This document shows positions 1 through 64,000 of a stretch of 64,000 nt of DNA, piece after piece. A model generated the notes under the pieces. The model did no database searches. It was not told the DNA's origin and saw only the letters and a list, made by a program, of their open reading frames with translations. Source of the DNA: an uncultured Planctomycetia bacterium. Its GTDB lineage: Bacteria; Omnitrophota; Gorgyraeia; Pluralincolimonadales; Pluralincolimonadaceae. How positions within the stretch are numbered: position 1 is the stretch's first letter; every line of letters begins with the position of its first letter. The stretch covers positions 19,937 through 83,936 of the forward strand of contig CAZAEH010000003.1 of assembly GCA_964484255.1 (NCBI GenBank). The letters run 5' to 3'. The position numbers and the translations under genes were made by a program.

Positions 1-578
1 TCAATCTCAAGCATTTTACCCTTATCGGGGCTACGACCCGTTCGGGCTTATTGAGCGCTCCCATGAGGGGAAGGTTTGGCATGCTCTATACGTTGGATTT
101 TTATTCTCCGGAGGAGCTTGTCCAGATAGTCAAAAGGTCGGCGAAGATCCTTAAGATAAGCATGGACAAGGATAGCGCCGGCGAGATATCCCGCAGGTCC
201 CGAGGAACCCCTCGAATAGCCAACAGGCTCCTTCGCAGGGTGAGGGATTATGCAGAGGTAAAGAACTCGGGTAAGGTTGATGTCGCTACAGTTGACAAGT
301 CGTTGTCCATGCTTGGTATAGACCAAATGGGTTTGGACGGCCTTGACAGAAAAGTGCTCAAGGCGATAATCGATACCTATAAAGGCGGCCCGGTCGGTAT
401 AGACTCGATCGCCGCGACCCTTAACGAGGAACCGGATACGATATCCGATGTAGTAGAACCCTTCCTTCTCAAGATAGGTTTTCTTAAAAGGACGCCAAGG
501 GGCAGGGAAGTCACAGATGCCGCCCGCGTCCACCTCAAAGTCCTTCCAGGAAGAGAATCGCAGAAGGAGTTATTTTAG
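1..578 (+). CDS. ruvB: Holliday junction branch migration ATPase RuvB, C-terminal part (5' end outside window)
   Basis: Open frame from the window edge. Translation (…LDFYSPEELVQIVKRSAKILKI…SRGTPRIANRLLRRVRDYAEV…IDQMGLDGLDRKVLKAIIDTYKGGPVG…) matches the conserved RuvB C-terminal winged-helix region. Confidence 0.85.
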   Translation, partial: NLKHFTLIGATTRSGLLSAPMRGRFGMLYTLDFYSPEELVQIVKRSAKILKISMDKDSAGEISRRSRGTPRIANRLLRRVRDYAEVKNSGKVDVATVDKSLSMLGIDQMGLDGLDRKVLKAIIDTYKGGPVGIDSIAATLNEEPDTISDVVEPFLLKIGFLKRTPRGREVTDAARVHLKVLPGRESQKELF

Positions 579-584
579 CCGGTC

Positions 585-1754
585 ATGATAAGACGCCTAT
601 ACCCGATAATAGGTATCGCCGTTGTTGTCTTTTTGGCGTTTTTGCCGGTTAGCGCAGCTGCGCAGGATACCTGCAAGACCCCGGTTGTCCGCGTAGCTGT
701 TGCAAAGGATGCAGGTTCCGTAAGATTGCGTATAGCAGGTAATTACAGGATAACGGACCTTGTCTCAAAAAAGCCCCTGCTCGAAGGCAAGTACCTGGGA
801 GACTCCTTCCTCAAGCCTTCAGGGACAGGTTTTGATATAGACGGTTCCCTGATCGATGCTCCGGCAGTCGAGATAGAACCTTTAGGCGGTGCTCGGGCTT
901 ATGTAAACGAAAGGGTATTCCGAGGCGAGATAAGGGTATATAACGTATCTGGTAAGGTCATGGTGATAAATACCGTTGACCTCGAGGAGTATTTGTACGG
1001 TGTAATACGCAATGAGGTATCGACGTGGTGGCCTATGGAAGCGCTAAAGGCCCAGGCTGTAGCCGCCAGGACATATGCCCTTAACCAGATCAATGAGTCG
1101 AAGGGCAAGGATTACGACGTATATGCAGATGTGAATTCCCAGGTATACGGAGGTATATTCTCCGAGAAATGGAGGACGAACAGGGCGGTCGAGCAGACGC
1201 GGGGCCAGGTCCTTACCTATAAAGGAGCCGTGTTCCCTGCGTTCTTCCACGCGACGTGCGGGGGCAACACTTTCGATGCCGCGAATCTCTGGAATATCGA
1301 CCTGCCGCCGTTGAAAGGCGTTAAATGCGACTGGTGCAAGAAGTCGCCGCATTACTATTGGGAACGTTGGATGCCCGTAAATGAGGCCGAACAAAGGCTT
1401 GATGAGGCGGGTTATCCTGTCGGCGACATCCTGGGTTTCGATGTAATACGAAGGGACCATTCCGGCAGAATATTGGAGCTGCGCGTAAAGGGGACTAAAG
1501 GCGACTCCGTGATGCTTGCGAAGGATTTCAGGAGGATAATGGGCTCGGATACGGTCAGGAGCACGAACTTCAAGGTCACCGTGATAGGCGAGTACGTGGC
1601 ATTTGAGGGGCTTGGATGGGGCCACGGCGTAGGGCTGTGCCAGTGGGGCGCGTATTACATGTCGCGCGCGGGGAAGAAAGCCAATGAGATATTGTATTTC
1701 TATTACCCGGGTTCCAAGATAATGGGCAACTATGGAGAAAAGAACGCAAAATGA
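585..1754 (+). CDS. SpoIID/LytB-domain protein (amidase enhancer-like) with N-terminal signal peptide
   Basis: 389 aa. Hydrophobic N-terminus IIGIAVVVFLAFLPVSAAAQ. Segment EALKAQAVAARTYALNQ resembles the SpoIID/LytB domain core. Confidence 0.75.
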   Translation: MIRRLYPIIGIAVVVFLAFLPVSAAAQDTCKTPVVRVAVAKDAGSVRLRIAGNYRITDLVSKKPLLEGKYLGDSFLKPSGTGFDIDGSLIDAPAVEIEPLGGARAYVNERVFRGEIRVYNVSGKVMVINTVDLEEYLYGVIRNEVSTWWPMEALKAQAVAARTYALNQINESKGKDYDVYADVNSQVYGGIFSEKWRTNRAVEQTRGQVLTYKGAVFPAFFHATCGGNTFDAANLWNIDLPPLKGVKCDWCKKSPHYYWERWMPVNEAEQRLDEAGYPVGDILGFDVIRRDHSGRILELRVKGTKGDSVMLAKDFRRIMGSDTVRSTNFKVTVIGEYVAFEGLGWGHGVGLCQWGAYYMSRAGKKANEILYFYYPGSKIMGNYGEKNAK

Positions 1755-2794
1755 AAGTCAGCGAATTCGATTATAAGCTTCCGGAGGAACTGATAGCGCA
1801 GTATCCCGCGCAGGCGCGTGATGCCTCGCGTCTTATGGTTGTGCACAAGATATCGAAGAAGATCGAACACAGGAACTTTTGCGGCATCACGGATTATATA
1901 AGCCCGGGCGATTGCCTGGTGGTCAATGACACGAAGGTCATAAAGGCCCGCCTTCCCGGGAAGCGTGCAGATACCGGCGGCAAGGCAGAAGTAATGCTTA
2001 TCGAGAAGATGAGCGACCGCCTGTATAAGTGCCTTATAGATACTTCCACCAAGATCAAGGTGGGGACAAAGCTGGCATTCGGCGAAGGGGACGTTACGGG
2101 GACCATCCGCGGCGAAAGCGATGGAATAAGACTCATTGAGTTCAACGTCAATGGAAGCGATTTCAACTCTGTCCTGGAAAATATAGGCATGGTCCCGCTG
2201 CCTCCTTATATCAAAAGGGTCCCGGATAGATCCGACGAGGAGAGGTACCAGACAGTATACGCCAGGGCCCCGGGGGCCGTAGCCGCTCCTACGGCGGGGC
2301 TGCATTTTACGGACGGCCTTATAAGGAATATCGAATCCGGGGGCGTTTCGGTAGAGTCGTTGACCCTCCATGTTGGTTACGGGACCTTCAAACCGGTCGC
2401 GGTAGACGAAGTCTTGAGGCACAAGATGGAACCTGAATTGTTCGAGCTCAAACCCGATACGGCCCAAAAGCTCAATGCGGCCAAGGAGCGCGGCGGGAAG
2501 ATATTCGCCGTGGGGACTACCACGTGCCGGGTCATTGAGAACCAGGCGCGGCTTGTAAAGGGGACCAGGAACAAGGTGGAACCGGGGAAGGGTTGGACCA
2601 ATCTTTTCATCTATCCGCCGTATAATTTCAAGTTTGTCGATGCGCTTATTACGAATTTCCATTTGCCCAAGACCACGCTGCTTATGCTTGTCGCGGCTTT
2701 TTGCGGGAAAGAGGTAATGCTGCAGGCCTATGAAGAGGCTGTAAAGGAGAAATACAGGTTTTACAGTTACGGCGATTCCATGCTTATAATATGA
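1751..2794 (+). CDS. queA: S-adenosylmethionine:tRNA ribosyltransferase-isomerase
   Basis: N-terminus MKVSEFDYKLPEELIAQYPA…RDASRLMVV is the canonical QueA start. 4-nt overlap with the upstream gene. Confidence 0.9.
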   Translation: MKVSEFDYKLPEELIAQYPAQARDASRLMVVHKISKKIEHRNFCGITDYISPGDCLVVNDTKVIKARLPGKRADTGGKAEVMLIEKMSDRLYKCLIDTSTKIKVGTKLAFGEGDVTGTIRGESDGIRLIEFNVNGSDFNSVLENIGMVPLPPYIKRVPDRSDEERYQTVYARAPGAVAAPTAGLHFTDGLIRNIESGGVSVESLTLHVGYGTFKPVAVDEVLRHKMEPELFELKPDTAQKLNAAKERGGKIFAVGTTTCRVIENQARLVKGTRNKVEPGKGWTNLFIYPPYNFKFVDALITNFHLPKTTLLMLVAAFCGKEVMLQAYEEAVKEKYRFYSYGDSMLII

Positions 2795-3927
2795 AAATAG
2801 AGATAACCGCAAAAGACAGATCGACGCGTGCCAGGACAGGCAAGGTAAAGACTTCACATGGGGAGTTTGAGACCCCTGCATTCATGCCGGTGGGCACGCA
2901 GGCTACCGTGAAGACCCTTTCCAATGACGAATTAAAGGATTGCGGCGTCCAGATATTACTGTCCAACGCTTACCACTTGTATCTCAGGCCCGGGGCGGAT
3001 ATAATCAGGAATGCGGGAGGCCTGCATAAGTTCATGAATTGGGATAGGCCGATCCTTACCGACTCGGGGGGTTTCCAGGTTTTTAGCCTTGCGGTCCTGC
3101 GGAAAATAACTGATGAAGGGGTAGAGTTTCAGTCGCATATAGACGGTTCCAAGCATTTCCTTACCCCAAAGGATATGTTAGGGTTCCAAACCGTACTCGG
3201 AAGTGATATAATGATGGTCCTTGATGAATGTGTGCATTATCCATGCGAGCGCGGAGCGGCTAAACGGGCCGTTAAGAGGACCCTTGAATGGGCCCGTCTT
3301 TCAAAGACCGCTTTTGACGATACCAGTTCCGGCTCCAACCGGAAACAGTATCTATTTGGGATAGTGCAGGGTGCCTCGTATGAGGACCTCAGAAAGGAAT
3401 GCGCAGAAGAACTTGTCGGAATGGATTTCGACGGTTATGCTTTAGGCGGCCTTGCGGTAGGCGAACCCAGGGAAATAACTAACGAGATAACGGATTTTAC
3501 CGCGTCGTTGCTGCCGGAAGACAAGCCGAGATACCTTATGGGGGTAGGCGAACCCCGTGATATACTTGAAGCGGTTTCGCGCGGCATAGACATGTTCGAT
3601 TGCGTAGTCCCGACCAGGAACGGACGCAACGGGACGGCGTTCACGTCTGCAGGCAGGTTCTCCGTAAGGACTGCCATTAACTCGTCCGACCTCTCCCCGA
3701 TAGAGGAGGGGTGCGGCTGTTATGCTTGCAGGAACCATACGCGCAGCTACATCAGGCACCTGTTCAACACGGATGAGATACTCGGGCTCAAGCTCGTCTC
3801 TTTGCATAATGTTTATTTTTACCAGAGACTTATGCGGGAGATCAGGCAAGCGATAAAAGAAGGCAAGTTCACGGAATACAAAAACGAAAGGATGGAAAGA
3901 TGGACCCGCAAGCCGCAGGATCGATAG
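2791..3927 (+). CDS. tgt: queuine tRNA-ribosyltransferase
   Basis: HGEFETPAFMPVGTQATVK, the catalytic DSGGFQ region and a C-terminal zinc-site CxCxxC…H pattern. Follows queA as in the conserved queA-tgt-yajC-secDF operon. Confidence 0.9.
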   Translation: MKIEITAKDRSTRARTGKVKTSHGEFETPAFMPVGTQATVKTLSNDELKDCGVQILLSNAYHLYLRPGADIIRNAGGLHKFMNWDRPILTDSGGFQVFSLAVLRKITDEGVEFQSHIDGSKHFLTPKDMLGFQTVLGSDIMMVLDECVHYPCERGAAKRAVKRTLEWARLSKTAFDDTSSGSNRKQYLFGIVQGASYEDLRKECAEELVGMDFDGYALGGLAVGEPREITNEITDFTASLLPEDKPRYLMGVGEPRDILEAVSRGIDMFDCVVPTRNGRNGTAFTSAGRFSVRTAINSSDLSPIEEGCGCYACRNHTRSYIRHLFNTDEILGLKLVSLHNVYFYQRLMREIRQAIKEGKFTEYKNERMERWTRKPQDR

Positions 3928-4193
3928 GAAGTTTCATACCGCTTATACTGGTTTTTGTTATATTCTATTTTCTTTTGATAAGGCCCCAGCAGAAGGAACG
4001 GAAACGCCATCAGGAGATGGTAAAAAGCCTTGCCAAGAACGACGAAGTCGTTACGTCCGGGGGAATACACGGGACTATAGTCAATGTAAAAGAAACATCC
4101 GTGGTATTGCGAATAGACGACAACGCGAAGATGGAAGTCGATAAATATGCTATATCTTATATGATAAAGAAGAGGTCGGGAGAGGAGAAATGA
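3900..4193 (+). CDS. yajC: preprotein translocase subunit YajC
   Basis: 97 aa with a single TM (LILVFVIFYFLLIRPQQK) and the conserved VVTSGGIHGTIV core. Confidence 0.8.
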   Translation: MDPQAAGSIGSFIPLILVFVIFYFLLIRPQQKERKRHQEMVKSLAKNDEVVTSGGIHGTIVNVKETSVVLRIDDNAKMEVDKYAISYMIKKRSGEEK

Positions 4194-6409
4194 AAAAGGG
4201 ACTTCTGTGGAAATTATCGCTGGTAATCGCTCTCGTAGTAGCCTCGCTGTACTTTATATACCCTCCGCTTGACTTAAAGGACAAAGATGGAAATGTTACG
4301 CGGGAGGGCAGGATAAATCTCGGGCTAGACCTGCAGGGCGGTATGCATCTTGTGTTGAAAGTTGATACTTCCAAGATACCTGAGGAAGCCAGGAAGGATG
4401 CGGCGGAAAGGGCCCTGGAAGTTATCCGTAACAGGATAGATGAATTTGGCGTCAAGGAACCCCAGATTTCCCCTCAGGGCAAGGATGAGATAGTCGTCCA
4501 GCTGCCGGGCATAACGGACAGGGAGCGTGCTCTTCAGCTTATAGGCAAGACGGCGCAGCTCGAGTTCAAGCTGGTATCAAGCGATGCCGAAAAATTGAAT
4601 AAAGCGCTTCAGGGTGAAGTTCCGGCGGGATATGAACTGACAAAAGATGAGGATGAAAACCCGTTGTTGCTTGAAAAGACAGCGGTTCTTACCGGCGATG
4701 CCCTTACGGCCGCGTTCATGAGTTTCGACCAATCGCATTTCAACGAACCTTATGTCTCCATACAATTCAATGCCGATGGCGCAAAGAAGTTCGCCAAGAT
4801 AACCCAGGAGAACGTGGGCCGCAGGCTTGCTATCGTCCTTGACGGGAAGGTCAAGTCTGCCCCGCAGATACGCGAAGCGATACCTTCGGGCCAGGCTCAG
4901 ATCACCGGCAGGTTCTCTAAAGAAGAGGCAGGAGACCTTGCGATAGTCCTTAAGGTCGGTGCGCTTCCCGCGCCGGTATATATCGAAGAGGAGAGGACCA
5001 TAGGGCCCCTGCTCGGACAGGATTCCATAAATGCCGGTATAAGGGCCACTCTCCTTGGAGCTGCTTTTGTCGGTGCCTTCATGCTTGTCTATTACCTGCT
5101 TGCAGGTTTTGTCGCGGACATAGCGCTTGTTCTGAACCTTGTGCTGCTGCTCGGGTCAATGGCATATTTTCATGTAACTCTTACCCTGCCCGGTATAGCC
5201 GGTATCGTGCTTACCCTTGGTATGGCAGTTGACGCAAATGTCCTTATACAGGAGAGGATGAGGGAAGAGCTTGAATCGGGAAAGACACTGGCGCAGGCTA
5301 TAAGGCTCGGTTATGACAGGGCTATGAGCGCCATCATAGACTCTAACCTCACTACCGTATTGGCAGCGATCTTCTTGTTCCAGTTCGGTACCGGCCCGAT
5401 CCGCGGTTTTGCCCTTACCCTTATAATAGGTCTTATTATCAGCATGTTCACATCGGTATTCGTGACGAGGGTGATATTTGAGCTCCTGATGGGGATGAAA
5501 CTCATCAAGGGTCTTCCGATGCTCAAGATAATCGGTACGCCCAAGATAGATTATATAAAAATACGCTGGATATGCTATGCGCTGTCCGCCGCTGTCCTCA
5601 TCGTAGGAATGAGTACTTTCTTCATGAAGGGCTCGGACGTATACGGCGTCGATTTCAAAGGAGGCCAGGTACAGGAATTCAGGTTCCAGAAACTCGTGGA
5701 CGTCAAGGACGTGCGCAGTGCCCTGGTAGAGATCGGACTGGGGGATGCTTCCGTCCAACAGCTGAAAGACGACCCCAAGGAGTTCATAGTACGCACTTCA
5801 GGGGAAGTAACGAGCGAGATAACAAAGAAATTCGAGTCAACCTTCAAGGATAATAAGGCGGAGGTCATAAGGATAGAAAAAGTCGGTCCTTCGGTCGGGA
5901 ACCAGCTGCGCACAAAGGCAACGTATGCCATCGTATTCTCCATGATAGGTATTATGGTTTATGTGGCTTTCAGGTTCAAACACTGGTATTTTGCCCTGGC
6001 AGGTGTGCTCGCGCTTTTTCACGATGTATTCGTAGCCATGGGTTTCATGGCGCTGACCGGACGCGAGATGTCGCTGCTTATAGTGTCCGGCCTTCTTACC
6101 ATAGCAGGTTTTTCCATAAACGACACGATAGTTATCTATGACAGAATAAGGGAGAATGCCAGGATCAATCCAAAGATGTCGCTTAAGGACCTGATAAACC
6201 TGAGCGTCAATCAAACGATGTCCAGGACGCTCCTTACTTCTTTTACCGTGCTGGTCGTTGTTGCGATACTCTATTTCTACGGCGGAGAAGTGCTCAATGA
6301 TTTTGCGTTTTGCCTGCTCGTAGGTTTTATATCGGGTGTCTATTCGACGGTCTTCATAGCCAGCCCGCTCATGCTTCTGTTCCATGGGAATAAAAAGAAA
6401 GGTTTATGA
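4190..6409 (+). CDS. secDF: protein-export membrane protein SecDF (fused SecD-SecF)
   Basis: 739 aa. N-terminal SecD periplasmic and TM region plus C-terminal SecF-like TM bundle, consistent with a SecD/SecF fusion as in Bacillus SecDF. ATGA coupling to the next gene. Confidence 0.85.
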   Translation: MKKGLLWKLSLVIALVVASLYFIYPPLDLKDKDGNVTREGRINLGLDLQGGMHLVLKVDTSKIPEEARKDAAERALEVIRNRIDEFGVKEPQISPQGKDEIVVQLPGITDRERALQLIGKTAQLEFKLVSSDAEKLNKALQGEVPAGYELTKDEDENPLLLEKTAVLTGDALTAAFMSFDQSHFNEPYVSIQFNADGAKKFAKITQENVGRRLAIVLDGKVKSAPQIREAIPSGQAQITGRFSKEEAGDLAIVLKVGALPAPVYIEEERTIGPLLGQDSINAGIRATLLGAAFVGAFMLVYYLLAGFVADIALVLNLVLLLGSMAYFHVTLTLPGIAGIVLTLGMAVDANVLIQERMREELESGKTLAQAIRLGYDRAMSAIIDSNLTTVLAAIFLFQFGTGPIRGFALTLIIGLIISMFTSVFVTRVIFELLMGMKLIKGLPMLKIIGTPKIDYIKIRWICYALSAAVLIVGMSTFFMKGSDVYGVDFKGGQVQEFRFQKLVDVKDVRSALVEIGLGDASVQQLKDDPKEFIVRTSGEVTSEITKKFESTFKDNKAEVIRIEKVGPSVGNQLRTKATYAIVFSMIGIMVYVAFRFKHWYFALAGVLALFHDVFVAMGFMALTGREMSLLIVSGLLTIAGFSINDTIVIYDRIRENARINPKMSLKDLINLSVNQTMSRTLLTSFTVLVVVAILYFYGGEVLNDFAFCLLVGFISGVYSTVFIASPLMLLFHGNKKKGL

Positions 6410-7272
6410 GCGAAAACAAGTTTTTGCAGATACGCCGTCTTCTCATAGCGATATTGCTCCTTAACTGGGGCGTGGCTGTCGCGAAGATGGTCTATGGCCA
6501 CATTACGAGCTCGGTTTCGATGTTCGCGGACGGCGTGCACTCGCTTTCCGACGGGTCTTCGAATATCATTGGGCTTATCGGTATAGGAGTGGCAGCACGC
6601 CCCCGTGACGTGAGCCATCCTTACGGACACAGGAAATACGAGACCCTGGCCTCCATGGCCATAGCGGTTGCGCTCTTCCTCGTGGCGTTCAGGCTTATGA
6701 GCGATTCCGTGCACAAACTTATCCACCAGGAGCTTATAGCCCCGAAAGCTACGGTCCTGAGTTTTGTCGTCATGGGCATAACCCTTCTGGTCAATATCTG
6801 GGTTGTCAGATATGAGATGAGTAAGGGCAGGGAGCTTAACAGTGACTTCCTGATAGCGGATTCCCTCCATACCGGTTCGGACATACTTGCTTCCGTGATG
6901 GTAGTGGTAAGTTTGGTCAGCGTCAGGCTTGGCCTGCCCATTATAGATGTCATAGCCGGGATGATAATAGCCTTACTTATCGGATATGTCGGTGTCGGGA
7001 TACTAAGGTCCACCTCCAGGGTCCTTACCGATTATGCCGTTATCAACAGCCAGGATATTAACGAGGCTCTTTCCGACTTGAAGGATGTAGTCGGCTGCCA
7101 CAGGATACGTACGCGAGGCAGGGCGGACGACATACATGTAGACCTGCATATAACCGTTGACAGGAACATGACAGTCGGTAAATCTCACGACTTGGCTACC
7201 GTGATCGAAAAGCGTATACGCGAAAAGTTCCAGGGCGTTACGGATGTCATGGTCCATATAGAGCCGGCCTGA
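6406..7272 (+). CDS. cation diffusion facilitator family transporter (Zn/Co/Cd efflux)
   Basis: 288 aa. TM region with HSLSDG…/H…D metal-site motifs and a C-terminal cytoplasmic domain, matching the CDF family. Confidence 0.75.
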   Translation: MSENKFLQIRRLLIAILLLNWGVAVAKMVYGHITSSVSMFADGVHSLSDGSSNIIGLIGIGVAARPRDVSHPYGHRKYETLASMAIAVALFLVAFRLMSDSVHKLIHQELIAPKATVLSFVVMGITLLVNIWVVRYEMSKGRELNSDFLIADSLHTGSDILASVMVVVSLVSVRLGLPIIDVIAGMIIALLIGYVGVGILRSTSRVLTDYAVINSQDINEALSDLKDVVGCHRIRTRGRADDIHVDLHITVDRNMTVGKSHDLATVIEKRIREKFQGVTDVMVHIEPA

Positions 7273-7273
7273 C

Positions 7274-8998
7274 ATGCAGAAGGCCTGGGAAATAGATTCT
7301 CCGGATACCGAAAAAACAAGGGCCATTTGTAAAGATACGGGCATATCCCCGCTTGTCGCGCACCTGTTGTTAAAGAGGGGCGTAAAGACGGCCGCAGAGG
7401 CGCGCGCTTTCCTTACCTGTGAACTTTCATCCATCCACGATCCGTTTCTTTTCAAGGACATGCAGAAGGTTATCGAAAGGATAGATCTGGCCGTAAAGAA
7501 CGGGCAGAAGATCGTTATCTTCGGTGACTATGATGTAGACGGCCTTACGGCTACAGCGCTTTTATATAATACATTAAAAGACTATGGCGCCATTGTCCGG
7601 ACTTATATACCCGACCGAGTAAGGGAGGGCTACGGTTTAAGCCGGCAAGCCCTGGAGAAGGAACGTAAGACCGGAATGGACCTTGCCATATCCGTCGATT
7701 GCGGTATAACCGCAGCGGAAGAAATAGAGTTTCTTAACGGTAACGGCATAGATTCCGTTATAATCGACCACCATGAGCCGCTCGAAAACAAGATCCCCCG
7801 TTCTTATGGCATACTAAACCCCCTTGTGGCGGGGTCCGGGTATCCGTACAAACATCTTGCCGGTGTCGGACTCGTGTATAAACTTGCCCAGGCATTAAGA
7901 AAGGTTTTAAAATACCCGGGAGGAAGCTCGATCCGGCCGTTGGAGGAAGACCTGGATCTTGTAGCATTGGGGACTATAGCCGATGTAGCGCCGCTTACAG
8001 GGGAGAACAGGATACTGGTCAAGCACGGGTTGAGATATCTTGCAAAGACCAGGCGCGCCGGTTTGAGGGCGCTTATGGAAGCAGCCGGTATAGGCAGGAA
8101 GAAGGAATTCTATTCAGAAACGGTGGCGTTTATCCTGGGCCCGCGCATAAATGCCTCAGGCAGGATGGGGACTTCCGCACATTCGCTTAAACTCCTTCTT
8201 ACTGAAGACAAAGAGGAGGCGGTTAACCTTGCGGCCGAGTTGGACAGGAACAACAGGGAACGCCAGAAGATGGAGGAGACGATCCTTAGGGAAGCTGTCT
8301 CCAAAGTAGAGCGCGAAGTGAATTTTAAAGAGCACAAGGTAATAGTGTTGCATGGGGACAGGTGGCATCCGGGGGTCATAGGGATCGTGGCTTCAAGGAT
8401 AGTGGAAAGATACTACCGCCCGACGGTCCTGGTCGCATTCGACAAGGATGGCCTCGTGCACGGTAAGGGTTCCGGCAGGTCAATAAAGAATTTTCACCTT
8501 TTTGATGCTTTGTCAAAATGCAAAGAGCACCTTATCGGGTTCGGCGGCCATGAGCATGCCGCGGGAATAAGCATTGCCAGGGAAAACATTGGTAATTTTC
8601 GCGATGCGTTGAATGCCATCGCGCATGATGTTCTCCAACCGCTTGACCTTGTCCCGACGCTGGATATAGACGCCTGGGTCTCGCTTAAGGACATAACCGC
8701 TAAACTCATGAAGGAACTTGCCCTTTTGGAGCCTTACGGGGTAGGTAACAGGAAGCCGGTATTTGCCGTTAAAGGCCTTAGGCTTAAAACCCCGCCAAAG
8801 GTCATGGGGTCAAACACCCTTAAGATATGGGTGACTGACGGGCAGACGACCTACGAGGCGGTTGGTTTCAGGAAAGCCCTTGATTATAAACTTGATGCCG
8901 CCTCGTCAATATTCGACCTTGCTTTTACGCCTTCTATTAATGTATGGCAGGGGCAGGAGATGGTGCAGTTACAATTGAAGGACTTAAAACTTAATTAG
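7274..8998 (+). CDS. recJ: single-stranded-DNA-specific exonuclease RecJ
   Basis: DHH motifs (IVIFGDYDVDGLTATALL, IIDHHEP) and DHHA1 region (GGHEHAAG). 574 aa. Confidence 0.85.
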   Translation: MQKAWEIDSPDTEKTRAICKDTGISPLVAHLLLKRGVKTAAEARAFLTCELSSIHDPFLFKDMQKVIERIDLAVKNGQKIVIFGDYDVDGLTATALLYNTLKDYGAIVRTYIPDRVREGYGLSRQALEKERKTGMDLAISVDCGITAAEEIEFLNGNGIDSVIIDHHEPLENKIPRSYGILNPLVAGSGYPYKHLAGVGLVYKLAQALRKVLKYPGGSSIRPLEEDLDLVALGTIADVAPLTGENRILVKHGLRYLAKTRRAGLRALMEAAGIGRKKEFYSETVAFILGPRINASGRMGTSAHSLKLLLTEDKEEAVNLAAELDRNNRERQKMEETILREAVSKVEREVNFKEHKVIVLHGDRWHPGVIGIVASRIVERYYRPTVLVAFDKDGLVHGKGSGRSIKNFHLFDALSKCKEHLIGFGGHEHAAGISIARENIGNFRDALNAIAHDVLQPLDLVPTLDIDAWVSLKDITAKLMKELALLEPYGVGNRKPVFAVKGLRLKTPPKVMGSNTLKIWVTDGQTTYEAVGFRKALDYKLDAASSIFDLAFTPSINVWQGQEMVQLQLKDLKLN

Positions 8999-9222
8999 GC
9001 CTTTACTATCTTACCCGATCTTATGCAGGAAGTGCAGACCTTTATCGTCTTTATTACGCCCTTCATGTTCACCTTGACCTTTTGAAGGTTGGGTGAAAAA
9101 CGCCTTATGCTCCTTCCGGTTATCTTACGGCCTACACCGCCGTCCTTTTTAGCCATACCGCGGCGTTTTATCGACATTCCGGCCATTTTGCCTTTTCCGC
9201 ATATATCACATACCTTTGACAT
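8995..9222 (-). CDS. rpmB: 50S ribosomal protein L28
   Basis: The last 75 codons of the 8995..9462 minus-strand ORF read MSKVCDICGKGKMAGMSIKRRGMAKKDGG…FSPNLQKVKVNMKGVIKTIKVCTSCIRSGKIVKA. An AAGGAGA RBS lies upstream of the ATG at 9222. The N-terminal 80 codons of the ORF are unrelated and rejected. Confidence 0.85.
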   Translation of the reverse strand: MSKVCDICGKGKMAGMSIKRRGMAKKDGGVGRKITGRSIRRFSPNLQKVKVNMKGVIKTIKVCTSCIRSGKIVKA

Positions 9223-9261
9223 TGTTTTCTCCTTATTTATTGGAGTATAATAATAACACAG

Positions 9262-11352
9262 ATGACCCAAAACATCAATACTAAAAAACAAGCCATATGC
9301 GATATCCCGGCGCGTTTCGTCAAGGGAGTAGGTCCCGCCAGGTCCGAAATACTCCGTAAGCTGGATATCGAGACGGTCGAAGACCTCCTTTATCATTTTC
9401 CCCGCCGCTATGAGGACCGCAGCCGTTTTGAACCTGTAAACAAGCTTAAGCCCGGGCTGCATGCGGCCGTGAAGGGTGAGGTTTTAACCTCCGGGGTGCG
9501 CCGGGGAGGTAAGATGGCCGTATATAAGATGGCTTTCGGGGACGAAACAGGTGTTATCTACGCGCTCTGGTTCAACCAGCCGTATATGAAGAACGTCTTC
9601 AAGGTCGGTGATAAGGTCATCTTGTATGGAAAGGTCGAGAGATATAAGGACCTTCAGATGGCGAACCCCGATTTCGAGATCATCAACGACCAGGGAAGCG
9701 AGACCATCCATACGGGAAGGATAGTGCCTATTTACCCGTTAACCGAAGGCATGAGCCAGAGGGGGATGAGGACGGTGATAAAAAACCTTCTAGACAGGTA
9801 TATCGGCGATGTGGAGGAGTTCATGCCTCCGGATATACTGAAGAGGAACAGTTTGCCGGGCATAAGGCAGGCGCTTTCAGACATTCATTTTCCTCCCGAC
9901 GAAACCTCCCGTAAGGTCGCATATGACAGGATAGTTTTTGACGAATTTTTTATACTGCAACTGGCGCTTGCCCGCAGGAGAGCGGGTTCCTTGTCTTCGG
10001 GTAACGGCATAATCCATAAGGCGGGAGGGGATTTGACGGCCTCGTTCATCCAACTGCTTCCTTTCAGGTTTACGGATGCCCAGAAGCGGGCTATAGATGA
10101 TATAGAGAAAGATATGGCCAGCAGCAAGCCGATGAGCCGCCTTCTTGAAGGGGATGTCGGCTCCGGCAAGACAATAGTTGCTGCATATGCGTTGGTGCTT
10201 ACGGTTTCCAATACCCACCAGGGGGCCTTGATGGCCCCCACTGAAATTTTAGCGCAGCAGCATTTCAATAACCTCAACAGGTTGCTTAGCCCTCTCGGGG
10301 TCAATATAGCCCTTCTTACCAACAGCATAACGGGAGAGGATCGCGAAGAGACACTTCGCATGATAAAAGAAGGCCAGGCCGATATAGTGGTTGGCACGCA
10401 TGCCCTGGTCCAGGAAGGGGTGGCTTTCAAAGATCTGGGCCTCGCCGTTATCGACGAACAGCATAAATTCGGCGTTGACCAGAGGTCGCAGTTGGGCCGC
10501 AAGGGTTTTAACCCGGACATGCTTTTTATGACCGCTACGCCTATTCCCAGGACGCTTGCCATGACGCTGTACGGAGACCTGGACCTATCCGTATTGAATG
10601 AGATGCCTCACGGACGGGTACCTTCAAAATCGTATTTGGTAGGAGAAGAGAAGCGTCAGGGAGTATATAAGTTCATATATCAGGAAGTATTGTCCGGGAA
10701 GCAAGCTTTTATAATATGTCCCCTTATAAGCAAGTCAAAGAACGAGGAGCTTAAGTCTGCCACCGAGATGTATGGAAGGTTCAGGGATTCGGTATTTCCA
10801 GGTCTGGACATAGGCTTGGTTCACGGACGGCTCGGTAGCGAGGAAAAAGAAAGGGTAATGTCGGGTTTTAAGTCGGGCAAGGTCCAAGTGCTTGTCTCTA
10901 CGACCGTTGTCGAAGTAGGAATAGACAATCCTAACGTATCGATCATGCTCATCGAGAATCCCGAAAGGTTCGGGTTGAGCCAGTTGCACCAGTTGCGCGG
11001 CAGGATAGGCAGGGGCAACCAGCGCTCTTACTGTATACTTATTTCAGATACGGAATCGGAAGCCGCGAAGAAACGCTTAAGGGCGCTTATTGGGACTACG
11101 AGCGGGTTTAATATAGCAGAGGAAGATCTCAATTTGCGAGGTCCGGGTCAGTTCTTTGGCGCAAGGCAGCATGGCCTCCCGGAACTCAAGTATGCCAATC
11201 TCGTTTCGAATGTCAAACAGCTTGAGTTGGCCAGGAAAGAGGCTTTCGGGCTCATGCGGTATGATACCGGACTCAAAAAGCCGGAAAACTCAGGGTTAAG
11301 GGAGGTTTTGAGGAGGAAATTCCCGGATGCGGATAACAAGCGGAACGCATAA
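9262..11352 (+). CDS. recG: ATP-dependent DNA helicase RecG
   Basis: 696 aa. N-terminal wedge/OB region, Walker A GDVGSGKT, DEQH box (VIDEQHKFG), helicase C motifs (QLHQLRGRIGRG). Confidence 0.9.
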   Translation: MTQNINTKKQAICDIPARFVKGVGPARSEILRKLDIETVEDLLYHFPRRYEDRSRFEPVNKLKPGLHAAVKGEVLTSGVRRGGKMAVYKMAFGDETGVIYALWFNQPYMKNVFKVGDKVILYGKVERYKDLQMANPDFEIINDQGSETIHTGRIVPIYPLTEGMSQRGMRTVIKNLLDRYIGDVEEFMPPDILKRNSLPGIRQALSDIHFPPDETSRKVAYDRIVFDEFFILQLALARRRAGSLSSGNGIIHKAGGDLTASFIQLLPFRFTDAQKRAIDDIEKDMASSKPMSRLLEGDVGSGKTIVAAYALVLTVSNTHQGALMAPTEILAQQHFNNLNRLLSPLGVNIALLTNSITGEDREETLRMIKEGQADIVVGTHALVQEGVAFKDLGLAVIDEQHKFGVDQRSQLGRKGFNPDMLFMTATPIPRTLAMTLYGDLDLSVLNEMPHGRVPSKSYLVGEEKRQGVYKFIYQEVLSGKQAFIICPLISKSKNEELKSATEMYGRFRDSVFPGLDIGLVHGRLGSEEKERVMSGFKSGKVQVLVSTTVVEVGIDNPNVSIMLIENPERFGLSQLHQLRGRIGRGNQRSYCILISDTESEAAKKRLRALIGTTSGFNIAEEDLNLRGPGQFFGARQHGLPELKYANLVSNVKQLELARKEAFGLMRYDTGLKKPENSGLREVLRRKFPDADNKRNA

Positions 11353-11890
11353 AAGCAGGATAATAAAGGCCCCCTCCAACATAAGGCCTACCCTTGATAA
11401 CGTCAGGAAGGCCATATTCGATATACTCGGCGAGTCCGTGAGGGGTTCAAAGGTATTGGATCTCTTTGCCGGTTCCGGGGCTCTCGGCATAGAGGCTATA
11501 AGCAGGGGCGCGGCCTCATGCACGTTCGTGGATAACAGCAGGGCTTCTATCAAGGCGATAAAAGACAACCTCGGCTTGCTTGGGCTTGTTTCGGGAATAC
11601 GGGCCCCGTATCCAGCGGCCGTTATATACGCAGATTCTTCCGCAGCCATTGAAAGGCTCTCCAGGGATGCCGCGGCCTTCGATATAGTGTTGATAGACCC
11701 GCCTTATTACAAGGATTTGGCCAAAAAAACCTTGTTTTTGCTTGGCGATTATGATATATTGTCTGCGACTGGCGTAGCGGTCATAGAGCATTCCAAGCAT
11801 GATCGGATGCCCGATTCAAGCGGGAGTTTAAAGCTCTTGCGTACTGCCAGGTACGGCGATACGCTGGTTTCATTTTACCGCAAGGATTAA
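11327..11890 (+). CDS. rsmD: 16S rRNA (guanine966-N2)-methyltransferase RsmD
   Basis: MRITSGTHKSRIIKAPSNIRPTLDNVRKAIFDIL…LDLFAGSGALGIEAISRGA…LIDPPY is the RsmD signature. Overlaps the recG 3' end. Confidence 0.85.
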   Translation: MRITSGTHKSRIIKAPSNIRPTLDNVRKAIFDILGESVRGSKVLDLFAGSGALGIEAISRGAASCTFVDNSRASIKAIKDNLGLLGLVSGIRAPYPAAVIYADSSAAIERLSRDAAAFDIVLIDPPYYKDLAKKTLFLLGDYDILSATGVAVIEHSKHDRMPDSSGSLKLLRTARYGDTLVSFYRKD

Positions 11891-11900
11891 AAGGCAAACC

Positions 11901-12380
11901 ATGAAGAAAAAAGCGGTCTATCCAGGGACTTTCGATCCGGTCACATACGGTCACATAGATCTGATTAAAAGGGCCCTGAAGATCTTTGATACGGTTGTGA
12001 TAGCCGTGGCGCGTAATGCCGAAAAGAAGCCCCTGTTCAGCGTGGAAGAGAGGCTATCCATGCTCAGGCAAGCGACTAAGGGCATGAGGGGGGTCGAAAT
12101 AGAAAGTTTCGACAACCTTGCCGTAGACTATGTCAGGGGAAAAGGCTCCGTTGTCATGGTGCGCGGGCTCAGGATGTTGTCGGACTTCGAATATGAGTTC
12201 CAGATGGCCCTTACTAACAGGAAACTTGCCCAGGATATAGAGACGATATTCATGATGCCTTCGGAGTCTTACTCGTACATCTCATCGAAACTTATAAAGG
12301 AAGCGTTCGCTTTTGGAGCCGATGTAAAGGATTTTGTCCCGCCTTTCGTCGCCAAAGCCTTGACGCGCAAACTAAGATGA
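11901..12380 (+). CDS. coaD: phosphopantetheine adenylyltransferase
   Basis: AVYPGTFDPVTYGHIDLIKRA (H/T-x-GH nucleotidyltransferase motif). 159 aa. Confidence 0.9.
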   Translation: MKKKAVYPGTFDPVTYGHIDLIKRALKIFDTVVIAVARNAEKKPLFSVEERLSMLRQATKGMRGVEIESFDNLAVDYVRGKGSVVMVRGLRMLSDFEYEFQMALTNRKLAQDIETIFMMPSESYSYISSKLIKEAFAFGADVKDFVPPFVAKALTRKLR

Positions 12381-12823
12381 AGATAAAGGTCAATGATATA
12401 CCGCAGGAAGGGTTGACGCTTGAGGAACAGCATGATGCCGCGGCCCTTGACCTGGCAAGGGACGACCTTAAGTTTGTAACGCCCATAGCATTAAAGGCGT
12501 TCATAACGCGCGACAAGGATGATGTCTATGCGCATGTCTCGGCCGGCGGCAGGATAGAAGCGATATGCGGCCGTTGCCTCGCGGCATACATTATAGATTT
12601 CAACAAGGAATTCGATTTCAGCTATGACGTCAAGGGGAAGACTATCCTGGATCTGACCGATGATATAAGGCAGGAAATAATATTGGAGTATCCGGTAAAA
12701 CCCCTTTGCAGCGAAAACTGCAAAGGACTCTGCCAGGTTTGCGGCAAGAACCTGAACGAAGGTGATTGCGGGCACAAACCGGATGCGGACAGGTGGAGCG
12801 AAGCCAAGAAAAGCGGCAATTAA
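12377..12823 (+). CDS. yceD: YceD/DUF177 family protein (large-subunit ribosomal accumulation protein)
   Basis: 148 aa with C-terminal CSENCKGLCQVCGKNLNEGDCGH cysteine cluster. Sits immediately upstream of rpmF-plsX as in the conserved yceD-rpmF-plsX-fab cluster. Confidence 0.75.
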   Translation: MKIKVNDIPQEGLTLEEQHDAAALDLARDDLKFVTPIALKAFITRDKDDVYAHVSAGGRIEAICGRCLAAYIIDFNKEFDFSYDVKGKTILDLTDDIRQEIILEYPVKPLCSENCKGLCQVCGKNLNEGDCGHKPDADRWSEAKKSGN

Positions 12824-12840
12824 CGAAGGAGAAGAGATAA

Positions 12841-13038
12841 ATGGCACTACCAAAAAGAAAACATTCAAAAGCAAGGCGTGACAAATCGCGTACCCATCAG
12901 GTACTTTCAGCGCCGGCCGTATCTAAATGCCCCCAATGTTTTGCGTATGTAAAATCACACCACGCATGCCCCAGCTGCGGTTATTACAAAGGACGCAAAG
13001 TCCTTGACGTTAAGGTCAAGGAAGAGAAGAAGAAATGA
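12841..13038 (+). CDS. rpmF: 50S ribosomal protein L32
   Basis: MALPKRKHSKARRDKSRTH…CPQC…CPSCGYYKGRKV; GGAGAAGAG RBS upstream. Confidence 0.9.
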   Translation: MALPKRKHSKARRDKSRTHQVLSAPAVSKCPQCFAYVKSHHACPSCGYYKGRKVLDVKVKEEKKK

Positions 13039-14027
13039 GGATAGCCGTCGATGGCATGGGCGGTGATTATGCCCCGAAGGTAGTTGTCGAAGGGGCGGTC
13101 CAAGCCGCGTTAGAGTACGGTTCCGATATAATTTTGGTGGGAGACAAGGCCAGGCTTGAGGCCGAACTCAAGAAGATAGGCCATGTCCCTTCCAATGTAA
13201 GAATACACCATGCTTCCGAGGTCATAGACATGCATGAGCCCGGCGCAGCCAGTGCCAGGGCTAAAAAGGATTCCTCTATATGCGTTGCAACCGAACTTGC
13301 CAAAGAGGGCAAGGCCGATGCCGTTGTATCCGCCGGAAATACGGCAGCCTTTGTAAGCGCGGCTATGCTGTCTCTCAGGAGGCTTCCGGGAGTGGAACGC
13401 CCCGGCATAGCGATACCGTTGCCGTCTATTAAGGGCCCTGTATTACTTATAGATGTGGGCGCAACTATAAACCCCGAACCCGAGCACCTTATGGGATTCG
13501 GTTTGATGGGTGACGTATACGCAAGGCAGATATTCGGGAGGAAAAACCCCTCCATAGGCCTTCTTAATATAGGGGAAGAATCGTCGAAGGGGCCTGATTA
13601 CCTAAAAAAGACCCACCAGCTGCTGGAATCAAGCAAGCTTAATTTCAAAGGAAATGCCGAAGGCAAGGATATCTTTACCGGTGTTTTTGACGTTGTAGTA
13701 TGCGACGGTTATACCGGTAATGTGGTCCTGAAGGTCTCGGAATCCATAGCTTCTACCATAGCGTCCTTCATAAAAGACCAGATCAAGAGAGACCCGTTAA
13801 GGATAATCGGCGGATTATTGACCAAGCCGGCATTGGAAGCCGTGAAGAAGCAGATAGACTACGCGGAATACGGCGGCGCTCCCCTGTTGGGTGTCAACGG
13901 GATATGCATAATAAGCCATGGGCGTTCTTCAGCCAAGGCTATAAAGAACGCCATAAGGGTTGCCGGGGAATTCGTAGACCACAAGGTAAACAGTCACATC
14001 CTCGATTCGATAAACAATCCCAAATGA
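13035..14027 (+). CDS. plsX: phosphate acyltransferase PlsX
   Basis: MRIAVDGMGGDYAPKVVVEGA… typical PlsX N-terminus. 330 aa. Confidence 0.9.
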   Translation: MRIAVDGMGGDYAPKVVVEGAVQAALEYGSDIILVGDKARLEAELKKIGHVPSNVRIHHASEVIDMHEPGAASARAKKDSSICVATELAKEGKADAVVSAGNTAAFVSAAMLSLRRLPGVERPGIAIPLPSIKGPVLLIDVGATINPEPEHLMGFGLMGDVYARQIFGRKNPSIGLLNIGEESSKGPDYLKKTHQLLESSKLNFKGNAEGKDIFTGVFDVVVCDGYTGNVVLKVSESIASTIASFIKDQIKRDPLRIIGGLLTKPALEAVKKQIDYAEYGGAPLLGVNGICIISHGRSSAKAIKNAIRVAGEFVDHKVNSHILDSINNPK

Positions 14028-15007
14028 TGAAGACAAAAGCCGGAATTATAGGTCTGGGGGCATATCTGCCCGAGAAGGTCATGACCAATGCCGATCTCGA
14101 GAAAATTGTAGAGACTTCGGATGAGTGGATCCGCACAAGGACAGGTATATCCGAGAGGAGGATAGCTCATAAAGAAGAGACTACCTCGGACCTGGCCGCG
14201 CACGCCGCCCGCATGGCCCTCAAGGATGCAAAGCTTGAGCCTGAGGATATAGAGCTTATCATACTCGCCACTATAACGCCGGATATGCCTTTTCCGGCTA
14301 CAAGCTGTTTCGTGCAGGCCAAACTTGGGGCGAAGAACGCAGCTTGTTTTGACATCAACGCGGCTTGTTCGGGCTTTATCCACGAGCTTACGATAGCCCA
14401 GCAGTTCATCGAGACGGGGATGTATAAAAGGATACTTGTCATAGGCGTTGAACTGTTGTCGCGTTTTATAGATTGGAATGACCGTTCGACGTGTGTCTTG
14501 TTCGGTGACGGGGCAGGTGCCGCTGTCATAGCGCCCGTTGAGTCGGGAGGACTTTTGTCATCTTATCTCGGTGCGGACGGGACCAAAAGCAGGCTGCTTA
14601 TGTTCCCGGCAGGGGGCTCAGTCAATCCGGCTTCGCATGAGACCGTAACACAAGGATTGCATTTCCTTAAGATGGAAGGCAACGAGGTCTTCAAGAATGC
14701 GGTACGGGTCATGACCGATGCAGTGAACAAGGCCATCGAAAGAGCCGGGCTTACGACGAAGGATATCGATTGTATAATACCTCACCAGGCCAACAGGAGG
14801 ATAATAGAAGCCGTTATTGAACGCGTGGGTATAGCTTCCGATAAGGCGTTCGTAAACGTGGAAAGATACGGGAATATGTCGGCGGCTTCCGCTATAGTTG
14901 CCTTGTATGAAGCCGTAAAAGAAGGCAGGGTAAAGAAGGGCGATAAGGTGCTTATGGTCGCTTTCGGCAGCGGTTTTGTATGGGGGTCATGCGTCATAGA
15001 ATGGTAG
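14024..15007 (+). CDS. fabH: 3-oxoacyl-ACP synthase III
   Basis: MMKTKAGIIGLGAYLPEKVMTNADLEKIVETSDEWIRTRTGI…, active-site Cys region AACSGF. ATGATGA overlap with the plsX stop. The upstream 40 codons of the track ORF (from 13904) lie inside plsX and are rejected. Confidence 0.9.
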   Translation: MMKTKAGIIGLGAYLPEKVMTNADLEKIVETSDEWIRTRTGISERRIAHKEETTSDLAAHAARMALKDAKLEPEDIELIILATITPDMPFPATSCFVQAKLGAKNAACFDINAACSGFIHELTIAQQFIETGMYKRILVIGVELLSRFIDWNDRSTCVLFGDGAGAAVIAPVESGGLLSSYLGADGTKSRLLMFPAGGSVNPASHETVTQGLHFLKMEGNEVFKNAVRVMTDAVNKAIERAGLTTKDIDCIIPHQANRRIIEAVIERVGIASDKAFVNVERYGNMSAASAIVALYEAVKEGRVKKGDKVLMVAFGSGFVWGSCVIEW

Positions 15008-15936
15008 ATACTGCCATAATTTTCCCGGGACAGGGCGCCCAGTATGTCGGAATGGGCAGGGAGCTATACGGGCAATTCCCCTCTTCAAAGGTCATCTTCG
15101 AAAAAGCCAATAACATCCTCGGTTTTGATATAGCAAAATTATGTTTCGAAGGGCCCAAGGAGGAGTTGACAAGGACGGATATATGCCAGCCGGCTATATT
15201 GACGGCTTCGATAGCCGCACTGAGGGCCCTTGAATCGGTTCTTGAGATCCCGGTTGTCCCGAAGGCCGTGTTGGGACTCAGTCTTGGTGAGTATACCGCG
15301 CTCGTTGCGGCCGGTTCGATGTCTTTTGACGATGCAGTAGCGCTTGTAAGAAAACGCGGCCAATTCATGGAAGAGGCCTCGAAACAGAATCCCGGGACCA
15401 TGGCTTCGGTAATAGGCCTTTCACTGGAAGAGACCAGGAAAGTATGCATGGAAACGGGCGCAGAGATAGCTAACCTGAACTCCCCGGGCCAAATAGTGAT
15501 ATCAGGAACGAAGGTTAATGTGGAGGCGGCTTCCAGTTCAGCCAGGCAGAGAGGGGCAAGGAAGGTTATCCCGCTTGATGTAAGCGGCGCTTTCCATTCA
15601 AGCCTTATGGAGCCTGCGGCATTGAAACTTGCCGCTGAAGTAGATAAGGTCGAAATAAAGCCGCCCAAGATACCGGTTGTAACGAATGTCAATGCCGGTT
15701 TCGAGGAGTCTCCGGATGAGATAAAGTCCAATCTCGTAGCCCAAGTGAAATCGTCCGTGCTTTGGGAGGATTCCATAAAGGCGCTTTCCGGGCGCGGGAT
15801 AAAAAGATATATAGAAGTGGGCCCGGGCAAGGTCCTGGCGGGATTGCTAAGAAGGATAGATCCTACGCTTGAATGCCTTAACGTAGAGGCATCTTCCGAT
15901 GTCTTGTCCGTGAAAGATGCTTTATTGCATGAGTAA
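15001..15936 (+). CDS. fabD: ACP S-malonyltransferase
   Basis: MVDTAIIFPGQGAQYVGMG…GLSLGEYTALVAAG (GxSxG nucleophile elbow). Start chosen at the ATG at 15001 overlapping the fabH stop; earlier in-frame starts are possible. Confidence 0.85.
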   Translation: MVDTAIIFPGQGAQYVGMGRELYGQFPSSKVIFEKANNILGFDIAKLCFEGPKEELTRTDICQPAILTASIAALRALESVLEIPVVPKAVLGLSLGEYTALVAAGSMSFDDAVALVRKRGQFMEEASKQNPGTMASVIGLSLEETRKVCMETGAEIANLNSPGQIVISGTKVNVEAASSSARQRGARKVIPLDVSGAFHSSLMEPAALKLAAEVDKVEIKPPKIPVVTNVNAGFEESPDEIKSNLVAQVKSSVLWEDSIKALSGRGIKRYIEVGPGKVLAGLLRRIDPTLECLNVEASSDVLSVKDALLHE

Positions 15937-15951
15937 AGAGAGGAGACGGCT

Positions 15952-16692
15952 ATGATATTTAAGGACAGGGTTTGCTTAATAACCGGAGGGGCGAGGGGGA
16001 TAGGCAGGGAAATAGCCCTGGCTTTTGCGAAAGAAGGCTGCGACATAGTCCTTTGCGACGTGAATCAGGATGCCTTGGACTCCACGAGCAAGGAGATAGA
16101 GTCCTTGGGGCGCAAGAGTGCCACTTTTGTCGTAGACGTGACCAACCTCTCGCAGGTCGAGGATATGGTCAATAAGACGCTTGACAAATTTCAGAAAATC
16201 GATATACTGATTAACAACGCAGGCATAACCAGAGACGCTTTGATTGTCCGCATGAGCGAGCAGGAGTTCGATTCAGTAATTGCCGTAAACCTAAAGGGGA
16301 CATTTAATTGCACAAAGGCGATCTCAAAGGTTATGATGAGGCAGCGTTACGGTAAGATAGTTTCCATCGCCTCGATAATCGGTATAATGGGCAATGCCGG
16401 GCAGGCCAATTATGCGGCCTCTAAGGCGGGGATAATAGGGATCACAAAGAGCGTAGCGAAAGAACTGGCATCAAGGAACGTTAACGTGAATGCTATCGCT
16501 CCGGGCTTCATAGCCACAGACATGACCGCAAAGCTTCCTGAAAACGTGAAAGCCCAGATGCTGTCGATGATCCCATTAAATAGATTCGGTAAAGCGAGCG
16601 ACGTAGCTGAACTGGCGATGTTCCTGGCATCTGACGCGTCGTCATACATAACAGGACAGGTAATAAAGATTGACGGCGGGATGGTCATGTAG
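15952..16692 (+). CDS. fabG: 3-oxoacyl-ACP reductase
   Basis: SDR motifs TGGARGIG, NNAG, S…YAASK. Confidence 0.85.
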   Translation: MIFKDRVCLITGGARGIGREIALAFAKEGCDIVLCDVNQDALDSTSKEIESLGRKSATFVVDVTNLSQVEDMVNKTLDKFQKIDILINNAGITRDALIVRMSEQEFDSVIAVNLKGTFNCTKAISKVMMRQRYGKIVSIASIIGIMGNAGQANYAASKAGIIGITKSVAKELASRNVNVNAIAPGFIATDMTAKLPENVKAQMLSMIPLNRFGKASDVAELAMFLASDASSYITGQVIKIDGGMVM

Positions 16693-16716
16693 TCAACCCA
16701 ACAAGGAGGAGAGTAC

Positions 16717-16962
16717 ATGTCGGCTGTTGCAGATAAAGTTAGAGAGATAATAGCGAAGCAGTTAGGTGTGAAGCTGGAAGAAGTTACCCCCCAGGCGACG
16801 TTCATAGATGACCTTGGCGCGGATTCGCTCGATACGGTCGAGATCGTCATGGCGCTTGAGGAAGAGTTCAAGGCAGAGATACCCGATGAGGACGCCGAGA
16901 AGATGAAGACAGTAGGCGAAGCCATCAAGTATATAGAAGAAAAGACCGGAAACAAGGCCTAA
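16717..16962 (+). CDS. acpP: acyl carrier protein
   Basis: 81 aa with [19 protein letters not shown] (phosphopantetheine-attachment Ser in DSL). Confidence 0.9.
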
Positions 16963-16971
16963 TACAGCTTA

Positions 16972-18219
16972 ATGGAGAGAAGAAGAGTAGTAGTAACGGG
17001 CCTTGGAGCCGTTACACCCGTAGGCAATACCAAGGATGAGTTTTGGACATCCTTGCTTGCGGGCAAAAGCGGCGCCGGAAGGATTACGCAATTCGATCCC
17101 ACCGGATTTGACAGCCAGATAGCCTGCGAGGTTAAGGGATTCGATCCCTCCCTTCATATAAGCAATCCGAAGGATATCAGGAGAATGGACCGGTTTGTCC
17201 AATTCGCGGTCTGTTGTTCCAAGATGGCCATCGAGGATTCCGGACTTGATATTTCAAAAGAGGACCCTTACAGGATAGGGGTCCTCGTGGGTTCGGGTAT
17301 AGGGGGGTTGAAGGTCATACAGGACCAGACCCTCATCTGGAAGGAAAAAGGTCCCTCCAGGCTGGCTCCGTTGCTCATCCCCATGCTTATAGTGAATATG
17401 GCGCCCGGCCAGATATCCATCCAGTTCGGCCTGAAAGGCCCGAACTCCTGTGTCGCTACTGCATGTGCTACCGGTAATCATTCAATAGGAGAAGCCCTCA
17501 GGCTTATACAGCACGGTTACGCCGATGTCATGTTGGCCGGCGGGACAGAGGCGGCGATAGTGCCGACGGGAGTCGGAGGTTTTTGCGCGCTTACGGCGCT
17601 TTCAAAGAGAAATAACGAACCCGAAAAAGCAAGCAGGCCGTTCGACAAGGACAGGGACGGATTTGTTATCGGTGAGGGCTGTGGTATAGCTATGATAGAG
17701 TCCCTGGAACACGCGCGGAAGCGCGGGGCTAAGATATATGCCGAGCTGGCCGGTTACGGTATGTCCGGCGATGCCTATCACATGACTGCGCCCGACCCTA
17801 AAGGGGAAGGGGCCGCGATGTGCATGAGGCTTGCTTTGCAGGATGGAGGATTGACGGTCGGAGACGTATCATATATAAACGCGCACGGCACCTCCACAGA
17901 ATTAAATGATAAGATAGAGTCCTTGGCCATAAAGAAGGTATTCGGCGACAGGGCGTATAAGATACCCGTCAGCTCGACCAAGTCTATGACGGGCCATTGC
18001 CTCGGTGCCGCGGGGGGGATCGAATTTATCGCCTGCACGATGGCCGTAAAGGAGGATATAATACCTCCTACCATGAATTACGAGACGCAGGATCCTGATT
18101 GTGATCTCGATTATGTCCCAAATAAAGCAAGGAAGGCCAAGGTGGATGTGGCGATATCTAATGCCTTCGGTTTCGGCGGGCACAACGCCTGCGTCGCCGT
18201 TAAGAAGTTCCTTCCGTAA
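16972..18219 (+). CDS. fabF: 3-oxoacyl-ACP synthase II
   Basis: 415 aa. Active-site Cys region and HGTSTELND / GHCLGAAGG motifs typical of KAS II. Confidence 0.9.
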
Positions 18220-18245
18220 CCCGAATAATTCGCAAAAGGGGTGAT

Positions 18246-19403
18246 ATGATGGATTATTTACTTACAGAGCAGCAGATCATGGTGCGCGATCTGGCGCGCA
18301 AGATAGCGAAAGAAAAGATCACGCCCGTCGCGGCCGAGCATGATGAAAAAGAGACTTTTCCCTGGGAGATCATGAAGGTCATGGCGGAATCCGACCTTTG
18401 CGGCGTTTACATCGAGGAAAAGTACGGAGGTTTAGGCGGCGGCGCTATGGAGCTTTGCCTTGTGACCGAAGAACTTTCGCGCGCGTGCGGCGGTATTGCC
18501 ATATGTTTTGCTGCCACGGCCCTCGGGACGTACCCCATAATATTGTTCGGCAACGATGAACAAAAACAGAAATACCTCCCGGATATAGCGAGCGGAAAGA
18601 AGCTTGCCGCTTTTGCATTGACCGAGGCCGGCGCAGGCTCTGATGCCGGTGCCATAGCCACGACAGCCAGGAAAGAGGGCGATCATTATGTCCTTAATGG
18701 CGTTAAACAATGGATAACCAACGGCGGTGAAGCGGAAGTCTACACCGTCATAGCGATGACCGACAGGGAAAAAGGCGCGCGCGGGGCCAGCGCTTTTATT
18801 GTTGAGAAGGGTACGCCGGGCTTCGATTTCGGGAAGAAAGAGAAGAAACTCGGTATACGCGCTTCTGCTACCCGTGAACTTGTATTTAATGAATGCAAGA
18901 TCCCTAAGGCGAATTTGCTGGGGCGCGAAGGTATGGGATTCATTGTAGCGATGAAGACTTTTGATAAATCGCGTCCCGGTGTAGCAGCTCAGGCGGTAGG
19001 CATCGCCCAGGGGGCTTTGGACCACGCGGTAAAATATTCGCGTGAACGTAAACAATTCGGCAAGACGATATCGTCGTTCCAGGGGTTGCAGTTCATGCTG
19101 GCCGACATGGCTACAGAAGTCGAGGCGGCCCGGGCCCTTACTTATTCGGTTGCCAGGATGGTAGATACCGGGGCCAAGGATGTCTCTAAGGTCTCCGCGA
19201 TGGCCAAACTTTTCGCTTCGGACACGGCGATGAAAGTCACTACCGATGCCATACAGGTCCTGGGCGGGTACGGTTATATGCGCGATTACCCCGTAGAGAA
19301 ATATATGCGCGATGCCAAGATAACCCAGATATATGAGGGCACTAACCAGATCCAGCGCAATGTCATAGCGTTGGAATTACTGAAAGAGCAGTTAAGAGGA
19401 TGA
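18246..19403 (+). CDS. short-chain (butyryl-CoA-type) acyl-CoA dehydrogenase
   Basis: 385 aa. ACAD fold motifs …[35 protein letters not shown] at the C-terminus. Confidence 0.8.
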
Positions 19404-20206
19404 ACATAATAGTTTGCATCAAACAGGTCCCGGACACCCAGGACATAAGGATAAATCCCGAGACGAACACCCTGATGCGCGAGGGCGTGCAGTCGATAGT
19501 CAACCCCTTCGATATGTACGCTATCGAAGAGGCCCTGAGGATAAAAGAAAGGCTTGGCGCCGCGTCAACGAAAGTGACGGTTTTGAGCATGGGCCCGTCT
19601 CAGGCTGAAGAAGCGTTGCGCGAGGCTGTATCCATGGGCGCCGATGAGATGGTCCTTATGAGCGATCGCGCTTTTGCGGGTTCGGATACCTGGGCCACGA
19701 GTTATACGCTTGCAAAAGGCATACAGAAGCTAGGGAAGTTCGATCTTATCATCTGCGGCAAACAGGCTATAGACGGGGACACCGCGCAGGTTGGGCCCGG
19801 GATCGCGGCTACATTGGATATACCGCAGGTCACATATGTAAAGAAGACCGAGGACATAAAAGAAGGCTTGGCCAAGTTCGAGAGGATGACCGAAGAGGGT
19901 TATGAAGTCATAGAGACCCCCTTGCCTTGCCTGATAACTGTCGTAAAAGAGATAAACATACCGCGTTTACCGTCGCTTAAGGGGAAGATAAAAGCCAAGC
20001 AGTCGAAGGCGGCAGTCCTGGCCGCGAAAGATATAGAGGCTGACCCGGACAGGCTCGGCCTTAAAGGTTCCCCGACAGTCGTGAAAAAGATCTTTACGCC
20101 CCCGAAGAGGACCGGAGGCCAGGTATTGCAGGGAGAGGTCCCTGATATCGTGAATAAATTAGCGGATTCCATAAAAGACGTAGTCATATCGGTGAGCAAA
20201 ACATAA
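19400..20206 (+). CDS. etfB: electron transfer flavoprotein beta subunit
   Basis: [30 protein letters not shown]… Contains [13 protein letters not shown]-coupled to the acyl-CoA dehydrogenase gene. Confidence 0.8.
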
Positions 20207-20207
20207 A

Positions 20208-21449
20208 ATGGCAGACAAACCAAAAGATTGTTCCATACAGATAATAGCCGGCAATTGTACCGGCTGCACCATGTGCGTCAAGACCTGCCCGTTCGGCGCT
20301 ATATCAATGGTCGACTCGGCCGAGGCGAAGAAGGGCAAGCTTGCGGTGATAGATTATATGAAGTGTACTCTTTGCGGAGCCTGTGTGGAATCGTGTAAAT
20401 TCAAGGCCATAGAGATGACCGTGTGCAAGGTCGCACCGAAGGTCGCCCTCGGCGATTACAAGGGAGTATGGGTGTTTGCGGAGCAGAAGAAGGGTAAGGT
20501 TCAGAGTGTGGTATATGAATTACTCGGGAAGGGCAGGGAGCTTGCCGACGACCTGGGTACGGAACTCGCTGCTGTTCTTATTGGAGACGGTATCGAAGGA
20601 CAAGCGGATGAACTCTTTTGGCGTGGTGCGGATAAAGTATACCTTGTTGAAAGTGCTGGGCTCAAAAGTTATCAGGATGAGCCTTATACGAATATAATCG
20701 TGGAGCTGGTCAAAGAGTTCAAACCGGAGGTCCTTCTTTACGGGGCGACATCGATCGGCAGGTCGCTGGCTTCGCGCATAGCGGTGAAACTTTATACCGG
20801 TCTGACCGCAGATTGTACGGGGCTTGATATCGATAAAGAGAAGAAAGTACTGCTTCAGACCCGTCCGGCGTTCGGCGGTAATATAATGGCTACGATCCTT
20901 TGCGAGAACTATCGTCCCCAGATGGCGACGGTCCGCCATAAAGTATTCAAGGAAGCGCAGGTCGATAAGTCCAGGAAAGGGCAAGTAGTAAAAAAGTCCT
21001 ATCCCGACAACCTTTTGGCTTCCCGTACCAGGATATCCGACGTAGTTGAGGAGGTCTCCTCAACAGTGAATCTTACTGAAGCGGACATCATAGTCTCGGG
21101 CGGCAGGGGATTGGGCAAGGCCGATGGGTTCAAGGTCATCGAGGAACTGGCCAAGGTCCTGGGAGGCGCAGTGGGTGCTTCCAGGTCCGCGGTTGACGCG
21201 GAGTGGATACCGTATTCTCATCAGGTAGGTCAGACGGGAAAGACCGTTTGCCCGAAGATATATATAGCCTGCGGTATATCCGGCCAGATACAGCACCTGG
21301 CAGGCATGTCCTCGTCCGAGATAATAATCGCGATAAACAAGGATCCCCAGGCGCCTATATTCTCGGTAGCCACGTATGGGATAGTCGGGGACCTTTATGA
21401 AGTAGTTCCGGCCATGACCCAGAAGTTCAGGGAGATACTTAAGAAATAA
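20208..21449 (+). CDS. etfA: electron transfer flavoprotein alpha subunit with N-terminal 2x[4Fe-4S] ferredoxin domain
   Basis: N-terminus has two CxxCxxCxxxCP clusters (CTGCTMCVKTCPFGAI; CTLCGACVESCKFKAI). These are followed by an EtfA FAD-binding domain (…SGQIQHLAGMSSSEIIIAINKDPQAPIF). Confidence 0.8.
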   Translation: MADKPKDCSIQIIAGNCTGCTMCVKTCPFGAISMVDSAEAKKGKLAVIDYMKCTLCGACVESCKFKAIEMTVCKVAPKVALGDYKGVWVFAEQKKGKVQSVVYELLGKGRELADDLGTELAAVLIGDGIEGQADELFWRGADKVYLVESAGLKSYQDEPYTNIIVELVKEFKPEVLLYGATSIGRSLASRIAVKLYTGLTADCTGLDIDKEKKVLLQTRPAFGGNIMATILCENYRPQMATVRHKVFKEAQVDKSRKGQVVKKSYPDNLLASRTRISDVVEEVSSTVNLTEADIIVSGGRGLGKADGFKVIEELAKVLGGAVGASRSAVDAEWIPYSHQVGQTGKTVCPKIYIACGISGQIQHLAGMSSSEIIIAINKDPQAPIFSVATYGIVGDLYEVVPAMTQKFREILKK

Positions 21450-21476
21450 TTTCTCCTTTAAAAGAGGGGGATCGCT

Positions 21477-23054
21477 TTGGCAGAAGTCCCGCTTACCAGT
21501 ACAAGAGAGAAGATCCCTTTTACTTCCAGCATTAATTTCAGGTTTATCCTGATATTCATACTGCTTGTGACATTCACCACTTTCCTTAGCGGGATGATCC
21601 TTATCTACCAGGGACAGAGTTCCCTTGAAGATGCCGTCCTCAAGAGGAACCTCACCGCGTGCGAGAACGTACGCAGCAAGATAGATAACTTCCTTCAGCA
21701 GGCCAAGTCTTCGGTCGAGCTCATGACCCTAATGCCCAGCATAAAGGATTTTGACCTCTTCCAAATAGACAAGATGATGTACGAGATCATCTCGGAACAT
21801 GAGATGCTGGATCCCGTGGCCGTACTTAACGAACAGGGCATAGAGATAGCTTCGCGAAACCCGGGTGACCAGAACAAAGACATGTCCTTAAGTGATATCT
21901 TCCTGAAATCCAAGAAGAAGAGCTATATATCGGATATATATTTTTCTTCAGACGGCCAACCTTTTGTGACTATAGCTTCCCCCATATTCGATTATGACAG
22001 TTACGGCAGGAGGATAGGCGTCCTTGTGACTGCGGTCAAGCTGCGCAGCCTTTGGCCTATGCTGGACCAGACCAAGATAGGCGAGAGGGGAATGATAATC
22101 GTGACAGACAAAAAGGGCAACCTTATATACAAAACAGGGGATACGGATACCGGTAACCTGTATAATGACAATACGGTGAAACTTGCCCTTGAGGGTAAGG
22201 CCGGAAGCGCTAATATAGGCGACATGCTGGTATCATACCTTCCGTTGTCAGGGAATATCAAAGGCGCTGTCGTAGTAAAGCAGCCTGCCCAGGAAGCGCT
22301 TTACGGCGTGGCGAAGATGAGGAGCCAATCCCTAATCCTGCTTATCTTGAGCATAATGGTGGCCATCGCAATAGGGCTGGTGCTTTCGAACAGCATGCTC
22401 GTATCGGTCAGGAAGCTGCTTATAGGTACCAAGATAGTCGGCGAAGGCGACCTTAACCACAAGATAGACATAAAGACCGATGACGAGATAGGCGAGCTTG
22501 CCAGGTCGTTCAACATGATGACCATTGAATTGAAGAAACAGAGGGAGAGGGCCATAACGGATGAGTTGACCCACCTTTATACGCATTCCTACTTCCTGGA
22601 GACATTGAAAGCTGAAGTGTACAGGGCGAAGAGATATAGGACCAGGTTGTCGCTTATGATGCTCGATATCGACCATTTCAAGTCATTCAACGATAATTAC
22701 GGCCACCAGGTAGGCGATGAGGTCCTGATCAAGATCTCGGATATGCTCAAGGCCAGTCTTAGGGAGTCTGACGTTGCTTCAAGGTACGGCGGCGAAGAGC
22801 TTGTAGTGCTTGCTACAGAGACGGACAGGGAAGGCATATACATATTGGCCGAGAGGATACGCAAGAAGATAGCCGAGGACGTTATAGTCGAATATGAGGA
22901 CAAAAAATTGAAAGTTACCGTCAGTATCGGGGTGACAACGCTTTCGGAGGAAGATATAAAGAAAGATATATTCCCCCATGATTTCCTGAAGCGGGTGGAC
23001 GTTGCCCTCTATCAAGCTAAGGACAAAGGAAGAAATTGCGTCGTCCAGATCTGA
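21477..23054 (+). CDS. membrane sensor diguanylate cyclase (periplasmic sensor domain-HAMP-GGDEF)
   Basis: TTG start after an AGAGGGGG RBS. Two TM segments flank a periplasmic domain of about 250 aa. HAMP region (IGELARSFNMMTIELKK). GGDEF domain with RYGGEEL in place of GG[DE]EF. Confidence 0.75.
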   Translation: MAEVPLTSTREKIPFTSSINFRFILIFILLVTFTTFLSGMILIYQGQSSLEDAVLKRNLTACENVRSKIDNFLQQAKSSVELMTLMPSIKDFDLFQIDKMMYEIISEHEMLDPVAVLNEQGIEIASRNPGDQNKDMSLSDIFLKSKKKSYISDIYFSSDGQPFVTIASPIFDYDSYGRRIGVLVTAVKLRSLWPMLDQTKIGERGMIIVTDKKGNLIYKTGDTDTGNLYNDNTVKLALEGKAGSANIGDMLVSYLPLSGNIKGAVVVKQPAQEALYGVAKMRSQSLILLILSIMVAIAIGLVLSNSMLVSVRKLLIGTKIVGEGDLNHKIDIKTDDEIGELARSFNMMTIELKKQRERAITDELTHLYTHSYFLETLKAEVYRAKRYRTRLSLMMLDIDHFKSFNDNYGHQVGDEVLIKISDMLKASLRESDVASRYGGEELVVLATETDREGIYILAERIRKKIAEDVIVEYEDKKLKVTVSIGVTTLSEEDIKKDIFPHDFLKRVDVALYQAKDKGRNCVVQI

Positions 23055-24328
23055 CCCGGTCTTTCCTGTCGATCGTTTTCATTACGGTTGCCCTATCCGC
23101 GGATTTTCCAGTTCCCGCCGATGTCATCATACGCGATAAAGTCCTGAAAAAAGCCGAGACTATACAGGGTATCGATTTCCCCAAGGGAACGCTTGTTTAT
23201 TTTACGGAAGCCGGAAGATTGCAGTACGCCTACCTTGGCTCAGACCAGCAGGTATCGGGTATTTTTTTTAAAAAGGGTACCTCGGTATATTTCAACGAAG
23301 CGGGAAAGCTCGATTACGCCTACCTTGGCGCAGACCAGCAGGTCTATGGGATACCATTTGCCAAGGGCACCTCATTGTATTTCAACAGGGCCGGAAAGCT
23401 TTTACATGCCGTCTTTGCTGCCGATGAAGAGGTCCAAGGGATATATTGCGCGAAAGGCACAAAAGCCGGTTTTTATGATTCCGGGAAATTGCAATATGCC
23501 ACATTGGCCAAAGACCAGGATATTCAGGGTATCGTTTGCGCCAAAGGTTTTCCCGCCGGTTTTTATGAATCCGGAAGACTGCAGTATGTTACGATCCCCG
23601 CAGATGTCGATATGGGCGGAGTAAAATTCAGGCAGGGGACTTACTTCGTCTTTTATGAATCCGGCAGTATAAAGAACGCGTATCTGGTTTCGCCTACCGA
23701 GGTGATGGGTATCACCTGCGCCAGCGGCCCAAGTGTTAGTTTTTACGAGAACGGGAAAGTAGATTGGGCGGTTCTCAATGAGATCAGCAAGGTACAAGGT
23801 ATCATGTGCGCCAAAGGTTCCACCATAGGTTTTTACCAGTCGGGGAAATTGCAATATGCCACATTGGCGGATGACCAGAACATAAACGGCGTATATTGTG
23901 CTAAGGGCAGTAAAGCCGGTTTTTATCTTTCGGGGAAATTGCAATTCGGAACACTTGTAACCAAGCAAAAAATAAACGGTATTCCCTGCGCTAAGTGCAC
24001 GGTCGCAGGACTTTACGAATCCGGGAAACTGCAATATGCGACACTAGGCGAAGAAAACGAGATAAGCGGCATACCTTGTGCGGCGAACACAAAAGTTGAT
24101 CTTTATGAATCAGGCAGCCTGCAATACGCTTCCCTGGCCAAAGACCACAAGATAGGAGAGACCTTTTTCATGAGGGACACCATAGTTGGCCTTGGAGAAT
24201 CCGGGAAATTACGCTATGTGATCTTGGGCCGCGACCAAGACGTGCAGGGGCACTTTTACCCGAAAGGTTCAAAGATAAGTTTCGACGAGAATGGTAAGCT
24301 CAGGGAAACCGAAAAACCCGCAGAATAA
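23036..24328 (+). CDS. secreted tandem-repeat protein (about 13 copies of a 30-aa unit)
   Basis: TTG start. Signal-peptide-like N-terminus (LTRSFLSIVFITVALSADFP). The body is a 30-residue period, consensus roughly KG(T/S)xxGFYESGKLQYATLAxDQxIxGIxCA. Near-identical 90-bp DNA repeats are visible, e.g. ggaaattgcaatatgccacattggc occurs at 23476-23500 and 23840-23864. Confidence 0.6.
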   Translation: MRRPDLTRSFLSIVFITVALSADFPVPADVIIRDKVLKKAETIQGIDFPKGTLVYFTEAGRLQYAYLGSDQQVSGIFFKKGTSVYFNEAGKLDYAYLGADQQVYGIPFAKGTSLYFNRAGKLLHAVFAADEEVQGIYCAKGTKAGFYDSGKLQYATLAKDQDIQGIVCAKGFPAGFYESGRLQYVTIPADVDMGGVKFRQGTYFVFYESGSIKNAYLVSPTEVMGITCASGPSVSFYENGKVDWAVLNEISKVQGIMCAKGSTIGFYQSGKLQYATLADDQNINGVYCAKGSKAGFYLSGKLQFGTLVTKQKINGIPCAKCTVAGLYESGKLQYATLGEENEISGIPCAANTKVDLYESGSLQYASLAKDHKIGETFFMRDTIVGLGESGKLRYVILGRDQDVQGHFYPKGSKISFDENGKLRETEKPAE

Positions 24329-24367
24329 GAACTCCTATCCGCAAGCCTTCCTGTAACAATAAAATCC

Positions 24368-24396
24368 TTGACGAGCCTTGATACGTGTAATACAAT
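24368..24396 (+). promoter_or_regulatory. sigma70-type promoter TTGACG-17-TACAAT
   Basis: -35 TTGACG at 24368-24373, 17-nt spacer, -10 TACAAT at 24391-24396. Located 33 nt upstream of the ATG at 24429 (RBS GGAAGGAGAGG at 24413-24423). Confidence 0.45.
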
Positions 24397-24428
24397 TATA
24401 TACGAAATATGAGGGAAGGAGAGGCTAA

Positions 24429-24623
24429 ATGGATACAAATACGAAATATATAACAATGGATGAGGTCTCGAGATATCTAAGCCTCAGCGAGGGAAGTATC
24501 CGTAAGCTTATTAAAGAACAGAGTTTCCCGCATGTTAAAGTTTTGAGGAAATACCTGTTCAATAAGCTGGATATAGATGAGTGGCTTAAGATGCATTCTC
24601 AGGGCCTTAAGGCAAAAAAATAG
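24429..24623 (+). CDS. excisionase/MerR-superfamily helix-turn-helix DNA-binding protein
   Basis: 64 aa, …ITMDEVSRYLSLSEGSIRKLIKEQSFPHVKVLRKYLFNKLDIDEWL…. This matches the 'helix_turn_helix, excisionase family' pattern (LTxxEvAeyLxvSxxTiyrLikeGxxPxxKiGrrwrfxxxelxeWl). Confidence 0.6.
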   Translation: MDTNTKYITMDEVSRYLSLSEGSIRKLIKEQSFPHVKVLRKYLFNKLDIDEWLKMHSQGLKAKK

Positions 24624-24649
24624 CATTACCTTAACTTTTTAAAGGGGTT

Positions 24650-27600
24650 ATGCTGAGCCGAAGCTTAATCAAGATTATAACAGTAATATTTACCGCGTCG
24701 ACGGTATTGGTAGTGTTCGTATCCTGTCCGGGCGGTGCGGAAGAATCTTCTCCTGTCGAAGAATTACAGGCGGGAATAGATTGCAGTAATCTCTCGCTTG
24801 AGTCAGCCCTGAACAAGCTTTATGAAGTTGACAGGGATATCCAGATAGCCAAACTTGCCTCCGATGCCGCCGTGCTTGAAATAAAGGCAAGGAAATTGGA
24901 TACTTTCCTTCCCAAGATCAGCATAGCGGGAAGCGTGATAAAACCATTCGACCTCTTCAGCGATCTTGACCAACAGACAGATCTTTTCTCGGAACAGCAA
25001 TTGGTTATAGAGATGTCTATTACTTCCGACAGCCTTAATTATATCTCCAAAGACAGGAAGAACTATGAGGCGAGCCTGCTTGAGATCAAACAGGCCGTAA
25101 CGGAAAGGACAAGGAAACTTATATCTGTATATTATGCGGTTGCTTCAGCTCAGGAAAATTACCGCATGAGCTGTGATAATGTAGAAACTGTTGAAAAAGT
25201 AATAGAGCTTATAAAGGGGAGCCCCGAATACACCGAAACAGAGAAACTTGAATTAAAGAATTATCTGGGCATAGTCAATGAAAGAAAAATAGGGGCGTTG
25301 AATACCCTTATAAATACAAGACGGGACCTCAGGGGATTATTGGGATTGGAGGATAACGATGACCTGGAGATCGTTGTCCAGGAACTTCCCGGCAATGTGA
25401 ACAAGGATCCGGCCTTCGCCGAAAAAGCGGAGATAAGGCCCACTGACTATACGCTTGATATAGTCAAGAAGAGGAGCGAGGAAGCTTCCGTATCGGCCCA
25501 TATAGGCACCAGTCCCCGCCTGAAGCTTGCCTCAACTACTATACTCGGGCTGGCGGAAGGTAAAGGTACCAGGTTTGAAAGGAAAGTTATAACCGACACC
25601 CAGCTGGAGTTATTCGTTACTGATTTCGGCCATTCGGAAGGCTTGAACCGCACGAAAAGTTTGGAATCACAGATAGCCAGGCTTGAGGTGTTAAAGGCTT
25701 CGGAGGACCTTGAGTGTGATGATCTTATGGGAAACGCGAAAATCTCCGACCTCAGCAAGAAGATAGATAATTACAGGGAGTATATAGCGAAAACAGAAGA
25801 TACACTCAGGATGCTTAAGGAGAAACTCTCGCTCCCGGTCATCGAAGTAATAAGGATTAGCGATAACCTTTACAAGGCCAAGTATGCATTACAGCAGGCG
25901 TTGAGCGATTATACGGTAACCTTGTCGAAGCTAAAAGGTGTCGAGATTAAGCCGGAAAATATGAGCCCGGCTTACCAGGACATGGATCTCGGGGACCTGA
26001 TATCAAGAGGAGAAAGAGCGGATCTTCTTACGGCGAGACAGATAGCCGAGAAGAGGATAAAGGTAGAGAAGGTGCGTATAGGTGCAGAGAGGGCCGGTTA
26101 TCTTCCCAAGCTTTACGGAGCGGCAGTACTTGAGAACGTGAACATAAACGGCACGCCGTCCAAGAATACCAGGGCTTTCCTTGCCTTGGAAGGCCGCATA
26201 CTTAACAACAAGGTCGGGGCAGCGGTAAAAGCCGCCAAGGCCGGGCTCAAGGAAGCCGAATACGAAGGCAGGGCGCTCCAGAACGCTGTTGCAGATGAGA
26301 TAATAAAGAATTATCTTCTTGTCCTGCGTTTCACCAACACACTTAAGAGACTCAACGAGATAAAAGAGCTTAAGAGCGGTCTTATAAACGATATGCTTGA
26401 GGACATGAGAAGCAAGAACACTAAATACACAAATTCCGACATACTTCCCCTCGTCCTACAGCAACTGGAAGTGGACAGGGAGATCTCGAATGTCGAATTT
26501 TCCTTGGCAGTGGTCGAATACAACCTCAAGAGATGGACAGGGATACCGCTTAACGAAACTATAACGGTGAAAGACCTGCCCTTGTTCGGCAGCGAAGAAG
26601 GGTTGTCTGATTTTAAAATGATGCTTAAAGGGAAGGTGGCGCCTTATTACGACGGGATGGCTTCCGTAAAACAGGCGCTTAGTTCTGTTGAAAGAAAGAG
26701 GGCCGGTGAGACCAGGGCCTTAGCCTATGAAGGGGCCATATGGCAGGTCAGGTATGAGACCAAGGGTTCCGATTATGACGGCTGGGAAGACCCTGATAAA
26801 CAGCTTTCATTTAGTGTCTCGATCCCATGGGGAGATCATGCCGAGAAGGTTGCCAGGTCCGAAGCCGCCAGGGACCGTATAAGATCTGAGATAGAATACG
26901 CGAAGAGCATGGATTCGTACGAGAAGGAAAGGTTCGCCGTGAAGACCGCCTACGATGCCTCAAATGACCTGCTCGGGGATCTTCGAAATAAAATGGAAAA
27001 TGCCGGTTCCCAGTTCAGGATAACGGATGAACTTTTCAGGTTCGGGGGAAGGACCAAGCGCCAATGGGCGGATGCCCGCCTTGATTATGTAGTTTCTCAG
27101 CTTACCTATGAAGAGGCGATCTTCGATAATTACTATGCCAGCGCCAGGGAGATACTTTTTGTAGAAAAAGATTCCAGACCGGAGGGCGGGGAAAAGATAC
27201 TTTTGTCGGGCCTCCAGGAGGCGCTGGATCTTGCTTTGCGCAACAGCCGTGAGATCAAAAAATACGAAGATGCCCTTGCGCTCGAGGAAGAGTCCCTTAA
27301 CTATTATAAGATGATAAGGGTGAACGGTTCGGTAAGCAAAGGTTATTATGTAATGGACAACAAGGGTTCTCAGAAACGAAAGACAGTCCAGACGACTGGA
27401 GGGGTTATTTCGGCGGAAGTGGACCTTGTGAACAATCTTATGGTCAGGAAACAGGAATTAAGGGTAGAGTTGGCCAGGAAAGACCTCGAACAGGCCAAGT
27501 TCGATCTTAACATAAGGGTGGTCGATTCATACTGCAATTACCTGGCCTCGCTTGCGGAGTACTCCCAGGTAGGCGGTGAGTACGAAAAACAGAAAGCTGT

Positions 27601-28498
27601 GCTCGCAGGGATCGAGGAGCTTTACACGGCGGGGGCGGTAGCCCACGTAGATTACCTCAAGCAAAAGGAATTTGTAGAAAGCCTCCTGCAAAAAACAATC
27701 GATGTCCGGAAATATTGCGAGGGTTACAGGAGCAATCTCGGTATAGTGGTTGGAGGGCTTGACCCCAGGTTCTCCGTAATGAATATCGAAGTATATGACG
27801 AATCATCCAAGAAGGTTATGTTGGCCGATAACTGTGATATAAAAGAAAGGCTTACCGCCGAACTCGGGTCGGCGAAGAAGGAGCTGGAAGTGCCGTTGCG
27901 CGCGGACCTGCTGAAACGGACCGAATGCAATATAGGAATGGCCAGGCTCGATACCGAGGCCATATCAAAGCAGATCAAGTCCCTGACATTCAATCTCGAG
28001 TATACTTATCTTACCGACTTTATGGGGGCGGTAACAAGGAATGAGGCCATATTCTCACGCTATAATTCCCTCTCGGAGTTCATATCCCTTAATTCCATGG
28101 ATAAGATATTCGATCCTGCCACGGCCACCAAGGCGAGGGTAGCTGCGTTAAAGGAAAAGATAACGGCCCTCAAGTCGAAATCGTACATGTCTGAGGTGCT
28201 CCAGAATGCCCTCAGGATCTTCACCGATTATAAGATGGCCGTTTTGGACTATGAGAATTTTGAAAAGAACGTATCCGTGCTCGAGGAGCGGATGAGCGAG
28301 CTCATGCGCGCTGAAGAGGCGACCGGGGACATGCCTGTCGTAAGGATCAGGGAGATAAAAGAGACCCTGCTGAACAATAAAATAAAGGATATACAGGCTT
28401 ATTACCATATGGTCAGTCTTATGAACGAGCTTGACCGGTACCTTATGAGGTATACAGCCAAGGGCATCGATTCATATATAACTTACGTGTCAAAATGA
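24650..28498 (+). CDS. giant outer-membrane-factor (TolC/NodT)-like lipoprotein, 1282 aa
   Basis: Lipoprotein signal with lipobox (…LVVFVSC). Repeated OEP-like segments (LSLESALNKLYEVDRDIQIAKLASDAAVLEIKARKLDTFLPKISIAGSV; DLLTARQIAEKRIKVEKVRIGAERAGYLPKLYGAAVL; LSGLQEALDLALRNSREIKKYEDALALEEESLNYYKM…) lie within extensive predicted coiled coil. It is about three times the length of TolC. AAAGGGG RBS; stop overlaps the next start (ATGA). Confidence 0.45.
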   Translation: MLSRSLIKIITVIFTASTVLVVFVSCPGGAEESSPVEELQAGIDCSNLSLESALNKLYEVDRDIQIAKLASDAAVLEIKARKLDTFLPKISIAGSVIKPFDLFSDLDQQTDLFSEQQLVIEMSITSDSLNYISKDRKNYEASLLEIKQAVTERTRKLISVYYAVASAQENYRMSCDNVETVEKVIELIKGSPEYTETEKLELKNYLGIVNERKIGALNTLINTRRDLRGLLGLEDNDDLEIVVQELPGNVNKDPAFAEKAEIRPTDYTLDIVKKRSEEASVSAHIGTSPRLKLASTTILGLAEGKGTRFERKVITDTQLELFVTDFGHSEGLNRTKSLESQIARLEVLKASEDLECDDLMGNAKISDLSKKIDNYREYIAKTEDTLRMLKEKLSLPVIEVIRISDNLYKAKYALQQALSDYTVTLSKLKGVEIKPENMSPAYQDMDLGDLISRGERADLLTARQIAEKRIKVEKVRIGAERAGYLPKLYGAAVLENVNINGTPSKNTRAFLALEGRILNNKVGAAVKAAKAGLKEAEYEGRALQNAVADEIIKNYLLVLRFTNTLKRLNEIKELKSGLINDMLEDMRSKNTKYTNSDILPLVLQQLEVDREISNVEFSLAVVEYNLKRWTGIPLNETITVKDLPLFGSEEGLSDFKMMLKGKVAPYYDGMASVKQALSSVERKRAGETRALAYEGAIWQVRYETKGSDYDGWEDPDKQLSFSVSIPWGDHAEKVARSEAARDRIRSEIEYAKSMDSYEKERFAVKTAYDASNDLLGDLRNKMENAGSQFRITDELFRFGGRTKRQWADARLDYVVSQLTYEEAIFDNYYASAREILFVEKDSRPEGGEKILLSGLQEALDLALRNSREIKKYEDALALEEESLNYYKMIRVNGSVSKGYYVMDNKGSQKRKTVQTTGGVISAEVDLVNNLMVRKQELRVELARKDLEQAKFDLNIRVVDSYCNYLASLAEYSQVGGEYEKQKAVLAGIEELYTAGAVAHVDYLKQKEFVESLLQKTIDVRKYCEGYRSNLGIVVGGLDPRFSVMNIEVYDESSKKVMLADNCDIKERLTAELGSAKKELEVPLRADLLKRTECNIGMARLDTEAISKQIKSLTFNLEYTYLTDFMGAVTRNEAIFSRYNSLSEFISLNSMDKIFDPATATKARVAALKEKITALKSKSYMSEVLQNALRIFTDYKMAVLDYENFEKNVSVLEERMSELMRAEEATGDMPVVRIREIKETLLNNKIKDIQAYYHMVSLMNELDRYLMRYTAKGIDSYITYVSK

Positions 28499-31400
28499 GA
28501 CCGGAGATGGCCAAGAACGGCAAAAAGGTAATTATAGTATTGATAGCGGTGCTGGCGGTGCTGCTTGCCATGCGTTCATGCCACAGGCCTGCCTTCAAGG
28601 CGTCAGTCCGTGAACCTTCTCCGGCCGAGCCTGAGAAGGCGATACCGGTTACCGCAGCGAATCCTTTGGATAATTCAAAGCAAAAGGATGGCCCGATAAA
28701 TGCCGGCGAGTTGGCAACTTTCATACTCGAATGGTCTGATCCTGGTACGGGCCTTGTGCCTACCATGATAGCCAAGTCAGGCGAGAAGAACCCCTTTGCA
28801 GAGATGTCTTATGTGTATCCTCAGGCTCTTGCCCACCAGAATATGGTTATGGCCGGTCAGCACGAATTTTCTTCCAAGGTTGCCGGGTTGTTGATGGAAA
28901 GAGGGGAGACTAGGGACATTCCCAACGGTCTTAACGTAAGGACCGGGTTGAGTGAAGATCCCCTCATAACGGCAGGGCCCAACGCCTGGTGGGGAATAAG
29001 TTTCATAAGGGAATTTCAATTGAGCGGTGATGAAAAATGGCTTGCCGCGGCTGAACGCCGTGCCGAGTTCCTTATAAATCTCCAGGCGGACAACGGGGGC
29101 ATAAGGAAATACCCGTTCCAGGGCAATACGGAATATTATGCTAAGTCGACAGAGGAGAACCTGGACTGTTATGTCCTGTTCGGGATGCTTTACGATATCA
29201 CCGGTAATGGTGTTTACAAGAATGCCATGGACAATATCCTTAAATGGATGGTATCGAGCGGCGTATACAACATAAAAGGAGGGTATTTTACAGCCGGTAC
29301 TTCTAAAGACGAGATAAATGATGTTTATGCTACTGACGCAAACGCACTTGCCATTATAATCCTGGGGCCCGAGGTCCTGGATTCGGAGTTTGGAGTGAAA
29401 TTCGGGGGGATCCGCACAAGCCGCAGGTTGCTTGAGAACCTGGAAAGGGCAAGGGTAAAAGTAGATTATTTGCATCCTAGCGGGGTAAAGGTCAAGAACG
29501 TAGAGGGATTCGATTTTACCGATAAATTCGGCAGGCCGGGCAGAAAACCTGTGCTGTCTCCGGAGTTCTCTTCCCAGGTTGCACTGGCTTATCTTGTTAT
29601 GGCCAAGCACGCAAGGGATAAGGGGGATAATGAAACCGCGGTGAAGTTTGTCGATACGGCAAAGTTATACCTTGATAACCTAGGGCGTATGGCCGCAAGG
29701 ATGGGTGTTTCCGCGTCGCTTCCTTATGCTTCCGAAAAAGGGATCAGGCGCTACCCATTCGATAACTGGCTTACTCCGCAGGCGGATGCCGATATCTCGG
29801 CCACGTGGACGTCATTCCCTCTCTCCGGGTTTAACCCGTTTGACCTCAACGGATTCGCGTTGCGCGACTCACTCAAGGATATTGCTAAGTGGATGAACGA
29901 ACAGGGCAAGGTGACAAAACCCTCCAAAGCGATAGTTATCCCGGAGCAGGAGAGGGTGATATCTGAAGCGGAACTTATCGCGCAGCGGGAGGCCAGCAGG
30001 GATGCCGCCCTCAAGAAACCCATAGTTTATTATAAGGTCCTTTACGACCAGGTCCTCAAGGATGCTACGATAGCCAGGAAGAGGGCCATAGCAGTCCTGA
30101 TGACTAGCTATAATTGCTGGTTTGACGGGGTGTTGGATACGCAAAAACGGGATTATGATGTTATAGGTGTTGACGGCGGTTTCAAGATAATTTACAAGAA
30201 GTTCTCAGACCTCCCGGAGCCCCTGAGCAAAGCTATCAGGTCGGAATATGCCTATTTCGACGATTCGACCGGAATCAAATGGAGGATAGCACCGAAGTAC
30301 AACCTGCGCCTGGATGGTAATTATAAGCCTTATTATGCTTTTGAGATAGACGGCGACTACAACATAGTAAGGCAGTTCTCTTCCGAGAACGACTTGCCTG
30401 AGGCCAACAGGGAAGACCTTAAGAACCAGGCCCAGCAGTTCCAGTCCGCAAAAGACCTGCCAGAGGGCCATTTGATAGCCAGGTATTTTACAGCCCTTGA
30501 AGTTGACGCGGATATGAATATACTCCAATATTATGATTCCGTAGAAGACCTGCCGGGCCTTGTTTCTAAAGTACCTATTACCGAACAGGAATACAAGAAA
30601 TATGTAAACGCGCAGGACTGGCAGAGGGCAGACCTGATATCTGCCGGTGTGGTCCCTGACGACAAGGGCATGCTTGCTACCCAGGAACGCGGCATGTACT
30701 ACGCCAGGGTCCTTGGGCTTGATGAGACAAGGCGATTACGGGTGGGCGGCGTTTCGGTCAAGAGCGGACAGGAAATAGTCATGGGTACCAAGTTCAACCT
30801 CACGAATTGGAGGACGAGCGAGACCTCGAAGTTGAACGCCGTGAAATATGAGCGGGGCCTTATCGAGGGCATGGTCATAAAGCCAAGGAAAGAATTCACC
30901 GGGAGCAGACCTACCCCTACGCAGCCGTTATGGATATACCTCGGCAATGACGTGATAGCTTCGGAGACAAAAGAATTCAAGGAAAGGCTGCTTGAACTGC
31001 TCAAAAGGGTCAGGGAGGAGAAGGATGCGCAGACCCGCCTCGAACTGATCGAACAGTATGACCGCCTTTCCAACGAATTGGCCTGGTATGACGACGACGG
31101 GTTTATCCACGTAATATATTATGGTGCAAAAGCAGCCGAAAAAAGGTTAGGCGAATTCGAGGTGGCAAAAGAAAGGGCTGAATCCACCCTAAGGAGTTAT
31201 GAGTCCATACTGGGCAAGGACGAATTCGGACGAGACCTGCGTGATGCTTCGGGCAGGGTCTGGCTCAAGGTGGTCAATGAAGCTACCGGTAGGGTCCTTT
31301 ATGTGGAGGTCTATGATATTGCCGGTAACCTTGAGACCATATATTCCGAGAATATACAGATAGACCCGCTTACAAAAGTCGTTACTTCTGATATCAGGAC

Positions 31401-34400
31401 GGATATCGAATACGACAAAGACACGCTTCAGGTGGTGGGCGGCCATACTTATCGTACGGATGAGAACGGAGAGTGGCTTTCCGATTTATCCGAGAGCATC
31501 TTCAAAGGTTACACCCCGGATAAGAAATATTTCGTCTCGGAAGTACATGTATTTGCCAGAGATGAAGACGGGAGGATAATATTCGAGGACGGCAAGGCAC
31601 GGTACACAAAGAAAATAGAATATTATACGCCGGAAGGTGATATATCCGCGCAGATAGTCAAAAACATAATAACCATAGTAAAATACGGGCCCGACCAAGA
31701 GGTCACCAAGGAAGTCTTTCTTGAATCGCCCGGCAAGACTTTATCGGATGAGGTCCCTAACCTTGAGAATCTGACCCAAGGTCTCGCGTGGGTACGCCGT
31801 TACAAGACTACCGGGAAGATCATGAATTTCAAGGAAGCATTGACCAAGTCGCTTACGTCCTTGCCCGAAGGTGAAAGGGAGAGGCAGGCTATACTTATAC
31901 TTAACAGGCTTGGCGCAGAGAAGGTAGGCAGGGTCAGCGACAGCCTTGTACTGGAGGAGAACGAGGTAACAAACAACCTCATCGGTGACCCCAACGCTCC
32001 GGGAGAGACGCCCTATTTCGTTTTCTATGAACCTGGGGACAGTCTTGGCAGGCAGAGGTTGATAGTCCGCGGCGGCACTATAGAGGTCCCGGTAGATTGG
32101 ATAGCCGAGACCGAAATACCGGCAAAGACCCTGACGTTCAACCTTGCGGGAGAACTTGTGTCGATAAGCGATGTCGACAACTCTGTCCGCGCAGATTCGA
32201 TACTCTCTCCCAAATATATAAAGAGAATGGAGCCTTTGGGCATATATGCCGATACCCTGTTGCCGCAGATGAAGAAGAGGATATTCAGGATGGTGACCGG
32301 GGAAGACGGGCTTCCGCATTTCACCAATACCGTAGCCATAACAACGGTCAGTTATATGATACCGGATGACGTGCTTGGGAGGGAATTGGTGAACGTCAAG
32401 TTCGTAATGCTCGGCGATGAGACGACATTACATAAAGGAAGCAAGCTTAAGCTCAAGAAGAACATGTTCGGCAGGGACACCCTGCTGGAATCCTGGAAGG
32501 ACGACAGAGGGGAAGACCGCACCCGGGCCATAGCCAAGAAAGAAGATACAGTCATCTATGAGTGGTACAAGGAGGGCCTGGAGGTAGACGAGTTAAGGGA
32601 ATTGCTGAAGTCCGAGTACGGGAAGCTGATCAAGCGAAAGGCGCTTGATGAGGCAATGAATAATATAGAAAAAGCCCCGTTCGGGACACTGCCCGGTTAC
32701 CATATAATAGAGCCAGGCGGACGCGTCGGAGAGATCAAATATTTCTCCGGAACGCTCGAGTATCCGCGCAGCGTATTCAGCCATCCGATGATCAAAATCC
32801 CTTATGAACCTGAGGTGAAACCGTTCAAACTTCCTGACGGACCTCCTATAAGGGGCGTCAAATACGGCGTCTTGAATTCCGACTACGCTTTTTACGATGT
32901 CCATTCCCTGAGCGGGCAGCTGATCGTGCTCGAGCGCCGCTTCATAATATTAAGGCTTATGAACATACTCCCGATACAGGGAGGGAGGCAGACGGAATAT
33001 TATGATCCGCTTGTCCCGTATTCATACCTAAGGCCCATAAAGATAGAAAGATATTTCAAACCCGGTACCCAGCCGGAAGGTACGCAACCGGGTACTCAGA
33101 TAGTAGCGGTTTTCCTCGGAGATGCCAGCGTTTACCATCGCAACGGATGGCAGACGCAGACATTCCTCGAACGCAGGCCGTTCGATATCGAACACTGGAT
33201 AAGGTCTGACTACGAGTTTGATGACAACGGTGTGTATAAGTATAAGAAGGAGCATATTGAAAGCAGCTCAGTATACCTCATGAAGACCATAAGATGGCAG
33301 AAACCCCTTCTCTCTGCCGTGTTATTTGCGGGTGCGCTCTTCATGTCCGGATATATATCCAGAAGGAGACTGAAAGCAGGCAGGACCCGCAGGATAAAAG
33401 TTGCCGAGGATGAAGCAAGGGTACAGGCGCCGCCGAAAGGCGCCATAGCGCCGTTTAACAAGGCCTTGCTGGAAAGATCGAACGTTCCTGAAGAGGTCAA
33501 GAAAGCCTGCATAGATGTCTACGAGGGGAATAAACCTCCGTCCGTGCTTTTTGCCGTGGTCATGGAAAAGTTCCGTCCTTTACTGGAAGAACGTTTCCGT
33601 GGTTTTGGCGCAGATCCTTCAAGGCATACCGCCGGTATAAATGTCATAATAAAGAGGATAGCCGACAGGATAGGGCGCGAGGAGATAATCCTCGGTAACC
33701 TGTTTGCGGTTGAGGCGAGGGAGTTTGAGAAATGGTCGGCCAAGAACGGAAGCGGGATCAGGCTGTCAGGCCTTGGGAATAAGCCGGATGAACTCGCGCT
33801 TGTGGCGCTGTTCCGCCTGATATTTGACGAATCCGTGGAATTCAGGGCGGCGGTGCCAGGTTTCAGGAATTACCTGCTTGATAAATCGCTTGGCATACTG
33901 CGTTCCGGAAAAGGGCCCGATGTATTGAAAGAGATCCGAAGCGATGTGCAGGTGTTCATAGAAGCTTTGAGGCCCGGATATGATAAGAAACTTGGCCTCA
34001 TAAAGGAATATATATTCACTTATGACGACATGAACGACCTTTTCGAAGGCAAGAGGCCGGGATTCATAACTTCTTTCGCTAAACTGGCGGGAGCTTCCGC
34101 GGAACAGAAACTTTTGTTCCTGGCGACAAAAGGCGGCAAGGAGCCCTCATCGGACCCGAAGTCTTATAAGAGCTATGCTTGGATGAAGACATTCCCGGAC
34201 AAGGCCGGTATACCGCAATTCGTCGATAACTTGCGCAGGTTCTGGGAGTTCCTAGTACCGATATTTTCCGTTGTTACCCTCGGCGGAGCGGCTATAGCCT
34301 TGAAGCTCTTGCCGTTTGCCGGGAGGATTGAGCAGCTGTCCGTCCACCTTGTCGGGATTCTTTCTCCGATTGCGCGTTTGTCCCCGAACGTGTTGGCCGT

Positions 34401-37400
34401 GTTCATAGAGATAACCCTCTTGATCCTGGCCGGAGTAATGCTGACGGTATTATTAATGAAACGGAGCCTTGGCAACTACAGGCCGGCTCACCTTGCAAGC
34501 GCGGAAAGCAGCGAGATAAGACGCTCTACCAGGCTGTTCTGGGTGATGTTCTTTTCCGCATCGTACCTGTGGGGCCTGTTCAGCATATTCGTGATAATTT
34601 GGACGGTCAGGATAATAATCAAACTTACGTTCGTGAACGCGGGCTGGGGCTTGTTCATCAACTCAAGCGCGCTGCTGCTTACGTTTACTTTCATACTTTC
34701 CAGTTTCTTCTCCCTGTTCTACATAATAATAGCCCTTATAGGTTTTTACCGGGGAAAGAGGGAAGGGGTCGGCCAGGTCATATCATGGGGCCAACTGAGA
34801 AGGAAATTCGGGTTATCGATGCAGCGTTTCTCGGATGTGATGATGCCCTCAGGGGGGCAGGCTTCCGGCCGTGCTGATGAAACGTGGAAGTCCTATTGGA
34901 ACGCCATGATAAAGGAACTCCATGATTACTATATAATAAGCGGAAGAGAGAAAGAGTCGCTTGTCTATTCATCCGGTAATCCCGCTCCGAAAATTGACAG
35001 GCCGCCGCGCGCCGAAGAGGCCTCGGAAAGGATAAGGATCTATATTAACAGTTGGCTCATGGAACTGCCCAAGGCGGAATCCTGGACGGATCTGCCTTCA
35101 CTGACGGCCATGATAACCGCTTTTAACGAACCTGTCAGTTTCACGTTCGATGAGCTCAACGGTTGCGACAGGGGCGCCGAAGTCACGAGGCTGAACCACC
35201 TGATAGGTTTTTACAGGCCCCAATGGGAAGAGTTTGTCAACAGGCTTGGCAGCTCCGATCTGGGGCAATTTGTGACACGGGAGCAACTAAAGCTGTTATT
35301 CGGCCTTAAGAGGCTCCCGGAAGGGCTGCCTGAACAGCTTAGGGAAAAGATACGCAAGTGGGCTAATCTTACCGTCCAGTGTGTTGAGAAGACGGTCGTG
35401 GAAGTATACAAGATACGGGACGCTTTTGCTATGTACGCCCGTATCTGTTACCCCGGGTTTTCCGACGGAGAGATAGAACGCATGGTTTCCGAGAAGGTCC
35501 AGATATTGCTCAACTATGAGGGGTATCATAGCCCCGCGACCAAGGATTCGGACAGGATAGCCTTGAGAAGATTAATGAAAGAGATGCCGAAGCTCAACGT
35601 TTATTGGTCCGCCAGCGATGCAGATTACACGTCCGGGGAAGACGAAACGGCCGTTGCCTATTTCAAGGGCGGCGACTGCGGCCTGCACAGGTATGATGAG
35701 GCTTCCGGCAGGATAGAACTTATAGAGACCGCGCCTTTTGTAGCGCCCGTTAAAAAAGGTAAGCCGAGCGGCCTAAACCAGGCCTTGCCTTTCATAAAAG
35801 GCGAGACCGTACTTTTCTTCGATGCCAACTGTTCTGTAAGGGTAGAGGATGCCGTAAAGATACCGGTGGCATTATCGGAGTTCAGGAACGATCCCGCTCT
35901 CGGAGAGGTCCTGTTCGCGGAGTATATATTCAACAAGAATTACTCATGGATATCTCAGGCGATAGGTTTCAACGAGGAGACGTTCGTATCCGTTACGCAA
36001 CGCACCCTGAATATATTCCAGGCCTGCGGTTTTTACGGCCATAGTGCGATCATAAGGACCGATATGATAACAGCTGCGGGAGGTTTTCCGCAGGACTACA
36101 TATCAGAGGATATACTGTTGGCTACATCTCTTTGGAAGAAAGGTTTCAGGACCGCTCACAAGGAGTACTTGCTCTTCGGTAAAGGCAGGGAGACCTCATA
36201 TTTTACCAGCCTTGTCCCGCTTACAAAATGGGCCATGGGATCTTCCGATGCCGCCATAGGCAGGGTAATCCCCGGTATATTGGATTCCGAGAAACTGCAC
36301 GTAGCCCAGAAGTTCATGCTTATGTTCGGGTTCTCGTTCTTCTACCAGACTCCGCTAATGTTTATAATCAATTTTCTTTACCTGTGGTTGATGATATGCT
36401 GGGGTATAAACGGTTTCATGGCCGTGCCGTATCCTATAGTATTCGGTATATTGGGGCTGCTTTTCAACCAATCTATAACCGCAACGGGTATCGCATACCT
36501 GCTTGAACATTTTGGATTCAGGAAATCTTTCTCGGCATATTTGAGGCTGGTTGCAAAGAACCATTTCTTCTACGCATCGGTCATACCGGCGTATGCCTTC
36601 GGGTTCCTCGCCGGACTTAAAGGGAAGGCTATATTCATAATAAGCCCGAAAGGGTGGAACCTCGGCCATTTACCGCTTAAGATCATCTGGGGGGAGAAGA
36701 GGGACATACTCAAGGCTTCCATGTTCAGCACGATAATAGGCCTGCCTTTGGCCTATGTGGCGGTGGCGACGAAGTCAATGCCGTTGTGGCTTAGCCCGTT
36801 CATACCGTTCCTGCCTTTTGCCATAGTTGCCTTGATGTATACCGCCGGGGTCAAATGGAACAAGATAGGAATACCGTACCTTAAGAACTGGCGCGACGAG
36901 GTAGTCCCTGACGGGGATATAGGGAAGATGTCGGTGATCAAACTGCAGATGATATATGCCGTGGTCCTTCTCGTCTTCACGGGAGTGGGTTTCGTCATGT
37001 GGGGCCTGATATTCTCATCACTGGCGGTCAAGGCGTTGTTCATATTCTCGGCTCTGTACATAAGTACGACGTTGTCTTTCATAATAATGCCGCTTTTTGC
37101 CCATTCGCAGCCTATAGCACTCTTCAAAGAGTTGACGATCTCGAGGTTCTGGAACTTTGTGATAATGCCGTTGCTGTTTGTTTGTGTTGTCCTGGGCATC
37201 AGTTCTATAGCCTCGGGACCGGCTACTGCGTCTCCTGAATCGGTGGTCTATACACTGCTAGGTATATCTTCCCTGATAGGTTGGGCGTTGCTGAAATGGA
37301 AACTCAGCGGTTATACTCGATTGAATAAATGGCTGAAGAATAACCTGCAAGGCTACCCGGCTGCTTCTTCGGTCCAGAAGTCCGATCTTATGGACGACAT

Positions 37401-37854
37401 GTATTTTTCGCACCAGGAACTCATACAGAGCGACAGGCAGGCCGAGATAAGGTATAACAGGGTACTGGGCAAGGTAAAAGCCGTGTTCATATTTACTATC
37501 CTGTTGACACTCCTGCTCTATTTTGCCTCAGAGTTCAACGCGAAATGCTATTCTCACTGGTTATGGGTTTTTGTGGTGTTAGAGGCAGCGTATATGCTAA
37601 TCCTGAACGTAGAGCATACCTCCGATGACAGGGTCTACCTGGGCAAGTTTTACAGCAGCGTGATCATCAATGATTTTAACAGGCTTAATGAGAACGTCAG
37701 GGCAATGGAAGATATCTGGAAGAAACTGGACCGCGCCTACAAAGCCAAGCTTGTGAGGATCTATGAGGATGAGGTGAGAGCCAAGAAAGCGGTCACGATC
37801 TATATGTCCAGGTGTATAAAGGCGTTCTCGACAGACTTCCAGAAGATTACCTAG
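28495..37854 (+). CDS. 3119-aa multidomain membrane protein: N-terminal anchor + periplasmic GH8-like region + polytopic processive GT2 (cellulose-synthase-like) glycosyltransferase
   Basis: Single 9.36-kb ORF, ATGA-coupled to the upstream gene. N-terminal TM at aa 12-27. GH8-signature-like YATDANALAIIIL at about aa 280. TM at about aa 1610. Two TM clusters flank a cytoplasmic domain. That domain has K-x-x-GLNQAL, an F-F-D-A-N-C D-x-D equivalent, an S-E-D…KGFR TED equivalent, and an L-T-K-W-A-M-G QxxRW equivalent, in the spacing seen in BcsA/chitin/hyaluronan synthases. Confidence 0.6.
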   Translation: MRPEMAKNGKKVIIVLIAVLAVLLAMRSCHRPAFKASVREPSPAEPEKAIPVTAANPLDNSKQKDGPINAGELATFILEWSDPGTGLVPTMIAKSGEKNPFAEMSYVYPQALAHQNMVMAGQHEFSSKVAGLLMERGETRDIPNGLNVRTGLSEDPLITAGPNAWWGISFIREFQLSGDEKWLAAAERRAEFLINLQADNGGIRKYPFQGNTEYYAKSTEENLDCYVLFGMLYDITGNGVYKNAMDNILKWMVSSGVYNIKGGYFTAGTSKDEINDVYATDANALAIIILGPEVLDSEFGVKFGGIRTSRRLLENLERARVKVDYLHPSGVKVKNVEGFDFTDKFGRPGRKPVLSPEFSSQVALAYLVMAKHARDKGDNETAVKFVDTAKLYLDNLGRMAARMGVSASLPYASEKGIRRYPFDNWLTPQADADISATWTSFPLSGFNPFDLNGFALRDSLKDIAKWMNEQGKVTKPSKAIVIPEQERVISEAELIAQREASRDAALKKPIVYYKVLYDQVLKDATIARKRAIAVLMTSYNCWFDGVLDTQKRDYDVIGVDGGFKIIYKKFSDLPEPLSKAIRSEYAYFDDSTGIKWRIAPKYNLRLDGNYKPYYAFEIDGDYNIVRQFSSENDLPEANREDLKNQAQQFQSAKDLPEGHLIARYFTALEVDADMNILQYYDSVEDLPGLVSKVPITEQEYKKYVNAQDWQRADLISAGVVPDDKGMLATQERGMYYARVLGLDETRRLRVGGVSVKSGQEIVMGTKFNLTNWRTSETSKLNAVKYERGLIEGMVIKPRKEFTGSRPTPTQPLWIYLGNDVIASETKEFKERLLELLKRVREEKDAQTRLELIEQYDRLSNELAWYDDDGFIHVIYYGAKAAEKRLGEFEVAKERAESTLRSYESILGKDEFGRDLRDASGRVWLKVVNEATGRVLYVEVYDIAGNLETIYSENIQIDPLTKVVTSDIRTDIEYDKDTLQVVGGHTYRTDENGEWLSDLSESIFKGYTPDKKYFVSEVHVFARDEDGRIIFEDGKARYTKKIEYYTPEGDISAQIVKNIITIVKYGPDQEVTKEVFLESPGKTLSDEVPNLENLTQGLAWVRRYKTTGKIMNFKEALTKSLTSLPEGERERQAILILNRLGAEKVGRVSDSLVLEENEVTNNLIGDPNAPGETPYFVFYEPGDSLGRQRLIVRGGTIEVPVDWIAETEIPAKTLTFNLAGELVSISDVDNSVRADSILSPKYIKRMEPLGIYADTLLPQMKKRIFRMVTGEDGLPHFTNTVAITTVSYMIPDDVLGRELVNVKFVMLGDETTLHKGSKLKLKKNMFGRDTLLESWKDDRGEDRTRAIAKKEDTVIYEWYKEGLEVDELRELLKSEYGKLIKRKALDEAMNNIEKAPFGTLPGYHIIEPGGRVGEIKYFSGTLEYPRSVFSHPMIKIPYEPEVKPFKLPDGPPIRGVKYGVLNSDYAFYDVHSLSGQLIVLERRFIILRLMNILPIQGGRQTEYYDPLVPYSYLRPIKIERYFKPGTQPEGTQPGTQIVAVFLGDASVYHRNGWQTQTFLERRPFDIEHWIRSDYEFDDNGVYKYKKEHIESSSVYLMKTIRWQKPLLSAVLFAGALFMSGYISRRRLKAGRTRRIKVAEDEARVQAPPKGAIAPFNKALLERSNVPEEVKKACIDVYEGNKPPSVLFAVVMEKFRPLLEERFRGFGADPSRHTAGINVIIKRIADRIGREEIILGNLFAVEAREFEKWSAKNGSGIRLSGLGNKPDELALVALFRLIFDESVEFRAAVPGFRNYLLDKSLGILRSGKGPDVLKEIRSDVQVFIEALRPGYDKKLGLIKEYIFTYDDMNDLFEGKRPGFITSFAKLAGASAEQKLLFLATKGGKEPSSDPKSYKSYAWMKTFPDKAGIPQFVDNLRRFWEFLVPIFSVVTLGGAAIALKLLPFAGRIEQLSVHLVGILSPIARLSPNVLAVFIEITLLILAGVMLTVLLMKRSLGNYRPAHLASAESSEIRRSTRLFWVMFFSASYLWGLFSIFVIIWTVRIIIKLTFVNAGWGLFINSSALLLTFTFILSSFFSLFYIIIALIGFYRGKREGVGQVISWGQLRRKFGLSMQRFSDVMMPSGGQASGRADETWKSYWNAMIKELHDYYIISGREKESLVYSSGNPAPKIDRPPRAEEASERIRIYINSWLMELPKAESWTDLPSLTAMITAFNEPVSFTFDELNGCDRGAEVTRLNHLIGFYRPQWEEFVNRLGSSDLGQFVTREQLKLLFGLKRLPEGLPEQLREKIRKWANLTVQCVEKTVVEVYKIRDAFAMYARICYPGFSDGEIERMVSEKVQILLNYEGYHSPATKDSDRIALRRLMKEMPKLNVYWSASDADYTSGEDETAVAYFKGGDCGLHRYDEASGRIELIETAPFVAPVKKGKPSGLNQALPFIKGETVLFFDANCSVRVEDAVKIPVALSEFRNDPALGEVLFAEYIFNKNYSWISQAIGFNEETFVSVTQRTLNIFQACGFYGHSAIIRTDMITAAGGFPQDYISEDILLATSLWKKGFRTAHKEYLLFGKGRETSYFTSLVPLTKWAMGSSDAAIGRVIPGILDSEKLHVAQKFMLMFGFSFFYQTPLMFIINFLYLWLMICWGINGFMAVPYPIVFGILGLLFNQSITATGIAYLLEHFGFRKSFSAYLRLVAKNHFFYASVIPAYAFGFLAGLKGKAIFIISPKGWNLGHLPLKIIWGEKRDILKASMFSTIIGLPLAYVAVATKSMPLWLSPFIPFLPFAIVALMYTAGVKWNKIGIPYLKNWRDEVVPDGDIGKMSVIKLQMIYAVVLLVFTGVGFVMWGLIFSSLAVKALFIFSALYISTTLSFIIMPLFAHSQPIALFKELTISRFWNFVIMPLLFVCVVLGISSIASGPATASPESVVYTLLGISSLIGWALLKWKLSGYTRLNKWLKNNLQGYPAASSVQKSDLMDDMYFSHQELIQSDRQAEIRYNRVLGKVKAVFIFTILLTLLLYFASEFNAKCYSHWLWVFVVLEAAYMLILNVEHTSDDRVYLGKFYSSVIINDFNRLNENVRAMEDIWKKLDRAYKAKLVRIYEDEVRAKKAVTIYMSRCIKAFSTDFQKIT

Positions 37855-39226
37855 TGTTGTAGCTTTCCTTCAGGACTTCGTGATAGTAAAGCCAATCGTC
37901 ACTAACCTTCTTCATAGCGCTATAGAGGTTCCTGTAATCATCATAGATGTCGCATTCGAACTCTATATTACGCCTTCCGCTTAAGAAATTGGCGAACAGC
38001 TTGTAGTTCATCTCTTTACGCAGGAAGTTCTTCTTTTTAAGGGCATAGAAGAGAGAGCCGTTGCCCTCGAAGCAATTCATTATCCTGACCCATTCGCAGG
38101 CTATGAAGATGCAATTCTTATAGCTTCCAAAAAGATCGATAGTATCGCAATCGATAAATACGCACGATTCCAGTTTACTCGAAGGCTTTATCTTCTTGCT
38201 CCTGACGAAATAATTGCCGTATTCATCCGGCTTAGCTATTTGTGCAGTAAGTTTTCTCAAAAGTTCCAGGTAGGTCATTATATTCGACGCCCAGTCTATC
38301 CAGTATCCTTTGGCTACCGCGCCGCCTACGCTTATCTCATATTGCTGCAGGCATTCACGCATGGCCAACTGTATCTTTGAGAGGGCTTTTTTGTTGAGGA
38401 CAAGGGATTCGCAGACAAGTTTATTGAAGCTCCATTCAGTTGCGTTCAAGTGGGTGATGAAGTCCTTGTTCTTTTCCTTTGAACAGAAAAGATCAAGAGC
38501 ATTTTGGAGCTTGTCTATGCCTTCCTTGGTCATAAAAAGCTGGAAAGTATTTGCCAGCGTCATGTTCTTTCCGAATTTGGGTATTAATTTCTCGTCAAAG
38601 GTCTTCTCGTAGAAGCATGAAATGGAGTTGTCCTCTCCGAGTTTTGCCGTTCCCAGGCTTCCCAGAGCCTTGTTTATCTGGACGGGAGTGAAGAGCATGG
38701 AAGCGGTATTTTTGTTAAGGGATTTGAGGAGCCCGCCGATATCTATATCTGAGTAGTCGAAATACTGGTCTATGGGTAATATTACTACCGTATTTTTTAA
38801 AAGCGGGATACTTTTTGCTATGCAGGGAAGAAGCATATCCGGCGCCCTGCCTTCGGGGAATCTTATGCTTGCCTTTGACGGGGTCCCGAACTCATAAGAG
38901 AGGGGGAAGATCCTGGTGGCCAATCCGGCGTCATGTATGTATATAATAGTATCGAAGGAATCGAGCTTTTTCTTTGACAGGAGTTTTTTTATGCGCTCGT
39001 GCGTCCTGAGGTAACCGGTAAGGTTTCCCCTGGTCTGTCCGAGCTCCGCCATGCCTATAAGCTCGACCTCTATTACCTTGTTGTATTTTTCCCTTAGTTT
39101 CTTTTTGAAGAACTGCCTTAGATCAGGCGAGAATTCAAGTTTGTCGTAGGAATTCAATACAAGAAGAACGCGGTCCGCGACCTCGTTCTTGACCTTAAGG
39201 TTTTCACTGCAATTCGTATTAGCCAT
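37847..39226 (-). CDS. hypothetical protein with NDP-sugar pyrophosphorylase-like motif (lower-GC gene)
   Basis: 459 aa, K/N/F/Y-rich, from visibly AT-richer DNA than its neighbours. Contains HDAGLATRIFPLSYEFGTP, resembling the G-x-G-T-R-L-x-P-L-T motif of sugar-1-phosphate nucleotidyltransferases. No convincing RBS at the annotated ATG, so the start is uncertain. Its 3' end overlaps the giant gene's 3' end by 8 nt. Confidence 0.4.
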   Translation of the reverse strand: MANTNCSENLKVKNEVADRVLLVLNSYDKLEFSPDLRQFFKKKLREKYNKVIEVELIGMAELGQTRGNLTGYLRTHERIKKLLSKKKLDSFDTIIYIHDAGLATRIFPLSYEFGTPSKASIRFPEGRAPDMLLPCIAKSIPLLKNTVVILPIDQYFDYSDIDIGGLLKSLNKNTASMLFTPVQINKALGSLGTAKLGEDNSISCFYEKTFDEKLIPKFGKNMTLANTFQLFMTKEGIDKLQNALDLFCSKEKNKDFITHLNATEWSFNKLVCESLVLNKKALSKIQLAMRECLQQYEISVGGAVAKGYWIDWASNIMTYLELLRKLTAQIAKPDEYGNYFVRSKKIKPSSKLESCVFIDCDTIDLFGSYKNCIFIACEWVRIMNCFEGNGSLFYALKKKNFLRKEMNYKLFANFLSGRRNIEFECDIYDDYRNLYSAMKKVSDDWLYYHEVLKESYNTR

Positions 39227-39241
39227 TTAGGAAAATATACT

Positions 39242-39258
39242 CTTTTTTGCCAAAAAAG
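39242..39258. promoter_or_regulatory. 8-bp inverted repeat CTTTTTTG-C-CAAAAAAG in divergent intergenic region
   Basis: Perfect palindrome arms at 39242-39249 and 39251-39258, between the divergently transcribed 459-aa gene and cvpA. Candidate operator. Confidence 0.3.
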
Positions 39259-39277
39259 TCAAGTATTTTACCGTACC

Positions 39278-39306
39278 TTGACAATTCTAACCCTATGTGG
39301 TATACT
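39278..39306 (+). promoter_or_regulatory. sigma70-type promoter TTGACA-17-TATACT upstream of cvpA
   Basis: -35 TTGACA at 39278-39283, 17-nt spacer, -10 TATACT at 39301-39306. Confidence 0.45.
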
Positions 39307-39326
39307 TACTTCCAAATATCAGGAGA

Positions 39327-39851
39327 ATGATCTTGCCGGAAGTCTTCCAGCGTGTCAATTGGGTTGATGTTTTAACCGTAATCCTTTTGTTAAGAACGTG
39401 TTATATCGGCGCCAGGACAGGTCTGTCGGTAGAGATTTTCAGGACAATAGGGGTAATATTGGGATTATATGTTGCCGCCAAGTATTATTCTCCTCTTGGT
39501 AGCAGGATAAATGCCGGGTTCTCCCTTCCGCAAGACCTGGTAGACGGGTTCTCTTTTGTGTTACTGGTGCTGCTTCCCATGCTGAGCCTTAAACTCATTG
39601 CTTTAGGGCTTACAAAGATCGTCAAGCTCTCTTTTGCCGACAAGATAGACAAGTGGGGAGGTTTTTTGGCCGGCCTTTTAAGGGGAGCCTTGCTGTTAAG
39701 CCTTCTCTTCATGTTGTTCAATATTTTAAATGTGGATTACCTGATAAGATCGGTTGATGAACGGTCGCTGTCGGGTCCTTACATCAAGCAGATGGTCCCG
39801 TATGCTTATAAGGTAGTCGAGAAGACCTCCCCGGAAGATAAATTGAAATAA
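39327..39851 (+). CDS. cvpA: CvpA family membrane protein
   Basis: …VNWVDVLTVILLLRTCYIGARTGLSVEIFRTIGVILGLYVA… with 4 TM. Start is ATG 39327 or the in-frame TTG 39333 after an AGGAGA RBS; the track ORF start at 39297 is probably too early. Confidence 0.7.
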   Translation: MILPEVFQRVNWVDVLTVILLLRTCYIGARTGLSVEIFRTIGVILGLYVAAKYYSPLGSRINAGFSLPQDLVDGFSFVLLVLLPMLSLKLIALGLTKIVKLSFADKIDKWGGFLAGLLRGALLLSLLFMLFNILNVDYLIRSVDERSLSGPYIKQMVPYAYKVVEKTSPEDKLK

Positions 39852-39873
39852 TACAAATAGACAGGAGGAAAAA

Positions 39874-40833
39874 TTGAAGCTATCCAGGATTTACCGAAAA
39901 GTGGTAGAGGAAGGAATGGCCGCAGACCCGCGCGGCAGGGAGGCCGTGGCAAAGGTATTGGCCAAGGCAAAGAAGGATCTCGAGGCATTGAAAGAGGCCG
40001 ACAAAAAATACTTTGATAAGGAAAGGCTCGAGAACCCTTATGCGGATACCAGGATACTTTACGGTGATGATTCTACCGAGGTAAAGCGCGCGATCGTCGG
40101 TGTAGATATGGAGGTCGGAGAGATAGTGCTCGCGGACAGGCTCAATGATAAAGGCAGGAAGATAGACCTGGTGATCGCGCATCACCCCGAAGGCCGCGCG
40201 TGGGCGAACTTCTACGAAGTAATGAATATGCAGCCCGATATCTGGGCTAAGTTCGGGGTCCCGATAAACGTGGCCGAAGGCATAATGAGGGATAGGGTAA
40301 AAGAGGTTGAGCGCAGGGTCCTGCCTGCGAACCATACCCGTACCGTTGACGCCGCGAGGCTTCTTGACATTCCCATGATGTGCGCTCATACCCCGGCAGA
40401 TAATCACGTGGTCACGTTCCTCCAAAAGATGATGGATGATAAGAAGCCCGAGACCGTATCGGATGTAATAGATATCCTCAAGGGCATACCGGAATACCAG
40501 CAGGCAATGAAGGTGAACGCAGGACCGCGCGTATTCTTCGGTGATGCCAGGAACAGGGCAGGCAAGGTCTTTGTGGATATGACCGGCGGTACGGAAGGCC
40601 CGACGAACATGTTCGAAAAACTCGAAGCTGCCGGTGTAGGTACTATAATAGCTATGCACCTCGGGGAAGACCACCTCAAGAACGCCCAAAAAGGGCATAT
40701 GAACATAGTGATCGCAGGCCACATTTCGAGCGATAACCTAGGTCTTAACCTGCTATTCGACAAGATAGAGAAGGAAGGCAGGATAGAGTTTATCGGTTGC
40801 TCGGGTTTCGAAAGGATAAGCCGCAGGAAATAA
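39874..40833 (+). CDS. Nif3-family dinuclear metal center protein (YqfO/YbgI-like)
   Basis: TTG start after an AGGAGG RBS. IDLVIAHHPEG and second-half His/Glu ligands are typical of the Nif3 family. Confidence 0.75.
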   Translation: MKLSRIYRKVVEEGMAADPRGREAVAKVLAKAKKDLEALKEADKKYFDKERLENPYADTRILYGDDSTEVKRAIVGVDMEVGEIVLADRLNDKGRKIDLVIAHHPEGRAWANFYEVMNMQPDIWAKFGVPINVAEGIMRDRVKEVERRVLPANHTRTVDAARLLDIPMMCAHTPADNHVVTFLQKMMDDKKPETVSDVIDILKGIPEYQQAMKVNAGPRVFFGDARNRAGKVFVDMTGGTEGPTNMFEKLEAAGVGTIIAMHLGEDHLKNAQKGHMNIVIAGHISSDNLGLNLLFDKIEKEGRIEFIGCSGFERISRRK

Positions 40834-42599
40834 TGGCGTTTTCGGAGCAGCTGTTAGAAGAAGTACAAAGCAAGTCGGATATAGTAGAGGTCGTCGGGAG
40901 CTATATACCTCTAAGGCGTGCCGGCAGGAACTATAAGGCCAATTGCCCGTTCCATAAGGAAAAGACGCCTTCATTTATGGTAAGCCCTTCCAAGCAGATT
41001 TACCATTGCTTCGGATGCGGCGCAGGCGGTAACGTCTTCGGGTTCGTAATGAAAATGGAAAATATAGATTTCCCGGAGGCGGTCAGGATACTGGCGAAGA
41101 GAGCCGGAGTGCCGTTGCCGAGTTTTACGCGCGGCCAGTTTGAAACAAGCAGTTACGCTGTCCAGATATACAGGGCCAACGAATTGGCCGCCGAGTTTTA
41201 CCGTTCCATGCTCTCAAAGACGGAAGCGGGTAAACGTGCCGGGGCATACCTTAAAAGCCGGGGCGTGAACGATAAGACTGCCGAAAAAACGGGTCTCGGG
41301 TTTGCGCCGGATGGCTGGAGCGAGCTGATAAATTACGCCAAGGCTAAAGGTGTAGGTGCAGACCTGCTGGAACGGGCCGGGTTGGTCCTGCCGGGCGAAA
41401 AAGGCGGTCACTACGACAGGTTCAGGAACAAGATCATATTCCCGATCTTCGACATAAAGGGCAAGGTAGTTGCTTTCGGTGCAAGGGTGCTGGATAACTC
41501 TTTACCCAAGTACATAAATTCCCCTGAAACGGAAGTATATGTAAAGAGCAGGCATCTTTACGGGTTTAATTTTTCGGTGCAGGCTGTAAGGGAAAAGGAC
41601 CTTTGCATCATAGTAGAGGGATACCTCGATTTTCTCATCCCTTATCAGGAAGGCCTGTTCAATATTGCAGCTTCCCTCGGTACAAGCTTGACGGATTCGC
41701 AGGCCAGGCTGATAAGAAGGTATACCAAGAACGTAGTGATGCTTTACGACGGAGATGCCGCCGGGGAATCGGCTTCCTTGCGGGGGCTCGACATATTCCT
41801 GCAGGAAGGCATGTCGGTTAGGGTTGCGGTCCTGCCGAAAGGCTTTGACCCGGATTCATTCGTGCGCAGCAAGGGTGTCGCGGCGCTGGAATCGCTGGTT
41901 AATTCCGCATCGGACCTTTTTGAGTATAAACTGGGAGTACTGGAATCCAGGCATGACAGCCGCAGTTCTACGGGAAAAGCAAAGATATGTTCGGAGATGC
42001 TGCCGACCATAGCTAAAGTTACCGATGCCGTTCTTAAGTTCGAATATATAAAGCATTTGTCGGAAAAGCTGCATATAAGGGAAGAGGCGTTGCTGTCGGA
42101 GATCAAGAAGGTCAAGCCTGACCGCGGGTATGAGTTTTCGGAAGAGGTCGTATCTGACGAGAAGCAGCAGGCGGCCATGGCCGAGAAGATAATAATAGGG
42201 CTTATGCTCGACGACAATGAGTTCGTTGAGCAGGTCAAAGGCAGTTTAAAGCCGTCGGATTTTGAGGATGCATCCGCCAGGAAAGTGGCGGAAGAGATAT
42301 TTGCACTGGCGAACGGAAAGTCAGCCGGCCCTTCGCAGTTGATAAACAGGCTTTCCGAGCCGGAGCTTACCAGGCTTATAGCGGAATCCACGAGTATAGT
42401 GGATGACATAAAGGATAAACAGAAGAACCTCGAGGATTGCATAAGATGGATAAAGTACAAGCACGCGGAATCGAGGCTCTCCGAATTGCAAAACCTTATC
42501 AAAGCTGCCCAGATGATGGGAGACGAGGGCAAGGTCAGCCAGCTTGTGGCCGAATATAGCGGGTTGGTTAAATGCCGGAAAGAGTTTGTAAGGAGATGA
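40833..42599 (+). CDS. dnaG: DNA primase
   Basis: CHC2 zinc finger ([36 protein letters not shown]), TOPRIM motifs ([15 protein letters not shown]). Start at the ATG at 40833 in a TAATG overlap with the Nif3 gene. Confidence 0.85.
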
Positions 42600-44197
42600 C
42601 TGTGAAGAAGACCGATATAAGGAAAAAGATAAAAGGCCTTGAGAAGCTTATAGCTCTCGGGAAAGAGAAGGGGCACCTGACCTTTGAAGAGGTGAACAAC
42701 CTGTTGCCCGAGGAAGTCACTTCTTCGGAGGATATCGATGAGATCTTCGCCATTCTCGATAAAGAGAAGATAGAGATAGTCGATCCCGAAGAAGAGAAGG
42801 ACCTCAAGGAAGAAGCTCTTGAGGAAGAGAAAGAGGAAGTCCATAAGCACGAGGCCGAAGCCGAAGAGATGCCTCGTATGGCGGTCATGGAAGATCCCGT
42901 CCGTATGTACCTGAAACAGATGGGGCAGATATCCCTTCTTACTCGCGAACAGGAACTTGAACTGGCGAAGAAAATAAAAGAAGCCGAATTGAGGTTCCGG
43001 GAGTCGGTATTCGAATGCAAGTTCTGCAGGAAAGAGATACTTGCGCTTGTCAATGATATCCTTGCCAGGCAGGTGAATATCGACGAAGTGATCGATATCG
43101 ACCCTACCGATAAGATAGAGAAGGTCATAAGGAAGATACAGAGGCTTACCAAGCGGCTTCGCGGGGCCAAGAGGACCACCAACCTTGTCCCGCTCCTGAT
43201 GGATTTCAGGTTCTCGACCTCAGTGGTCGAGGATATCTCCAATATGATGAAGCGCCTGGTCATGGAGCTGGAGAGGATTGACAGGGACACAACGAGGCTG
43301 CGGGGCAGGACCACCAAGGCCGTAAGAGCGCAGGTCAAGCAGCTCAAAGAAAGGAGACGCAGGGTCCTAGCGGATTTTGGCGAGCCCCTTCTCAGGGTAA
43401 AGGACCGTTTGGCCTATGTCAGGAGAAGGGAGAGGCAATTCGAGAGCGCGCAGAAGAAACTTGTGGAAGCCAACCTGAGGCTCGTTGTTTCTATCGCAAA
43501 GAAATACACGAACAGGGGCCTGTCATTCCTTGACCTGATACAGGAAGGTAATATAGGTCTCATGCGTGCCGTTGACAAATTTGAATACGAGAGGGGATAT
43601 AAATTTTCCACTTACGCGACCTGGTGGATCCGCCAGGCCATTACACGCGCCATCGCCGACCAGGCGAGGACCATAAGGATACCCGTCCACATGACGGAGA
43701 CCATAAATAAGCTTATCAGGGTATCCCGGAACCTTGTACAGGAGACGGGCAGGGAGCCTTTGCCGGAGGAGATAGCGCACGAGATGAGGATGGCTACCGA
43801 AAAGGTCCGCGGCATCCTCAAAATAGCGCAGGAACCTATATCGCTCCAGACCCCGGTAGGCGATGAAGGCGACACCCATTTTGGGGACTTTATAGAGGAC
43901 AAGCGAGCCATATCGCCCGCGAACGCGACCGCTTATTCGATGCTCAAGGAGCAGCTCGAAGATGTCCTTACGACACTTACCGAACGCGAGAAAAAGGTCC
44001 TTAAGCTGCGTTTCGGCATAGGCGACGGCTGTCCCAGGACGCTCGAGGAAGTCGGCTCGATATTCAATGTTACCAGGGAGAGGGTAAGACAGATAGAGGC
44101 CAAGGCTTTGCGCAAACTCCGTCATCCCATACGTTCCAAGAAGCTCAAGACCTTCCTTGAGATGGGATTGGGTCTTGGGGAAGAGAACGTATCTTAA
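42596..44197 (+). CDS. rpoD: RNA polymerase sigma factor RpoD (sigma-70)
   Basis: Regions 1.2-4.2 recognisable ([54 protein letters not shown]; region 4 [14 protein letters not shown]…TLEEVG…[10 protein letters not shown]). Start is ATG 42596 or GTG 42602; the track start at 42572 is also possible. Confidence 0.9.
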
Positions 44198-44219
44198 TGT
44201 CGCCGCAGTAATTTTTGGC

Positions 44220-44248
44220 TTGATAAAAATACCTCAAAATAGTATCAT
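44220..44248 (+). promoter_or_regulatory. sigma70-type promoter TTGATA-17-TATCAT for the tRNA pair
   Basis: -35 at 44220-44225, 17-nt spacer, -10 at 44243-44248, about 16 nt upstream of the tRNA 5' end. Confidence 0.4.
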
Positions 44249-44264
44249 ATCTAATACTTTTCAT

Positions 44265-44341
44265 GGGCCCATAGCTCAGTTGGTTAGAGCAGCTGACTCA
44301 TAATCAGCGGGTCATAGGTTCAAGTCCTATTGGGCCCACCA
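44265..44341 (+). tRNA. tRNA-Met (anticodon CAT; elongator-type, could alternatively be tRNA-Ile2 if lysidinylated)
   Basis: Cloverleaf: acceptor GGGCCCA/TGGGCCC, D-arm AGCTCAGTTGGTTAGAGC, anticodon stem GCTGA/TCAGC with loop CTCATAA, T-arm GGTTCAAGTCC, encoded CCA. Fully paired 1:72, so not an initiator. Confidence 0.85.
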
Positions 44342-44347
44342 TTTTTT

Positions 44348-44424
44348 GGGCGATTGGCTCAGTTGGTTAGAGCGCCACATTCACATTGTGGAGGTCAAAG
44401 GTTCGAATCCTTTATCGCCCACCA
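44348..44424 (+). tRNA. tRNA-Val (anticodon CAC)
   Basis: Acceptor GGGCGAT/ATCGCCC, D-arm GGCTCAGTTGGTTAGAGC, anticodon stem CCACA/TGTGG with loop TTCACAT, T-arm GGTTCGAATCC, encoded CCA. Confidence 0.8.
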
Positions 44425-44447
44425 TTTCACACCCCTGGGAGCGCCAA

Positions 44448-45179
44448 ATGCAAAAGATAAATGCAGAAGAGCAGATAAACCGGCTCATCGATCTTCAATC
44501 CGTGGACAGCGATATCTTCCGCCTTAAAAGAGAACGGGAATCAAAACCGAAGCTCATCGAAGACTTGGAGATCAGGAGGGACGAAGAGCAGGCGGCCGTT
44601 AAGGCTATCGAGGAGAAGGCCAGGGCAAATCAGGTAAAACGCAAACAGCGTGAACTGGATCTTCAGGCGAAAGAAGAAAACATCAAGAAGCTTCAGGCCC
44701 AACTCTATCAGCTCAAGACTAACAAGGAATACCAATCGATGCAGCAGGAGATAGAAGGGCAGAAGGCCGATAAATCCAGGATAGAGGATGACATACTTGT
44801 CCTCATGGAAGAATCGGAGTTCCTTTCAAAAGAGATGGAGAAAGAGAAAAGCCTTTTTACCGAGGCAGACAAGCGCCTTGGCGATGACAGGAAAAAAATC
44901 GAATCGGAGATAGCCTCCCTCGATAATGAAATAGCGGCGCTTAGTTCCAAACGCGGGGAATTAGCCGCCCTCGTGGATCATAAGGTCCTCGGGCATTATG
45001 ACAAAGTCCTTTCGGGCAGGGACGGTTTAGCGATAGTTCCCGTGAAGAACAAGGCCTGCCAGGGCTGCTTCATGAACCTTCCCCCTCAGGTCATAAACGA
45101 GATAAAGATGGGTGATAAAATAATCACTTGCGAAAGCTGCGCCCGTATATTATATATTGAAAAAGAAATAGATGCCTAA
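44448..45179 (+). CDS. COG1579/DUF164 zinc-ribbon coiled-coil protein
   Basis: Long heptad-rich region, then a C-terminal C4 zinc ribbon (CQGCFMNLPPQ…ITCESCARILY). Start is the ATG at 44448 after a GGGAG RBS. The track ORF's first 34 codons overlap tRNA-Val and are rejected. Confidence 0.7.
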   Translation: MQKINAEEQINRLIDLQSVDSDIFRLKRERESKPKLIEDLEIRRDEEQAAVKAIEEKARANQVKRKQRELDLQAKEENIKKLQAQLYQLKTNKEYQSMQQEIEGQKADKSRIEDDILVLMEESEFLSKEMEKEKSLFTEADKRLGDDRKKIESEIASLDNEIAALSSKRGELAALVDHKVLGHYDKVLSGRDGLAIVPVKNKACQGCFMNLPPQVINEIKMGDKIITCESCARILYIEKEIDA

Positions 45180-45585
45180 ACGTCTCGTTATCTATACGGA
45201 CGGCGGTTCACGCGGGAATCCCGGGCCGTCAGGCATAGGTGTTGTAGTCTGCGATGAGAGCGGAGAAACGGTAAGGAACGTTTCCAAATACATAGGAGAG
45301 ACCACAAATAACGTAGCCGAATATACGGCGCTCATTTACGGCCTGCAGGAGGCCTTGATTTTAAGGGCCGATGAAGTTATAATCAATTGTGATTCCGAAC
45401 TGATGGTGAAACAGGTAAAGAAGGAATACAGGGTCAAAGACAAGGGCCTGAAACCGCTTAGCGGGCAGGTTGAACATCTCTTGTCGGGTTTCAGCAAGTA
45501 CGAGATAAACCACATAGACCGTTCGCTCAATAAAGGCGCGGACAGGTTGGCCGATAGGGCCGTGGGTGAGGAATCGCTCTTTTAG
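45172..45585 (+). CDS. rnhA: ribonuclease HI-type RNase H
   Basis: RLVIYTDGGSRGNPGPSGIGVVV…NNVAEYTALIYGLQEA…INCDSELMVKQ, the DEDD RNase H fold. Overlaps the preceding gene by 8 nt. Confidence 0.8.
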   Translation: MPKRLVIYTDGGSRGNPGPSGIGVVVCDESGETVRNVSKYIGETTNNVAEYTALIYGLQEALILRADEVIINCDSELMVKQVKKEYRVKDKGLKPLSGQVEHLLSGFSKYEINHIDRSLNKGADRLADRAVGEESLF

Positions 45586-45594
45586 AATAAGGAT

Positions 45595-45973
45595 TTGGGC
45601 AAGCCGGACGGTCGCTTTAGGCGTTTAGCTGAAGAGAGGAAAGTCCGAGCTCCATAGGACAGCGTAGCGGGTAACACCCGTCCCCCTGCCGGTTCGTTTT
45701 GCGAACCAATACTCAGGGGAGGATCAGAGCCACAGTGACGAACAATCCCACGCGGGAGGCCAGACGGCCTTAACGCCGGGAAGAAGTGAAACGCGGCAAT
45801 CTCTACGCGGAGCAAGGCCAAATAGGCGCATCATTCGGGGTTGTCCGCCCCGGGCCTTTAAGGTCGGATGCGCGGGTTGGCTGCTTGAGCCCCGGAGCAA
45901 TCCGGGGACCAGATGGATGACCGCCATGGTCCTTAACTGGGCCACACAGAACTCGGCTTACAGGCTTGCCCAA
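45595..45973 (+). ncRNA. rnpB: RNase P RNA, bacterial type A
   Basis: P1 pairing GGGCAAGCC (45597-45605) with GGCTTGCCC (45963-45971). Universally conserved P4 strands …AGAGGAAAGTCCGAGCTCC… and …ACAGAACTCGGCTTA… GNRA/P-loops typical of type A. Confidence 0.85.
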
Positions 45974-45998
45974 TTAAATTTCAGGAGTGTGAGCTGGT

Positions 45999-47096
45999 AT
46001 GGATATAAAAACTATTTTCAGGTCTATGGTGGAATCAGGGGCTTCCGATATATTTTTCAAGGTCGGAAGCCCTGTTAATTTCCGGACAGACGGTTCGCTC
46101 ATACCGGCGAACCAGGAAAGGATCACGGAAAAAGACATATCCGGTATGATTGCCGAGATGCTGAACCCTGCGCAGAAGAAGGCTTTCGATGTAGAAAGAG
46201 AGATAGATTTCGGCATGAACATAGAAGGGCTTGGCAGGTTTCGCGGGAGCATTTTCCACCAGAACGGCGTACCCGGGGCGGTATTCAGGTATATAAAGGG
46301 AAAGATAGAGACCTTTGACGAATTGAACTTGCCTGCAAAAGTTCTGGGCAGACTTGCGCTTGAAAAACGCGGGCTCATATTGATAACCGGCGCCACCGGC
46401 AGCGGAAAATCGACAACAATAGCCAGCATCATAGAATATATCAACCAAAACCTTCCTTCACATGTAGTGACAATAGAAGACCCTATAGAATTTGTGTTCA
46501 ACGACAAAAAGTCTCTTATTGAGCAGAGGGAGATAGGCCTCGATACGCCTGATTATATTGAAGCTTTGAAGCATGTCATGTACCAAAGCCCGGATGTGAT
46601 ATTTATAGGAAACATCCGTGATATGGAGACGATGGCAGCGGCGATGAATGCGGCTGAGACCGGGCAGCTTGTCGTCAGTACGATACATTCCATAAATGCC
46701 ATCCAAACGGTCGAGAGGATAGTGAATTTTTATCCTCCCCACCAGCATGAAGAGATCAGGATGCAGCTTTCCCTTTTACTTAAAGGGATAATATCGCAGA
46801 GGCTGATCCCGGTCAAGGAAGGCAAGGGAAGGGTCCCGGCTTGCGAGATAATGCTGAACACACCGACTATATCCGCGCTTATAAGAGAAGGCAAGACCAA
46901 CGAGCTTATACAGTTCATCGAGGATGGCGCTATCTACGGTATGCAGGCCTTTGACCAGTACCTCGCGAAACTCTGTCTTGACGGGAGGATATCCGTGGAA
47001 GAGGCCAAGAGATTTTGTGATTCCATCCCGGTCCTCGAATTGGCCCTCAAAGGCATAAAACGCACAGAACGCGGGACTCCGTTCACCGAGCGCTGA
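45999..47096 (+). CDS. pilT: type IV pilus retraction ATPase PilT/PilU family
   Basis: 365 aa. Walker A ILITGATGSGKSTT, Asp box, His box and the PilT-type C-terminus. Confidence 0.8.
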   Translation: MDIKTIFRSMVESGASDIFFKVGSPVNFRTDGSLIPANQERITEKDISGMIAEMLNPAQKKAFDVEREIDFGMNIEGLGRFRGSIFHQNGVPGAVFRYIKGKIETFDELNLPAKVLGRLALEKRGLILITGATGSGKSTTIASIIEYINQNLPSHVVTIEDPIEFVFNDKKSLIEQREIGLDTPDYIEALKHVMYQSPDVIFIGNIRDMETMAAAMNAAETGQLVVSTIHSINAIQTVERIVNFYPPHQHEEIRMQLSLLLKGIISQRLIPVKEGKGRVPACEIMLNTPTISALIREGKTNELIQFIEDGAIYGMQAFDQYLAKLCLDGRISVEEAKRFCDSIPVLELALKGIKRTERGTPFTER

Positions 47097-47133
47097 AAAG
47101 CGCCGTTTTCCTTTAAAACCATACATACTTTCG

Positions 47134-47180
47134 GGGGCTGTCCTTAACGGGACAGCCCCATATTTTTTCCTATTTTTTTC
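47134..47180 (+). terminator. rho-independent terminator after pilT
   Basis: Stem GGGGCTGTCC (47134-47143), loop TTAACG, stem GGACAGCCCC (47150-47159), then the T-rich tract ATATTTTTTCCTATTTTTTT. Confidence 0.55.
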
Positions 47181-47209
47181 TTGACATAGGTGGGAGAGGA
47201 GTGTATACT
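47181..47209 (+). promoter_or_regulatory. consensus sigma70 promoter TTGACA-17-TATACT (dcw/mraZ promoter)
   Basis: -35 TTGACA at 47181-47186, 17-nt spacer, -10 TATACT at 47204-47209. Lies 177 nt upstream of mraZ. Confidence 0.55.
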
Positions 47210-47221
47210 TTGTAGCGTTAG

Positions 47222-47245
47222 GTGGAGTAAAGTGGTTTAAAGTGG
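47222..47245 (+). promoter_or_regulatory. putative MraZ operator: three direct GTGG repeats at 10-bp phasing
   Basis: GTGG at 47222-25, 47232-35 and 47242-45 (…gGTGGagtaaaGTGGtttaaaGTGGtg…), immediately downstream of the -10. It resembles the repeated GTGG[G/A/T] MraZ boxes described in E. coli, Bacillus and Mollicutes. Confidence 0.4.
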
Positions 47246-47385
47246 TGAATATGAGGTTGTGGGTTCCAAAATCGCCTTTGTCGGGGAGCCCTCGTAAGAG
47301 GGAAAGGCAAAGAGAAAAAGGTCCAGCCGGTCCTTATGAGTTTCGGAACCCACAACCTTTAATCTCTTGGACGGGGGGATGATAG

Positions 47386-47835
47386 ATGTTTTATGGCGAA
47401 TACGAACATACTATCGACAGAAAAGGAAGGATCATCATACCCTCCAAATTCCGTGAGGTATTTAAGGAGAATTTCGTAGAGAAGTTCTACGTAACACGCG
47501 GCCTCGATAAATGCCTTTTCGTGTTTACCGAAGAAGAGTGGAAACTCACCGAACAGAAATTCAAGGGTATGTCGTTTACCAAGGCGGATTCCAGGAAGTT
47601 CAACCGCCTTTTTTTCTCGGGTGCCGCGGACGTCAGCTGCGACAAGCAGGGAAGGGTCCTGTTGCCGCAGTATCTCAAGGATTATGCCGGGATAAAACGC
47701 GACGTCATGGTGATCGGCGTCTCGAACAGGATGGAGATATGGGCGAAGGAGGAATGGCGCAAGTATTACGATGATTCCGCGCCTTCATTCGAGAAAACGG
47801 CAGAGAACCTTTTGGATACCGAAGAGAAAGGCTGA
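47386..47835 (+). CDS. mraZ: transcriptional regulator MraZ
   Basis: MFYGEYEHTIDRKGRIIIPSKFREVF…; duplicated SpoVT/AbrB-like halves (second half DKQGRVLLPQYL). Confidence 0.9.
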   Translation: MFYGEYEHTIDRKGRIIIPSKFREVFKENFVEKFYVTRGLDKCLFVFTEEEWKLTEQKFKGMSFTKADSRKFNRLFFSGAADVSCDKQGRVLLPQYLKDYAGIKRDVMVIGVSNRMEIWAKEEWRKYYDDSAPSFEKTAENLLDTEEKG

Positions 47836-47838
47836 AGC

Positions 47839-48774
47839 ATCGACGGGGAGATATTACATAAGCCCGTTCTTTTAAAAGAAGTGCTTGAAGCGCTTGAGCC
47901 CGCGCCGGGAAAGACGATGGTAGATTGCACGGTAGGGCTTGGCGGCCATTCCTTGGCGATGATCGAAGCTGTTTCGCCCGGCGGAAGATTGATCGGCATG
48001 GACAAGGACGCAAAGGCGCTTGAGATAGCGGGGAAGAGATTAGGGAGGCCCGGGGAGAGGGTAGACCTGATCAAAGGCAACTTTGACGAACTTGGGTCGA
48101 TCTTTGAGAGGATGGGTATAGGGGGGGCGGACGGATTCCTCTTTGACTTGGGCGTGTCATCCATGCAGCTTGATGAAGCCGAACGCGGTTTCAGTTTTCG
48201 CAGCGACGCTCCGCTTGATATGCGCATGGATACCGGTTCGGCAAGGGATGCGGCCTCAATCATTAACAGCGCCAGTGAACCTGAACTGGACCGGATATTA
48301 TCCGAATACGGAGAGGAGCGCTTCCACAGGAGGATAGCGGCGTCTATTATCTCGGAGAGGAATAAGGCCCCGATAGAGACGACCGGCAGGCTTGTTGAGG
48401 CGGTTGTCCGTGCCGTTCCCTATAAAGCGAGGCACGGCAGGGTACATGTCGCGACAAGGACTTTCCAGGCCCTCAGGATAGCCGTTAACGATGAACTTTC
48501 CAGGCTGGACAAGGCATTGGACCAGGCGATAGGCCTCCTGAACCCGTCCGGGGTGATATGCGTTATCTCTTATCACTCTCTGGAAGACAGGATAGTGAAG
48601 AACAAGTTTAAGGAAGCCAGGGCCAAAGGGTCCCTGGAATTAAAGAATAAGAAACCGATTACGCCATCCGAAGCAGAGATAGGCGGCAATGCAAGGGCAC
48701 GCAGCGCGAAACTTCGCGCTGCAAAAAAGACCGTTCAAGGCAGGGGGATAGAGGGTAGAGATGAAAGTCTGTAA
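47839..48774 (+). CDS. rsmH: 16S rRNA (cytosine1402-N4)-methyltransferase RsmH/MraW (start codon uncertain)
   Basis: Conserved N-terminus HKPVLLKEVLEALEPAPGKTMVDCTVGLGGHS plus SAM-MTase body. The first canonical start (GTG 47881) lies inside this conserved N-terminal motif. Upstream in-frame codons back to the mraZ TGA include only ATC (47839) and ATA (47851). Confidence 0.75.
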   Translation: MDGEILHKPVLLKEVLEALEPAPGKTMVDCTVGLGGHSLAMIEAVSPGGRLIGMDKDAKALEIAGKRLGRPGERVDLIKGNFDELGSIFERMGIGGADGFLFDLGVSSMQLDEAERGFSFRSDAPLDMRMDTGSARDAASIINSASEPELDRILSEYGEERFHRRIAASIISERNKAPIETTGRLVEAVVRAVPYKARHGRVHVATRTFQALRIAVNDELSRLDKALDQAIGLLNPSGVICVISYHSLEDRIVKNKFKEARAKGSLELKNKKPITPSEAEIGGNARARSAKLRAAKKTVQGRGIEGRDESL

Positions 48775-49150
48775 GTTCCTGGTGATGACTGTGTTAATAA
48801 CTGTGGTCGCGCTGGTTTATGTGACCCAGCAGACCTCGTTGATACGCCTCAGTTATGATATCAAGGCGAAGGAACAGACTTATTCCCAGCTTCTTGACCG
48901 GAGTAAGATACTGTTATATAATGTAAGGCAGCTGGAGTCGCCGGCCCGCCTGGAAAAAACGCTCCTTGCTAATAATTTCAAGATGGAGGTACCCTCAAAA
49001 GAACGGCTCATACTTGTCGCTTCTTCCCAGGATATCGCGCAGGAGAACGGATTTGAAAACGGGGCCGTGGGGTTTTTCGGAAGGGTCCGCCAGACTGTCG
49101 CAAGTTTGTTCGCTCTGGGCCCCGAAGCCCAGGCTAAACCTTTAAAATAA
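48761..49150 (+). CDS. ftsL: cell division protein FtsL-like (septum formation initiator)
   Basis: 129 aa. Single N-terminal TM (FLVMTVLITVVALVYV) followed by coiled coil. Position between rsmH and ftsI is conserved. Confidence 0.55.
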   Translation: MKVCKFLVMTVLITVVALVYVTQQTSLIRLSYDIKAKEQTYSQLLDRSKILLYNVRQLESPARLEKTLLANNFKMEVPSKERLILVASSQDIAQENGFENGAVGFFGRVRQTVASLFALGPEAQAKPLK

Positions 49151-49206
49151 TCGTAATTATTTATATACCCTAATAGTTTTCCGCCGAAAACAAGGGTTGG
49201 CTATAC

Positions 49207-50934
49207 GTGTACACTAGAGCCCACAAGACACGCCTTAATCTCGTATTTTCTTTATTTATTGTTTTATTAAGCCTTCTGCTTATCCGCGTAATATATATTG
49301 AACTCGCCAAGGCAGACGATTATTCCCTCCTGGCAAAGAAACAGCATACCGCCGTTATAGCTCTACAACCGAAGCGCGGGACCATATACGACAGGAATTT
49401 CAGGCCGTTGGCGGTCTCAATTAATCTGGATTCCGTCTTTGCAAATCCCCGGGAAATGGCGGACAAAAGGACCGATGCCAAACTGCTGGCATCGGCAATG
49501 GGCCTGAACGAGCAATTCATATATGACAGGATACGCAGGGACAAGGGTTTTGTCTGGCTTAAAAGAAAAATTGATCCCAAGGAGTCCGAAAGAGTCGGGA
49601 ACCTCAGGATAAAAGGCGTAGGGTTCGAGAAGGAGCCCAAGAGAGTCTATCCTAATAACTCCCTGGCCAGCCAGGTGATAGGATATGCCGGCACTGACGA
49701 TAACGGCCTTGAGGGCCTTGAGCTTAAGTATGACGGATATCTAAAAGGCACCCCTGGATACAGGGTTACGATGAGGGATGCGCGAAGGCGCCCCATAGCG
49801 TCTTTTGAATGCGAATATTATCCCTCGAGGGACGGCCATGACCTTGTGCTTACAATCGACGATGTAATACAGCATATAGCGGAGAGGGAACTTGACTGGG
49901 CTGTCGAAAAATTCCATCCGATCGGCGCGTGCATAATCGTCATGGACCCGAGGAAAGGCGATATCCTGGCCATGTCGAGCAGGCCCACTTTCAACCTTAA
50001 TTCGTTCCAGAACGTGAATGCCGAAAAAAAGAGGAACCGGTCGGTGACCGATATGTATGAGCCCGGCTCCATATTCAAGATAGTGACGGCATCGGCAGCC
50101 CTTGAGGAGAAAGCTGTCGGGCTCGATGACCGTTTCTATTGCGAAAACGGCGCATGGAAACACGCCGGCGGAAAGATACTCCATGATCATAAACCCCACG
50201 GATGGCTTACGTTCAGGCAGGTAATAGAAAAATCCTCCAATATAGGGACCGTCAAGGTTGCCATGAAGGTCGGGCAGGATGACCTTTATGCGTATATAAA
50301 GAAGTTCGGTTTTGGAGACCTGACGAACATAGACCTGCCCGGAGAGGTCCCGGGCATTATCCGCCCGCCTTCTAGGTGGTCAGGGACATCTATCTACGCC
50401 ATACCTATGGGCCAGGAGATCAGCGTCACGCCGGTCCAGATGGCGTGTGCCATGTCGGTTATCGCAAACGGCGGCAAGTTGATGAAACCCAGGATAATAC
50501 AGTCGATACAGGACAAGCATAGCGAGACCATAAAGGAGTTCCCGGTTACCATCGTAAGACAGGTCCTGTCGGAAAAGACCGCGGCTACTATGCGCGATAT
50601 ACTAAGCGGTGTGGTCGAGGACGGGACGGGACAATTAGCCAGGGTGGAAGGCTACGAGGTAGGAGGCAAGACCGGGACATCGCAGAAGATAGAGAACGGG
50701 ACATATTCTCATTCCAAGTTCATAGCGTCTTTCGTGGGTTTTGCCCCGGTGAATAATCCCAAGGTCGTGGTCGTAGTGATGCTTGACCAACCGCATCCTT
50801 TATATTACGGTGGTGTCGTGGCTGCCCCGGTCTTCAGCCGGGTAGTCAGGGATACTTTGAGGTATATGGACATAAAACCAAATGCCGCAATACAGGTAAG
50901 GAGGGAAGTGGAACTTGATACGGTGGAGGATTAA
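49207..50934 (+). CDS. ftsI: peptidoglycan D,D-transpeptidase FtsI (class B PBP)
   Basis: GTG start. TM anchor, PBP dimerisation domain, transpeptidase motifs SIFK (SxxK), SSN (KSSNIG), KTGT. Confidence 0.85.
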   Translation: MYTRAHKTRLNLVFSLFIVLLSLLLIRVIYIELAKADDYSLLAKKQHTAVIALQPKRGTIYDRNFRPLAVSINLDSVFANPREMADKRTDAKLLASAMGLNEQFIYDRIRRDKGFVWLKRKIDPKESERVGNLRIKGVGFEKEPKRVYPNNSLASQVIGYAGTDDNGLEGLELKYDGYLKGTPGYRVTMRDARRRPIASFECEYYPSRDGHDLVLTIDDVIQHIAERELDWAVEKFHPIGACIIVMDPRKGDILAMSSRPTFNLNSFQNVNAEKKRNRSVTDMYEPGSIFKIVTASAALEEKAVGLDDRFYCENGAWKHAGGKILHDHKPHGWLTFRQVIEKSSNIGTVKVAMKVGQDDLYAYIKKFGFGDLTNIDLPGEVPGIIRPPSRWSGTSIYAIPMGQEISVTPVQMACAMSVIANGGKLMKPRIIQSIQDKHSETIKEFPVTIVRQVLSEKTAATMRDILSGVVEDGTGQLARVEGYEVGGKTGTSQKIENGTYSHSKFIASFVGFAPVNNPKVVVVVMLDQPHPLYYGGVVAAPVFSRVVRDTLRYMDIKPNAAIQVRREVELDTVED

Positions 50935-52392
50935 GTGAGGTTAAGGGACCTTATCGGCAGCCTTGATTACAGGGATTCATCGGTATTCCCTCTCGGGGAA
51001 GATATTGACATAAAAGGAGTGACCTGTGATTCACGGGCAGCCGGGAGTTCTTTTCTATTTGTCGCCGTAAGCGGTGCCTCATCGAACGGGCACAGGTATG
51101 TGAACGATGCGGTCGACAGGGGTGCAGTAGCCGTTGTCATGGAAGAGGACATTGTCGTTCCGGACCATGTGGCAAGGATATACGTCAGGAGCTCAAGGGA
51201 CGCGGCGCCCAGGATCGCCAATGAATTCTTCGGCCGCCCCGCGAGCAAACTAAAGAGTACAGGTATCACAGGCACCAACGGTAAGACGACGATATCTTAC
51301 CTTATGGACAGCATAATATCCTCGGCAGGGCATAAGGCCGGGATCATAGGTACTATATGCTACAGGATAGGCGGGAGGATGATCCCTGCGGCGAACACGA
51401 CGCCGGGTCCCGTGGAACTCTGCGGTTTCATGGCCGATATCATAAAAAGCGGGAGCGACTATCTTATCATGGAAGTGTCTTCCCATGCTTTGGACCAGAA
51501 CAGGGTCGGCGGCATATCTTTTGACTCGGCTATATTCACAAATTTGACGGGGGATCACCTTGATTACCATAAGACTATGGAGGAGTATTTCAAGGCGAAA
51601 TCACGCCTGTTCCTTAATTTACGGGATGATGCCTATGCCGTAATAAATATGGATGATGAATGGGGCAGGAAACTCCTTAAGATCTCGAAGGGGAGGGTTG
51701 TGACATATGGGACCGACCTGGTCGCCGATTTTCTTTCCACGGACATAAGACTTTCCATAGAGGGGACAAGGTTCACTGTCAATTACCCGAAAGGAAGATT
51801 GGAGATAAACTCGCGGCTCATCGGGATGCACAACGTATATAACATGACTGCCGCCGCGGCCTGCGGGATAAGCATGGGTTTCTCCGCCGAAGAGGTAAAA
51901 CTGGGCATCGAGAAGTTGTCGTCGGTCCCTGGAAGGCTTGAGCCCGTGGAATGCGGGCAGCCGTTCAAGGTATTTGTAGATTATGCCCATACCGATGACG
52001 CGCTGATCAACGTCCTTTCGGCGCTAAAACCGATGATCGGTAACAGGATAATAACCGTCTTCGGCTGCGGAGGGGACAGGGACAGGACCAAGCGCCCAAG
52101 GATGGGCAGGGCCGCTGCGCGGTTATCGGATTTCGTCTTCGTGACTTCCGATAACCCGAGAAGCGAAGACCCTGCGGATATAGCTGCGCAGATAGTGTCG
52201 GGTATCGGGACGCATAACTATAGAACGGTCTTAGACAGGACAGAAGCCATTAGCGAGGCTCTTTCAGAGGCCCGCCCGGGGGATTGCGTATTAATCGCCG
52301 GCAAGGGCCACGAGGCGTATCAGGTGCTTAAAAACACAACGGTGTCGTTCGATGACAGGGAAGTAGCGAGGAAGATACTTTGTTCAAGATAG
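50935..52392 (+). CDS. murE: UDP-N-acetylmuramoyl-L-alanyl-D-glutamate--2,6-diaminopimelate ligase
   Basis: GTG start. ITGTNGKTTISYLM P-loop. DNPR motif (TSDNPRSEDP), indicating meso-DAP specificity. Confidence 0.9.
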   Translation: MRLRDLIGSLDYRDSSVFPLGEDIDIKGVTCDSRAAGSSFLFVAVSGASSNGHRYVNDAVDRGAVAVVMEEDIVVPDHVARIYVRSSRDAAPRIANEFFGRPASKLKSTGITGTNGKTTISYLMDSIISSAGHKAGIIGTICYRIGGRMIPAANTTPGPVELCGFMADIIKSGSDYLIMEVSSHALDQNRVGGISFDSAIFTNLTGDHLDYHKTMEEYFKAKSRLFLNLRDDAYAVINMDDEWGRKLLKISKGRVVTYGTDLVADFLSTDIRLSIEGTRFTVNYPKGRLEINSRLIGMHNVYNMTAAAACGISMGFSAEEVKLGIEKLSSVPGRLEPVECGQPFKVFVDYAHTDDALINVLSALKPMIGNRIITVFGCGGDRDRTKRPRMGRAAARLSDFVFVTSDNPRSEDPADIAAQIVSGIGTHNYRTVLDRTEAISEALSEARPGDCVLIAGKGHEAYQVLKNTTVSFDDREVARKILCSR

Positions 52393-53747
52393 AAGAGGTC
52401 CTGGAAGCGACAGGGGGCACATTGGTGCGCGAAGGCGCCCGAGATAGTTTCACGGGTGTGTTGACGGATTCGAGAAAGCTTGCCCCCGGATGCCTTTTTG
52501 TGGCGATAAAAGGTGCTAATTTCGACGGTCACGATTTTGTTGAGGAAGCGGTAAAGCAGGGGGCCTCAGGAGTGGTTGTGGAACATCGGGTTTCCATATC
52601 CGGGTCCGCTTCTGTCGTGCAGGTGGATGATACCCTGAAGGCTTTAGGTAAACTGGCCGGTTACCACCGCCGCAGGTTCGATGTCCCGGTCATAGCCCTG
52701 ACCGGTTCTAACGGCAAGACAACGACAAAAGAGATGCTTTTTACCATACTTTCATACAGGTATAATGTCCTGAGGAACGAGGGGACCGAGAATAACTTCA
52801 TCGGGGTGCCGCAGACGCTGCTTAAAATGGAAAGGACCCACGATATAGCAGTGATAGAGTTAGGAACTAACCATTTCGGGGAGATCGCCTATCTTTCGGA
52901 CATGGTCCAGCCTAACTGCGGAATAATTGTGAACGCCGGCCCTTCTCACCTGGAATTTTTCGGGACCGTTGAAAACGTAAGGACAGAAAAACTCGACCTT
53001 TTGAAGAGGGTGGGCCAGGGAGGGTATGCCGTAGTCAATGGTGACGACTGCGGTCTTTCCGATGCGGCCATGAATATGTGCGCGGATACCGTCACATTCG
53101 GTTTGAACGCGGGTTGTAGTTATACCGCCGGAAGGATAAAGGAGGACGGTTGCGGCATGGACTTTACGGTAAATGATGCCCATATCGTGAAGCTGGGGAT
53201 AATAGGAAGGCACAATATATATAATGCACTTGCCGCCATAGCGGCAGCTTCGCTTTACGGTGTTGAAGTGCCGGAAGCGGCAAAAGCTTTAGAGAGTTTC
53301 CGGCTTCCGAAGCTCAGGATGGAATTGGCGTCGTCGGATGGGGTGGATTTTGTCTTTGATTGTTACAATTCCAACCCGCTGTCGATGAAGGCGGCCATAG
53401 AGACGCTGAGAGACCTGGGTCCCGATAAGAGGAAAGTTCTTGTTGCTGGCGACATGCTTGAGCTTGGGGATTGCGCTCCTGAATCCCACAGGGAGATCGG
53501 CCGCCTGGCCGCAAGGGCGAATGTGGAAGTGCTGGTAAGTGTGGGCTCGTTCTCCGGGTATATCCTGGAGGGCGCTCGGGAGGAGGGGATCGGCGGAGAA
53601 ACCCTCCTCCGTTTTGATAGTCCGGTAGAGGCCGCAAAGGCCTTGAAAAAAATATTGAGGCGGGGGGACCTGGTCCTGGTAAAAGGTTCGCGCGGCATGA
53701 AGATGGAGGAGATCAAAAAGTGTTTTATCAACTGCTCTACCCGTTAA
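52380..53747 (+). CDS. murF: UDP-N-acetylmuramoyl-tripeptide--D-alanyl-D-alanine ligase
   Basis: Mur ligase fold, P-loop LTGSNGKTTTKEM. 455 aa. Confidence 0.85.
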   Translation: MFKIEEVLEATGGTLVREGARDSFTGVLTDSRKLAPGCLFVAIKGANFDGHDFVEEAVKQGASGVVVEHRVSISGSASVVQVDDTLKALGKLAGYHRRRFDVPVIALTGSNGKTTTKEMLFTILSYRYNVLRNEGTENNFIGVPQTLLKMERTHDIAVIELGTNHFGEIAYLSDMVQPNCGIIVNAGPSHLEFFGTVENVRTEKLDLLKRVGQGGYAVVNGDDCGLSDAAMNMCADTVTFGLNAGCSYTAGRIKEDGCGMDFTVNDAHIVKLGIIGRHNIYNALAAIAAASLYGVEVPEAAKALESFRLPKLRMELASSDGVDFVFDCYNSNPLSMKAAIETLRDLGPDKRKVLVAGDMLELGDCAPESHREIGRLAARANVEVLVSVGSFSGYILEGAREEGIGGETLLRFDSPVEAAKALKKILRRGDLVLVKGSRGMKMEEIKKCFINCSTR

Positions 53748-54811
53748 AGGACATTTTCTTCGGTTTCAATGTTTTCAAGTACATAACGTTCCGCGCAGCC
53801 GGCGCGGCGATCACTTCCTTTCTCTTGTGTATGATACTCGGCCCGTTCATAATAGAGAGGCTTCGCGCGCTAAAAGTAGGCCAGGTGGTCAGGACGGAAG
53901 GTGATGCCAAGGGCATATATGAGATGCATAAGGACAAGGCCGGCACCCCGACCATGGGCGGCCTGCTCATAGTAACGGCGATAGTCATCTCAACGCTGTT
54001 ATGGGGCGACATGACCAATAAATATGTGTTACTCGCCCTGGTATCGATAATCTGGCTTTGTGTCGTAGGCTTCCTTGACGATTATCTGAAGATGAAGCTT
54101 AAGAAATCAAAAGGCCTTACCGCGCGCTCTAAGTTCATAGGCCAGATTATGCTCGGGCTTATGTTGGGACTTTACGTATATTTTGATCCGCAGATCGGAA
54201 AACAGCTGGACACACCTTTCCTGAAAAACCTGGTCATGAACCTGGGGATATTCTATGTTCTCTTTACGATGACCGTCATAGTAGGTTCATCGAATGCCGT
54301 CAACCTTACCGACGGCCTGGATGGCCTCGCTATAGGATGCACGATAATCGTGGTGCTGACATATACCGCGTTGAGCTATATCACGGGCAACGCCAAGATA
54401 AGCGAATACCTGAACATAATATATATACCGGGGACGGGTGAACTTGCCGTATTTTGCGCCGCCATGCTGGGCGCCGGCCTCGGCTTCCTGTGGTTTAACT
54501 GTTTCCCGGCGAATGTTTTCATGGGCGATACCGGTTCACTCGCGTTGGGAGGGGCTATAGGGGTGGTGGCCACTTTTATCAAAAAGGAGCTGCTCCTGCT
54601 TATAGTAGGAGGGATATTTGTGATGGAAGCCCTCTCGGTGATAATACAGGTCACATCGTTCAGGTTCTTCAGGAAGAGGGTATTTCTTATGGCGCCCATA
54701 CACCATCATTTCCAGATGAAGGGCTGGTCTGAGTCAAAGGTGGTTATAAGGTTTTGGATAATAGGGATAATACTGGCTTTGGTCAGCTTATCAACGCTTA
54801 AATTGAGATGA
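53720..54811 (+). CDS. mraY: phospho-N-acetylmuramoyl-pentapeptide transferase
   Basis: GTG start. 10-TM protein with NAVNLTDGLDGLA and FMGDTGSLALGG motifs. Confidence 0.9.
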   Translation: MFYQLLYPLKDIFFGFNVFKYITFRAAGAAITSFLLCMILGPFIIERLRALKVGQVVRTEGDAKGIYEMHKDKAGTPTMGGLLIVTAIVISTLLWGDMTNKYVLLALVSIIWLCVVGFLDDYLKMKLKKSKGLTARSKFIGQIMLGLMLGLYVYFDPQIGKQLDTPFLKNLVMNLGIFYVLFTMTVIVGSSNAVNLTDGLDGLAIGCTIIVVLTYTALSYITGNAKISEYLNIIYIPGTGELAVFCAAMLGAGLGFLWFNCFPANVFMGDTGSLALGGAIGVVATFIKKELLLLIVGGIFVMEALSVIIQVTSFRFFRKRVFLMAPIHHHFQMKGWSESKVVIRFWIIGIILALVSLSTLKLR

Positions 54812-56127
54812 AGAACTTTAAAGGGTCGAAGGTTACCGTTGTCGGCCTCGCGAAGAGCGGTATAGCCGCCGCGCTGCTGCTGAATAGCAGGGGTGCGGTT
54901 GTCCTGGCGACGGACTCCGGGTATTCGAAAGCCCTGAGGCTGGCAAAGCGCGAGCTTATGGCCCGCGGGATCTCCGTAGAACTCGGCGGCCACAGCAGGA
55001 AATCTGTAGAGGGCAGGGACCTGGTGGTCGTAAGCCCCGGTGTCCCTGAATGTTCGCCTGTTTTTAAATGGGCGCGTGAGATGGGAATACCCGTGATAGG
55101 CGAGATAGAGCTCGGGTATCTTTGCTGTCCGGCGCCGATAATCGCGGTTACCGGTACCAATGGAAAGTCGACAACGACTACGCTTATAGGACGGATACTC
55201 AAGAAGGGCGGCAAACATGCAGTCGTTTGCGGAAATATAGGGGATCCTTTTTGCGGGGAGGTAGGCAAGGTAAGGAAAAATTCCGTGGTGGTCCTTGAGG
55301 TTAGCTCTTTTCAGCTGGAGGGAATAAGAGAATTCCATCCGCGGGTTTCCGTAGTGCTCAATATATCCCAAAACCATTTTGACAGACATCCCGACCTTAA
55401 GGCTTATATCAGGGCAAAAGCAATGATATTTGAGAACCAGGGAAAGACCGACCGGACGGTCTTGAATTTCGATGACCCCCTGACAAGAAAGCTTGCATCC
55501 GCGACCCGGGCGAAGGTATTGTTTTACTCCAGGCGTAAAGGTTCTCCTTCTCCCGTCTGCCGCCAGGAAGAGATGAAGATAAAGGGGGCGCACAATATGG
55601 AGAACCTACTTGCATGCCAGAGCGTTGCATCGATATTCGGGATAAGCAGGCGCAAGGTAAGGCAAGCTGTCATGGGATTCAAGGGCCTGGAGCACAGGTT
55701 TGAGCGCGTCAGGGAGATAGAAGGGGTCGAGTTCATAAATGATTCCAAGGGGACAACGGTCCTGGCAACGGTCATGGCCTTGGAATCGTGTCCAAGGCCC
55801 GTTATCTTGATAGCCGGAGGTCATGATAAGGGCAGTGATTTTACCAGGGCTTCGCGCGCAGTTGACTCGAAGGTGAAAAAACTCATCTTGATAGGCGAGG
55901 CTAAAAGTAAGATAAAAAAACAGCTTGGCAGGAATGTGCCGTGCATATTCGCCGGTTCAATGAAAGACGCGGTAGAAAAGGCATTCGCCTTAGCTTCCCG
56001 CGGCGATTGCGTTCTATTGTCTCCCATGTGTGCCAGCTTCGATATGTTCAAGAATTTCGAGGAGAGGGGGAGGGTTTTCAAGGATGAGGTGCGTTCATTG
56101 AAGAAAAGGCGAGGGAACCTCAAGTGA
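54808..56127 (+). CDS. murD: UDP-N-acetylmuramoylalanine--D-glutamate ligase
   Basis: Rossmann N-terminal domain (KVTVVGLAKSG), P-loop VTGTNGKSTTTTLIG. Confidence 0.9.
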   Translation: MKNFKGSKVTVVGLAKSGIAAALLLNSRGAVVLATDSGYSKALRLAKRELMARGISVELGGHSRKSVEGRDLVVVSPGVPECSPVFKWAREMGIPVIGEIELGYLCCPAPIIAVTGTNGKSTTTTLIGRILKKGGKHAVVCGNIGDPFCGEVGKVRKNSVVVLEVSSFQLEGIREFHPRVSVVLNISQNHFDRHPDLKAYIRAKAMIFENQGKTDRTVLNFDDPLTRKLASATRAKVLFYSRRKGSPSPVCRQEEMKIKGAHNMENLLACQSVASIFGISRRKVRQAVMGFKGLEHRFERVREIEGVEFINDSKGTTVLATVMALESCPRPVILIAGGHDKGSDFTRASRAVDSKVKKLILIGEAKSKIKKQLGRNVPCIFAGSMKDAVEKAFALASRGDCVLLSPMCASFDMFKNFEERGRVFKDEVRSLKKRRGNLK

Positions 56128-57227
56128 GGAGATTAAGGATACAGTTATTCATGGTGACTGTCATCCTGCTTGCTATAGGGGTGGTTATGGTCTACAGCGC
56201 GAGCGCCGTAAACGCCTATGAGACCCTCAAGGACAGCGCCTATTTCCTTAAGCGCCAACTCGTCTACCTTTTTCTCGGCGTCATAGCCTCCCTTATGATA
56301 ATGGCCGTGGATTATGATGTTATCAAGAAGTATGTAAAGCCCGTGCTCATGGTGACTTTTTTCCTTCTCGTGCTTGTCCTTGTACCGGGAATAAGCCGCG
56401 AGATATCAGGAGCCCACAGGTGGTTCCGGTTATTCTCCCTGAGCTTCCAGCCGTCGCAGGCCATGAAATTGGTTATGATACTGTATCTTGCGGATTTTCT
56501 TTCCAGGAAACAAAGTGATATACGCAGTTTTTGGGAAGGTTTTATGCCTCCCATGATAATACTTGGCGTTACTGTAGGGCTCATTTTGCTTGAACCGGAC
56601 CTCGGGACTTCCGTAGCCATAAGCATAGTGGCTGTCATAATGCTGTTTGTGGCCGGGATGAAACTTGCCCATCTTATACCGATGATCGTGGGTTCGGTAC
56701 CGGTACTATTGGTCCTCGTATTCCTTAAGGCATACAGGAAGAGGAGGATCCTGGCTTTCATAGATCCCTGGAGCGACCCTCAAGGTGTCGGTTTCCAGAT
56801 AATACAGTCTTTTATAGCTTTAGGTTCCGGGGGCCTGTTCGGCGTCGGGCTGGGCCAATCCCGGCAGAAACTGCTCTACCTGCCCGGGTGCCATACGGAT
56901 TTCATATTTTCAATAATAGGTGAAGAACTTGGGCTTGTCGGCGCGGGTGCCGTCATAATACTTTTTGTTCTGTTCATATGGCTGGGCTTCAGGATCGCCT
57001 TGAGGGCAAGGGACCTGTTCGGGCATCTTGCAGCGCTGGGTATCGTATCTATGATAGCTTTGGAGGCGATAATAAATATCGCCGTAGCCACGGGCTCCAT
57101 GCCGACAAAAGGCCTGCCCCTGCCTTTTATCAGCTATGGAGGTTCTTCCCTGATTTTCGATATGATGGGCGTGGCGTTGTTGCTTAACATTGCCAAATAC
57201 AGCGAGACACCTTATGAGAAGGAATAG
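56124..57227 (+). CDS. ftsW: SEDS-family peptidoglycan glycosyltransferase / lipid II flippase FtsW
   Basis: 367 aa, about 10 TM, conserved …QPSQAMKLVMILYLADFL… and …LPLPFISYGGSS… motifs. Confidence 0.85.
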   Translation: MRRLRIQLFMVTVILLAIGVVMVYSASAVNAYETLKDSAYFLKRQLVYLFLGVIASLMIMAVDYDVIKKYVKPVLMVTFFLLVLVLVPGISREISGAHRWFRLFSLSFQPSQAMKLVMILYLADFLSRKQSDIRSFWEGFMPPMIILGVTVGLILLEPDLGTSVAISIVAVIMLFVAGMKLAHLIPMIVGSVPVLLVLVFLKAYRKRRILAFIDPWSDPQGVGFQIIQSFIALGSGGLFGVGLGQSRQKLLYLPGCHTDFIFSIIGEELGLVGAGAVIILFVLFIWLGFRIALRARDLFGHLAALGIVSMIALEAIINIAVATGSMPTKGLPLPFISYGGSSLIFDMMGVALLLNIAKYSETPYEKE

Positions 57228-57230
57228 AGG

Positions 57231-58301
57231 ATGAAGGTGCTGATAGCCTGCGGCGGGACAGGCGGGCACATATTTCCCGGGCTCAGCCTTGCGCAGGAAC
57301 TGGACAGGCGGGGTATAAATGATCTACTCCTTGTAGGCACCGATCATCCGCTTGAAGTCAAGTTGTTTAGTTCTTTCGGGTTTCCGTATGTCCTCCTGCC
57401 GGTTGCTAAAATATCGGCCGATCCCGTGAAGTTCGTAAGATTCATATTCAGATTCCTTCACGCGTCAACGCGGTCGGCAAGACTACTGGCGGCTTATAAG
57501 CCGGATGTAATAGTTGGTTTCGGAGGCTACGCCTCTTTTCCCATATGTTTATTGGGCGCATTTATGGGACGGCCGTTATACCTGCATGAGCAGAATTGTG
57601 AGGCGGGCCTGGCCAACAGGATACTTGCCATTTTTGCTAAACGCGTTGCCGTTAGTTTTGAGGGAACAAAAAAAGCGTTCGGCGCAAAAGCGGTCTTTAC
57701 CGGCAACCCGATACGCAGGAAATTATTGTCGGCTTCAAAGGAAGATGCCCTGAAAAGTTACGGCCTTTCCGGGGATAGATTCACGATACTTGTACTCGGA
57801 GGAAGCCAGGGATCACAGCGGATAAACATGATAGTAGGTGACATGCTTGGGATATTGGATGACAGGGAGAAGGCCGGTATACAGATCATACACATAGCGG
57901 GAATGAAGAACTACGAGGATGTTTTTACAAGGTACAGGGCCTCCGGTATAGAGGCCTGTGTCTATGATTTTGTCGAAGACATAGGCAGTGCCTACGCGCC
58001 GTCGGACCTTGTGATATCAAGGGCGGGTGCTACCGCGCTCTTTGAGATAGCGGCCTTGGGCATACCGTCCATAATGATCCCTTACAGGTTTGCCGGGGGG
58101 CACCAGTATTTTAATGCCGCGGTTTTGGCGAAAGCAGGGGGGACGGTAATAATGCGCGAGGAGGGGCTTACTTCGCAGATGCTAAAAGATAAAGTATTCG
58201 GGTTAATCAGGGACAAGGATGCGCTTAGAGCCATGTCGGAGGCCGCAAAGAAATTTGCTGTTGCCGATGCGGCAGGGCGCCTGGCGGATTGTATACTATG
58301 A
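57231..58301 (+). CDS. murG: UDP-GlcNAc:undecaprenyl-PP-MurNAc-pentapeptide GlcNAc transferase
   Basis: MKVLIACGGTGGHIFPG N-terminus. GT28 C-terminal domain. Confidence 0.9.
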   Translation: MKVLIACGGTGGHIFPGLSLAQELDRRGINDLLLVGTDHPLEVKLFSSFGFPYVLLPVAKISADPVKFVRFIFRFLHASTRSARLLAAYKPDVIVGFGGYASFPICLLGAFMGRPLYLHEQNCEAGLANRILAIFAKRVAVSFEGTKKAFGAKAVFTGNPIRRKLLSASKEDALKSYGLSGDRFTILVLGGSQGSQRINMIVGDMLGILDDREKAGIQIIHIAGMKNYEDVFTRYRASGIEACVYDFVEDIGSAYAPSDLVISRAGATALFEIAALGIPSIMIPYRFAGGHQYFNAAVLAKAGGTVIMREEGLTSQMLKDKVFGLIRDKDALRAMSEAAKKFAVADAAGRLADCIL

Positions 58302-59707
58302 AAACGTTAAAGAAGAAGCATATACATTTTATAGGCATCGGCGGCATAGGGATGAGTGCGATAGCGTTCGTCCTGCTAAAGCAGGGCAATAAGGTCTCGG
58401 GTTCGGATGTGAAACGTTCAAGGATAGTGGAGAAGCTTGAATCCCTGGGAGGCAAGTTCCACGAAGGGCATCATGAGAAGAACATCAAAGGCGCCGATAT
58501 AGTGGTTTTTTCGTCTTCCATAACTCCCGAGAACCCGGAGATAAAAGCCGCCCGTAACAAAGGTATAACGATACTCCACCGCGCCGACATGCTTGCATTG
58601 GTGATGAACGGCAAGAAAGGAATAACGGTTACCGGCGCCCATGGCAAGACCACAACATCTTCGCTTATAGCCCACATATTGTTCAGGACGGGTTTGGACC
58701 CTACGGCTATACTCGGAGGAGAAGTGAAATCGCTTGAAGGCAACGCCAGGGTCGGGGAGGGGGAATATTTTGTTGTTGAAGCCGACGAGAGCGACGGCTC
58801 TTTCGTCCACCTCAGGCCTTTCTACAGCGTCGTGACGAATATTGATGCCGAACACCTTGATTATTACAGGAACATGGGCGAGATAATTGCATGGTACCTT
58901 AAGTTCATCGGGAAGATAAAACCTGGAGGTATGTTGTTTGCCTGCGGCGATTGTGATAACCTGAAAAGGGCATTAGGGGGTTACTCGGGTAACGTCTTTA
59001 CTTTCGGGCTTTCGAAGGGTTGCGATATCCATCCCGAGGATATAAAGACGCATGATTCCCATTCCGAGTTCGATGTCGTTTACCGCGGCAAGCACCTTGG
59101 GAGGGCGGCAATCAACATCCCCGGGATACACAATGTTTCCAATGCCCTGGCCGCTTTTGCCGTGGCGCTGGAACTCGGCCTGGATTTTTCCGCTATAAAG
59201 GAGGCGGTAGAGGATTTTACCGGGGCGGCACGCAGGTTCCAGGTGAAATATTCCGGGAACGGGATAAAGGTCATAGATGATTATGCGCACCACCCGTCGG
59301 AGATAAAAGCGACGATACTCGCAGCGAGGAACTGGGCGCCAAAGCGCCTTATAGTAGCTTTCCAGCCCCACAGGTTCTCCCGCACGAAATACCTTAAGGA
59401 CAAGTTCGGCAGGTGTTTTGACGCGGCGGATAAGCTGGTATTGACGGATATATACGCGGCTTCGGAAGAGGCGCTTGATAATGTCTCGGGCAGGAATATA
59501 TACGCTCAGGCAAAAGAATACGGGCATAAAGATGTTTCGTATGTCGATAAAAAAGACCTCAAACGACACCTGCTTGGGCAGCTTAAACGCGGTGATATGC
59601 TTTTAATGATGGGTGCAGGGGATATAACGACCATAGCGGATTCGATAGCAGGCGAGCTTTTATCCGGGAAGAAGAGGAGAATATGCCGGTCAGGGAAGAC
59701 GATCTGA
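58289..59707 (+). CDS. murC: UDP-N-acetylmuramate--L-alanine ligase
   Basis: HIHFIGIGGIGMSAIA; P-loop VTGAHGKTTTSS. Confidence 0.9.
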   Translation: MYTMKTLKKKHIHFIGIGGIGMSAIAFVLLKQGNKVSGSDVKRSRIVEKLESLGGKFHEGHHEKNIKGADIVVFSSSITPENPEIKAARNKGITILHRADMLALVMNGKKGITVTGAHGKTTTSSLIAHILFRTGLDPTAILGGEVKSLEGNARVGEGEYFVVEADESDGSFVHLRPFYSVVTNIDAEHLDYYRNMGEIIAWYLKFIGKIKPGGMLFACGDCDNLKRALGGYSGNVFTFGLSKGCDIHPEDIKTHDSHSEFDVVYRGKHLGRAAINIPGIHNVSNALAAFAVALELGLDFSAIKEAVEDFTGAARRFQVKYSGNGIKVIDDYAHHPSEIKATILAARNWAPKRLIVAFQPHRFSRTKYLKDKFGRCFDAADKLVLTDIYAASEEALDNVSGRNIYAQAKEYGHKDVSYVDKKDLKRHLLGQLKRGDMLLMMGAGDITTIADSIAGELLSGKKRRICRSGKTI

Positions 59708-60582
59708 AGTTCATAAAGGGTACGGTGAAATTCGAGGAACCCATGTCGGGCCACACAACATTCAAAATAGGCGGCCCGGCGGAGATATTCATATATCCTT
59801 CCGACGAAGAAGACCTCCTGGGGGTGCTTGAGTATGCTTATGGCCACAAGATGGGCGTTTTCGTGATAGGGGGAGGCAGTAAGCTCCTGGTCGGGGATAA
59901 AGGCATAAGAGGGTTCGTTATATCTCTTAACGCGCCTTCATTCAAGAAGCTGGATATTGAGGGCGATACGGTTATCGCTGGCTGCGGCTTGAAGATAAGC
60001 GAATTATTGAAGAAATGCTCCGCCGAGGGCCTGGGCGGGCTTGAATTCCTCTCCGGGATACCCGGAACGCTTGGAGGGGCGCTCGTAATGAATGCGGGCT
60101 GGCCTGCCAGGGCAATAGGCGATTATGTTGAGGAAGTCGCTTTGATAAGGGGCCTGGAGAAGATAGTACTTGGCAGGAACGGGCTTACGTTCTCATACCG
60201 CAGTTCGAACCTTGAGGGCAACGTCCTTTTGTCCGCGAAGTTGAAATTAGAGAAGAAACCTGTCGATAGGATAGAAGCCGAGATCAAAAGCAACCTGGAG
60301 AAGAAAAGGAAGACGCAGGACCTCGGCCATCCGAGCGTCGGCAGTCTCTTCCTTAACCCTTCCGGTAAGGTCCCTGCATGGCGGGTCGTAGAAAGTTGCG
60401 GGTTCAGGGGGAAGGCCGTAGGAGGCGCGGCAGTATCCGAAAAACACGCAAATTTTGTCGTAAATAAAGGCGGCGCTACAGCTGCCGATGTCCGGGCACT
60501 TATCGATGAAATACAAAAAAAGGTTTTTAAAGAACATCAAATTGTGTTAAAATTAGAAGCCAAACTCACAGGAGATTTTTAG
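59683..60582 (+). CDS. murB: UDP-N-acetylenolpyruvoylglucosamine reductase
   Basis: FAD-binding PCMH domain (TFKIGGPAE…IGGGSKLLV) plus the MurB C-terminal domain. Confidence 0.85.
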   Translation: MPVREDDLKFIKGTVKFEEPMSGHTTFKIGGPAEIFIYPSDEEDLLGVLEYAYGHKMGVFVIGGGSKLLVGDKGIRGFVISLNAPSFKKLDIEGDTVIAGCGLKISELLKKCSAEGLGGLEFLSGIPGTLGGALVMNAGWPARAIGDYVEEVALIRGLEKIVLGRNGLTFSYRSSNLEGNVLLSAKLKLEKKPVDRIEAEIKSNLEKKRKTQDLGHPSVGSLFLNPSGKVPAWRVVESCGFRGKAVGGAAVSEKHANFVVNKGGATAADVRALIDEIQKKVFKEHQIVLKLEAKLTGDF

Positions 60583-61484
60583 TGGATAAAAAATCCATGC
60601 GGATAGGCGTATTGATGGGAGGCCCTTCCGCTGAAAGGGAAGTTTCTCTGCGTTCCGGCAGGGCCATAAAGGACGCGCTTTCAGCCAGGGGATATAAAGT
60701 CATTGCGCTTGAGACATGGCTTCCTACGAGGCAGGAACTCAGATCCGCAGGTATAGACGTGGCTTTTATCGCGTTGCATGGAACCTTCGGTGAGGATGGC
60801 CAGATACAGTCGATCCTGGAGGATCTTAAGATACCCTATACAGGCTCCAAGGTGAAGGCCAGCAGGCTTGGCATGGATAAGGTGGCTTCAAGGATGCTCT
60901 TTAAAAAAGCCCGGCTCAATGTCCCTGATTGTCATGTGATCAGGAACGGTGTCCGCACGAGGAAGAAGCTTTGGACCCCTTTGGTCATAAAGCCGTCGGC
61001 TCAGGGATCTTCGGTAGGGGTATCTATAATAGATAACCTTGAAGAACTCGAGAATGCCGTTGCCGGCGCTTTCATGTTCGGGGAACGCGTTCTCCTGGAA
61101 AAGTTCATACCGGGAAGGGAGCTTACGGTGGGTATGCTTGATAACAGGCCTCTTCCGGTAGTCCAGGTGGTACCCAAGAGGCGTTATTATGACGAAGTGG
61201 CTAAGTATACGGTCGGGATGACCGAATATCTTTGCCCGGCGCCAATATCCGGGAAAGAAGCGAAACTGGCGCAGGATGCCGCGCTTAAGGCGCATAAGGC
61301 ATTGGGCTGTGCGAATTATTCAAGGGTCGATATGATAATCGATGACGGAGGCAAAGTGTTTGTCCTTGAGGTCAATACTATACCAGGGATGACAGAACTG
61401 AGCCTTCTGCCAAAAGCCGCGAAGGTTGCCGGGATAGATTTCCCCGAGCTCTGTGAAAGGATGCTGGATTCGGCATTTATCTGA
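60582..61484 (+). CDS. ddl: D-alanine--D-alanine ligase
   Basis: ATP-grasp; RIGVLMGGPSAEREVSLRSG N-terminus; EVNTIPGMT C-terminal motif. Confidence 0.9.
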   Translation: MDKKSMRIGVLMGGPSAEREVSLRSGRAIKDALSARGYKVIALETWLPTRQELRSAGIDVAFIALHGTFGEDGQIQSILEDLKIPYTGSKVKASRLGMDKVASRMLFKKARLNVPDCHVIRNGVRTRKKLWTPLVIKPSAQGSSVGVSIIDNLEELENAVAGAFMFGERVLLEKFIPGRELTVGMLDNRPLPVVQVVPKRRYYDEVAKYTVGMTEYLCPAPISGKEAKLAQDAALKAHKALGCANYSRVDMIIDDGGKVFVLEVNTIPGMTELSLLPKAAKVAGIDFPELCERMLDSAFI

Positions 61485-61486
61485 AT

Positions 61487-62284
61487 ATGGCGAGAAAAAG
61501 GAAAAATTCGAACGAGGCGGTAAAAAGATTAGGCGAGTTTATGAAGGAGAACAAAGCGGCAATCGCCGCCTTTCTCGTCATAATACTTATCTTGACAGGG
61601 GGCTTCCTCTGGCTCAATGATTTCTTCCGTTCGTCCGATTATTTTTCGGTAGACAAAATAGAAGTGGTGAAGCCGGGGAGGGAAGGCGCTTATCGCCTCC
61701 AGAAGGAATACTTCCGTCTTGAGTTCCCGGTGAATATTTTTACGGTCGACCCGGCGATACTTGCCGCGAAGATAAAGCAAAAGCATCCCGAATACCAGAT
61801 AGTGGTCATAACTAAATTCCTTCCCGACAGGATAATCGCGACCATAAAGGACAGGGAAGCCGTAGCCAGGATAAAGGTTGCAAGGGTGTTGCCGGTCGAT
61901 TTCGACGGGGTAGTAGTATCGGAGACGGCCAACCTTGATTCCCTGCCCCTTATTACTGGGCTTGAATCGCAGTTAGCTGATCCAAAGCCGGGGACCAAGG
62001 TCAAGTCCAAGAGGCTCAATACTGCCATGGGTATACTTAAACAGCTGTATTCCACGGGCGAGTTCAGGGATTCGCAGGTAGGGGTCCTGAACATGACCTA
62101 CCCTGAGAAGGCCTCGGTTTCTGTCGACGGGATAACCGTGATCCTGGGAAGCGGGGATATACAAGGCAAGCTTGACGTATTAGCGAGCATACTTGGCGAC
62201 CCTGAATTGGACAAAACCAAAGTGGATTCCATAGACCTGAGATTTACCGATCCGGTCATGACCTTCAAACCGGAGAAAAAATGA
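61487..62284 (+). CDS. ftsQ: cell division protein FtsQ/DivIB (POTRA domain)
   Basis: 265 aa. Short cytoplasmic N-terminus, single TM (IAAFLVIILILTGGFLWL), periplasmic POTRA-like region. Position between ddl and ftsA. Confidence 0.7.
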   Translation: MARKRKNSNEAVKRLGEFMKENKAAIAAFLVIILILTGGFLWLNDFFRSSDYFSVDKIEVVKPGREGAYRLQKEYFRLEFPVNIFTVDPAILAAKIKQKHPEYQIVVITKFLPDRIIATIKDREAVARIKVARVLPVDFDGVVVSETANLDSLPLITGLESQLADPKPGTKVKSKRLNTAMGILKQLYSTGEFRDSQVGVLNMTYPEKASVSVDGITVILGSGDIQGKLDVLASILGDPELDKTKVDSIDLRFTDPVMTFKPEKK

Positions 62285-63510
62285 AGAAGAAGACGATCGC
62301 GGGCCTGGATATCAGCGAAGACCTTGTAACATGTTCCATATGTGTTGGGGACGAAAAAGAAGGGGTGAGCCTGCTCGGCTCAGGAGTATCCCGTTCGCGG
62401 GGCATAGATAACGGCGTTATCACCGACCTGAGCGAAGTAGCACTCTCGGTCGCCGAAGCGGTCGAGAAAGCCGAAGCTTCCGCAAAGACCAAGATAATTT
62501 CGCTTCTCACGAGCTGCGACGGGGCCAGTTTGCGTTCTTACGAGATAAAGGGCAGCATAACGGTCGCGGAGAAAGAGAACGAGATAGGCCGCCGCGAGAT
62601 AGAGCGGGTAACCGAGTCCGCAAAGACCATAGTGCTTCCGTTTGACAGGGAGATAGTCCACTCGATAACCAGGGGTTTTATCCTGGACGGCCAGAATGGA
62701 ATAAAAGACCCGACTGGAATGTTCGGCACGCGCCTTGAGGTCGATATGGAATTCGTGACGGCCCTTATAACAAACCTGCATAACCTCAGGCGTGCGATAA
62801 ACACCGCCGGTTTCGAGATACAGGATATAGTGCTTTCCGGTATAGCCTCCGGCAGTGCGCTGCTTGAGGACCTTGATAAGGACCTTGGGGTGATATTGAT
62901 ATATATGTCTTATTCAGCCGTCCATATCGTTGTTTACGGAGGCGGCGATATAAAGTCGATAGAGATAATGCCTTTCGGAGGCGGGGACATTATACGTTCC
63001 GTAGCGGATGCCTTCAATATACCAAATGACTATGCGCAACAACTGATAAGGCGGGAAGTCAACCTTGATGATCCGCCTTCCGGCGGTAACGACGAGATAA
63101 CCTTGAGGATAGGCGGAACGAACAAGGCGATATCCAGAAAATCGCTCCACGACGCGGTAAGGCCCAAGGCAGAGGAACTCATAAATAACATCAGCGGTAC
63201 GCTTAAAAAGATGCGTTATTCCAAGGAAGCGGCCACCGGTTGTGTTATAGCCGGCGTGCTTTCCGATATGGGAGGTTTCCTGGAAATGTTCGAATTGTCT
63301 TTGAGCATGCCGGTAAAGATGGGACTGGTAAAAGGTATTGCGGGTGAAGGCCTGAATATAGCCGAGCCCGGGCAGATAGCCTCCCTCGGCCTGGCAAAGT
63401 ATTGGGCGAAAGAGGGGACAAAGAAGAAAGTCCGTAAAAAGTTCTTTGCCAATACGCCCCTGGGTAACGTTATCGACAGGGTGCAAGAGATATTCAGCGA
63501 GTATTTTTAA
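62281..63510 (+). CDS. ftsA: cell division protein FtsA
   Basis: Actin-like ATPase; N-terminus KKTIAGLDISEDLVTCSI; 409 aa. Confidence 0.85.
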   Translation: MKKKTIAGLDISEDLVTCSICVGDEKEGVSLLGSGVSRSRGIDNGVITDLSEVALSVAEAVEKAEASAKTKIISLLTSCDGASLRSYEIKGSITVAEKENEIGRREIERVTESAKTIVLPFDREIVHSITRGFILDGQNGIKDPTGMFGTRLEVDMEFVTALITNLHNLRRAINTAGFEIQDIVLSGIASGSALLEDLDKDLGVILIYMSYSAVHIVVYGGGDIKSIEIMPFGGGDIIRSVADAFNIPNDYAQQLIRREVNLDDPPSGGNDEITLRIGGTNKAISRKSLHDAVRPKAEELINNISGTLKKMRYSKEAATGCVIAGVLSDMGGFLEMFELSLSMPVKMGLVKGIAGEGLNIAEPGQIASLGLAKYWAKEGTKKKVRKKFFANTPLGNVIDRVQEIFSEYF

Positions 63511-63511
63511 T

Positions 63512-64000
63512 ATGGTCCCGGATAACCTGAAAAAGGTTCGTGAACGCATACGCCAGGCGGCGGAAAAGATCGGAAGGAACGACAGGGATATAACGCTTGT
63601 ATGCGTGACCAAGACCGTAGGGGTCCCGCAGATAGAGGAAGCCATTTCAGCAGGGGCTACCGATATAGGCGAGAGTTATATCCAGGCGGCCGAGATAAAA
63701 TACGCGGACATAGGCCATCGCGCAAAATGGCATCTTGTGGGACATCTTCAGACCAACAAGGTAAAAGAAGCCGTGAAGATGTTCGACCTCATACATTCCG
63801 TCGATTCTTTCAAGCTTGCGGAAGAGATATCAAAGAGGGCCGCGGCGTTTAAGGTGCCCAAAAAAGTCCTTATAGAAGTAAAGACCTCCGAGGAGGCCAC
63901 GAAATTCGGCGTGCTTCCCGAGCATACGCTTCAGTTGATAGAGAAGATATCCGAGCTTAAATTCATCAGGGTATGCGGATTGATGACGATGGCGCCCTTT
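63512..64000 (+). CDS. yggS: YggS/PLPHP-family pyridoxal-phosphate homeostasis protein (3' end outside window)
   Basis: Open frame from the ATG at 63512 to the window end: LKKVRERIRQAAEKIGRNDRDITLVCVTKTV…HLVGHLQTNKVK…, the alanine-racemase N-terminal-domain fold with the PLP-binding Lys in VTKT. It is not in the supplied track because it is unterminated. Confidence 0.75.
   Translation, partial: MVPDNLKKVRERIRQAAEKIGRNDRDITLVCVTKTVGVPQIEEAISAGATDIGESYIQAAEIKYADIGHRAKWHLVGHLQTNKVKEAVKMFDLIHSVDSFKLAEEISKRAAAFKVPKKVLIEVKTSEEATKFGVLPEHTLQLIEKISELKFIRVCGLMTMAPF

What the first reader, a model, noticed from the sequence alone, without database searches (positions are those of the whole stretch)
28495..37854. 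Single 3119-aa ORF with unusual topology: anchor, ~1.5-kb-aa periplasmic region, cytoplasmic segment, TM cluster, GT2 domain, TM cluster
This is one of the largest ORFs one would expect in such a genome. Hydrophobic stretches sit at about aa 12-27, about 1610, about 1900-2050 (4-5 helices) and about 2600-3000 (8 or more helices). This suggests a periplasmic N-terminal two-thirds and a cytoplasmic catalytic GT domain (about aa 2330-2590) embedded between membrane bundles. That arrangement is reminiscent of cellulose/callose/hyaluronan synthases but far larger. The periplasmic middle (about aa 500-1600) has no motif I recognise and contains short acidic D-L-P-E repeats.
Basis: partly seen in the sequence, partly recalled or inferred. 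Interest (0 to 1): 0.8.

Follow-up and report, generated by a model that had tools for sequence, protein, structure and literature searches.

The report
Bacterial callose-synthase-type giant membrane enzyme
This 3119-residue gene of an uncultured Omnitrophota bacterium fuses a large periplasmic domain to a complete homologue of the fungal/plant beta-1,3-glucan (callose) synthase, an enzyme family I found described only in eukaryotes, and sits in a conserved operon that looks like a whole polysaccharide-export machine.

Summary
The ORF (28495..37854, +, 3119 aa) is real. An identical protein occurs in independent assemblies, and collinear orthologues (46-97% identity) occur in at least 13 species, mostly Candidatus Omnitrophota.

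Residues ~1690-2800 align with eukaryotic GT48 beta-1,3-glucan synthases (FKS1/callose synthase):
- Pfam PF02364: 93 bits.
- Profile-profile comparison: probability 100%, E 2e-63, over 1055 columns.
- The alignment covers the FKS1 accessory domain, both membrane bundles and the GT domain.
- The GT48 signature residues are invariant: K2423, D2443-A-N2445, E2538-D2539.

The N-terminal ~1600 residues are predicted periplasmic. They hold a GH76-like (alpha/alpha)6 domain that lacks the GH76 catalytic Asp pair, followed by a beta-rich region of unknown fold.

In an Auribacterota-like relative the same protein is split into two adjacent genes, so this ORF is a fusion.

Conserved neighbours are a diguanylate cyclase, a repeat protein, a 1282-aa TolC-like outer-membrane protein and a GlgC-like nucleotidyltransferase.

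Best reading: a trans-envelope beta-glucan synthase/export system. The product and the export route are inferred, not shown. I found no literature describing bacterial GT48.

Verdict: a new variant of a known kind.

The parts
21477..23054 (+). dCache_1-HAMP-GGDEF diguanylate cyclase. It has two TM segments, a GGEEL active-site variant and an RxxD I-site. It is the first gene of the conserved cluster.
   Evidence: Pfam GGDEF 1.5e-43, dCache_1, HAMP. Sequence read. The same gene sits upstream in L001 and L004.
23036..24328 (+). 430-aa exported protein made of about 13 tandem ~29-residue beta-hairpin (MORN-variant-like) repeats behind an N-terminal hydrophobic segment.
   Evidence: Translation and hydropathy. 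Weak MORN_2 hit. A gene of similar size (410 and 424 aa) occupies the same position in L001 and L004; I did not compare the sequences.
24429..24623 (+). 64-aa helix-turn-helix protein of the excisionase/HTH_17 family, lying between the repeat protein and the OEP gene.
   Evidence: TIGR01764 3.4e-11. A 64-aa gene lies upstream of the OEP gene in L001 (Pfam HTH_17) and in L002 (no Pfam hit; a 53-aa gene intervenes before the OEP gene).
24650..28498 (+). 1282-aa TolC/OEP-family outer-membrane protein with a lipoprotein-like signal (…FVSC). OEP matches fall in each third, so it may hold three TolC protomer equivalents in one chain. Its stop overlaps the giant's ATG.
   Evidence: Pfam OEP 7.6e-25, 4 stretches. 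Each third scored separately: 1.9e-10, 4.4e-10, 3.5e-6. Orthologue directly upstream of the synthase in L001, L002, L004, L005/6 and L020 (29% identity in L020), and a truncated ORF overlapping the synthase start in L017. Internal-repeat test not significant.
28495..37854 (+). The 3119-aa fusion protein: a periplasmic module plus a GT48-type glucan synthase module.
28528..28584 (+). TM1 / signal anchor (aa 12-30), preceded by the Lys-rich MRPEMAKNGKK.
   Evidence: Hydropathy 2.46.
28672..29904 (+). Predicted periplasmic (alpha/alpha)6-type, GH76-like domain (aa ~60-470). The GH76 catalytic Asp-Asp is replaced by Pro-Asn (AGPNAWW). Invariant acidic residues are E220, D281, D340, D343 and E357.
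   Evidence: PF03663 30-34 bits against a cutoff of 25.9. Profile against PDB GH76 mannanases E 2e-9, over ~100 residues only. Alignment A4. The same domain recurs in other giants: P0043, P0109 and P0056, which also carry GT48, and P0012, which had no GT48 match.
30142..30594 (+). Four short repeats, each ending in DLPE or DLPG (aa 572, 633, 654, 685). The low-confidence model shows them as strand-strand-helix units.
   Evidence: 3 DLPE against 0.05 expected. Conserved columns. Secondary structure from the low-confidence model.
29905..33303 (+). Predicted periplasmic, mostly beta-rich region (aa 471-1603) of unknown family. It contains YD/Rhs-like hairpin stretches around aa 900-1080.
   Evidence: No Pfam or PDB sequence match. 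Conserved across the family (A3). Model pLDDT 44. Foldseek top hits are Rhs/teneurin and DUF3836, but TM-scores are only 0.05-0.08 against the Rhs/teneurin entries, so this is weak.
33304..33360 (+). TM2 (aa 1604-1622). It returns the chain to the cytoplasm and is followed by RRRLKAGRTRRIK. It corresponds to the C-terminal anchor of the separate 1661-aa protein in the split system.
33562..34239 (+). Cytoplasmic helical domain (aa ~1690-1915) homologous to the FKS1/callose-synthase accessory (AC, FKS1_dom1) domain. 'FTYDDMNDLFEG' aligns with the eukaryotic 'YDDLNELFW' motif.
   Evidence: hhalign confidence 7-8 out of 9 over aa 1700-1800 against P0161 residues 179-346.
34240..34752 (+). First TM bundle (aa 1916-2086), aligned with FKS TM1-6.
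34792..36312 (+). Cytoplasmic GT48 catalytic domain (aa ~2100-2606).
   Evidence: PF02364 1.6e-26, 93 bits. FKS1/FKS2 PDB chains E 2e-11 to 9e-9, aa 2170-2591 against FKS1 809-1274. hhalign confidence 7-9.
35821..35829 (+). D2443-A2444-N2445: the GT48 'DAN' motif, matching FKS1 D1102-A1103-N1104.
36106..36111 (+). E2538-D2539: the catalytic 'ED' motif, matching FKS1 E1221-D1222. It is followed 40 residues later by K2578-W2579 (TKWAMG), which corresponds to QxxRW of GT2 synthases.
36313..37614 (+). Second TM bundle (aa 2607-3040, eight or more helices). Its first part aligns with FKS TM7 onward.
37615..37851 (+). C-terminal tail (aa 3041-3119). No family recognised and no PilZ.
37847..39226 (-). 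Convergent 459-aa cytoplasmic protein, a divergent GlgC-like sugar-1-phosphate nucleotidyltransferase. Its 3' end overlaps the giant's by 8 nt. It is the best-conserved neighbour.
   Evidence: 52% identical orthologue in the same position in the split system L020. 8 of 16 homologues hit PF00483 (best 2.2e-8). The family profile weakly hits glucose-1-phosphate adenylyltransferase (E 0.006).

Best explanation
The ORF encodes the inner-membrane core of a trans-envelope polysaccharide synthase system of an Omnitrophota bacterium.

Shown:
- Its C-terminal ~1430 residues are a complete homologue of eukaryotic GT48 beta-1,3-glucan synthases (FKS1/callose synthase): accessory domain, TM bundle, GT domain, TM bundle. 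All catalytic signature residues are intact.
- Its N-terminal ~1600 residues are a second protein (a separate gene in a relative) fused on through a TM helix. This part carries a GH76-like (alpha/alpha)6 domain and a large beta-rich region.
- The gene lies in a conserved cluster with a diguanylate cyclase, a beta-hairpin repeat protein, a 1282-aa TolC-family outer-membrane protein and a GlgC-like nucleotidyltransferase.

Inferred mechanism:
1. The nucleotidyltransferase supplies an NDP-glucose.
2. The cytoplasmic GT48 domain polymerises it processively, most likely into a beta-1,3-linked glucan, without a DxD-bound metal, as in FKS1.
3. The chain is threaded through the channel formed by the TM bundles.
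4. The fused periplasmic module receives the chain. It plays the role that BcsB and BcsZ play for cellulose: guidance, and trimming or remodelling by the (alpha/alpha)6 domain.
5. The chain is passed to the TolC-like duct for release at the cell surface as a capsule, matrix or attachment polymer.
6. The adjacent sensor diguanylate cyclase links production to an environmental signal.
For: Family assignment:
- PF02364 scores 93 bits against a cutoff of 37.
- The best PDB relatives are FKS1/FKS2 (E 2e-11 to 9e-9). BcsA is weaker (6e-7).
- hhalign of the family against 15 sequences of the NJ eukaryote clade (three carry eukaryotic source labels) gives Prob 100%, E 2.2e-63, 1055 columns, aa ~1691-2794 against chytrid FKS residues 170-1537. 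This includes the AC domain and the TM regions.
- The FKS1 functional residues listed in PMC12715860 map as follows: K1082 to K2423, D1102/N1104 to D2443/N2445, E1221/D1222 to E2538/D2539, E851 to E2212. All are invariant in the family and nearly universal in 73 bacterial-type GT domains.

Coupling of the two halves:
- L020 has adjacent genes of 1661 aa (matching aa 10-1634, 42% identity) and 1447 aa (matching aa 1689-3100, 44% identity).
- The (alpha/alpha)6 domain co-occurs with GT48 in other giants.

Operon:
- The OEP gene lies directly upstream in every locus with enough flank; in the window, L004 and L017 its stop overlaps the synthase start codon.
- The DGC and repeat-protein genes are conserved in L001 and L004.
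- The nucleotidyltransferase-like gene is conserved at 52% identity.

Topology: hydropathy and the positive cluster after TM2.

Native locus: surrounding housekeeping genes and uniform GC content.
Against: - No biochemical evidence exists. Linkage and sugar specificity cannot be read from 19-25% identity to characterised enzymes.
- FKS1 N1085 is Gly in this clade.
- Both AlphaFold models were poor (pLDDT 46 and 44), so fold-level confirmation is weak. Foldseek finds only FKS1/2 at E<=0.003, but with TM-scores ~0.2.
- No PilZ or other known c-di-GMP receptor was found in the protein, so the DGC link is by neighbourhood only.
- TolC-family ducts are known for protein and drug export, not polysaccharide export, and no membrane-fusion adaptor gene lies in the cluster.
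- The GH76-like domain lacks the GH76 catalytic pair, so its activity is unknown.
Confidence: 0.6

Rival explanations
1. Same enzyme, but the glucan is not exported. It is released into the periplasm or built into the envelope, like osmoregulated periplasmic glucans or a wall polymer. The (alpha/alpha)6 and beta-rich periplasmic module cuts, branches or cyclises it. The TolC-like neighbour would then serve another purpose.
For: The periplasmic module is large, conserved and carries a glycosidase-like barrel. TolC-type channels are not known polysaccharide exporters. A GH94 phosphorylase and a GH35/42 enzyme lie near the split system in L020, which hints at glucan recycling.
Against: The OEP gene lies directly upstream of the synthase in every locus with enough flank, down to 29% identity, and overlaps its start codon in three of them. 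That is hard to explain without a functional link.
Confidence: 0.2
2. The GT48-like module makes a polymer other than a linear beta-1,3-glucan: a different linkage, a mixed linkage, or another sugar from a different NDP-sugar.
For: Identity to characterised GT48 enzymes is only ~24% in the GT domain. N1085 is not conserved. The position equivalent to the GT2 QxxRW tryptophan is aromatic here (W2579) but aliphatic in eukaryotic GT48. The associated nucleotidyltransferase is too divergent to assign a substrate.
Against: From the literature read here, characterised GT48 enzymes are described as UDP-glucose beta-1,3-glucan synthases. The uridine- and catalysis-related residues K, E, DAN and ED are kept.
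Confidence: 0.25
3. One reading: an oversized GT2-family processive synthase of the cellulose/hyaluronan type.
For: Weak GT2_3 (34 bits), CelA (27 bits) and BcsA (E 6e-7; hhalign Prob 52%) matches over the core GT-A region. A KWAxG motif sits at the QxxRWAxG spacing.
Against: GT48 scores are far higher and extend over 1055 columns, including the accessory domain and TM bundles that GT2 enzymes lack. The motif is DAN, not DxD. There is no PilZ.
Confidence: 0.05
4. Artefact: an assembly chimera, or a read-through of two genes caused by a sequencing error. Alternatively, a decayed or non-catalytic giant surface protein.
For: The two halves are separate genes in one lineage. Omnitrophota MAGs are fragmentary.
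Against: The fused architecture, with the linking TM helix, recurs in 11 protein clusters from independent samples and assemblers at 46-100% identity. All catalytic residues are invariant.
Confidence: 0.02

Closest known systems
Eukaryotic GT48 beta-1,3-glucan synthases (yeast FKS1/FKS2, plant callose synthases CalS/GSL)
   Same: Homologous over the accessory domain, TM1-6, GT domain and following TM helices. Same DAN and ED motifs and the same K/E nucleotide-binding residues. The GT domain is inserted between two TM bundles.
   Different: - It is bacterial.
- It carries a fused ~1600-aa periplasmic module in front.
- No Rho1-type GTPase partner is apparent.
- It has an aromatic residue (W2579) where eukaryotic GT48 have Ile/Leu/Val.
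- FKS1 N1085 is replaced by Gly.
- It sits in an operon with an outer-membrane duct and a diguanylate cyclase.
- GT-domain identity is only ~24%.
Bacterial cellulose synthase complex BcsA-BcsB-BcsZ-BcsC (GT2) with c-di-GMP control
   Same: The same logic applies. A processive inner-membrane synthase with a cytoplasmic GT-A domain and its own channel. A large periplasmic partner anchored by a TM helix next to the synthase (BcsB-like). A periplasmic (alpha/alpha)6 glycosidase-type domain (BcsZ-like). A dedicated outer-membrane component. A link to c-di-GMP signalling. KWAxG lies 40 residues after the ED/TED aspartate, as QRxRWAxG does in E. coli BcsA.
   Different: The catalytic module is GT48-type (DAN, accessory domain). 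There is no PilZ domain. The outer-membrane partner is TolC-family rather than a BcsC TPR plus 16-strand barrel. The periplasmic parts show no detectable sequence similarity to BcsB or BcsZ.
Curdlan synthase CrdS of Agrobacterium (GT2), from my own knowledge the known bacterial beta-1,3-glucan synthase
   Same: It would make the same kind of polymer in a Gram-negative envelope.
   Different: CrdS is a GT2 enzyme of ~650 aa with no accessory domain and no fused periplasmic module.
Fission-yeast Bgs3-Ghs2 'synthase-remodeler' module (PMC13612389)
   Same: A GT48 synthase is physically coupled to an extracytoplasmic glycoside-hydrolase-type domain that acts on the nascent glucan.
   Different: There the partner is a separate GH16 protein. 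Here it is a fused, or adjacently encoded, GH76-like (alpha/alpha)6 domain with a non-canonical active site.
Cyclic beta-1,2-glucan synthase Cgs/NdvB (GT84 + GH94, ~2800 aa; from my own knowledge)
   Same: A giant multi-domain bacterial membrane glucan synthase that combines a polymerase with glucan-processing domains.
   Different: No GT84 or GH94 match in this protein. In Cgs the processing domains are cytoplasmic. Here the extra module is predicted periplasmic.

Membership tests
GT48 (1,3-beta-glucan synthase, Pfam PF02364) | Significant match to the family profile above the curated cutoff | tested here: met
   93.2 bits against gathering score 37.2, E 1.6e-26, aa 2172-2642. All full-length homologues carry PF02364.
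GT48 | DAN motif (D1102-A-N1104 of FKS1) in place of the GT-A DxD | tested here: met
   D2443-A2444-N2445 aligned to FKS1 'IDAN'. Invariant in the family. D in 73/73 and N in 60/73 bacterial-type domains. Motif definition from PMC12715860.
GT48 | Catalytic ED motif (E1221-D1222) | tested here: met
   S-E2538-D2539-I aligned to N-E-D-I. Invariant. E 72/73, D 73/73.
GT48 | UDP-glucose binding residues Y849, E851, K1082, N1085 | tested here: inconclusive
   F2210 (a conservative change from Y), E2212 and K2423 are conserved. N1085 aligns to G2426, with N2428 two residues on.
GT48 | Architecture: cytosolic accessory domain, TM bundle, GT domain, TM bundle | tested here: met
   hhalign Prob 100%, E 2.2e-63, 1055 aligned columns, aa 1691-2794 against chytrid FKS residues 170-1537. 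Hydropathy.
GT48 | FKS1-like three-dimensional fold | tested here: inconclusive
   The model was poor (pLDDT 46). Foldseek's only hits at E<=0.003 are six FKS1/FKS2 entries (E 6e-5 to 2.7e-3), but TM-scores are ~0.2.
GT48 | UDP-glucose:1,3-beta-D-glucan glucosyltransferase activity | not testable with these tools
   Needs an enzyme assay and product linkage analysis.
GT2 processive synthases (BcsA/CesA/HAS type) | D,D,D,QxxRW signature with a DxD metal site | tested here: not met
   The DxD position is DAN. A TED-like SED and a KWAxG at the QxxRW spacing are present. GT2_3 scores only 34 bits, and hhalign against E. coli BcsA gives Prob 52% over 130 columns.
c-di-GMP-activated synthases (BcsA-type) | PilZ or another recognised c-di-GMP receptor domain in the synthase | tested here: not met
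   No PilZ in Pfam or NCBIfam scans of the whole protein or its segments. Only an adjacent GGDEF gene is present.
GH76 alpha-1,6-mannanases (the name given to this protein by NCBI annotation) | Match to the PF03663 profile | tested here: met
   30-34 bits against cutoff 25.9, but covering only aa 163-272. Family profile against PDB GH76 E 2e-9 over ~100 residues.
GH76 alpha-1,6-mannanases | Adjacent catalytic Asp-Asp pair before the 'MWW' helix (Bacillus circulans GH76; numbering D124/D125 and the catalytic role are from my own memory, not from a tool) | tested here: not met
   The family has A-G-P-N-A-W-W at this position. The Asn aligns with the residue that is Asn in PDB entry 5agd (taken from memory to be a catalytic-Asp mutant). 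No acidic residue occurs in this stretch in any of 8 divergent members.
TolC/OEP outer-membrane channel family (neighbour 24650..28498) | OEP repeats. A canonical protomer has two, and three protomers form the channel | tested here: inconclusive
   OEP is significant overall (88 bits) and in each third, which suggests three protomer equivalents in one chain. But only 5 stretches were found, and profile comparison of the thirds with each other is not significant.
Omnitrophota 'giant genes' (West-Roberts et al. preprint; 2026 complete-genome preprint) | Very long, repeat-rich surface proteins an order of magnitude larger than this one (the held papers cite predicted bacterial giants of 10,000-30,000 aa and a 62,866-aa protein) | tested here: not met
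   At 3119 aa, this is an enzyme-centred membrane protein. Those papers do not mention glucan synthase or GT48. GT48 modules do occur inside larger giants of 5,000-7,900 aa.

The most novel reading that the evidence does not exclude
GT48, treated in all the literature I could search as a eukaryotic enzyme family, has a large and deeply diverged bacterial radiation centred on Omnitrophota and neighbouring uncultured phyla. That radiation may include the ancestor of eukaryotic FKS/callose synthases.

Evidence in this direction:
- The bacterial GT domains sampled here are more diverse than the eukaryotic ones: mean identity 35% against 49%.
- The bacterial sequences form several deep groups, while all labelled eukaryotes fall on one side of a single split (90-100/100 NJ bootstraps).
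- The bacterial forms keep a GT2-like aromatic residue in the QxxRW-equivalent position, which eukaryotic GT48 have lost.

If this holds, beta-1,3-glucan walls of fungi and plant callose would trace to a bacterial trans-envelope exopolysaccharide machine. The split 1447-aa bacterial enzyme would offer a prokaryotic model for the echinocandin target.
Probability: 0.2. Interest if true: 0.85.

Novelty: new variant of a known kind. Interest (0 to 1): 0.66.

Why it matters
Beta-1,3-glucan synthases of the FKS1/callose-synthase type are central to fungal walls, where they are the target of the echinocandins and ibrexafungerp, and to plant development and defence. Yet all the structural and evolutionary literature I could search treats them as eukaryotic enzymes related only distantly to bacterial GT2 cellulose synthases.

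A complete bacterial homologue with intact catalytic residues would matter in four ways:
- It would give a prokaryotic, and in the split version compact (1447 aa), system for biochemistry and structure.
- It would make the origin of GT48 testable with a rooted phylogeny.
- It would show a new way of building a Gram-negative exopolysaccharide machine, in which synthase, periplasmic guide/remodeller and a TolC-type duct are combined.
- It would assign a concrete function to one class of the unexplained large membrane proteins of Omnitrophota, which public annotation labels 'GH76 family', 'GT2 family' or 'hypothetical'.

Tried and rejected
- **AlphaFold2, synthase core.** aa 1880-3060 with an 8-sequence alignment gave pLDDT 46. 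This is too poor for fold conclusions. The fold search is reported only as weak, sequence-dependent support.
- **AlphaFold2, periplasmic middle.** aa 470-1603 with a 9-sequence alignment gave pLDDT 44. The fold search is likewise weak.
- **Periplasmic middle, sequence searches.** Pfam, NCBIfam and PDB sequence and profile searches of the periplasmic middle and the C-terminal tail found nothing.
- **OEP internal repeat.** I tested the idea that the 1282-aa OEP protein is a clean threefold internal repeat by profile-profile comparison of its thirds. The result was not significant. Only the distribution of OEP matches supports the idea.
- **c-di-GMP receptor.** I looked for PilZ or another c-di-GMP receptor in the synthase and found none.
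- **Canonical GH76 mannanase.** Rejected, because the catalytic Asp pair is absent.
- **Cgs/NdvB-type synthase.** Rejected, because there are no GT84 or GH94 matches.
- **Mobile element or foreign DNA.** Rejected on the housekeeping context and even GC content.
- **First NJ bootstrap.** The first run was invalid because saturated distances gave NaN values. It was repeated with capped distances.
- **Literature.** Searches for bacterial GT48/PF02364 and for glucan synthase in Omnitrophota found only eukaryote papers.
- **Rooting.** I did not attempt to root the GT48 tree with GT2 outgroups. Only E. coli BcsA was available, and at ~15-25% identity a distance tree would be dominated by long-branch effects.

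Full report
**1. The observation**

The ORF listing and translation confirm an uninterrupted ATG-initiated ORF at 28495..37854 (+) of 3119 codons. A Kyte-Doolittle scan places hydrophobic segments at aa 5-32, 1604-1622, 1916-2086, 2607-2912 and 2989-3040.

DLPE occurs three times (aa 572, 633, 654) against 0.05 expected from composition, with a DLPG at aa 685.

The gene is native to its surroundings:
- GC content is flat at ~0.50 across the window.
- The neighbours are housekeeping genes: SecDF, RecJ, RecG, fab genes, etfAB, dnaG-rpoD and the dcw cluster.

**2. It is not an artefact**

A search of 5.8 billion proteins returned 11 full-length or nearly full-length relatives at 46-100% identity. 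All those that carry a source name are from Candidatus Omnitrophota MAGs; the rest are unnamed. Annotations are only 'glycoside hydrolase family 76 protein', 'glycosyltransferase family 2 protein' or 'hypothetical'.

Aligned with ten of them, the protein is conserved end to end, with mean column identity 69% and no weak block in the periplasmic middle.

The identical protein is encoded in a JGI metagenome and in NCBI assembly GCA_030154505.1. A scan of GTDB species representatives found 13 loci. The closest is Omnitrophica bacterium UBA6215 at 97% identity on a 284-kb contig.

The start codon is ambiguous. Position 28495 overlaps the upstream stop as ATGA. Gene callers used 28507.

**3. What the C-terminal half is**

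Sequence matches:
- Pfam gives PF02364 (1,3-beta-glucan synthase component, GT48) at 93 bits against a cutoff of 37 over aa 2172-2642. GT2_3 scores only 34 bits.
- Against PDB sequences the best relatives are yeast FKS1 and FKS2 (E 2e-11 to 9e-9; aa 2170-2591 against FKS1 809-1274). BcsA is weaker, at 6e-7.

A 2025 review of FKS structures (PMC12715860) lists the functional residues. They map as follows:

| FKS1 residue | Role | This protein |
|---|---|---|
| Y849, E851 | UDP-Glc binding | F2210, E2212 |
| K1082 | UDP-Glc binding | K2423 |
| N1085 | UDP-Glc binding | G2426 (an Asn lies two residues on) |
| D1102-A1103-N1104 | metal-independent DAN motif | D2443-A2444-N2445 |
| E1221-D1222 | catalytic ED motif | E2538-D2539 |

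All of these except the N1085 position are invariant in the family.

A profile of the family (aa 1600-3119, plus P0014 and P0015) was compared with a profile of 15 sequences from the eukaryote clade of the NJ tree. Three carry eukaryotic source labels (a chytrid, Nannochloropsis, a EukProt transcript); the other twelve are unlabelled. The result was probability 100%, E 2.2e-63, 1055 aligned columns, from aa ~1691 to ~2794 against residues 170-1537 of a chytrid FKS.

The aligned region therefore covers four parts:
Here 'FTYDDMNDLFEG' aligns with the eukaryotic 'YDDLNELFW' motif.
- The first TM bundle.
- The GT domain.
- The beginning of the second TM bundle.

So this is a whole FKS/callose-synthase-like enzyme, not merely a shared GT-A core.

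The AlphaFold model of this region was poor (pLDDT 46). Foldseek nevertheless returned only FKS1/FKS2 entries at E<=0.003 (six entries). With TM-scores ~0.2 I treat this as weak support.

**4. What the N-terminal half is**

Residues ~60-470 give a marginal but above-threshold GH76 match. A profile built from eight divergent copies of this domain hits GH76 alpha-1,6-mannanases at E 2e-9, but over only ~100 residues.

The adjacent Asp-Asp pair that I recall, from my own knowledge, as the GH76 catalytic pair aligns to Pro-Asn (AGPNAWW), and no acidic residue lies nearby. The domain therefore has a GH76-like (alpha/alpha)6 fold with a different site. The invariant acidic residues are E220, D281, D340, D343 and E357.

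The same domain recurs in other Omnitrophota giants. Three of them (P0043, P0109, P0056) also contain a GT48 module. The fourth, P0012, had no GT48-domain match.

Residues 471-1603 match nothing in Pfam, NCBIfam or PDB. The model was poor (pLDDT 44). It suggests a mostly beta structure with YD/Rhs-like hairpins around aa 900-1080 and strand-strand-helix units carrying the DLPE motif.

**5. The ORF is a gene fusion**

The closest relative lacking the N-terminal half is P0014. It is 1447 aa, 47% identical, and labelled 'bacterium'. A shorter fragment in the same 90% cluster is labelled Candidatus Auribacterota.

Its locus, L020, encodes the following in order:
1. A 1321-aa OEP protein (29% identical to the window's).
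2. A 1661-aa protein equal to aa 10-1634 of the giant (42% identity). It includes both anchoring helices.
3. The 1447-aa synthase, equal to aa 1689-3100 (44% identity).
4. A 191-aa gene with no counterpart in the window.
5. Convergently, a 460-aa protein 52% identical to the window's 459-aa neighbour.

This split/fused relationship shows that the periplasmic module and the synthase work together. It also explains the unusual topology. The C-terminal anchor of the periplasmic partner became the linker helix, TM2. This is reminiscent of BcsB, which from my own knowledge packs its single C-terminal helix against BcsA.

**6. The conserved cluster**

Upstream of the giant, in the window, L001 and L004, lie three genes:
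- A dCache-HAMP-GGDEF diguanylate cyclase (GGEEL, with an RxxD I-site).
- A ~410-430-aa exported protein. In the window it is made of ~13 tandem 29-residue hairpin repeats.
- A 1250-1370-aa TolC/OEP-family protein. Its stop overlaps the synthase start codon in the window and L004, and a truncated upstream ORF does the same in L017. In L001, L002 and L020 it lies a few to ~50 nt upstream. L002 has the OEP gene but too little upstream flank to show the cyclase.

A 64-aa HTH gene lies upstream of the OEP gene in the window, L001 and L002.

OEP matches occur in each third of the 1282-aa protein. This suggests three protomer equivalents in one chain. A direct test for internal repetition was not significant, so this remains a hypothesis.

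The convergent 459-aa gene had no Pfam hit itself. However, 8 of 16 homologues match NTP_transferase (best 2.2e-8), and the family profile weakly matches glucose-1-phosphate adenylyltransferase. The Cys-rich, repeat-like C-terminal half looks to me, by eye and untested, like GlgC's left-handed beta-helix.

**7. Mechanism**

Shown:
- Homology and intact catalytic residues of a GT48-type processive synthase.
- A hydropathy- and homology-based topology prediction that places the GT domain in the cytoplasm and ~1570 residues outside.
- Fusion/fission coupling of the two halves.
- A conserved gene neighbourhood.

Inferred:
- The nucleotidyltransferase supplies NDP-glucose.
- The GT48 domain polymerises a beta-glucan, most likely beta-1,3-linked, and threads it through its own TM channel as proposed for FKS1.
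- The periplasmic module guides the chain, and its (alpha/alpha)6 domain trims or remodels it. This is functionally analogous to BcsB/BcsZ and to the fungal Bgs3-Ghs2 synthase-remodeler pair.
- The TolC-like protein provides the outer-membrane exit.
- The diguanylate cyclase couples production to a signal.

Weak points:
- There is no receptor for c-di-GMP in the protein.
- There is no precedent I know of for TolC-family polysaccharide export.
- The specificity is unknown.
- The structure models were poor.

**8. Wider family and evolution**

An exhaustive HMMER scan of 1.84 billion cluster representatives with aa 1880-3060 found the following counts:

| E-value threshold | Representative clusters |
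|---|---|
| <=1e-3 | 464 |
| <=1e-10 | 199 |
| <=1e-30 | 58 |

Many of these are proteins of 2,000-7,900 aa with the GT48 module at varying positions. Of the proteins whose cluster names I looked up, about half carried a name. Those near the query were Omnitrophota or unclassified bacteria.

Labelled eukaryotic GT48 enzymes appear further down the list:
- A chytrid FKS and a Nannochloropsis callose synthase at E ~1e-15 to 1e-16.
- A Cyanophora protein at 1.7e-38.

In a neighbour-joining tree of 106 GT domains, all labelled eukaryotes fall in one clade. A split separating them from labelled bacteria has 90/100 bootstrap support, or 100/100 without Cyanophora.

GT-domain identities:

| Comparison | Mean identity |
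|---|---|
| Bacteria vs eukaryotes | 24% |
| Among labelled bacteria | 35% |
| Among labelled eukaryotes | 49% |

Conservation of signature residues across 73 bacterial-type domains:

| Residue | Conserved in |
|---|---|
| K2423 | 73/73 |
| D2443 | 73/73 |
| N2445 | 60/73 |
| E2538 | 72/73 |
| D2539 | 73/73 |

Forty residues after the ED aspartate the bacterial forms have K-[W/F/Y]-A-x-G. This matches the spacing and form of QRxRWAxG in E. coli BcsA. Eukaryotic GT48 have K-[I/L/V] at that position. This intermediate character, together with the greater bacterial diversity, keeps open the possibility that eukaryotic GT48 derive from this bacterial stock. The tree is unrooted and distance-based, so this remains a hypothesis.

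**9. Novelty**

Full-text searches found only work on eukaryotes. I searched for GT48 with bacteria, prokaryotes or horizontal transfer, for PF02364, for callose synthase bacterial homologues, and for glucan synthase with Omnitrophota. The three main Omnitrophota papers do not mention glucan synthase.

The Pfam hit is precomputed in public collections, so the raw similarity is visible to anyone who looks. CAZy may list some bacterial GT48 entries, which I could not check.

I therefore rate this a new variant of a known kind. It is a bacterial, fused, operon-embedded GT48 system rather than a categorically new mechanism.

Noticed in passing
window 24650..28498 (+): The TolC/OEP-family protein is about three times the normal length (1282 aa) and has OEP matches in each third. 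It could be a whole trimeric TolC-like channel encoded as one chain. It also has a lipoprotein-like signal (…FVSC). Profile comparison of the thirds with each other was not significant.
   Followed up: partly
window 23036..24328 (+): A 430-aa protein consists almost entirely of ~13 tandem 29-residue repeats (consensus roughly QGIxCAKGTxxxFYESGKLQYATLAxDQxI) behind a hydrophobic N-terminus. Its start overlaps the end of the diguanylate cyclase gene.
   Followed up: partly
window 37847..39226 (-): A convergent 459-aa gene overlaps the giant's 3' end by 8 nt. It has no Pfam hit itself, but its family is a divergent GlgC-like NTP_transferase. It is the most conserved neighbour of the synthase, at 52% identity in the distant split system.
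   Followed up: yes
window 24429..24623 (+): A small excisionase/HTH_17-type DNA-binding protein (64 aa) sits inside the polysaccharide cluster. A 64-aa gene lies in a similar position in L001 (Pfam HTH_17) and L002 (no Pfam hit). It may be a local regulator.
   Followed up: partly
L020 2968..12344 (Logan SRR18595300 contig): This is the split version of the giant, with adjacent genes of 1661 aa and 1447 aa. A GH35/42 enzyme, a GntR/LacI-type regulator and a GH94 phosphorylase lie downstream, which hints at beta-glucan turnover.
   Followed up: partly
proteins P0024, P0041, P0085, P0127 and others: GT48-type modules are embedded at varying positions in much larger proteins of 5,000-7,900 aa, including Omnitrophota proteins. 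One (P0040, 6521 aa) is annotated 'FAD-dependent oxidoreductase', and one (P0018, 5601 aa) 'LysM peptidoglycan-binding'.
   Followed up: no
protein P0050 (Cyanophora paradoxa, 2113 aa): The glaucophyte GT48 protein matches the bacterial query far better (E 1.7e-38) than fungal, stramenopile or plant-type enzymes do (~1e-15). It is also the least stable member of the eukaryote clade in bootstraps.
   Followed up: no
window 21477..23054 (+): The diguanylate cyclase has GGEEL instead of GGDEF/GGEEF. It retains an RxxD I-site five residues upstream.
   Followed up: partly
window 20208..21449 (+): The electron-transfer flavoprotein alpha subunit carries an N-terminal 2x[4Fe-4S] ferredoxin domain. 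It lies next to an acyl-CoA dehydrogenase and EtfB.
   Followed up: no
L013 (CAZYUB010000006.1) and L015 (QNBN01000154.1): Orthologues at 75% and 50% identity sit in MAGs labelled 'uncultured Planctomycetia' and 'Spirochaetes bacterium'. This reflects either mis-binning or a wider distribution of the family.
   Followed up: no

Follow-up and report, generated by a model that had tools for sequence, protein, structure and literature searches.

A predicted six-hairpin barrel distantly related to GH76 precedes an FKS1-like synthase domain in a giant bacterial protein

Introduction

What might an (alpha/alpha)6-type domain do at the N-terminus of a giant bacterial glycan synthase? In synthase-dependent exopolysaccharide systems a periplasmic glycanase is almost always present, and its exact job is debated; synthases of the fungal and plant Fks1/callose type are, to our knowledge, hardly explored in bacteria. 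The window analysed here, a stretch of 64,000 nucleotides, contains a giant open reading frame that seems to combine both elements in one polypeptide. A sequence-only reading of this DNA had proposed that the N-terminal domain is a GH8 endoglucanase of the BcsZ/CelA type, in which an Asp of the family signature has become Asn, fused to a cellulose synthase. Our analysis leads to a different assignment: we consider it probable that the domain is an extracytoplasmic glycanase or remodeller from an uncharacterised, GH76-related family, acting on the product of its own synthase. Searches of open-access literature on bacterial GT48 enzymes, FKS1 homologues and giant proteins of Omnitrophota turned up a description of neither the giant nor the fusion.

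Results

Layout and conservation of the giant protein

The giant open reading frame (28495..37854, + strand; 3119 aa) was delineated from the ORF list, its translation and hydropathy segments. It is predicted to begin with a first transmembrane segment (TM1), about 1580 extracytoplasmic residues and TM2; beyond a cytoplasmic linker, an FKS1-like glycosyltransferase sits between two TM clusters, the second of which is the last element. TM1, which may act as a signal-anchor (28528..28572, + strand; aa 12-26, VIIVLIAVLAVLLAM), reaches a Kyte-Doolittle peak of 2.46 and is preceded by a basic flank, MRPEMAKNGKK. Directly after TM2, found in the hydropathy scan (33304..33360, + strand; aa 1604-1622), comes a strongly basic stretch, RRRLKAGRTRRIK, which we take to mark the cytoplasmic side because of the positive-inside rule. 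Given that the N-terminal domain lies between these two predicted segments, it is most likely extracytoplasmic, in line with the periplasmic placement suggested earlier; all free-standing paralogues of the domain carry signal peptides or anchors. The rest of the putative extracytoplasmic region (29875..33303, + strand; aa ~461-1603) is conserved among orthologues; no Pfam family was found in it at E<=1, and for residues 506-1603 the PDB sequence search was empty at the same threshold.

The + frame is coding, with a dN/dS of 0.08 against a 95%-identical, 3121-aa orthologue in Ca. Omnitrophica UBA6215. We discount an antisense ORF (28777..29610; 277 aa) as a competing gene, given the strong purifying selection on the + frame and the hundreds of homologues found for that frame. 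A locus scan with the single giant protein returned the near-identical UBA6215 locus as its sole match. The collinear orthologues P0003, P0004 and P0006 (44-49% identity) retain the fusion of the N-terminal domain to the synthase, P0004 with a Pfam Glucan_synthase match as well, and two larger giants, P0007 and P0008, have the same domain pair in the same order at 31-35% identity. This bears out the notion that the domain is joined N-terminally to a processive glycan synthase.

The synthase domain resembles FKS1, and its neighbours suggest an export system

The C-terminal domain (35008..36420, + strand; aa 2172-2642) was assigned by Pfam and PDB searches as a processive glycosyltransferase of FKS1-like, GT48 type. 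It matches Pfam Glucan_synthase (PF02364) at 1.6e-26 with 93 bits, above the cut-off of 37.2, over profile positions 4-502 of 819, and Glyco_trans_2_3 at 2.7e-8; among PDB structures, FKS1 is matched at 2.2e-12 over ~420 aa versus 1.6e-7 for BcsA. Judged by these profiles, the synthase is FKS1/GT48-like and not BcsA, which deprives the supposed equivalence to a cellulose operon of its synthase partner.

Immediately upstream lies a gene for a protein of 1282 aa in which TolC-type OEP domains recur (24650..28498, + strand; Pfam OEP 7.6e-25, 5 stretches); its stop codon overlaps the start codon of the giant (ATGA). By its domain content and position, this protein is a candidate for the outer-membrane conduit of the same system. 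The same gene string also includes a predicted diguanylate cyclase with dCache, HAMP and GGDEF domains (21477..23054, + strand; Pfam GGDEF 1.5e-43, dCache_1, HAMP), a possible c-di-GMP input. Synteny of both genes with the giant is kept in UBA6215. The location of the N-terminal domain is thus that of a periplasmic glycanase partner: it is predicted to be extracytoplasmic, shares a polypeptide with the synthase and is encoded by a gene overlapping that of the OEP protein.

The N-terminal domain is predicted to form a six-hairpin barrel

The (alpha/alpha)6 fold is common to many unrelated GH families. A first AlphaFold2 (AF2) model, based on an alignment of three sequences, was too weak (pLDDT 51), even if GH76 and AGE folds were already indicated by it. 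With an alignment of 23 sequences, the prediction for aa 66-460 reached a pLDDT of 95.1 and a pTM of 0.95 and comprised 12 long helices. The model is assigned the inner and outer helix rings of the toroid superfamily, and conserved polar residues stand where inner helices begin: according to the alignment and the AF2 helix list, Y108, G161-P-N, E220, D281 and E357 each start an even-numbered helix. Foldseek against the PDB returned exclusively alpha/alpha toroids, among them AGE epimerases, GH76, GH15 and GH88, with TM-scores of 0.55-0.71 at about 10-15% identity to the domain. The best E-values belonged to AGE-type epimerases and isomerases (5e-9, TM ~0.62, 10-13% identity); BcGH76 reached a TMt of 0.67, with GH76 structures at 13-16% identity, and no GH8 structure appeared in the top 50. 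The highest TM-score was that of MmpH (7qsj); according to its paper (PMC9883506) this is one more (alpha/alpha)6 hydrolase of a generic kind, its neighbours being GH15- and GH125-like, and so provides no specific link to our domain.

By AF2, Foldseek and Pfam, then, residues ~66-460 (28690..29874, + strand) are a predicted six-hairpin (alpha/alpha)6 barrel. The sequence-only reading had thus inferred the right type of fold, one that is not unrelated to six-hairpin glycosidases; its interval of 28675-29400 covers the first ~60% of the domain, which extends to about nt 29874. The stretches NAWWGISF and GGIRKYPFQGN, which it had singled out, do occur, at aa 163 and aa 201, respectively, and the enrichment in Trp and Gly that it saw around them is slight (Trp 2.1% versus 1.8% in the whole protein; Gly 10.3% versus 7.1%).

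Three carboxylates are invariant, and the synthase-fused clade has diverged

At least 308 cluster representatives (50% identity) match the barrel at E<=1e-3, and those whose source names an organism are mostly from Omnitrophota or the PVC group. Six-hairpin enzymes build their active sites at the N-terminal ends of the inner barrel helices. At such positions of the model we find three candidate catalytic carboxylates: Glu220 (in S-T-E-E-N; 29152..29154, + strand) at the start of inner helix 6 (model residue 154), Asp281 at the start of inner helix 8 (model residue 215) and Glu357 (in S-P-E-F-S-S-Q; 29563..29565, + strand) at the start of inner helix 10 (model residue 291). Glu220 and Glu357 are present in 117 of 117 aligned homologous domains and Asp281 in 116; Glu220 is also invariant in both family alignments, A2 and A3. 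To judge from where their helices start, we infer that the three residues line one cleft.

Position 283, which is Asn in our protein, is Tyr in 25, Asn in 24, Gln in 20 and Phe in 15 of the 117 homologues, and never Asp. All nine synthase-fused proteins have Asn here, versus 15 of 108 others; in this alignment Asn283 marks the synthase-fused clade, in which it is invariant. Several near-invariant family residues are replaced in the same clade: Asp109 by Ala, Val, Pro or Thr, His423 by Asp, Trp285 by Leu and Trp358 by Phe or Met; in the orthologous giants Arg267 has become Ile, Ala or Val. These losses could reflect an altered specificity or a loss of hydrolytic activity.

Conceivably, then, the barrel is a non-hydrolytic module: it might epimerise or isomerise the polymer, act as a lyase or, without catalysis of its own, bind the nascent glycan and pass it on from the synthase to the conduit in the outer membrane. 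The AGE-type Foldseek matches, weak Pfam matches to C5-epim_C (9.5e-5) and Pec_lyase, and the absence from the fused clade of Asp109, His423 and the two Trp residues of free-standing members all lend themselves to this idea. Against it, the three carboxylates stay invariant and strong purifying selection persists in the fused clade. Moreover, AGE enzymes use catalytic His residues, and His423, near-conserved in the family (73 of 117), is the very residue that has become Asp. Members of the AGE superfamily such as cellobiose 2-epimerase, glucose 2-epimerase and YihS share the 12-helix barrel, but they are cytoplasmic and act on small sugars, whereas our barrel is predicted to be extracytoplasmic and has carboxylate invariants.

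The paralogues also argue against a non-hydrolytic module, as their catabolic loci with GH94 enzymes and carbohydrate-binding modules would fit depolymerases. Secreted paralogues adjoin GH94 phosphorylases, the best PDB matches of which are cellobiose and chitobiose phosphorylase (1e-126), and a sugar-binding protein, CBM30-like proteins and LacI are encoded there too. This adjacency was seen in two independent locus types only, two other contexts being uninformative. Paralogue P0156 carries CBM_11, and in other paralogues a PilZ domain is followed by one TM segment and the six-hairpin domain. On balance, we regard a non-hydrolytic module as unlikely, and a glycanase or remodeller as the better description of the barrel.

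Kinship to GH76 is distant and lacks the catalytic dyad

Which family does the barrel belong to? Alignment A2, which included PilZ and coiled-coil parts, had yielded only three proteins in the homologue search, most likely due to coiled-coil words, and its PDB search was swamped by coiled-coil matches; both searches were redone with the domain-only alignment A3. All Pfam matches of the barrel family are to six-hairpin-type or toroid families. The match to Pfam Glyco_hydro_76 scores 33.6-34.2 bits, above the cut-off of 25.9, and spans only a third or so of the GH76 profile (positions 89-207 of 366); it recurs in 9 of 23 family members. GH76 chains were also the best matches in the PDB profile search (1e-8 to 4e-8), and the partial orthologue P0001 is named 'glycoside hydrolase family 76 protein' by NCBI's pipeline. 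GH76, with Bacillus circulans Aman6/BcGH76, Bacteroides BT3782 (4mu9) and fungal Dfg5/Dcw1, is thus the sole family with significant sequence similarity, and beyond the fold it shares a conserved x-x-x-W-[WL]-G helix start at the same place.

Could the barrel simply be a bona fide GH76 alpha-1,6-mannanase or a Dfg5/Dcw1-type transglycosylase? The above-threshold Pfam score, the PDB matches, the structural similarity to BcGH76 and the name given to P0001 would all suit such an identity, but the partial profile coverage, the identity of 13-16% and the active site speak against it. In a profile alignment to 5agd_A (BcGH76 D125N, '...NPFNDNIMWW'), Asp124 and Asp125, which in line with PDB entry titles are the nucleophile and the acid/base, respectively, fall opposite the near-invariant Gly161 and Pro162. 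This site, G161-P162-N163 (28975..28983, + strand), starts inner helix 4, and among the 117 homologues it has Gly in 111, Pro in 82 and Asn in 92. Conversely, Glu220 is aligned with a Cys of BcGH76, and Glu220, Asp281 and Glu357 are absent from GH76 at the aligned positions examined. While the domain passes the Pfam gathering score, it thus lacks the adjacent catalytic Asp-Asp pair, and we consider true GH76 membership very improbable. By its sequence relationships, the barrel is a member of an uncharacterised family with distant homology to GH76, one that is neither GH76 nor GH8.

The ATDAN peptide is a family motif rather than a decayed GH8 signature

The peptide on which the GH8 proposal was founded, YATDANALAIIIL, is present in frame at aa 278-290 of the giant (nt 29326-29364, close to the earlier estimate of ~29330-29368). 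[quoted passage not shown] We scored the PROSITE GH8 pattern A-[ST]-D-[AG]-D-x2-[IM]-A-x-[SA]-[LIVM]-[LIVMG]-x-A-x3-[FW], using BcsZ to validate it. E. coli BcsZ satisfies 12 of 12 specified positions (at aa 114), versus 6 of 12, essentially A-T-D-A alone, at aa 279 of the giant. The likeness of YATDANALAIIIL to GH8 is at chance level, because four other 19-mers of the giant also reach 6 of 12; so do 50 19-mers in the window when all stop-free segments of 150 aa or more are scored.

Profile and structure comparisons point the same way. At E<=1, Pfam gave no GH8 match for the giant or for its N-terminal 502 aa, and NCBIfam gave none either, E. coli BcsZ serving as a positive control for PF01270 (5.3e-162); none of the 23 family members matched PF01270. 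PDB sequence and profile searches recovered no GH8 chains at E<=10, hhalign of A3 against BcsZ gave a probability of 0.14% (E 0.42), and BLASTP against BcsZ gave an E of 0.16 over 23 aa. An HMM scan had been proposed as a check; with Pfam it finds a six-hairpin family, Glyco_hydro_76, and not GH8. Together with the FKS1-like nature of the synthase and the lack of Asp at position 283 in any homologue, this makes a GH8 endoglucanase hardly credible, and at the sequence level the pattern, profile and hhalign results refute it.

Instead, A279-T280-D281-A282-N283 (29329..29343, + strand) is, as the family alignment shows, the barrel family's own Asp281 motif, with Ala279 and Thr280 nearly as conserved as Asp281 itself, and Asn283 is a feature of the fused clade, not a decayed GH8 Asp. 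The suspicion that the domain is catalytically altered therefore fails as a loss of a GH8 Asp and survives in another form: the GH76 Asp-Asp dyad is absent, and Asp109, His423, Trp285 and Trp358 are missing compared to the domain's own family. That there might be no functional feature at all, just a motif that arose by chance where a weakly conserved linker runs through the giant, has in its favour the chance-level GH8 score and is refuted, to near certainty, by the 308 cluster representatives, the high-confidence fold prediction, the invariant residues and the dN/dS value.

Discussion

How might the barrel serve the synthase to which it is fused? We favour a glycanase or remodeller that would cleave or remodel the glycan chain made by the C-terminal FKS1-like glycosyltransferase of the same polypeptide, once the chain is across the inner membrane but not yet exported via the upstream TolC-like protein. 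Glu220, Asp281 and Glu357 are the family's own invariant carboxylates and would take the place of the GH76 Asp-Asp dyad. The enzyme would probably act on a beta-linked polymer of the glucan type. We infer this role from the AF2/Foldseek fold, the GH76 homology, the invariant residues, the dN/dS of 0.08, the fusion, the context of the paralogues and the location; the AGE-type best Foldseek E-values, the weak C5-epimerase Pfam match and the residue losses of the fused clade could count against it.

From an abstract perspective, such a role would be similar to that of BcsZ, AlgL or PslG, or of the hydrolase and transglycosylase partners of fungal Fks, with a separate descent. Our locus shares with the systems of BcsZ, AlgL, PslG, PelA and PgaB an extracytoplasmic, putatively polymer-cleaving module together with an inner-membrane synthase, an outer-membrane exporter and nearby c-di-GMP genes. 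BcsZ, however, is encoded by a separate gene and has BcsA as a partner, whereas the barrel described here is fused to an FKS1-like synthase. A speculative parallel exists in fungi, where GH76 members work on a wall that is built by the GT48 synthase Fks1. The cyclic beta-1,2-glucan synthase Cgs/NdvB is likewise a giant bacterial polypeptide that combines a glycosyltransferase with fused six-hairpin-type processing domains, and Cgs both polymerises and processes its beta-glucan. Its processing domains (GH94, GH189) are cytoplasmic and its transferase belongs to GT84, as opposed to a predicted extracytoplasmic barrel and a GT48-like transferase in our protein; 8rf9 and 8rf0 came up only as GH94 relatives.

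A glycanase-type module thus appears to have been welded onto the synthase itself. If the barrel is active, it would found a new carbohydrate-active enzyme family, and a single polypeptide would become available for studying how polymerisation is coupled to trimming. A bolder picture, which we offer tentatively, is that the GH76-related barrels with their Glu/Asp/Glu set constitute an undescribed GH family, that the fused clade acts as the chain-processing module of an FKS1-like giant exporting via the 1282-aa TolC-like protein, and that the PilZ-TM-barrel paralogues are periplasmic glycanases under direct control by cytoplasmic c-di-GMP. For the annotation of this barrel family, both the 'GH8 signature' and the automatic 'GH76 protein' labels are misleading.

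Results

The interval 28675-29400 lies wholly within one open reading frame of 3119 codons (28495..37854, +), here called the giant, whose ATG overlaps the stop of the 1282-aa gene upstream. The peptides quoted by the sequence-only reading are all present, although the coordinates given for them are about 4 nt off: YATDANALAIIIL is aa 278-290 (nt 29326-29364), NAWWGISF stands at aa 163 and GGIRKYPFQGN at aa 201. In UBA6215, a Candidatus Omnitrophica bacterium, one contig matches the window at 95% protein-level identity and has the same gene order: GGDEF, MORN, 1282-aa OEP protein, a 3121-aa giant and, on the opposite strand, a 459-aa gene. Between the two genomes the N-terminal domain has a dN/dS of 0.08; the + frame is therefore coding and constrained, and an antisense ORF (28777..29610, 277 aa) can be dismissed.

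With three input sequences AlphaFold2 gave a poor model (pLDDT 51), whereas a 23-sequence domain alignment (A3) yielded twelve long helices at pLDDT 95.1 and pTM 0.95, a model that describes an (alpha/alpha)6 barrel at aa about 66-460. Searched against the PDB with Foldseek, it retrieved alpha/alpha toroids exclusively, at 10-15% identity: the methylmannose polysaccharide hydrolase MmpH (7qsj, TMt 0.71), BcGH76 of GH76 (TMt 0.67), AGE-type epimerases (8h1l, TM about 0.63), GH88 (2zzr, TM about 0.60) and GH15 (5z3a, TM 0.52-0.60). The top 50 held no GH8 structure, and therefore the proposed six-hairpin fold was right and the family wrong. Weak Pfam matches also lie in toroid families, C5-epim_C and Pec_lyase in the giant and GH88, GH127, GlcNAc 2-epimerase, LanC and GH47 among its relatives. 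HMMER, run exhaustively against 1.84 billion cluster representatives, detected 308 barrel homologues at E<=1e-3, of which 110 also pass E<=1e-10.

Kinship with GH8 and BcsZ failed every homology test run. Neither PF01270 nor any other GH8 model in Pfam or NCBIfam matched the giant at E<=1, none of 23 barrel-family members matched GH8, and three PDB sequence or profile searches returned no GH8 chain at E<=10. Aligned with BcsZ, the family profile reached a probability of 0.14% in hhalign, and BLASTP gave E 0.16 across 23 residues; BcsZ itself matches Pfam GH8 at 5e-162, so the test is valid. Scored against a PROSITE-type GH8 pattern, E. coli BcsZ (MG1655) fits 12/12 specified positions at aa 114 and the giant's motif 6/12, in practice A-T-D-A alone. 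This score is shared by four other 19-mers in the giant and by 50 across the window's long stop-free segments; the resemblance is no more than chance. The surroundings, described as Trp- and Gly-rich, are modestly enriched in Gly (10.3% vs 7.1%) and not in Trp (2.1% vs 1.8%). The GH8 reading is refuted, and we regard the fold, the family and the exclusion of GH8 as virtually settled.

A local alignment of 117 homologous domains, together with A3 and a homologue alignment including PilZ and coiled-coil parts (A2), reveals three invariant residues: Glu220 (S-T-E-x-N), Asp281 (A-T-D) and Glu357 (S-x-E-[WF]-[TS]-x-Q). Conservation is nearly complete at further positions, among them 155 (an acidic residue), G161, N163, W165, N222, G268, D340, Y411, W425 and N447-P448. 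In the AlphaFold2 model, Y108, G161-P-N, E220, D281 and E357 each lie at the start of an even-numbered helix, in its first turn, and six-hairpin enzymes place their catalytic residues at such helix starts. From this placement we infer that the conserved residues would share a cleft. The flagged motif is therefore real, as the family's Asp281 motif. Its supposed Asp-to-Asn substitution does not hold up: the 117 homologues have Y, N, Q or F at position 283 and never Asp, and Asn occurs in 9/9 synthase-fused proteins versus 15/108 others. Asn283 marks the fused clade and is conserved within it; it is no remnant of a catalytic Asp.

Nor is the barrel a canonical GH76 enzyme. Pfam reports Glyco_hydro_76 in the giant at 34 bits (cut-off 25.9), with an alignment that takes in only about one third of that profile. 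In the profile alignment the BcGH76 D125N variant (5agd_A) reads '...NPFNDNIMWWAMG' opposite the family's '...vhsGPNaWlGia', which sets catalytic Asp124 and Asp125 against Gly161 (G in 111/117 homologues) and Pro162 (P in 82/117), and the invariant Glu220 lies opposite a Cys. The automatic name of the partial orthologue P0001, 'glycoside hydrolase family 76 protein', therefore overstates the kinship.

By hydropathy, a first transmembrane segment spans aa 12-26 and the next aa 1604-1622, followed by RRRLKAGRTRRIK, with none between. Under the positive-inside rule, we infer that aa 27-1603 face the periplasm, so that the periplasmic placement of the barrel stands. Two transmembrane clusters flank aa about 2100-2600. 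The transferase (35008-36420, +; aa 2172-2642) matches Pfam Glucan_synthase at 1.6e-26 and, in the PDB, cryo-EM structures of FKS1 at 2e-12, ahead of BcsA (1.6e-7). The barrel is therefore fused to a synthase, as had been proposed, of the Fks1/GT48-like and not the cellulose type. A bacterial relative of the fungal and plant beta-1,3-glucan synthase is housed in a 3119-aa membrane protein. About 1100 extracytoplasmic residues (aa about 461-1603; 29875-33303) are conserved among orthologues, with no match in Pfam or, for aa 506-1603, among PDB sequences.

The fusion is old. P0004, which also matches Glucan_synthase, P0006 and P0003 are collinear with the giant along their whole length (44-49% identity). 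The barrel and the synthase region, at 31-35% and 22-27% identity, recur in that order in P0007 (6278 aa; aa 1835-2260, then 4227-4730) and P0008 (5775 aa; aa 1246-1553, then 3963-4829), where thousands of additional residues surround the pair. Other proteins of 3000-7600 aa also contain the barrel (P0033, P0037, P0038, P0071, P0073).

Discussion

How might the barrel serve the synthase? It is a six-hairpin domain that lies outside the cytoplasm, is under constraint, keeps three invariant carboxylates and is anciently and covalently joined to an Fks1-like synthase. We envision that it cuts or reshapes the growing polymer once this is in the periplasm, and that such processing precedes export via the TolC-like protein, a job done by BcsZ, AlgL and PslG in other systems and paralleled by the hydrolase and transglycosylase partners of fungal Fks enzymes. 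Taken as a whole, this account seems to us moderately probable, catalysis by the barrel being a toss-up. Its main rival, a non-hydrolytic role as epimerase, lyase or chain guide, strikes us as rather unlikely. It draws on the AGE-type epimerases among the structural neighbours and on the residues lost in the synthase-fused clade: compared with free-standing members, giant orthologues retain E220, D281, E357 and D340, whereas Asp109 is replaced by A, V, P or T, His423 by Asp, His221 by Glu, Trp285 by Leu, Trp358 by Phe or Met, and Arg267 by I, A or V. These substitutions point to a remodelled substrate site.

The 1282-aa protein (24650-28498, +), with five OEP/TolC stretches in Pfam, is roughly three times as large as TolC. 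Its stop codon overlaps the start codon of the giant, and the arrangement is conserved in UBA6215 (5955-9803); it is likely a dedicated outer-membrane conduit. Directly upstream in the same orientation lie a dCache-HAMP-GGDEF diguanylate cyclase and a MORN-repeat protein (21477-24328, +), which suggests control by c-di-GMP, but the giant itself showed no PilZ or other domain that binds c-di-GMP. A convergent 459-aa ORF (37847-39226, -) shares 8 nt with the 3' end of the giant's ORF, keeps its position in UBA6215 (19158-20537) and has no match in Pfam or NCBIfam.

Relatives of the barrel fall into further architectures. One large group of about 650 aa (P0154, P0153, P0155, P0013; e.g. locus L002, 8001-9872) joins a cytoplasmic PilZ domain through one transmembrane segment and a coiled coil to an extracytoplasmic barrel. 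Named in Omnitrophica MAGs solely as 'PilZ domain-containing protein', these would couple a c-di-GMP receptor to a glycosidase-like domain on the other side of the membrane. A second group, about 600 aa long, carries a signal peptide or anchor. At the P0163/P0164 loci the gene string runs sugar-binding protein, GH94 (best matched by cellobiose and chitobiose phosphorylases, 1e-126), two CBM30-like proteins, TPR/GH2-like protein, barrel protein and GlmA-like GH35/42; P0156 ends in a CBM_11 (4e-7) and adjoins another GH94 and LacI regulators. These secreted-paralogue loci (L003/L004 1659-12204; L008 266-10725; L005 5472-9599) resemble oligosaccharide-utilisation loci directed at a beta-linked glycan; two other contexts were uninformative. 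Taken together, the PilZ fusions and GH94/CBM contexts would place the family among extracytoplasmic enzymes on beta-linked gluco-type glycans, with a link to c-di-GMP. The open-access literature searched held no description of the barrel family or of its fusion to a synthase, and the interest lies mainly in the way a bacterial Fks1-like synthase carries its own barrel and in the PilZ-coupled paralogues. The closest partial orthologues, P0001 and P0152 (65-78% identity, BLASTP), are labelled by NCBI as Dehalococcoidales MAGs and the window is 95% identical to an Omnitrophica MAG, which may reflect a binning or taxonomy inconsistency in public records.
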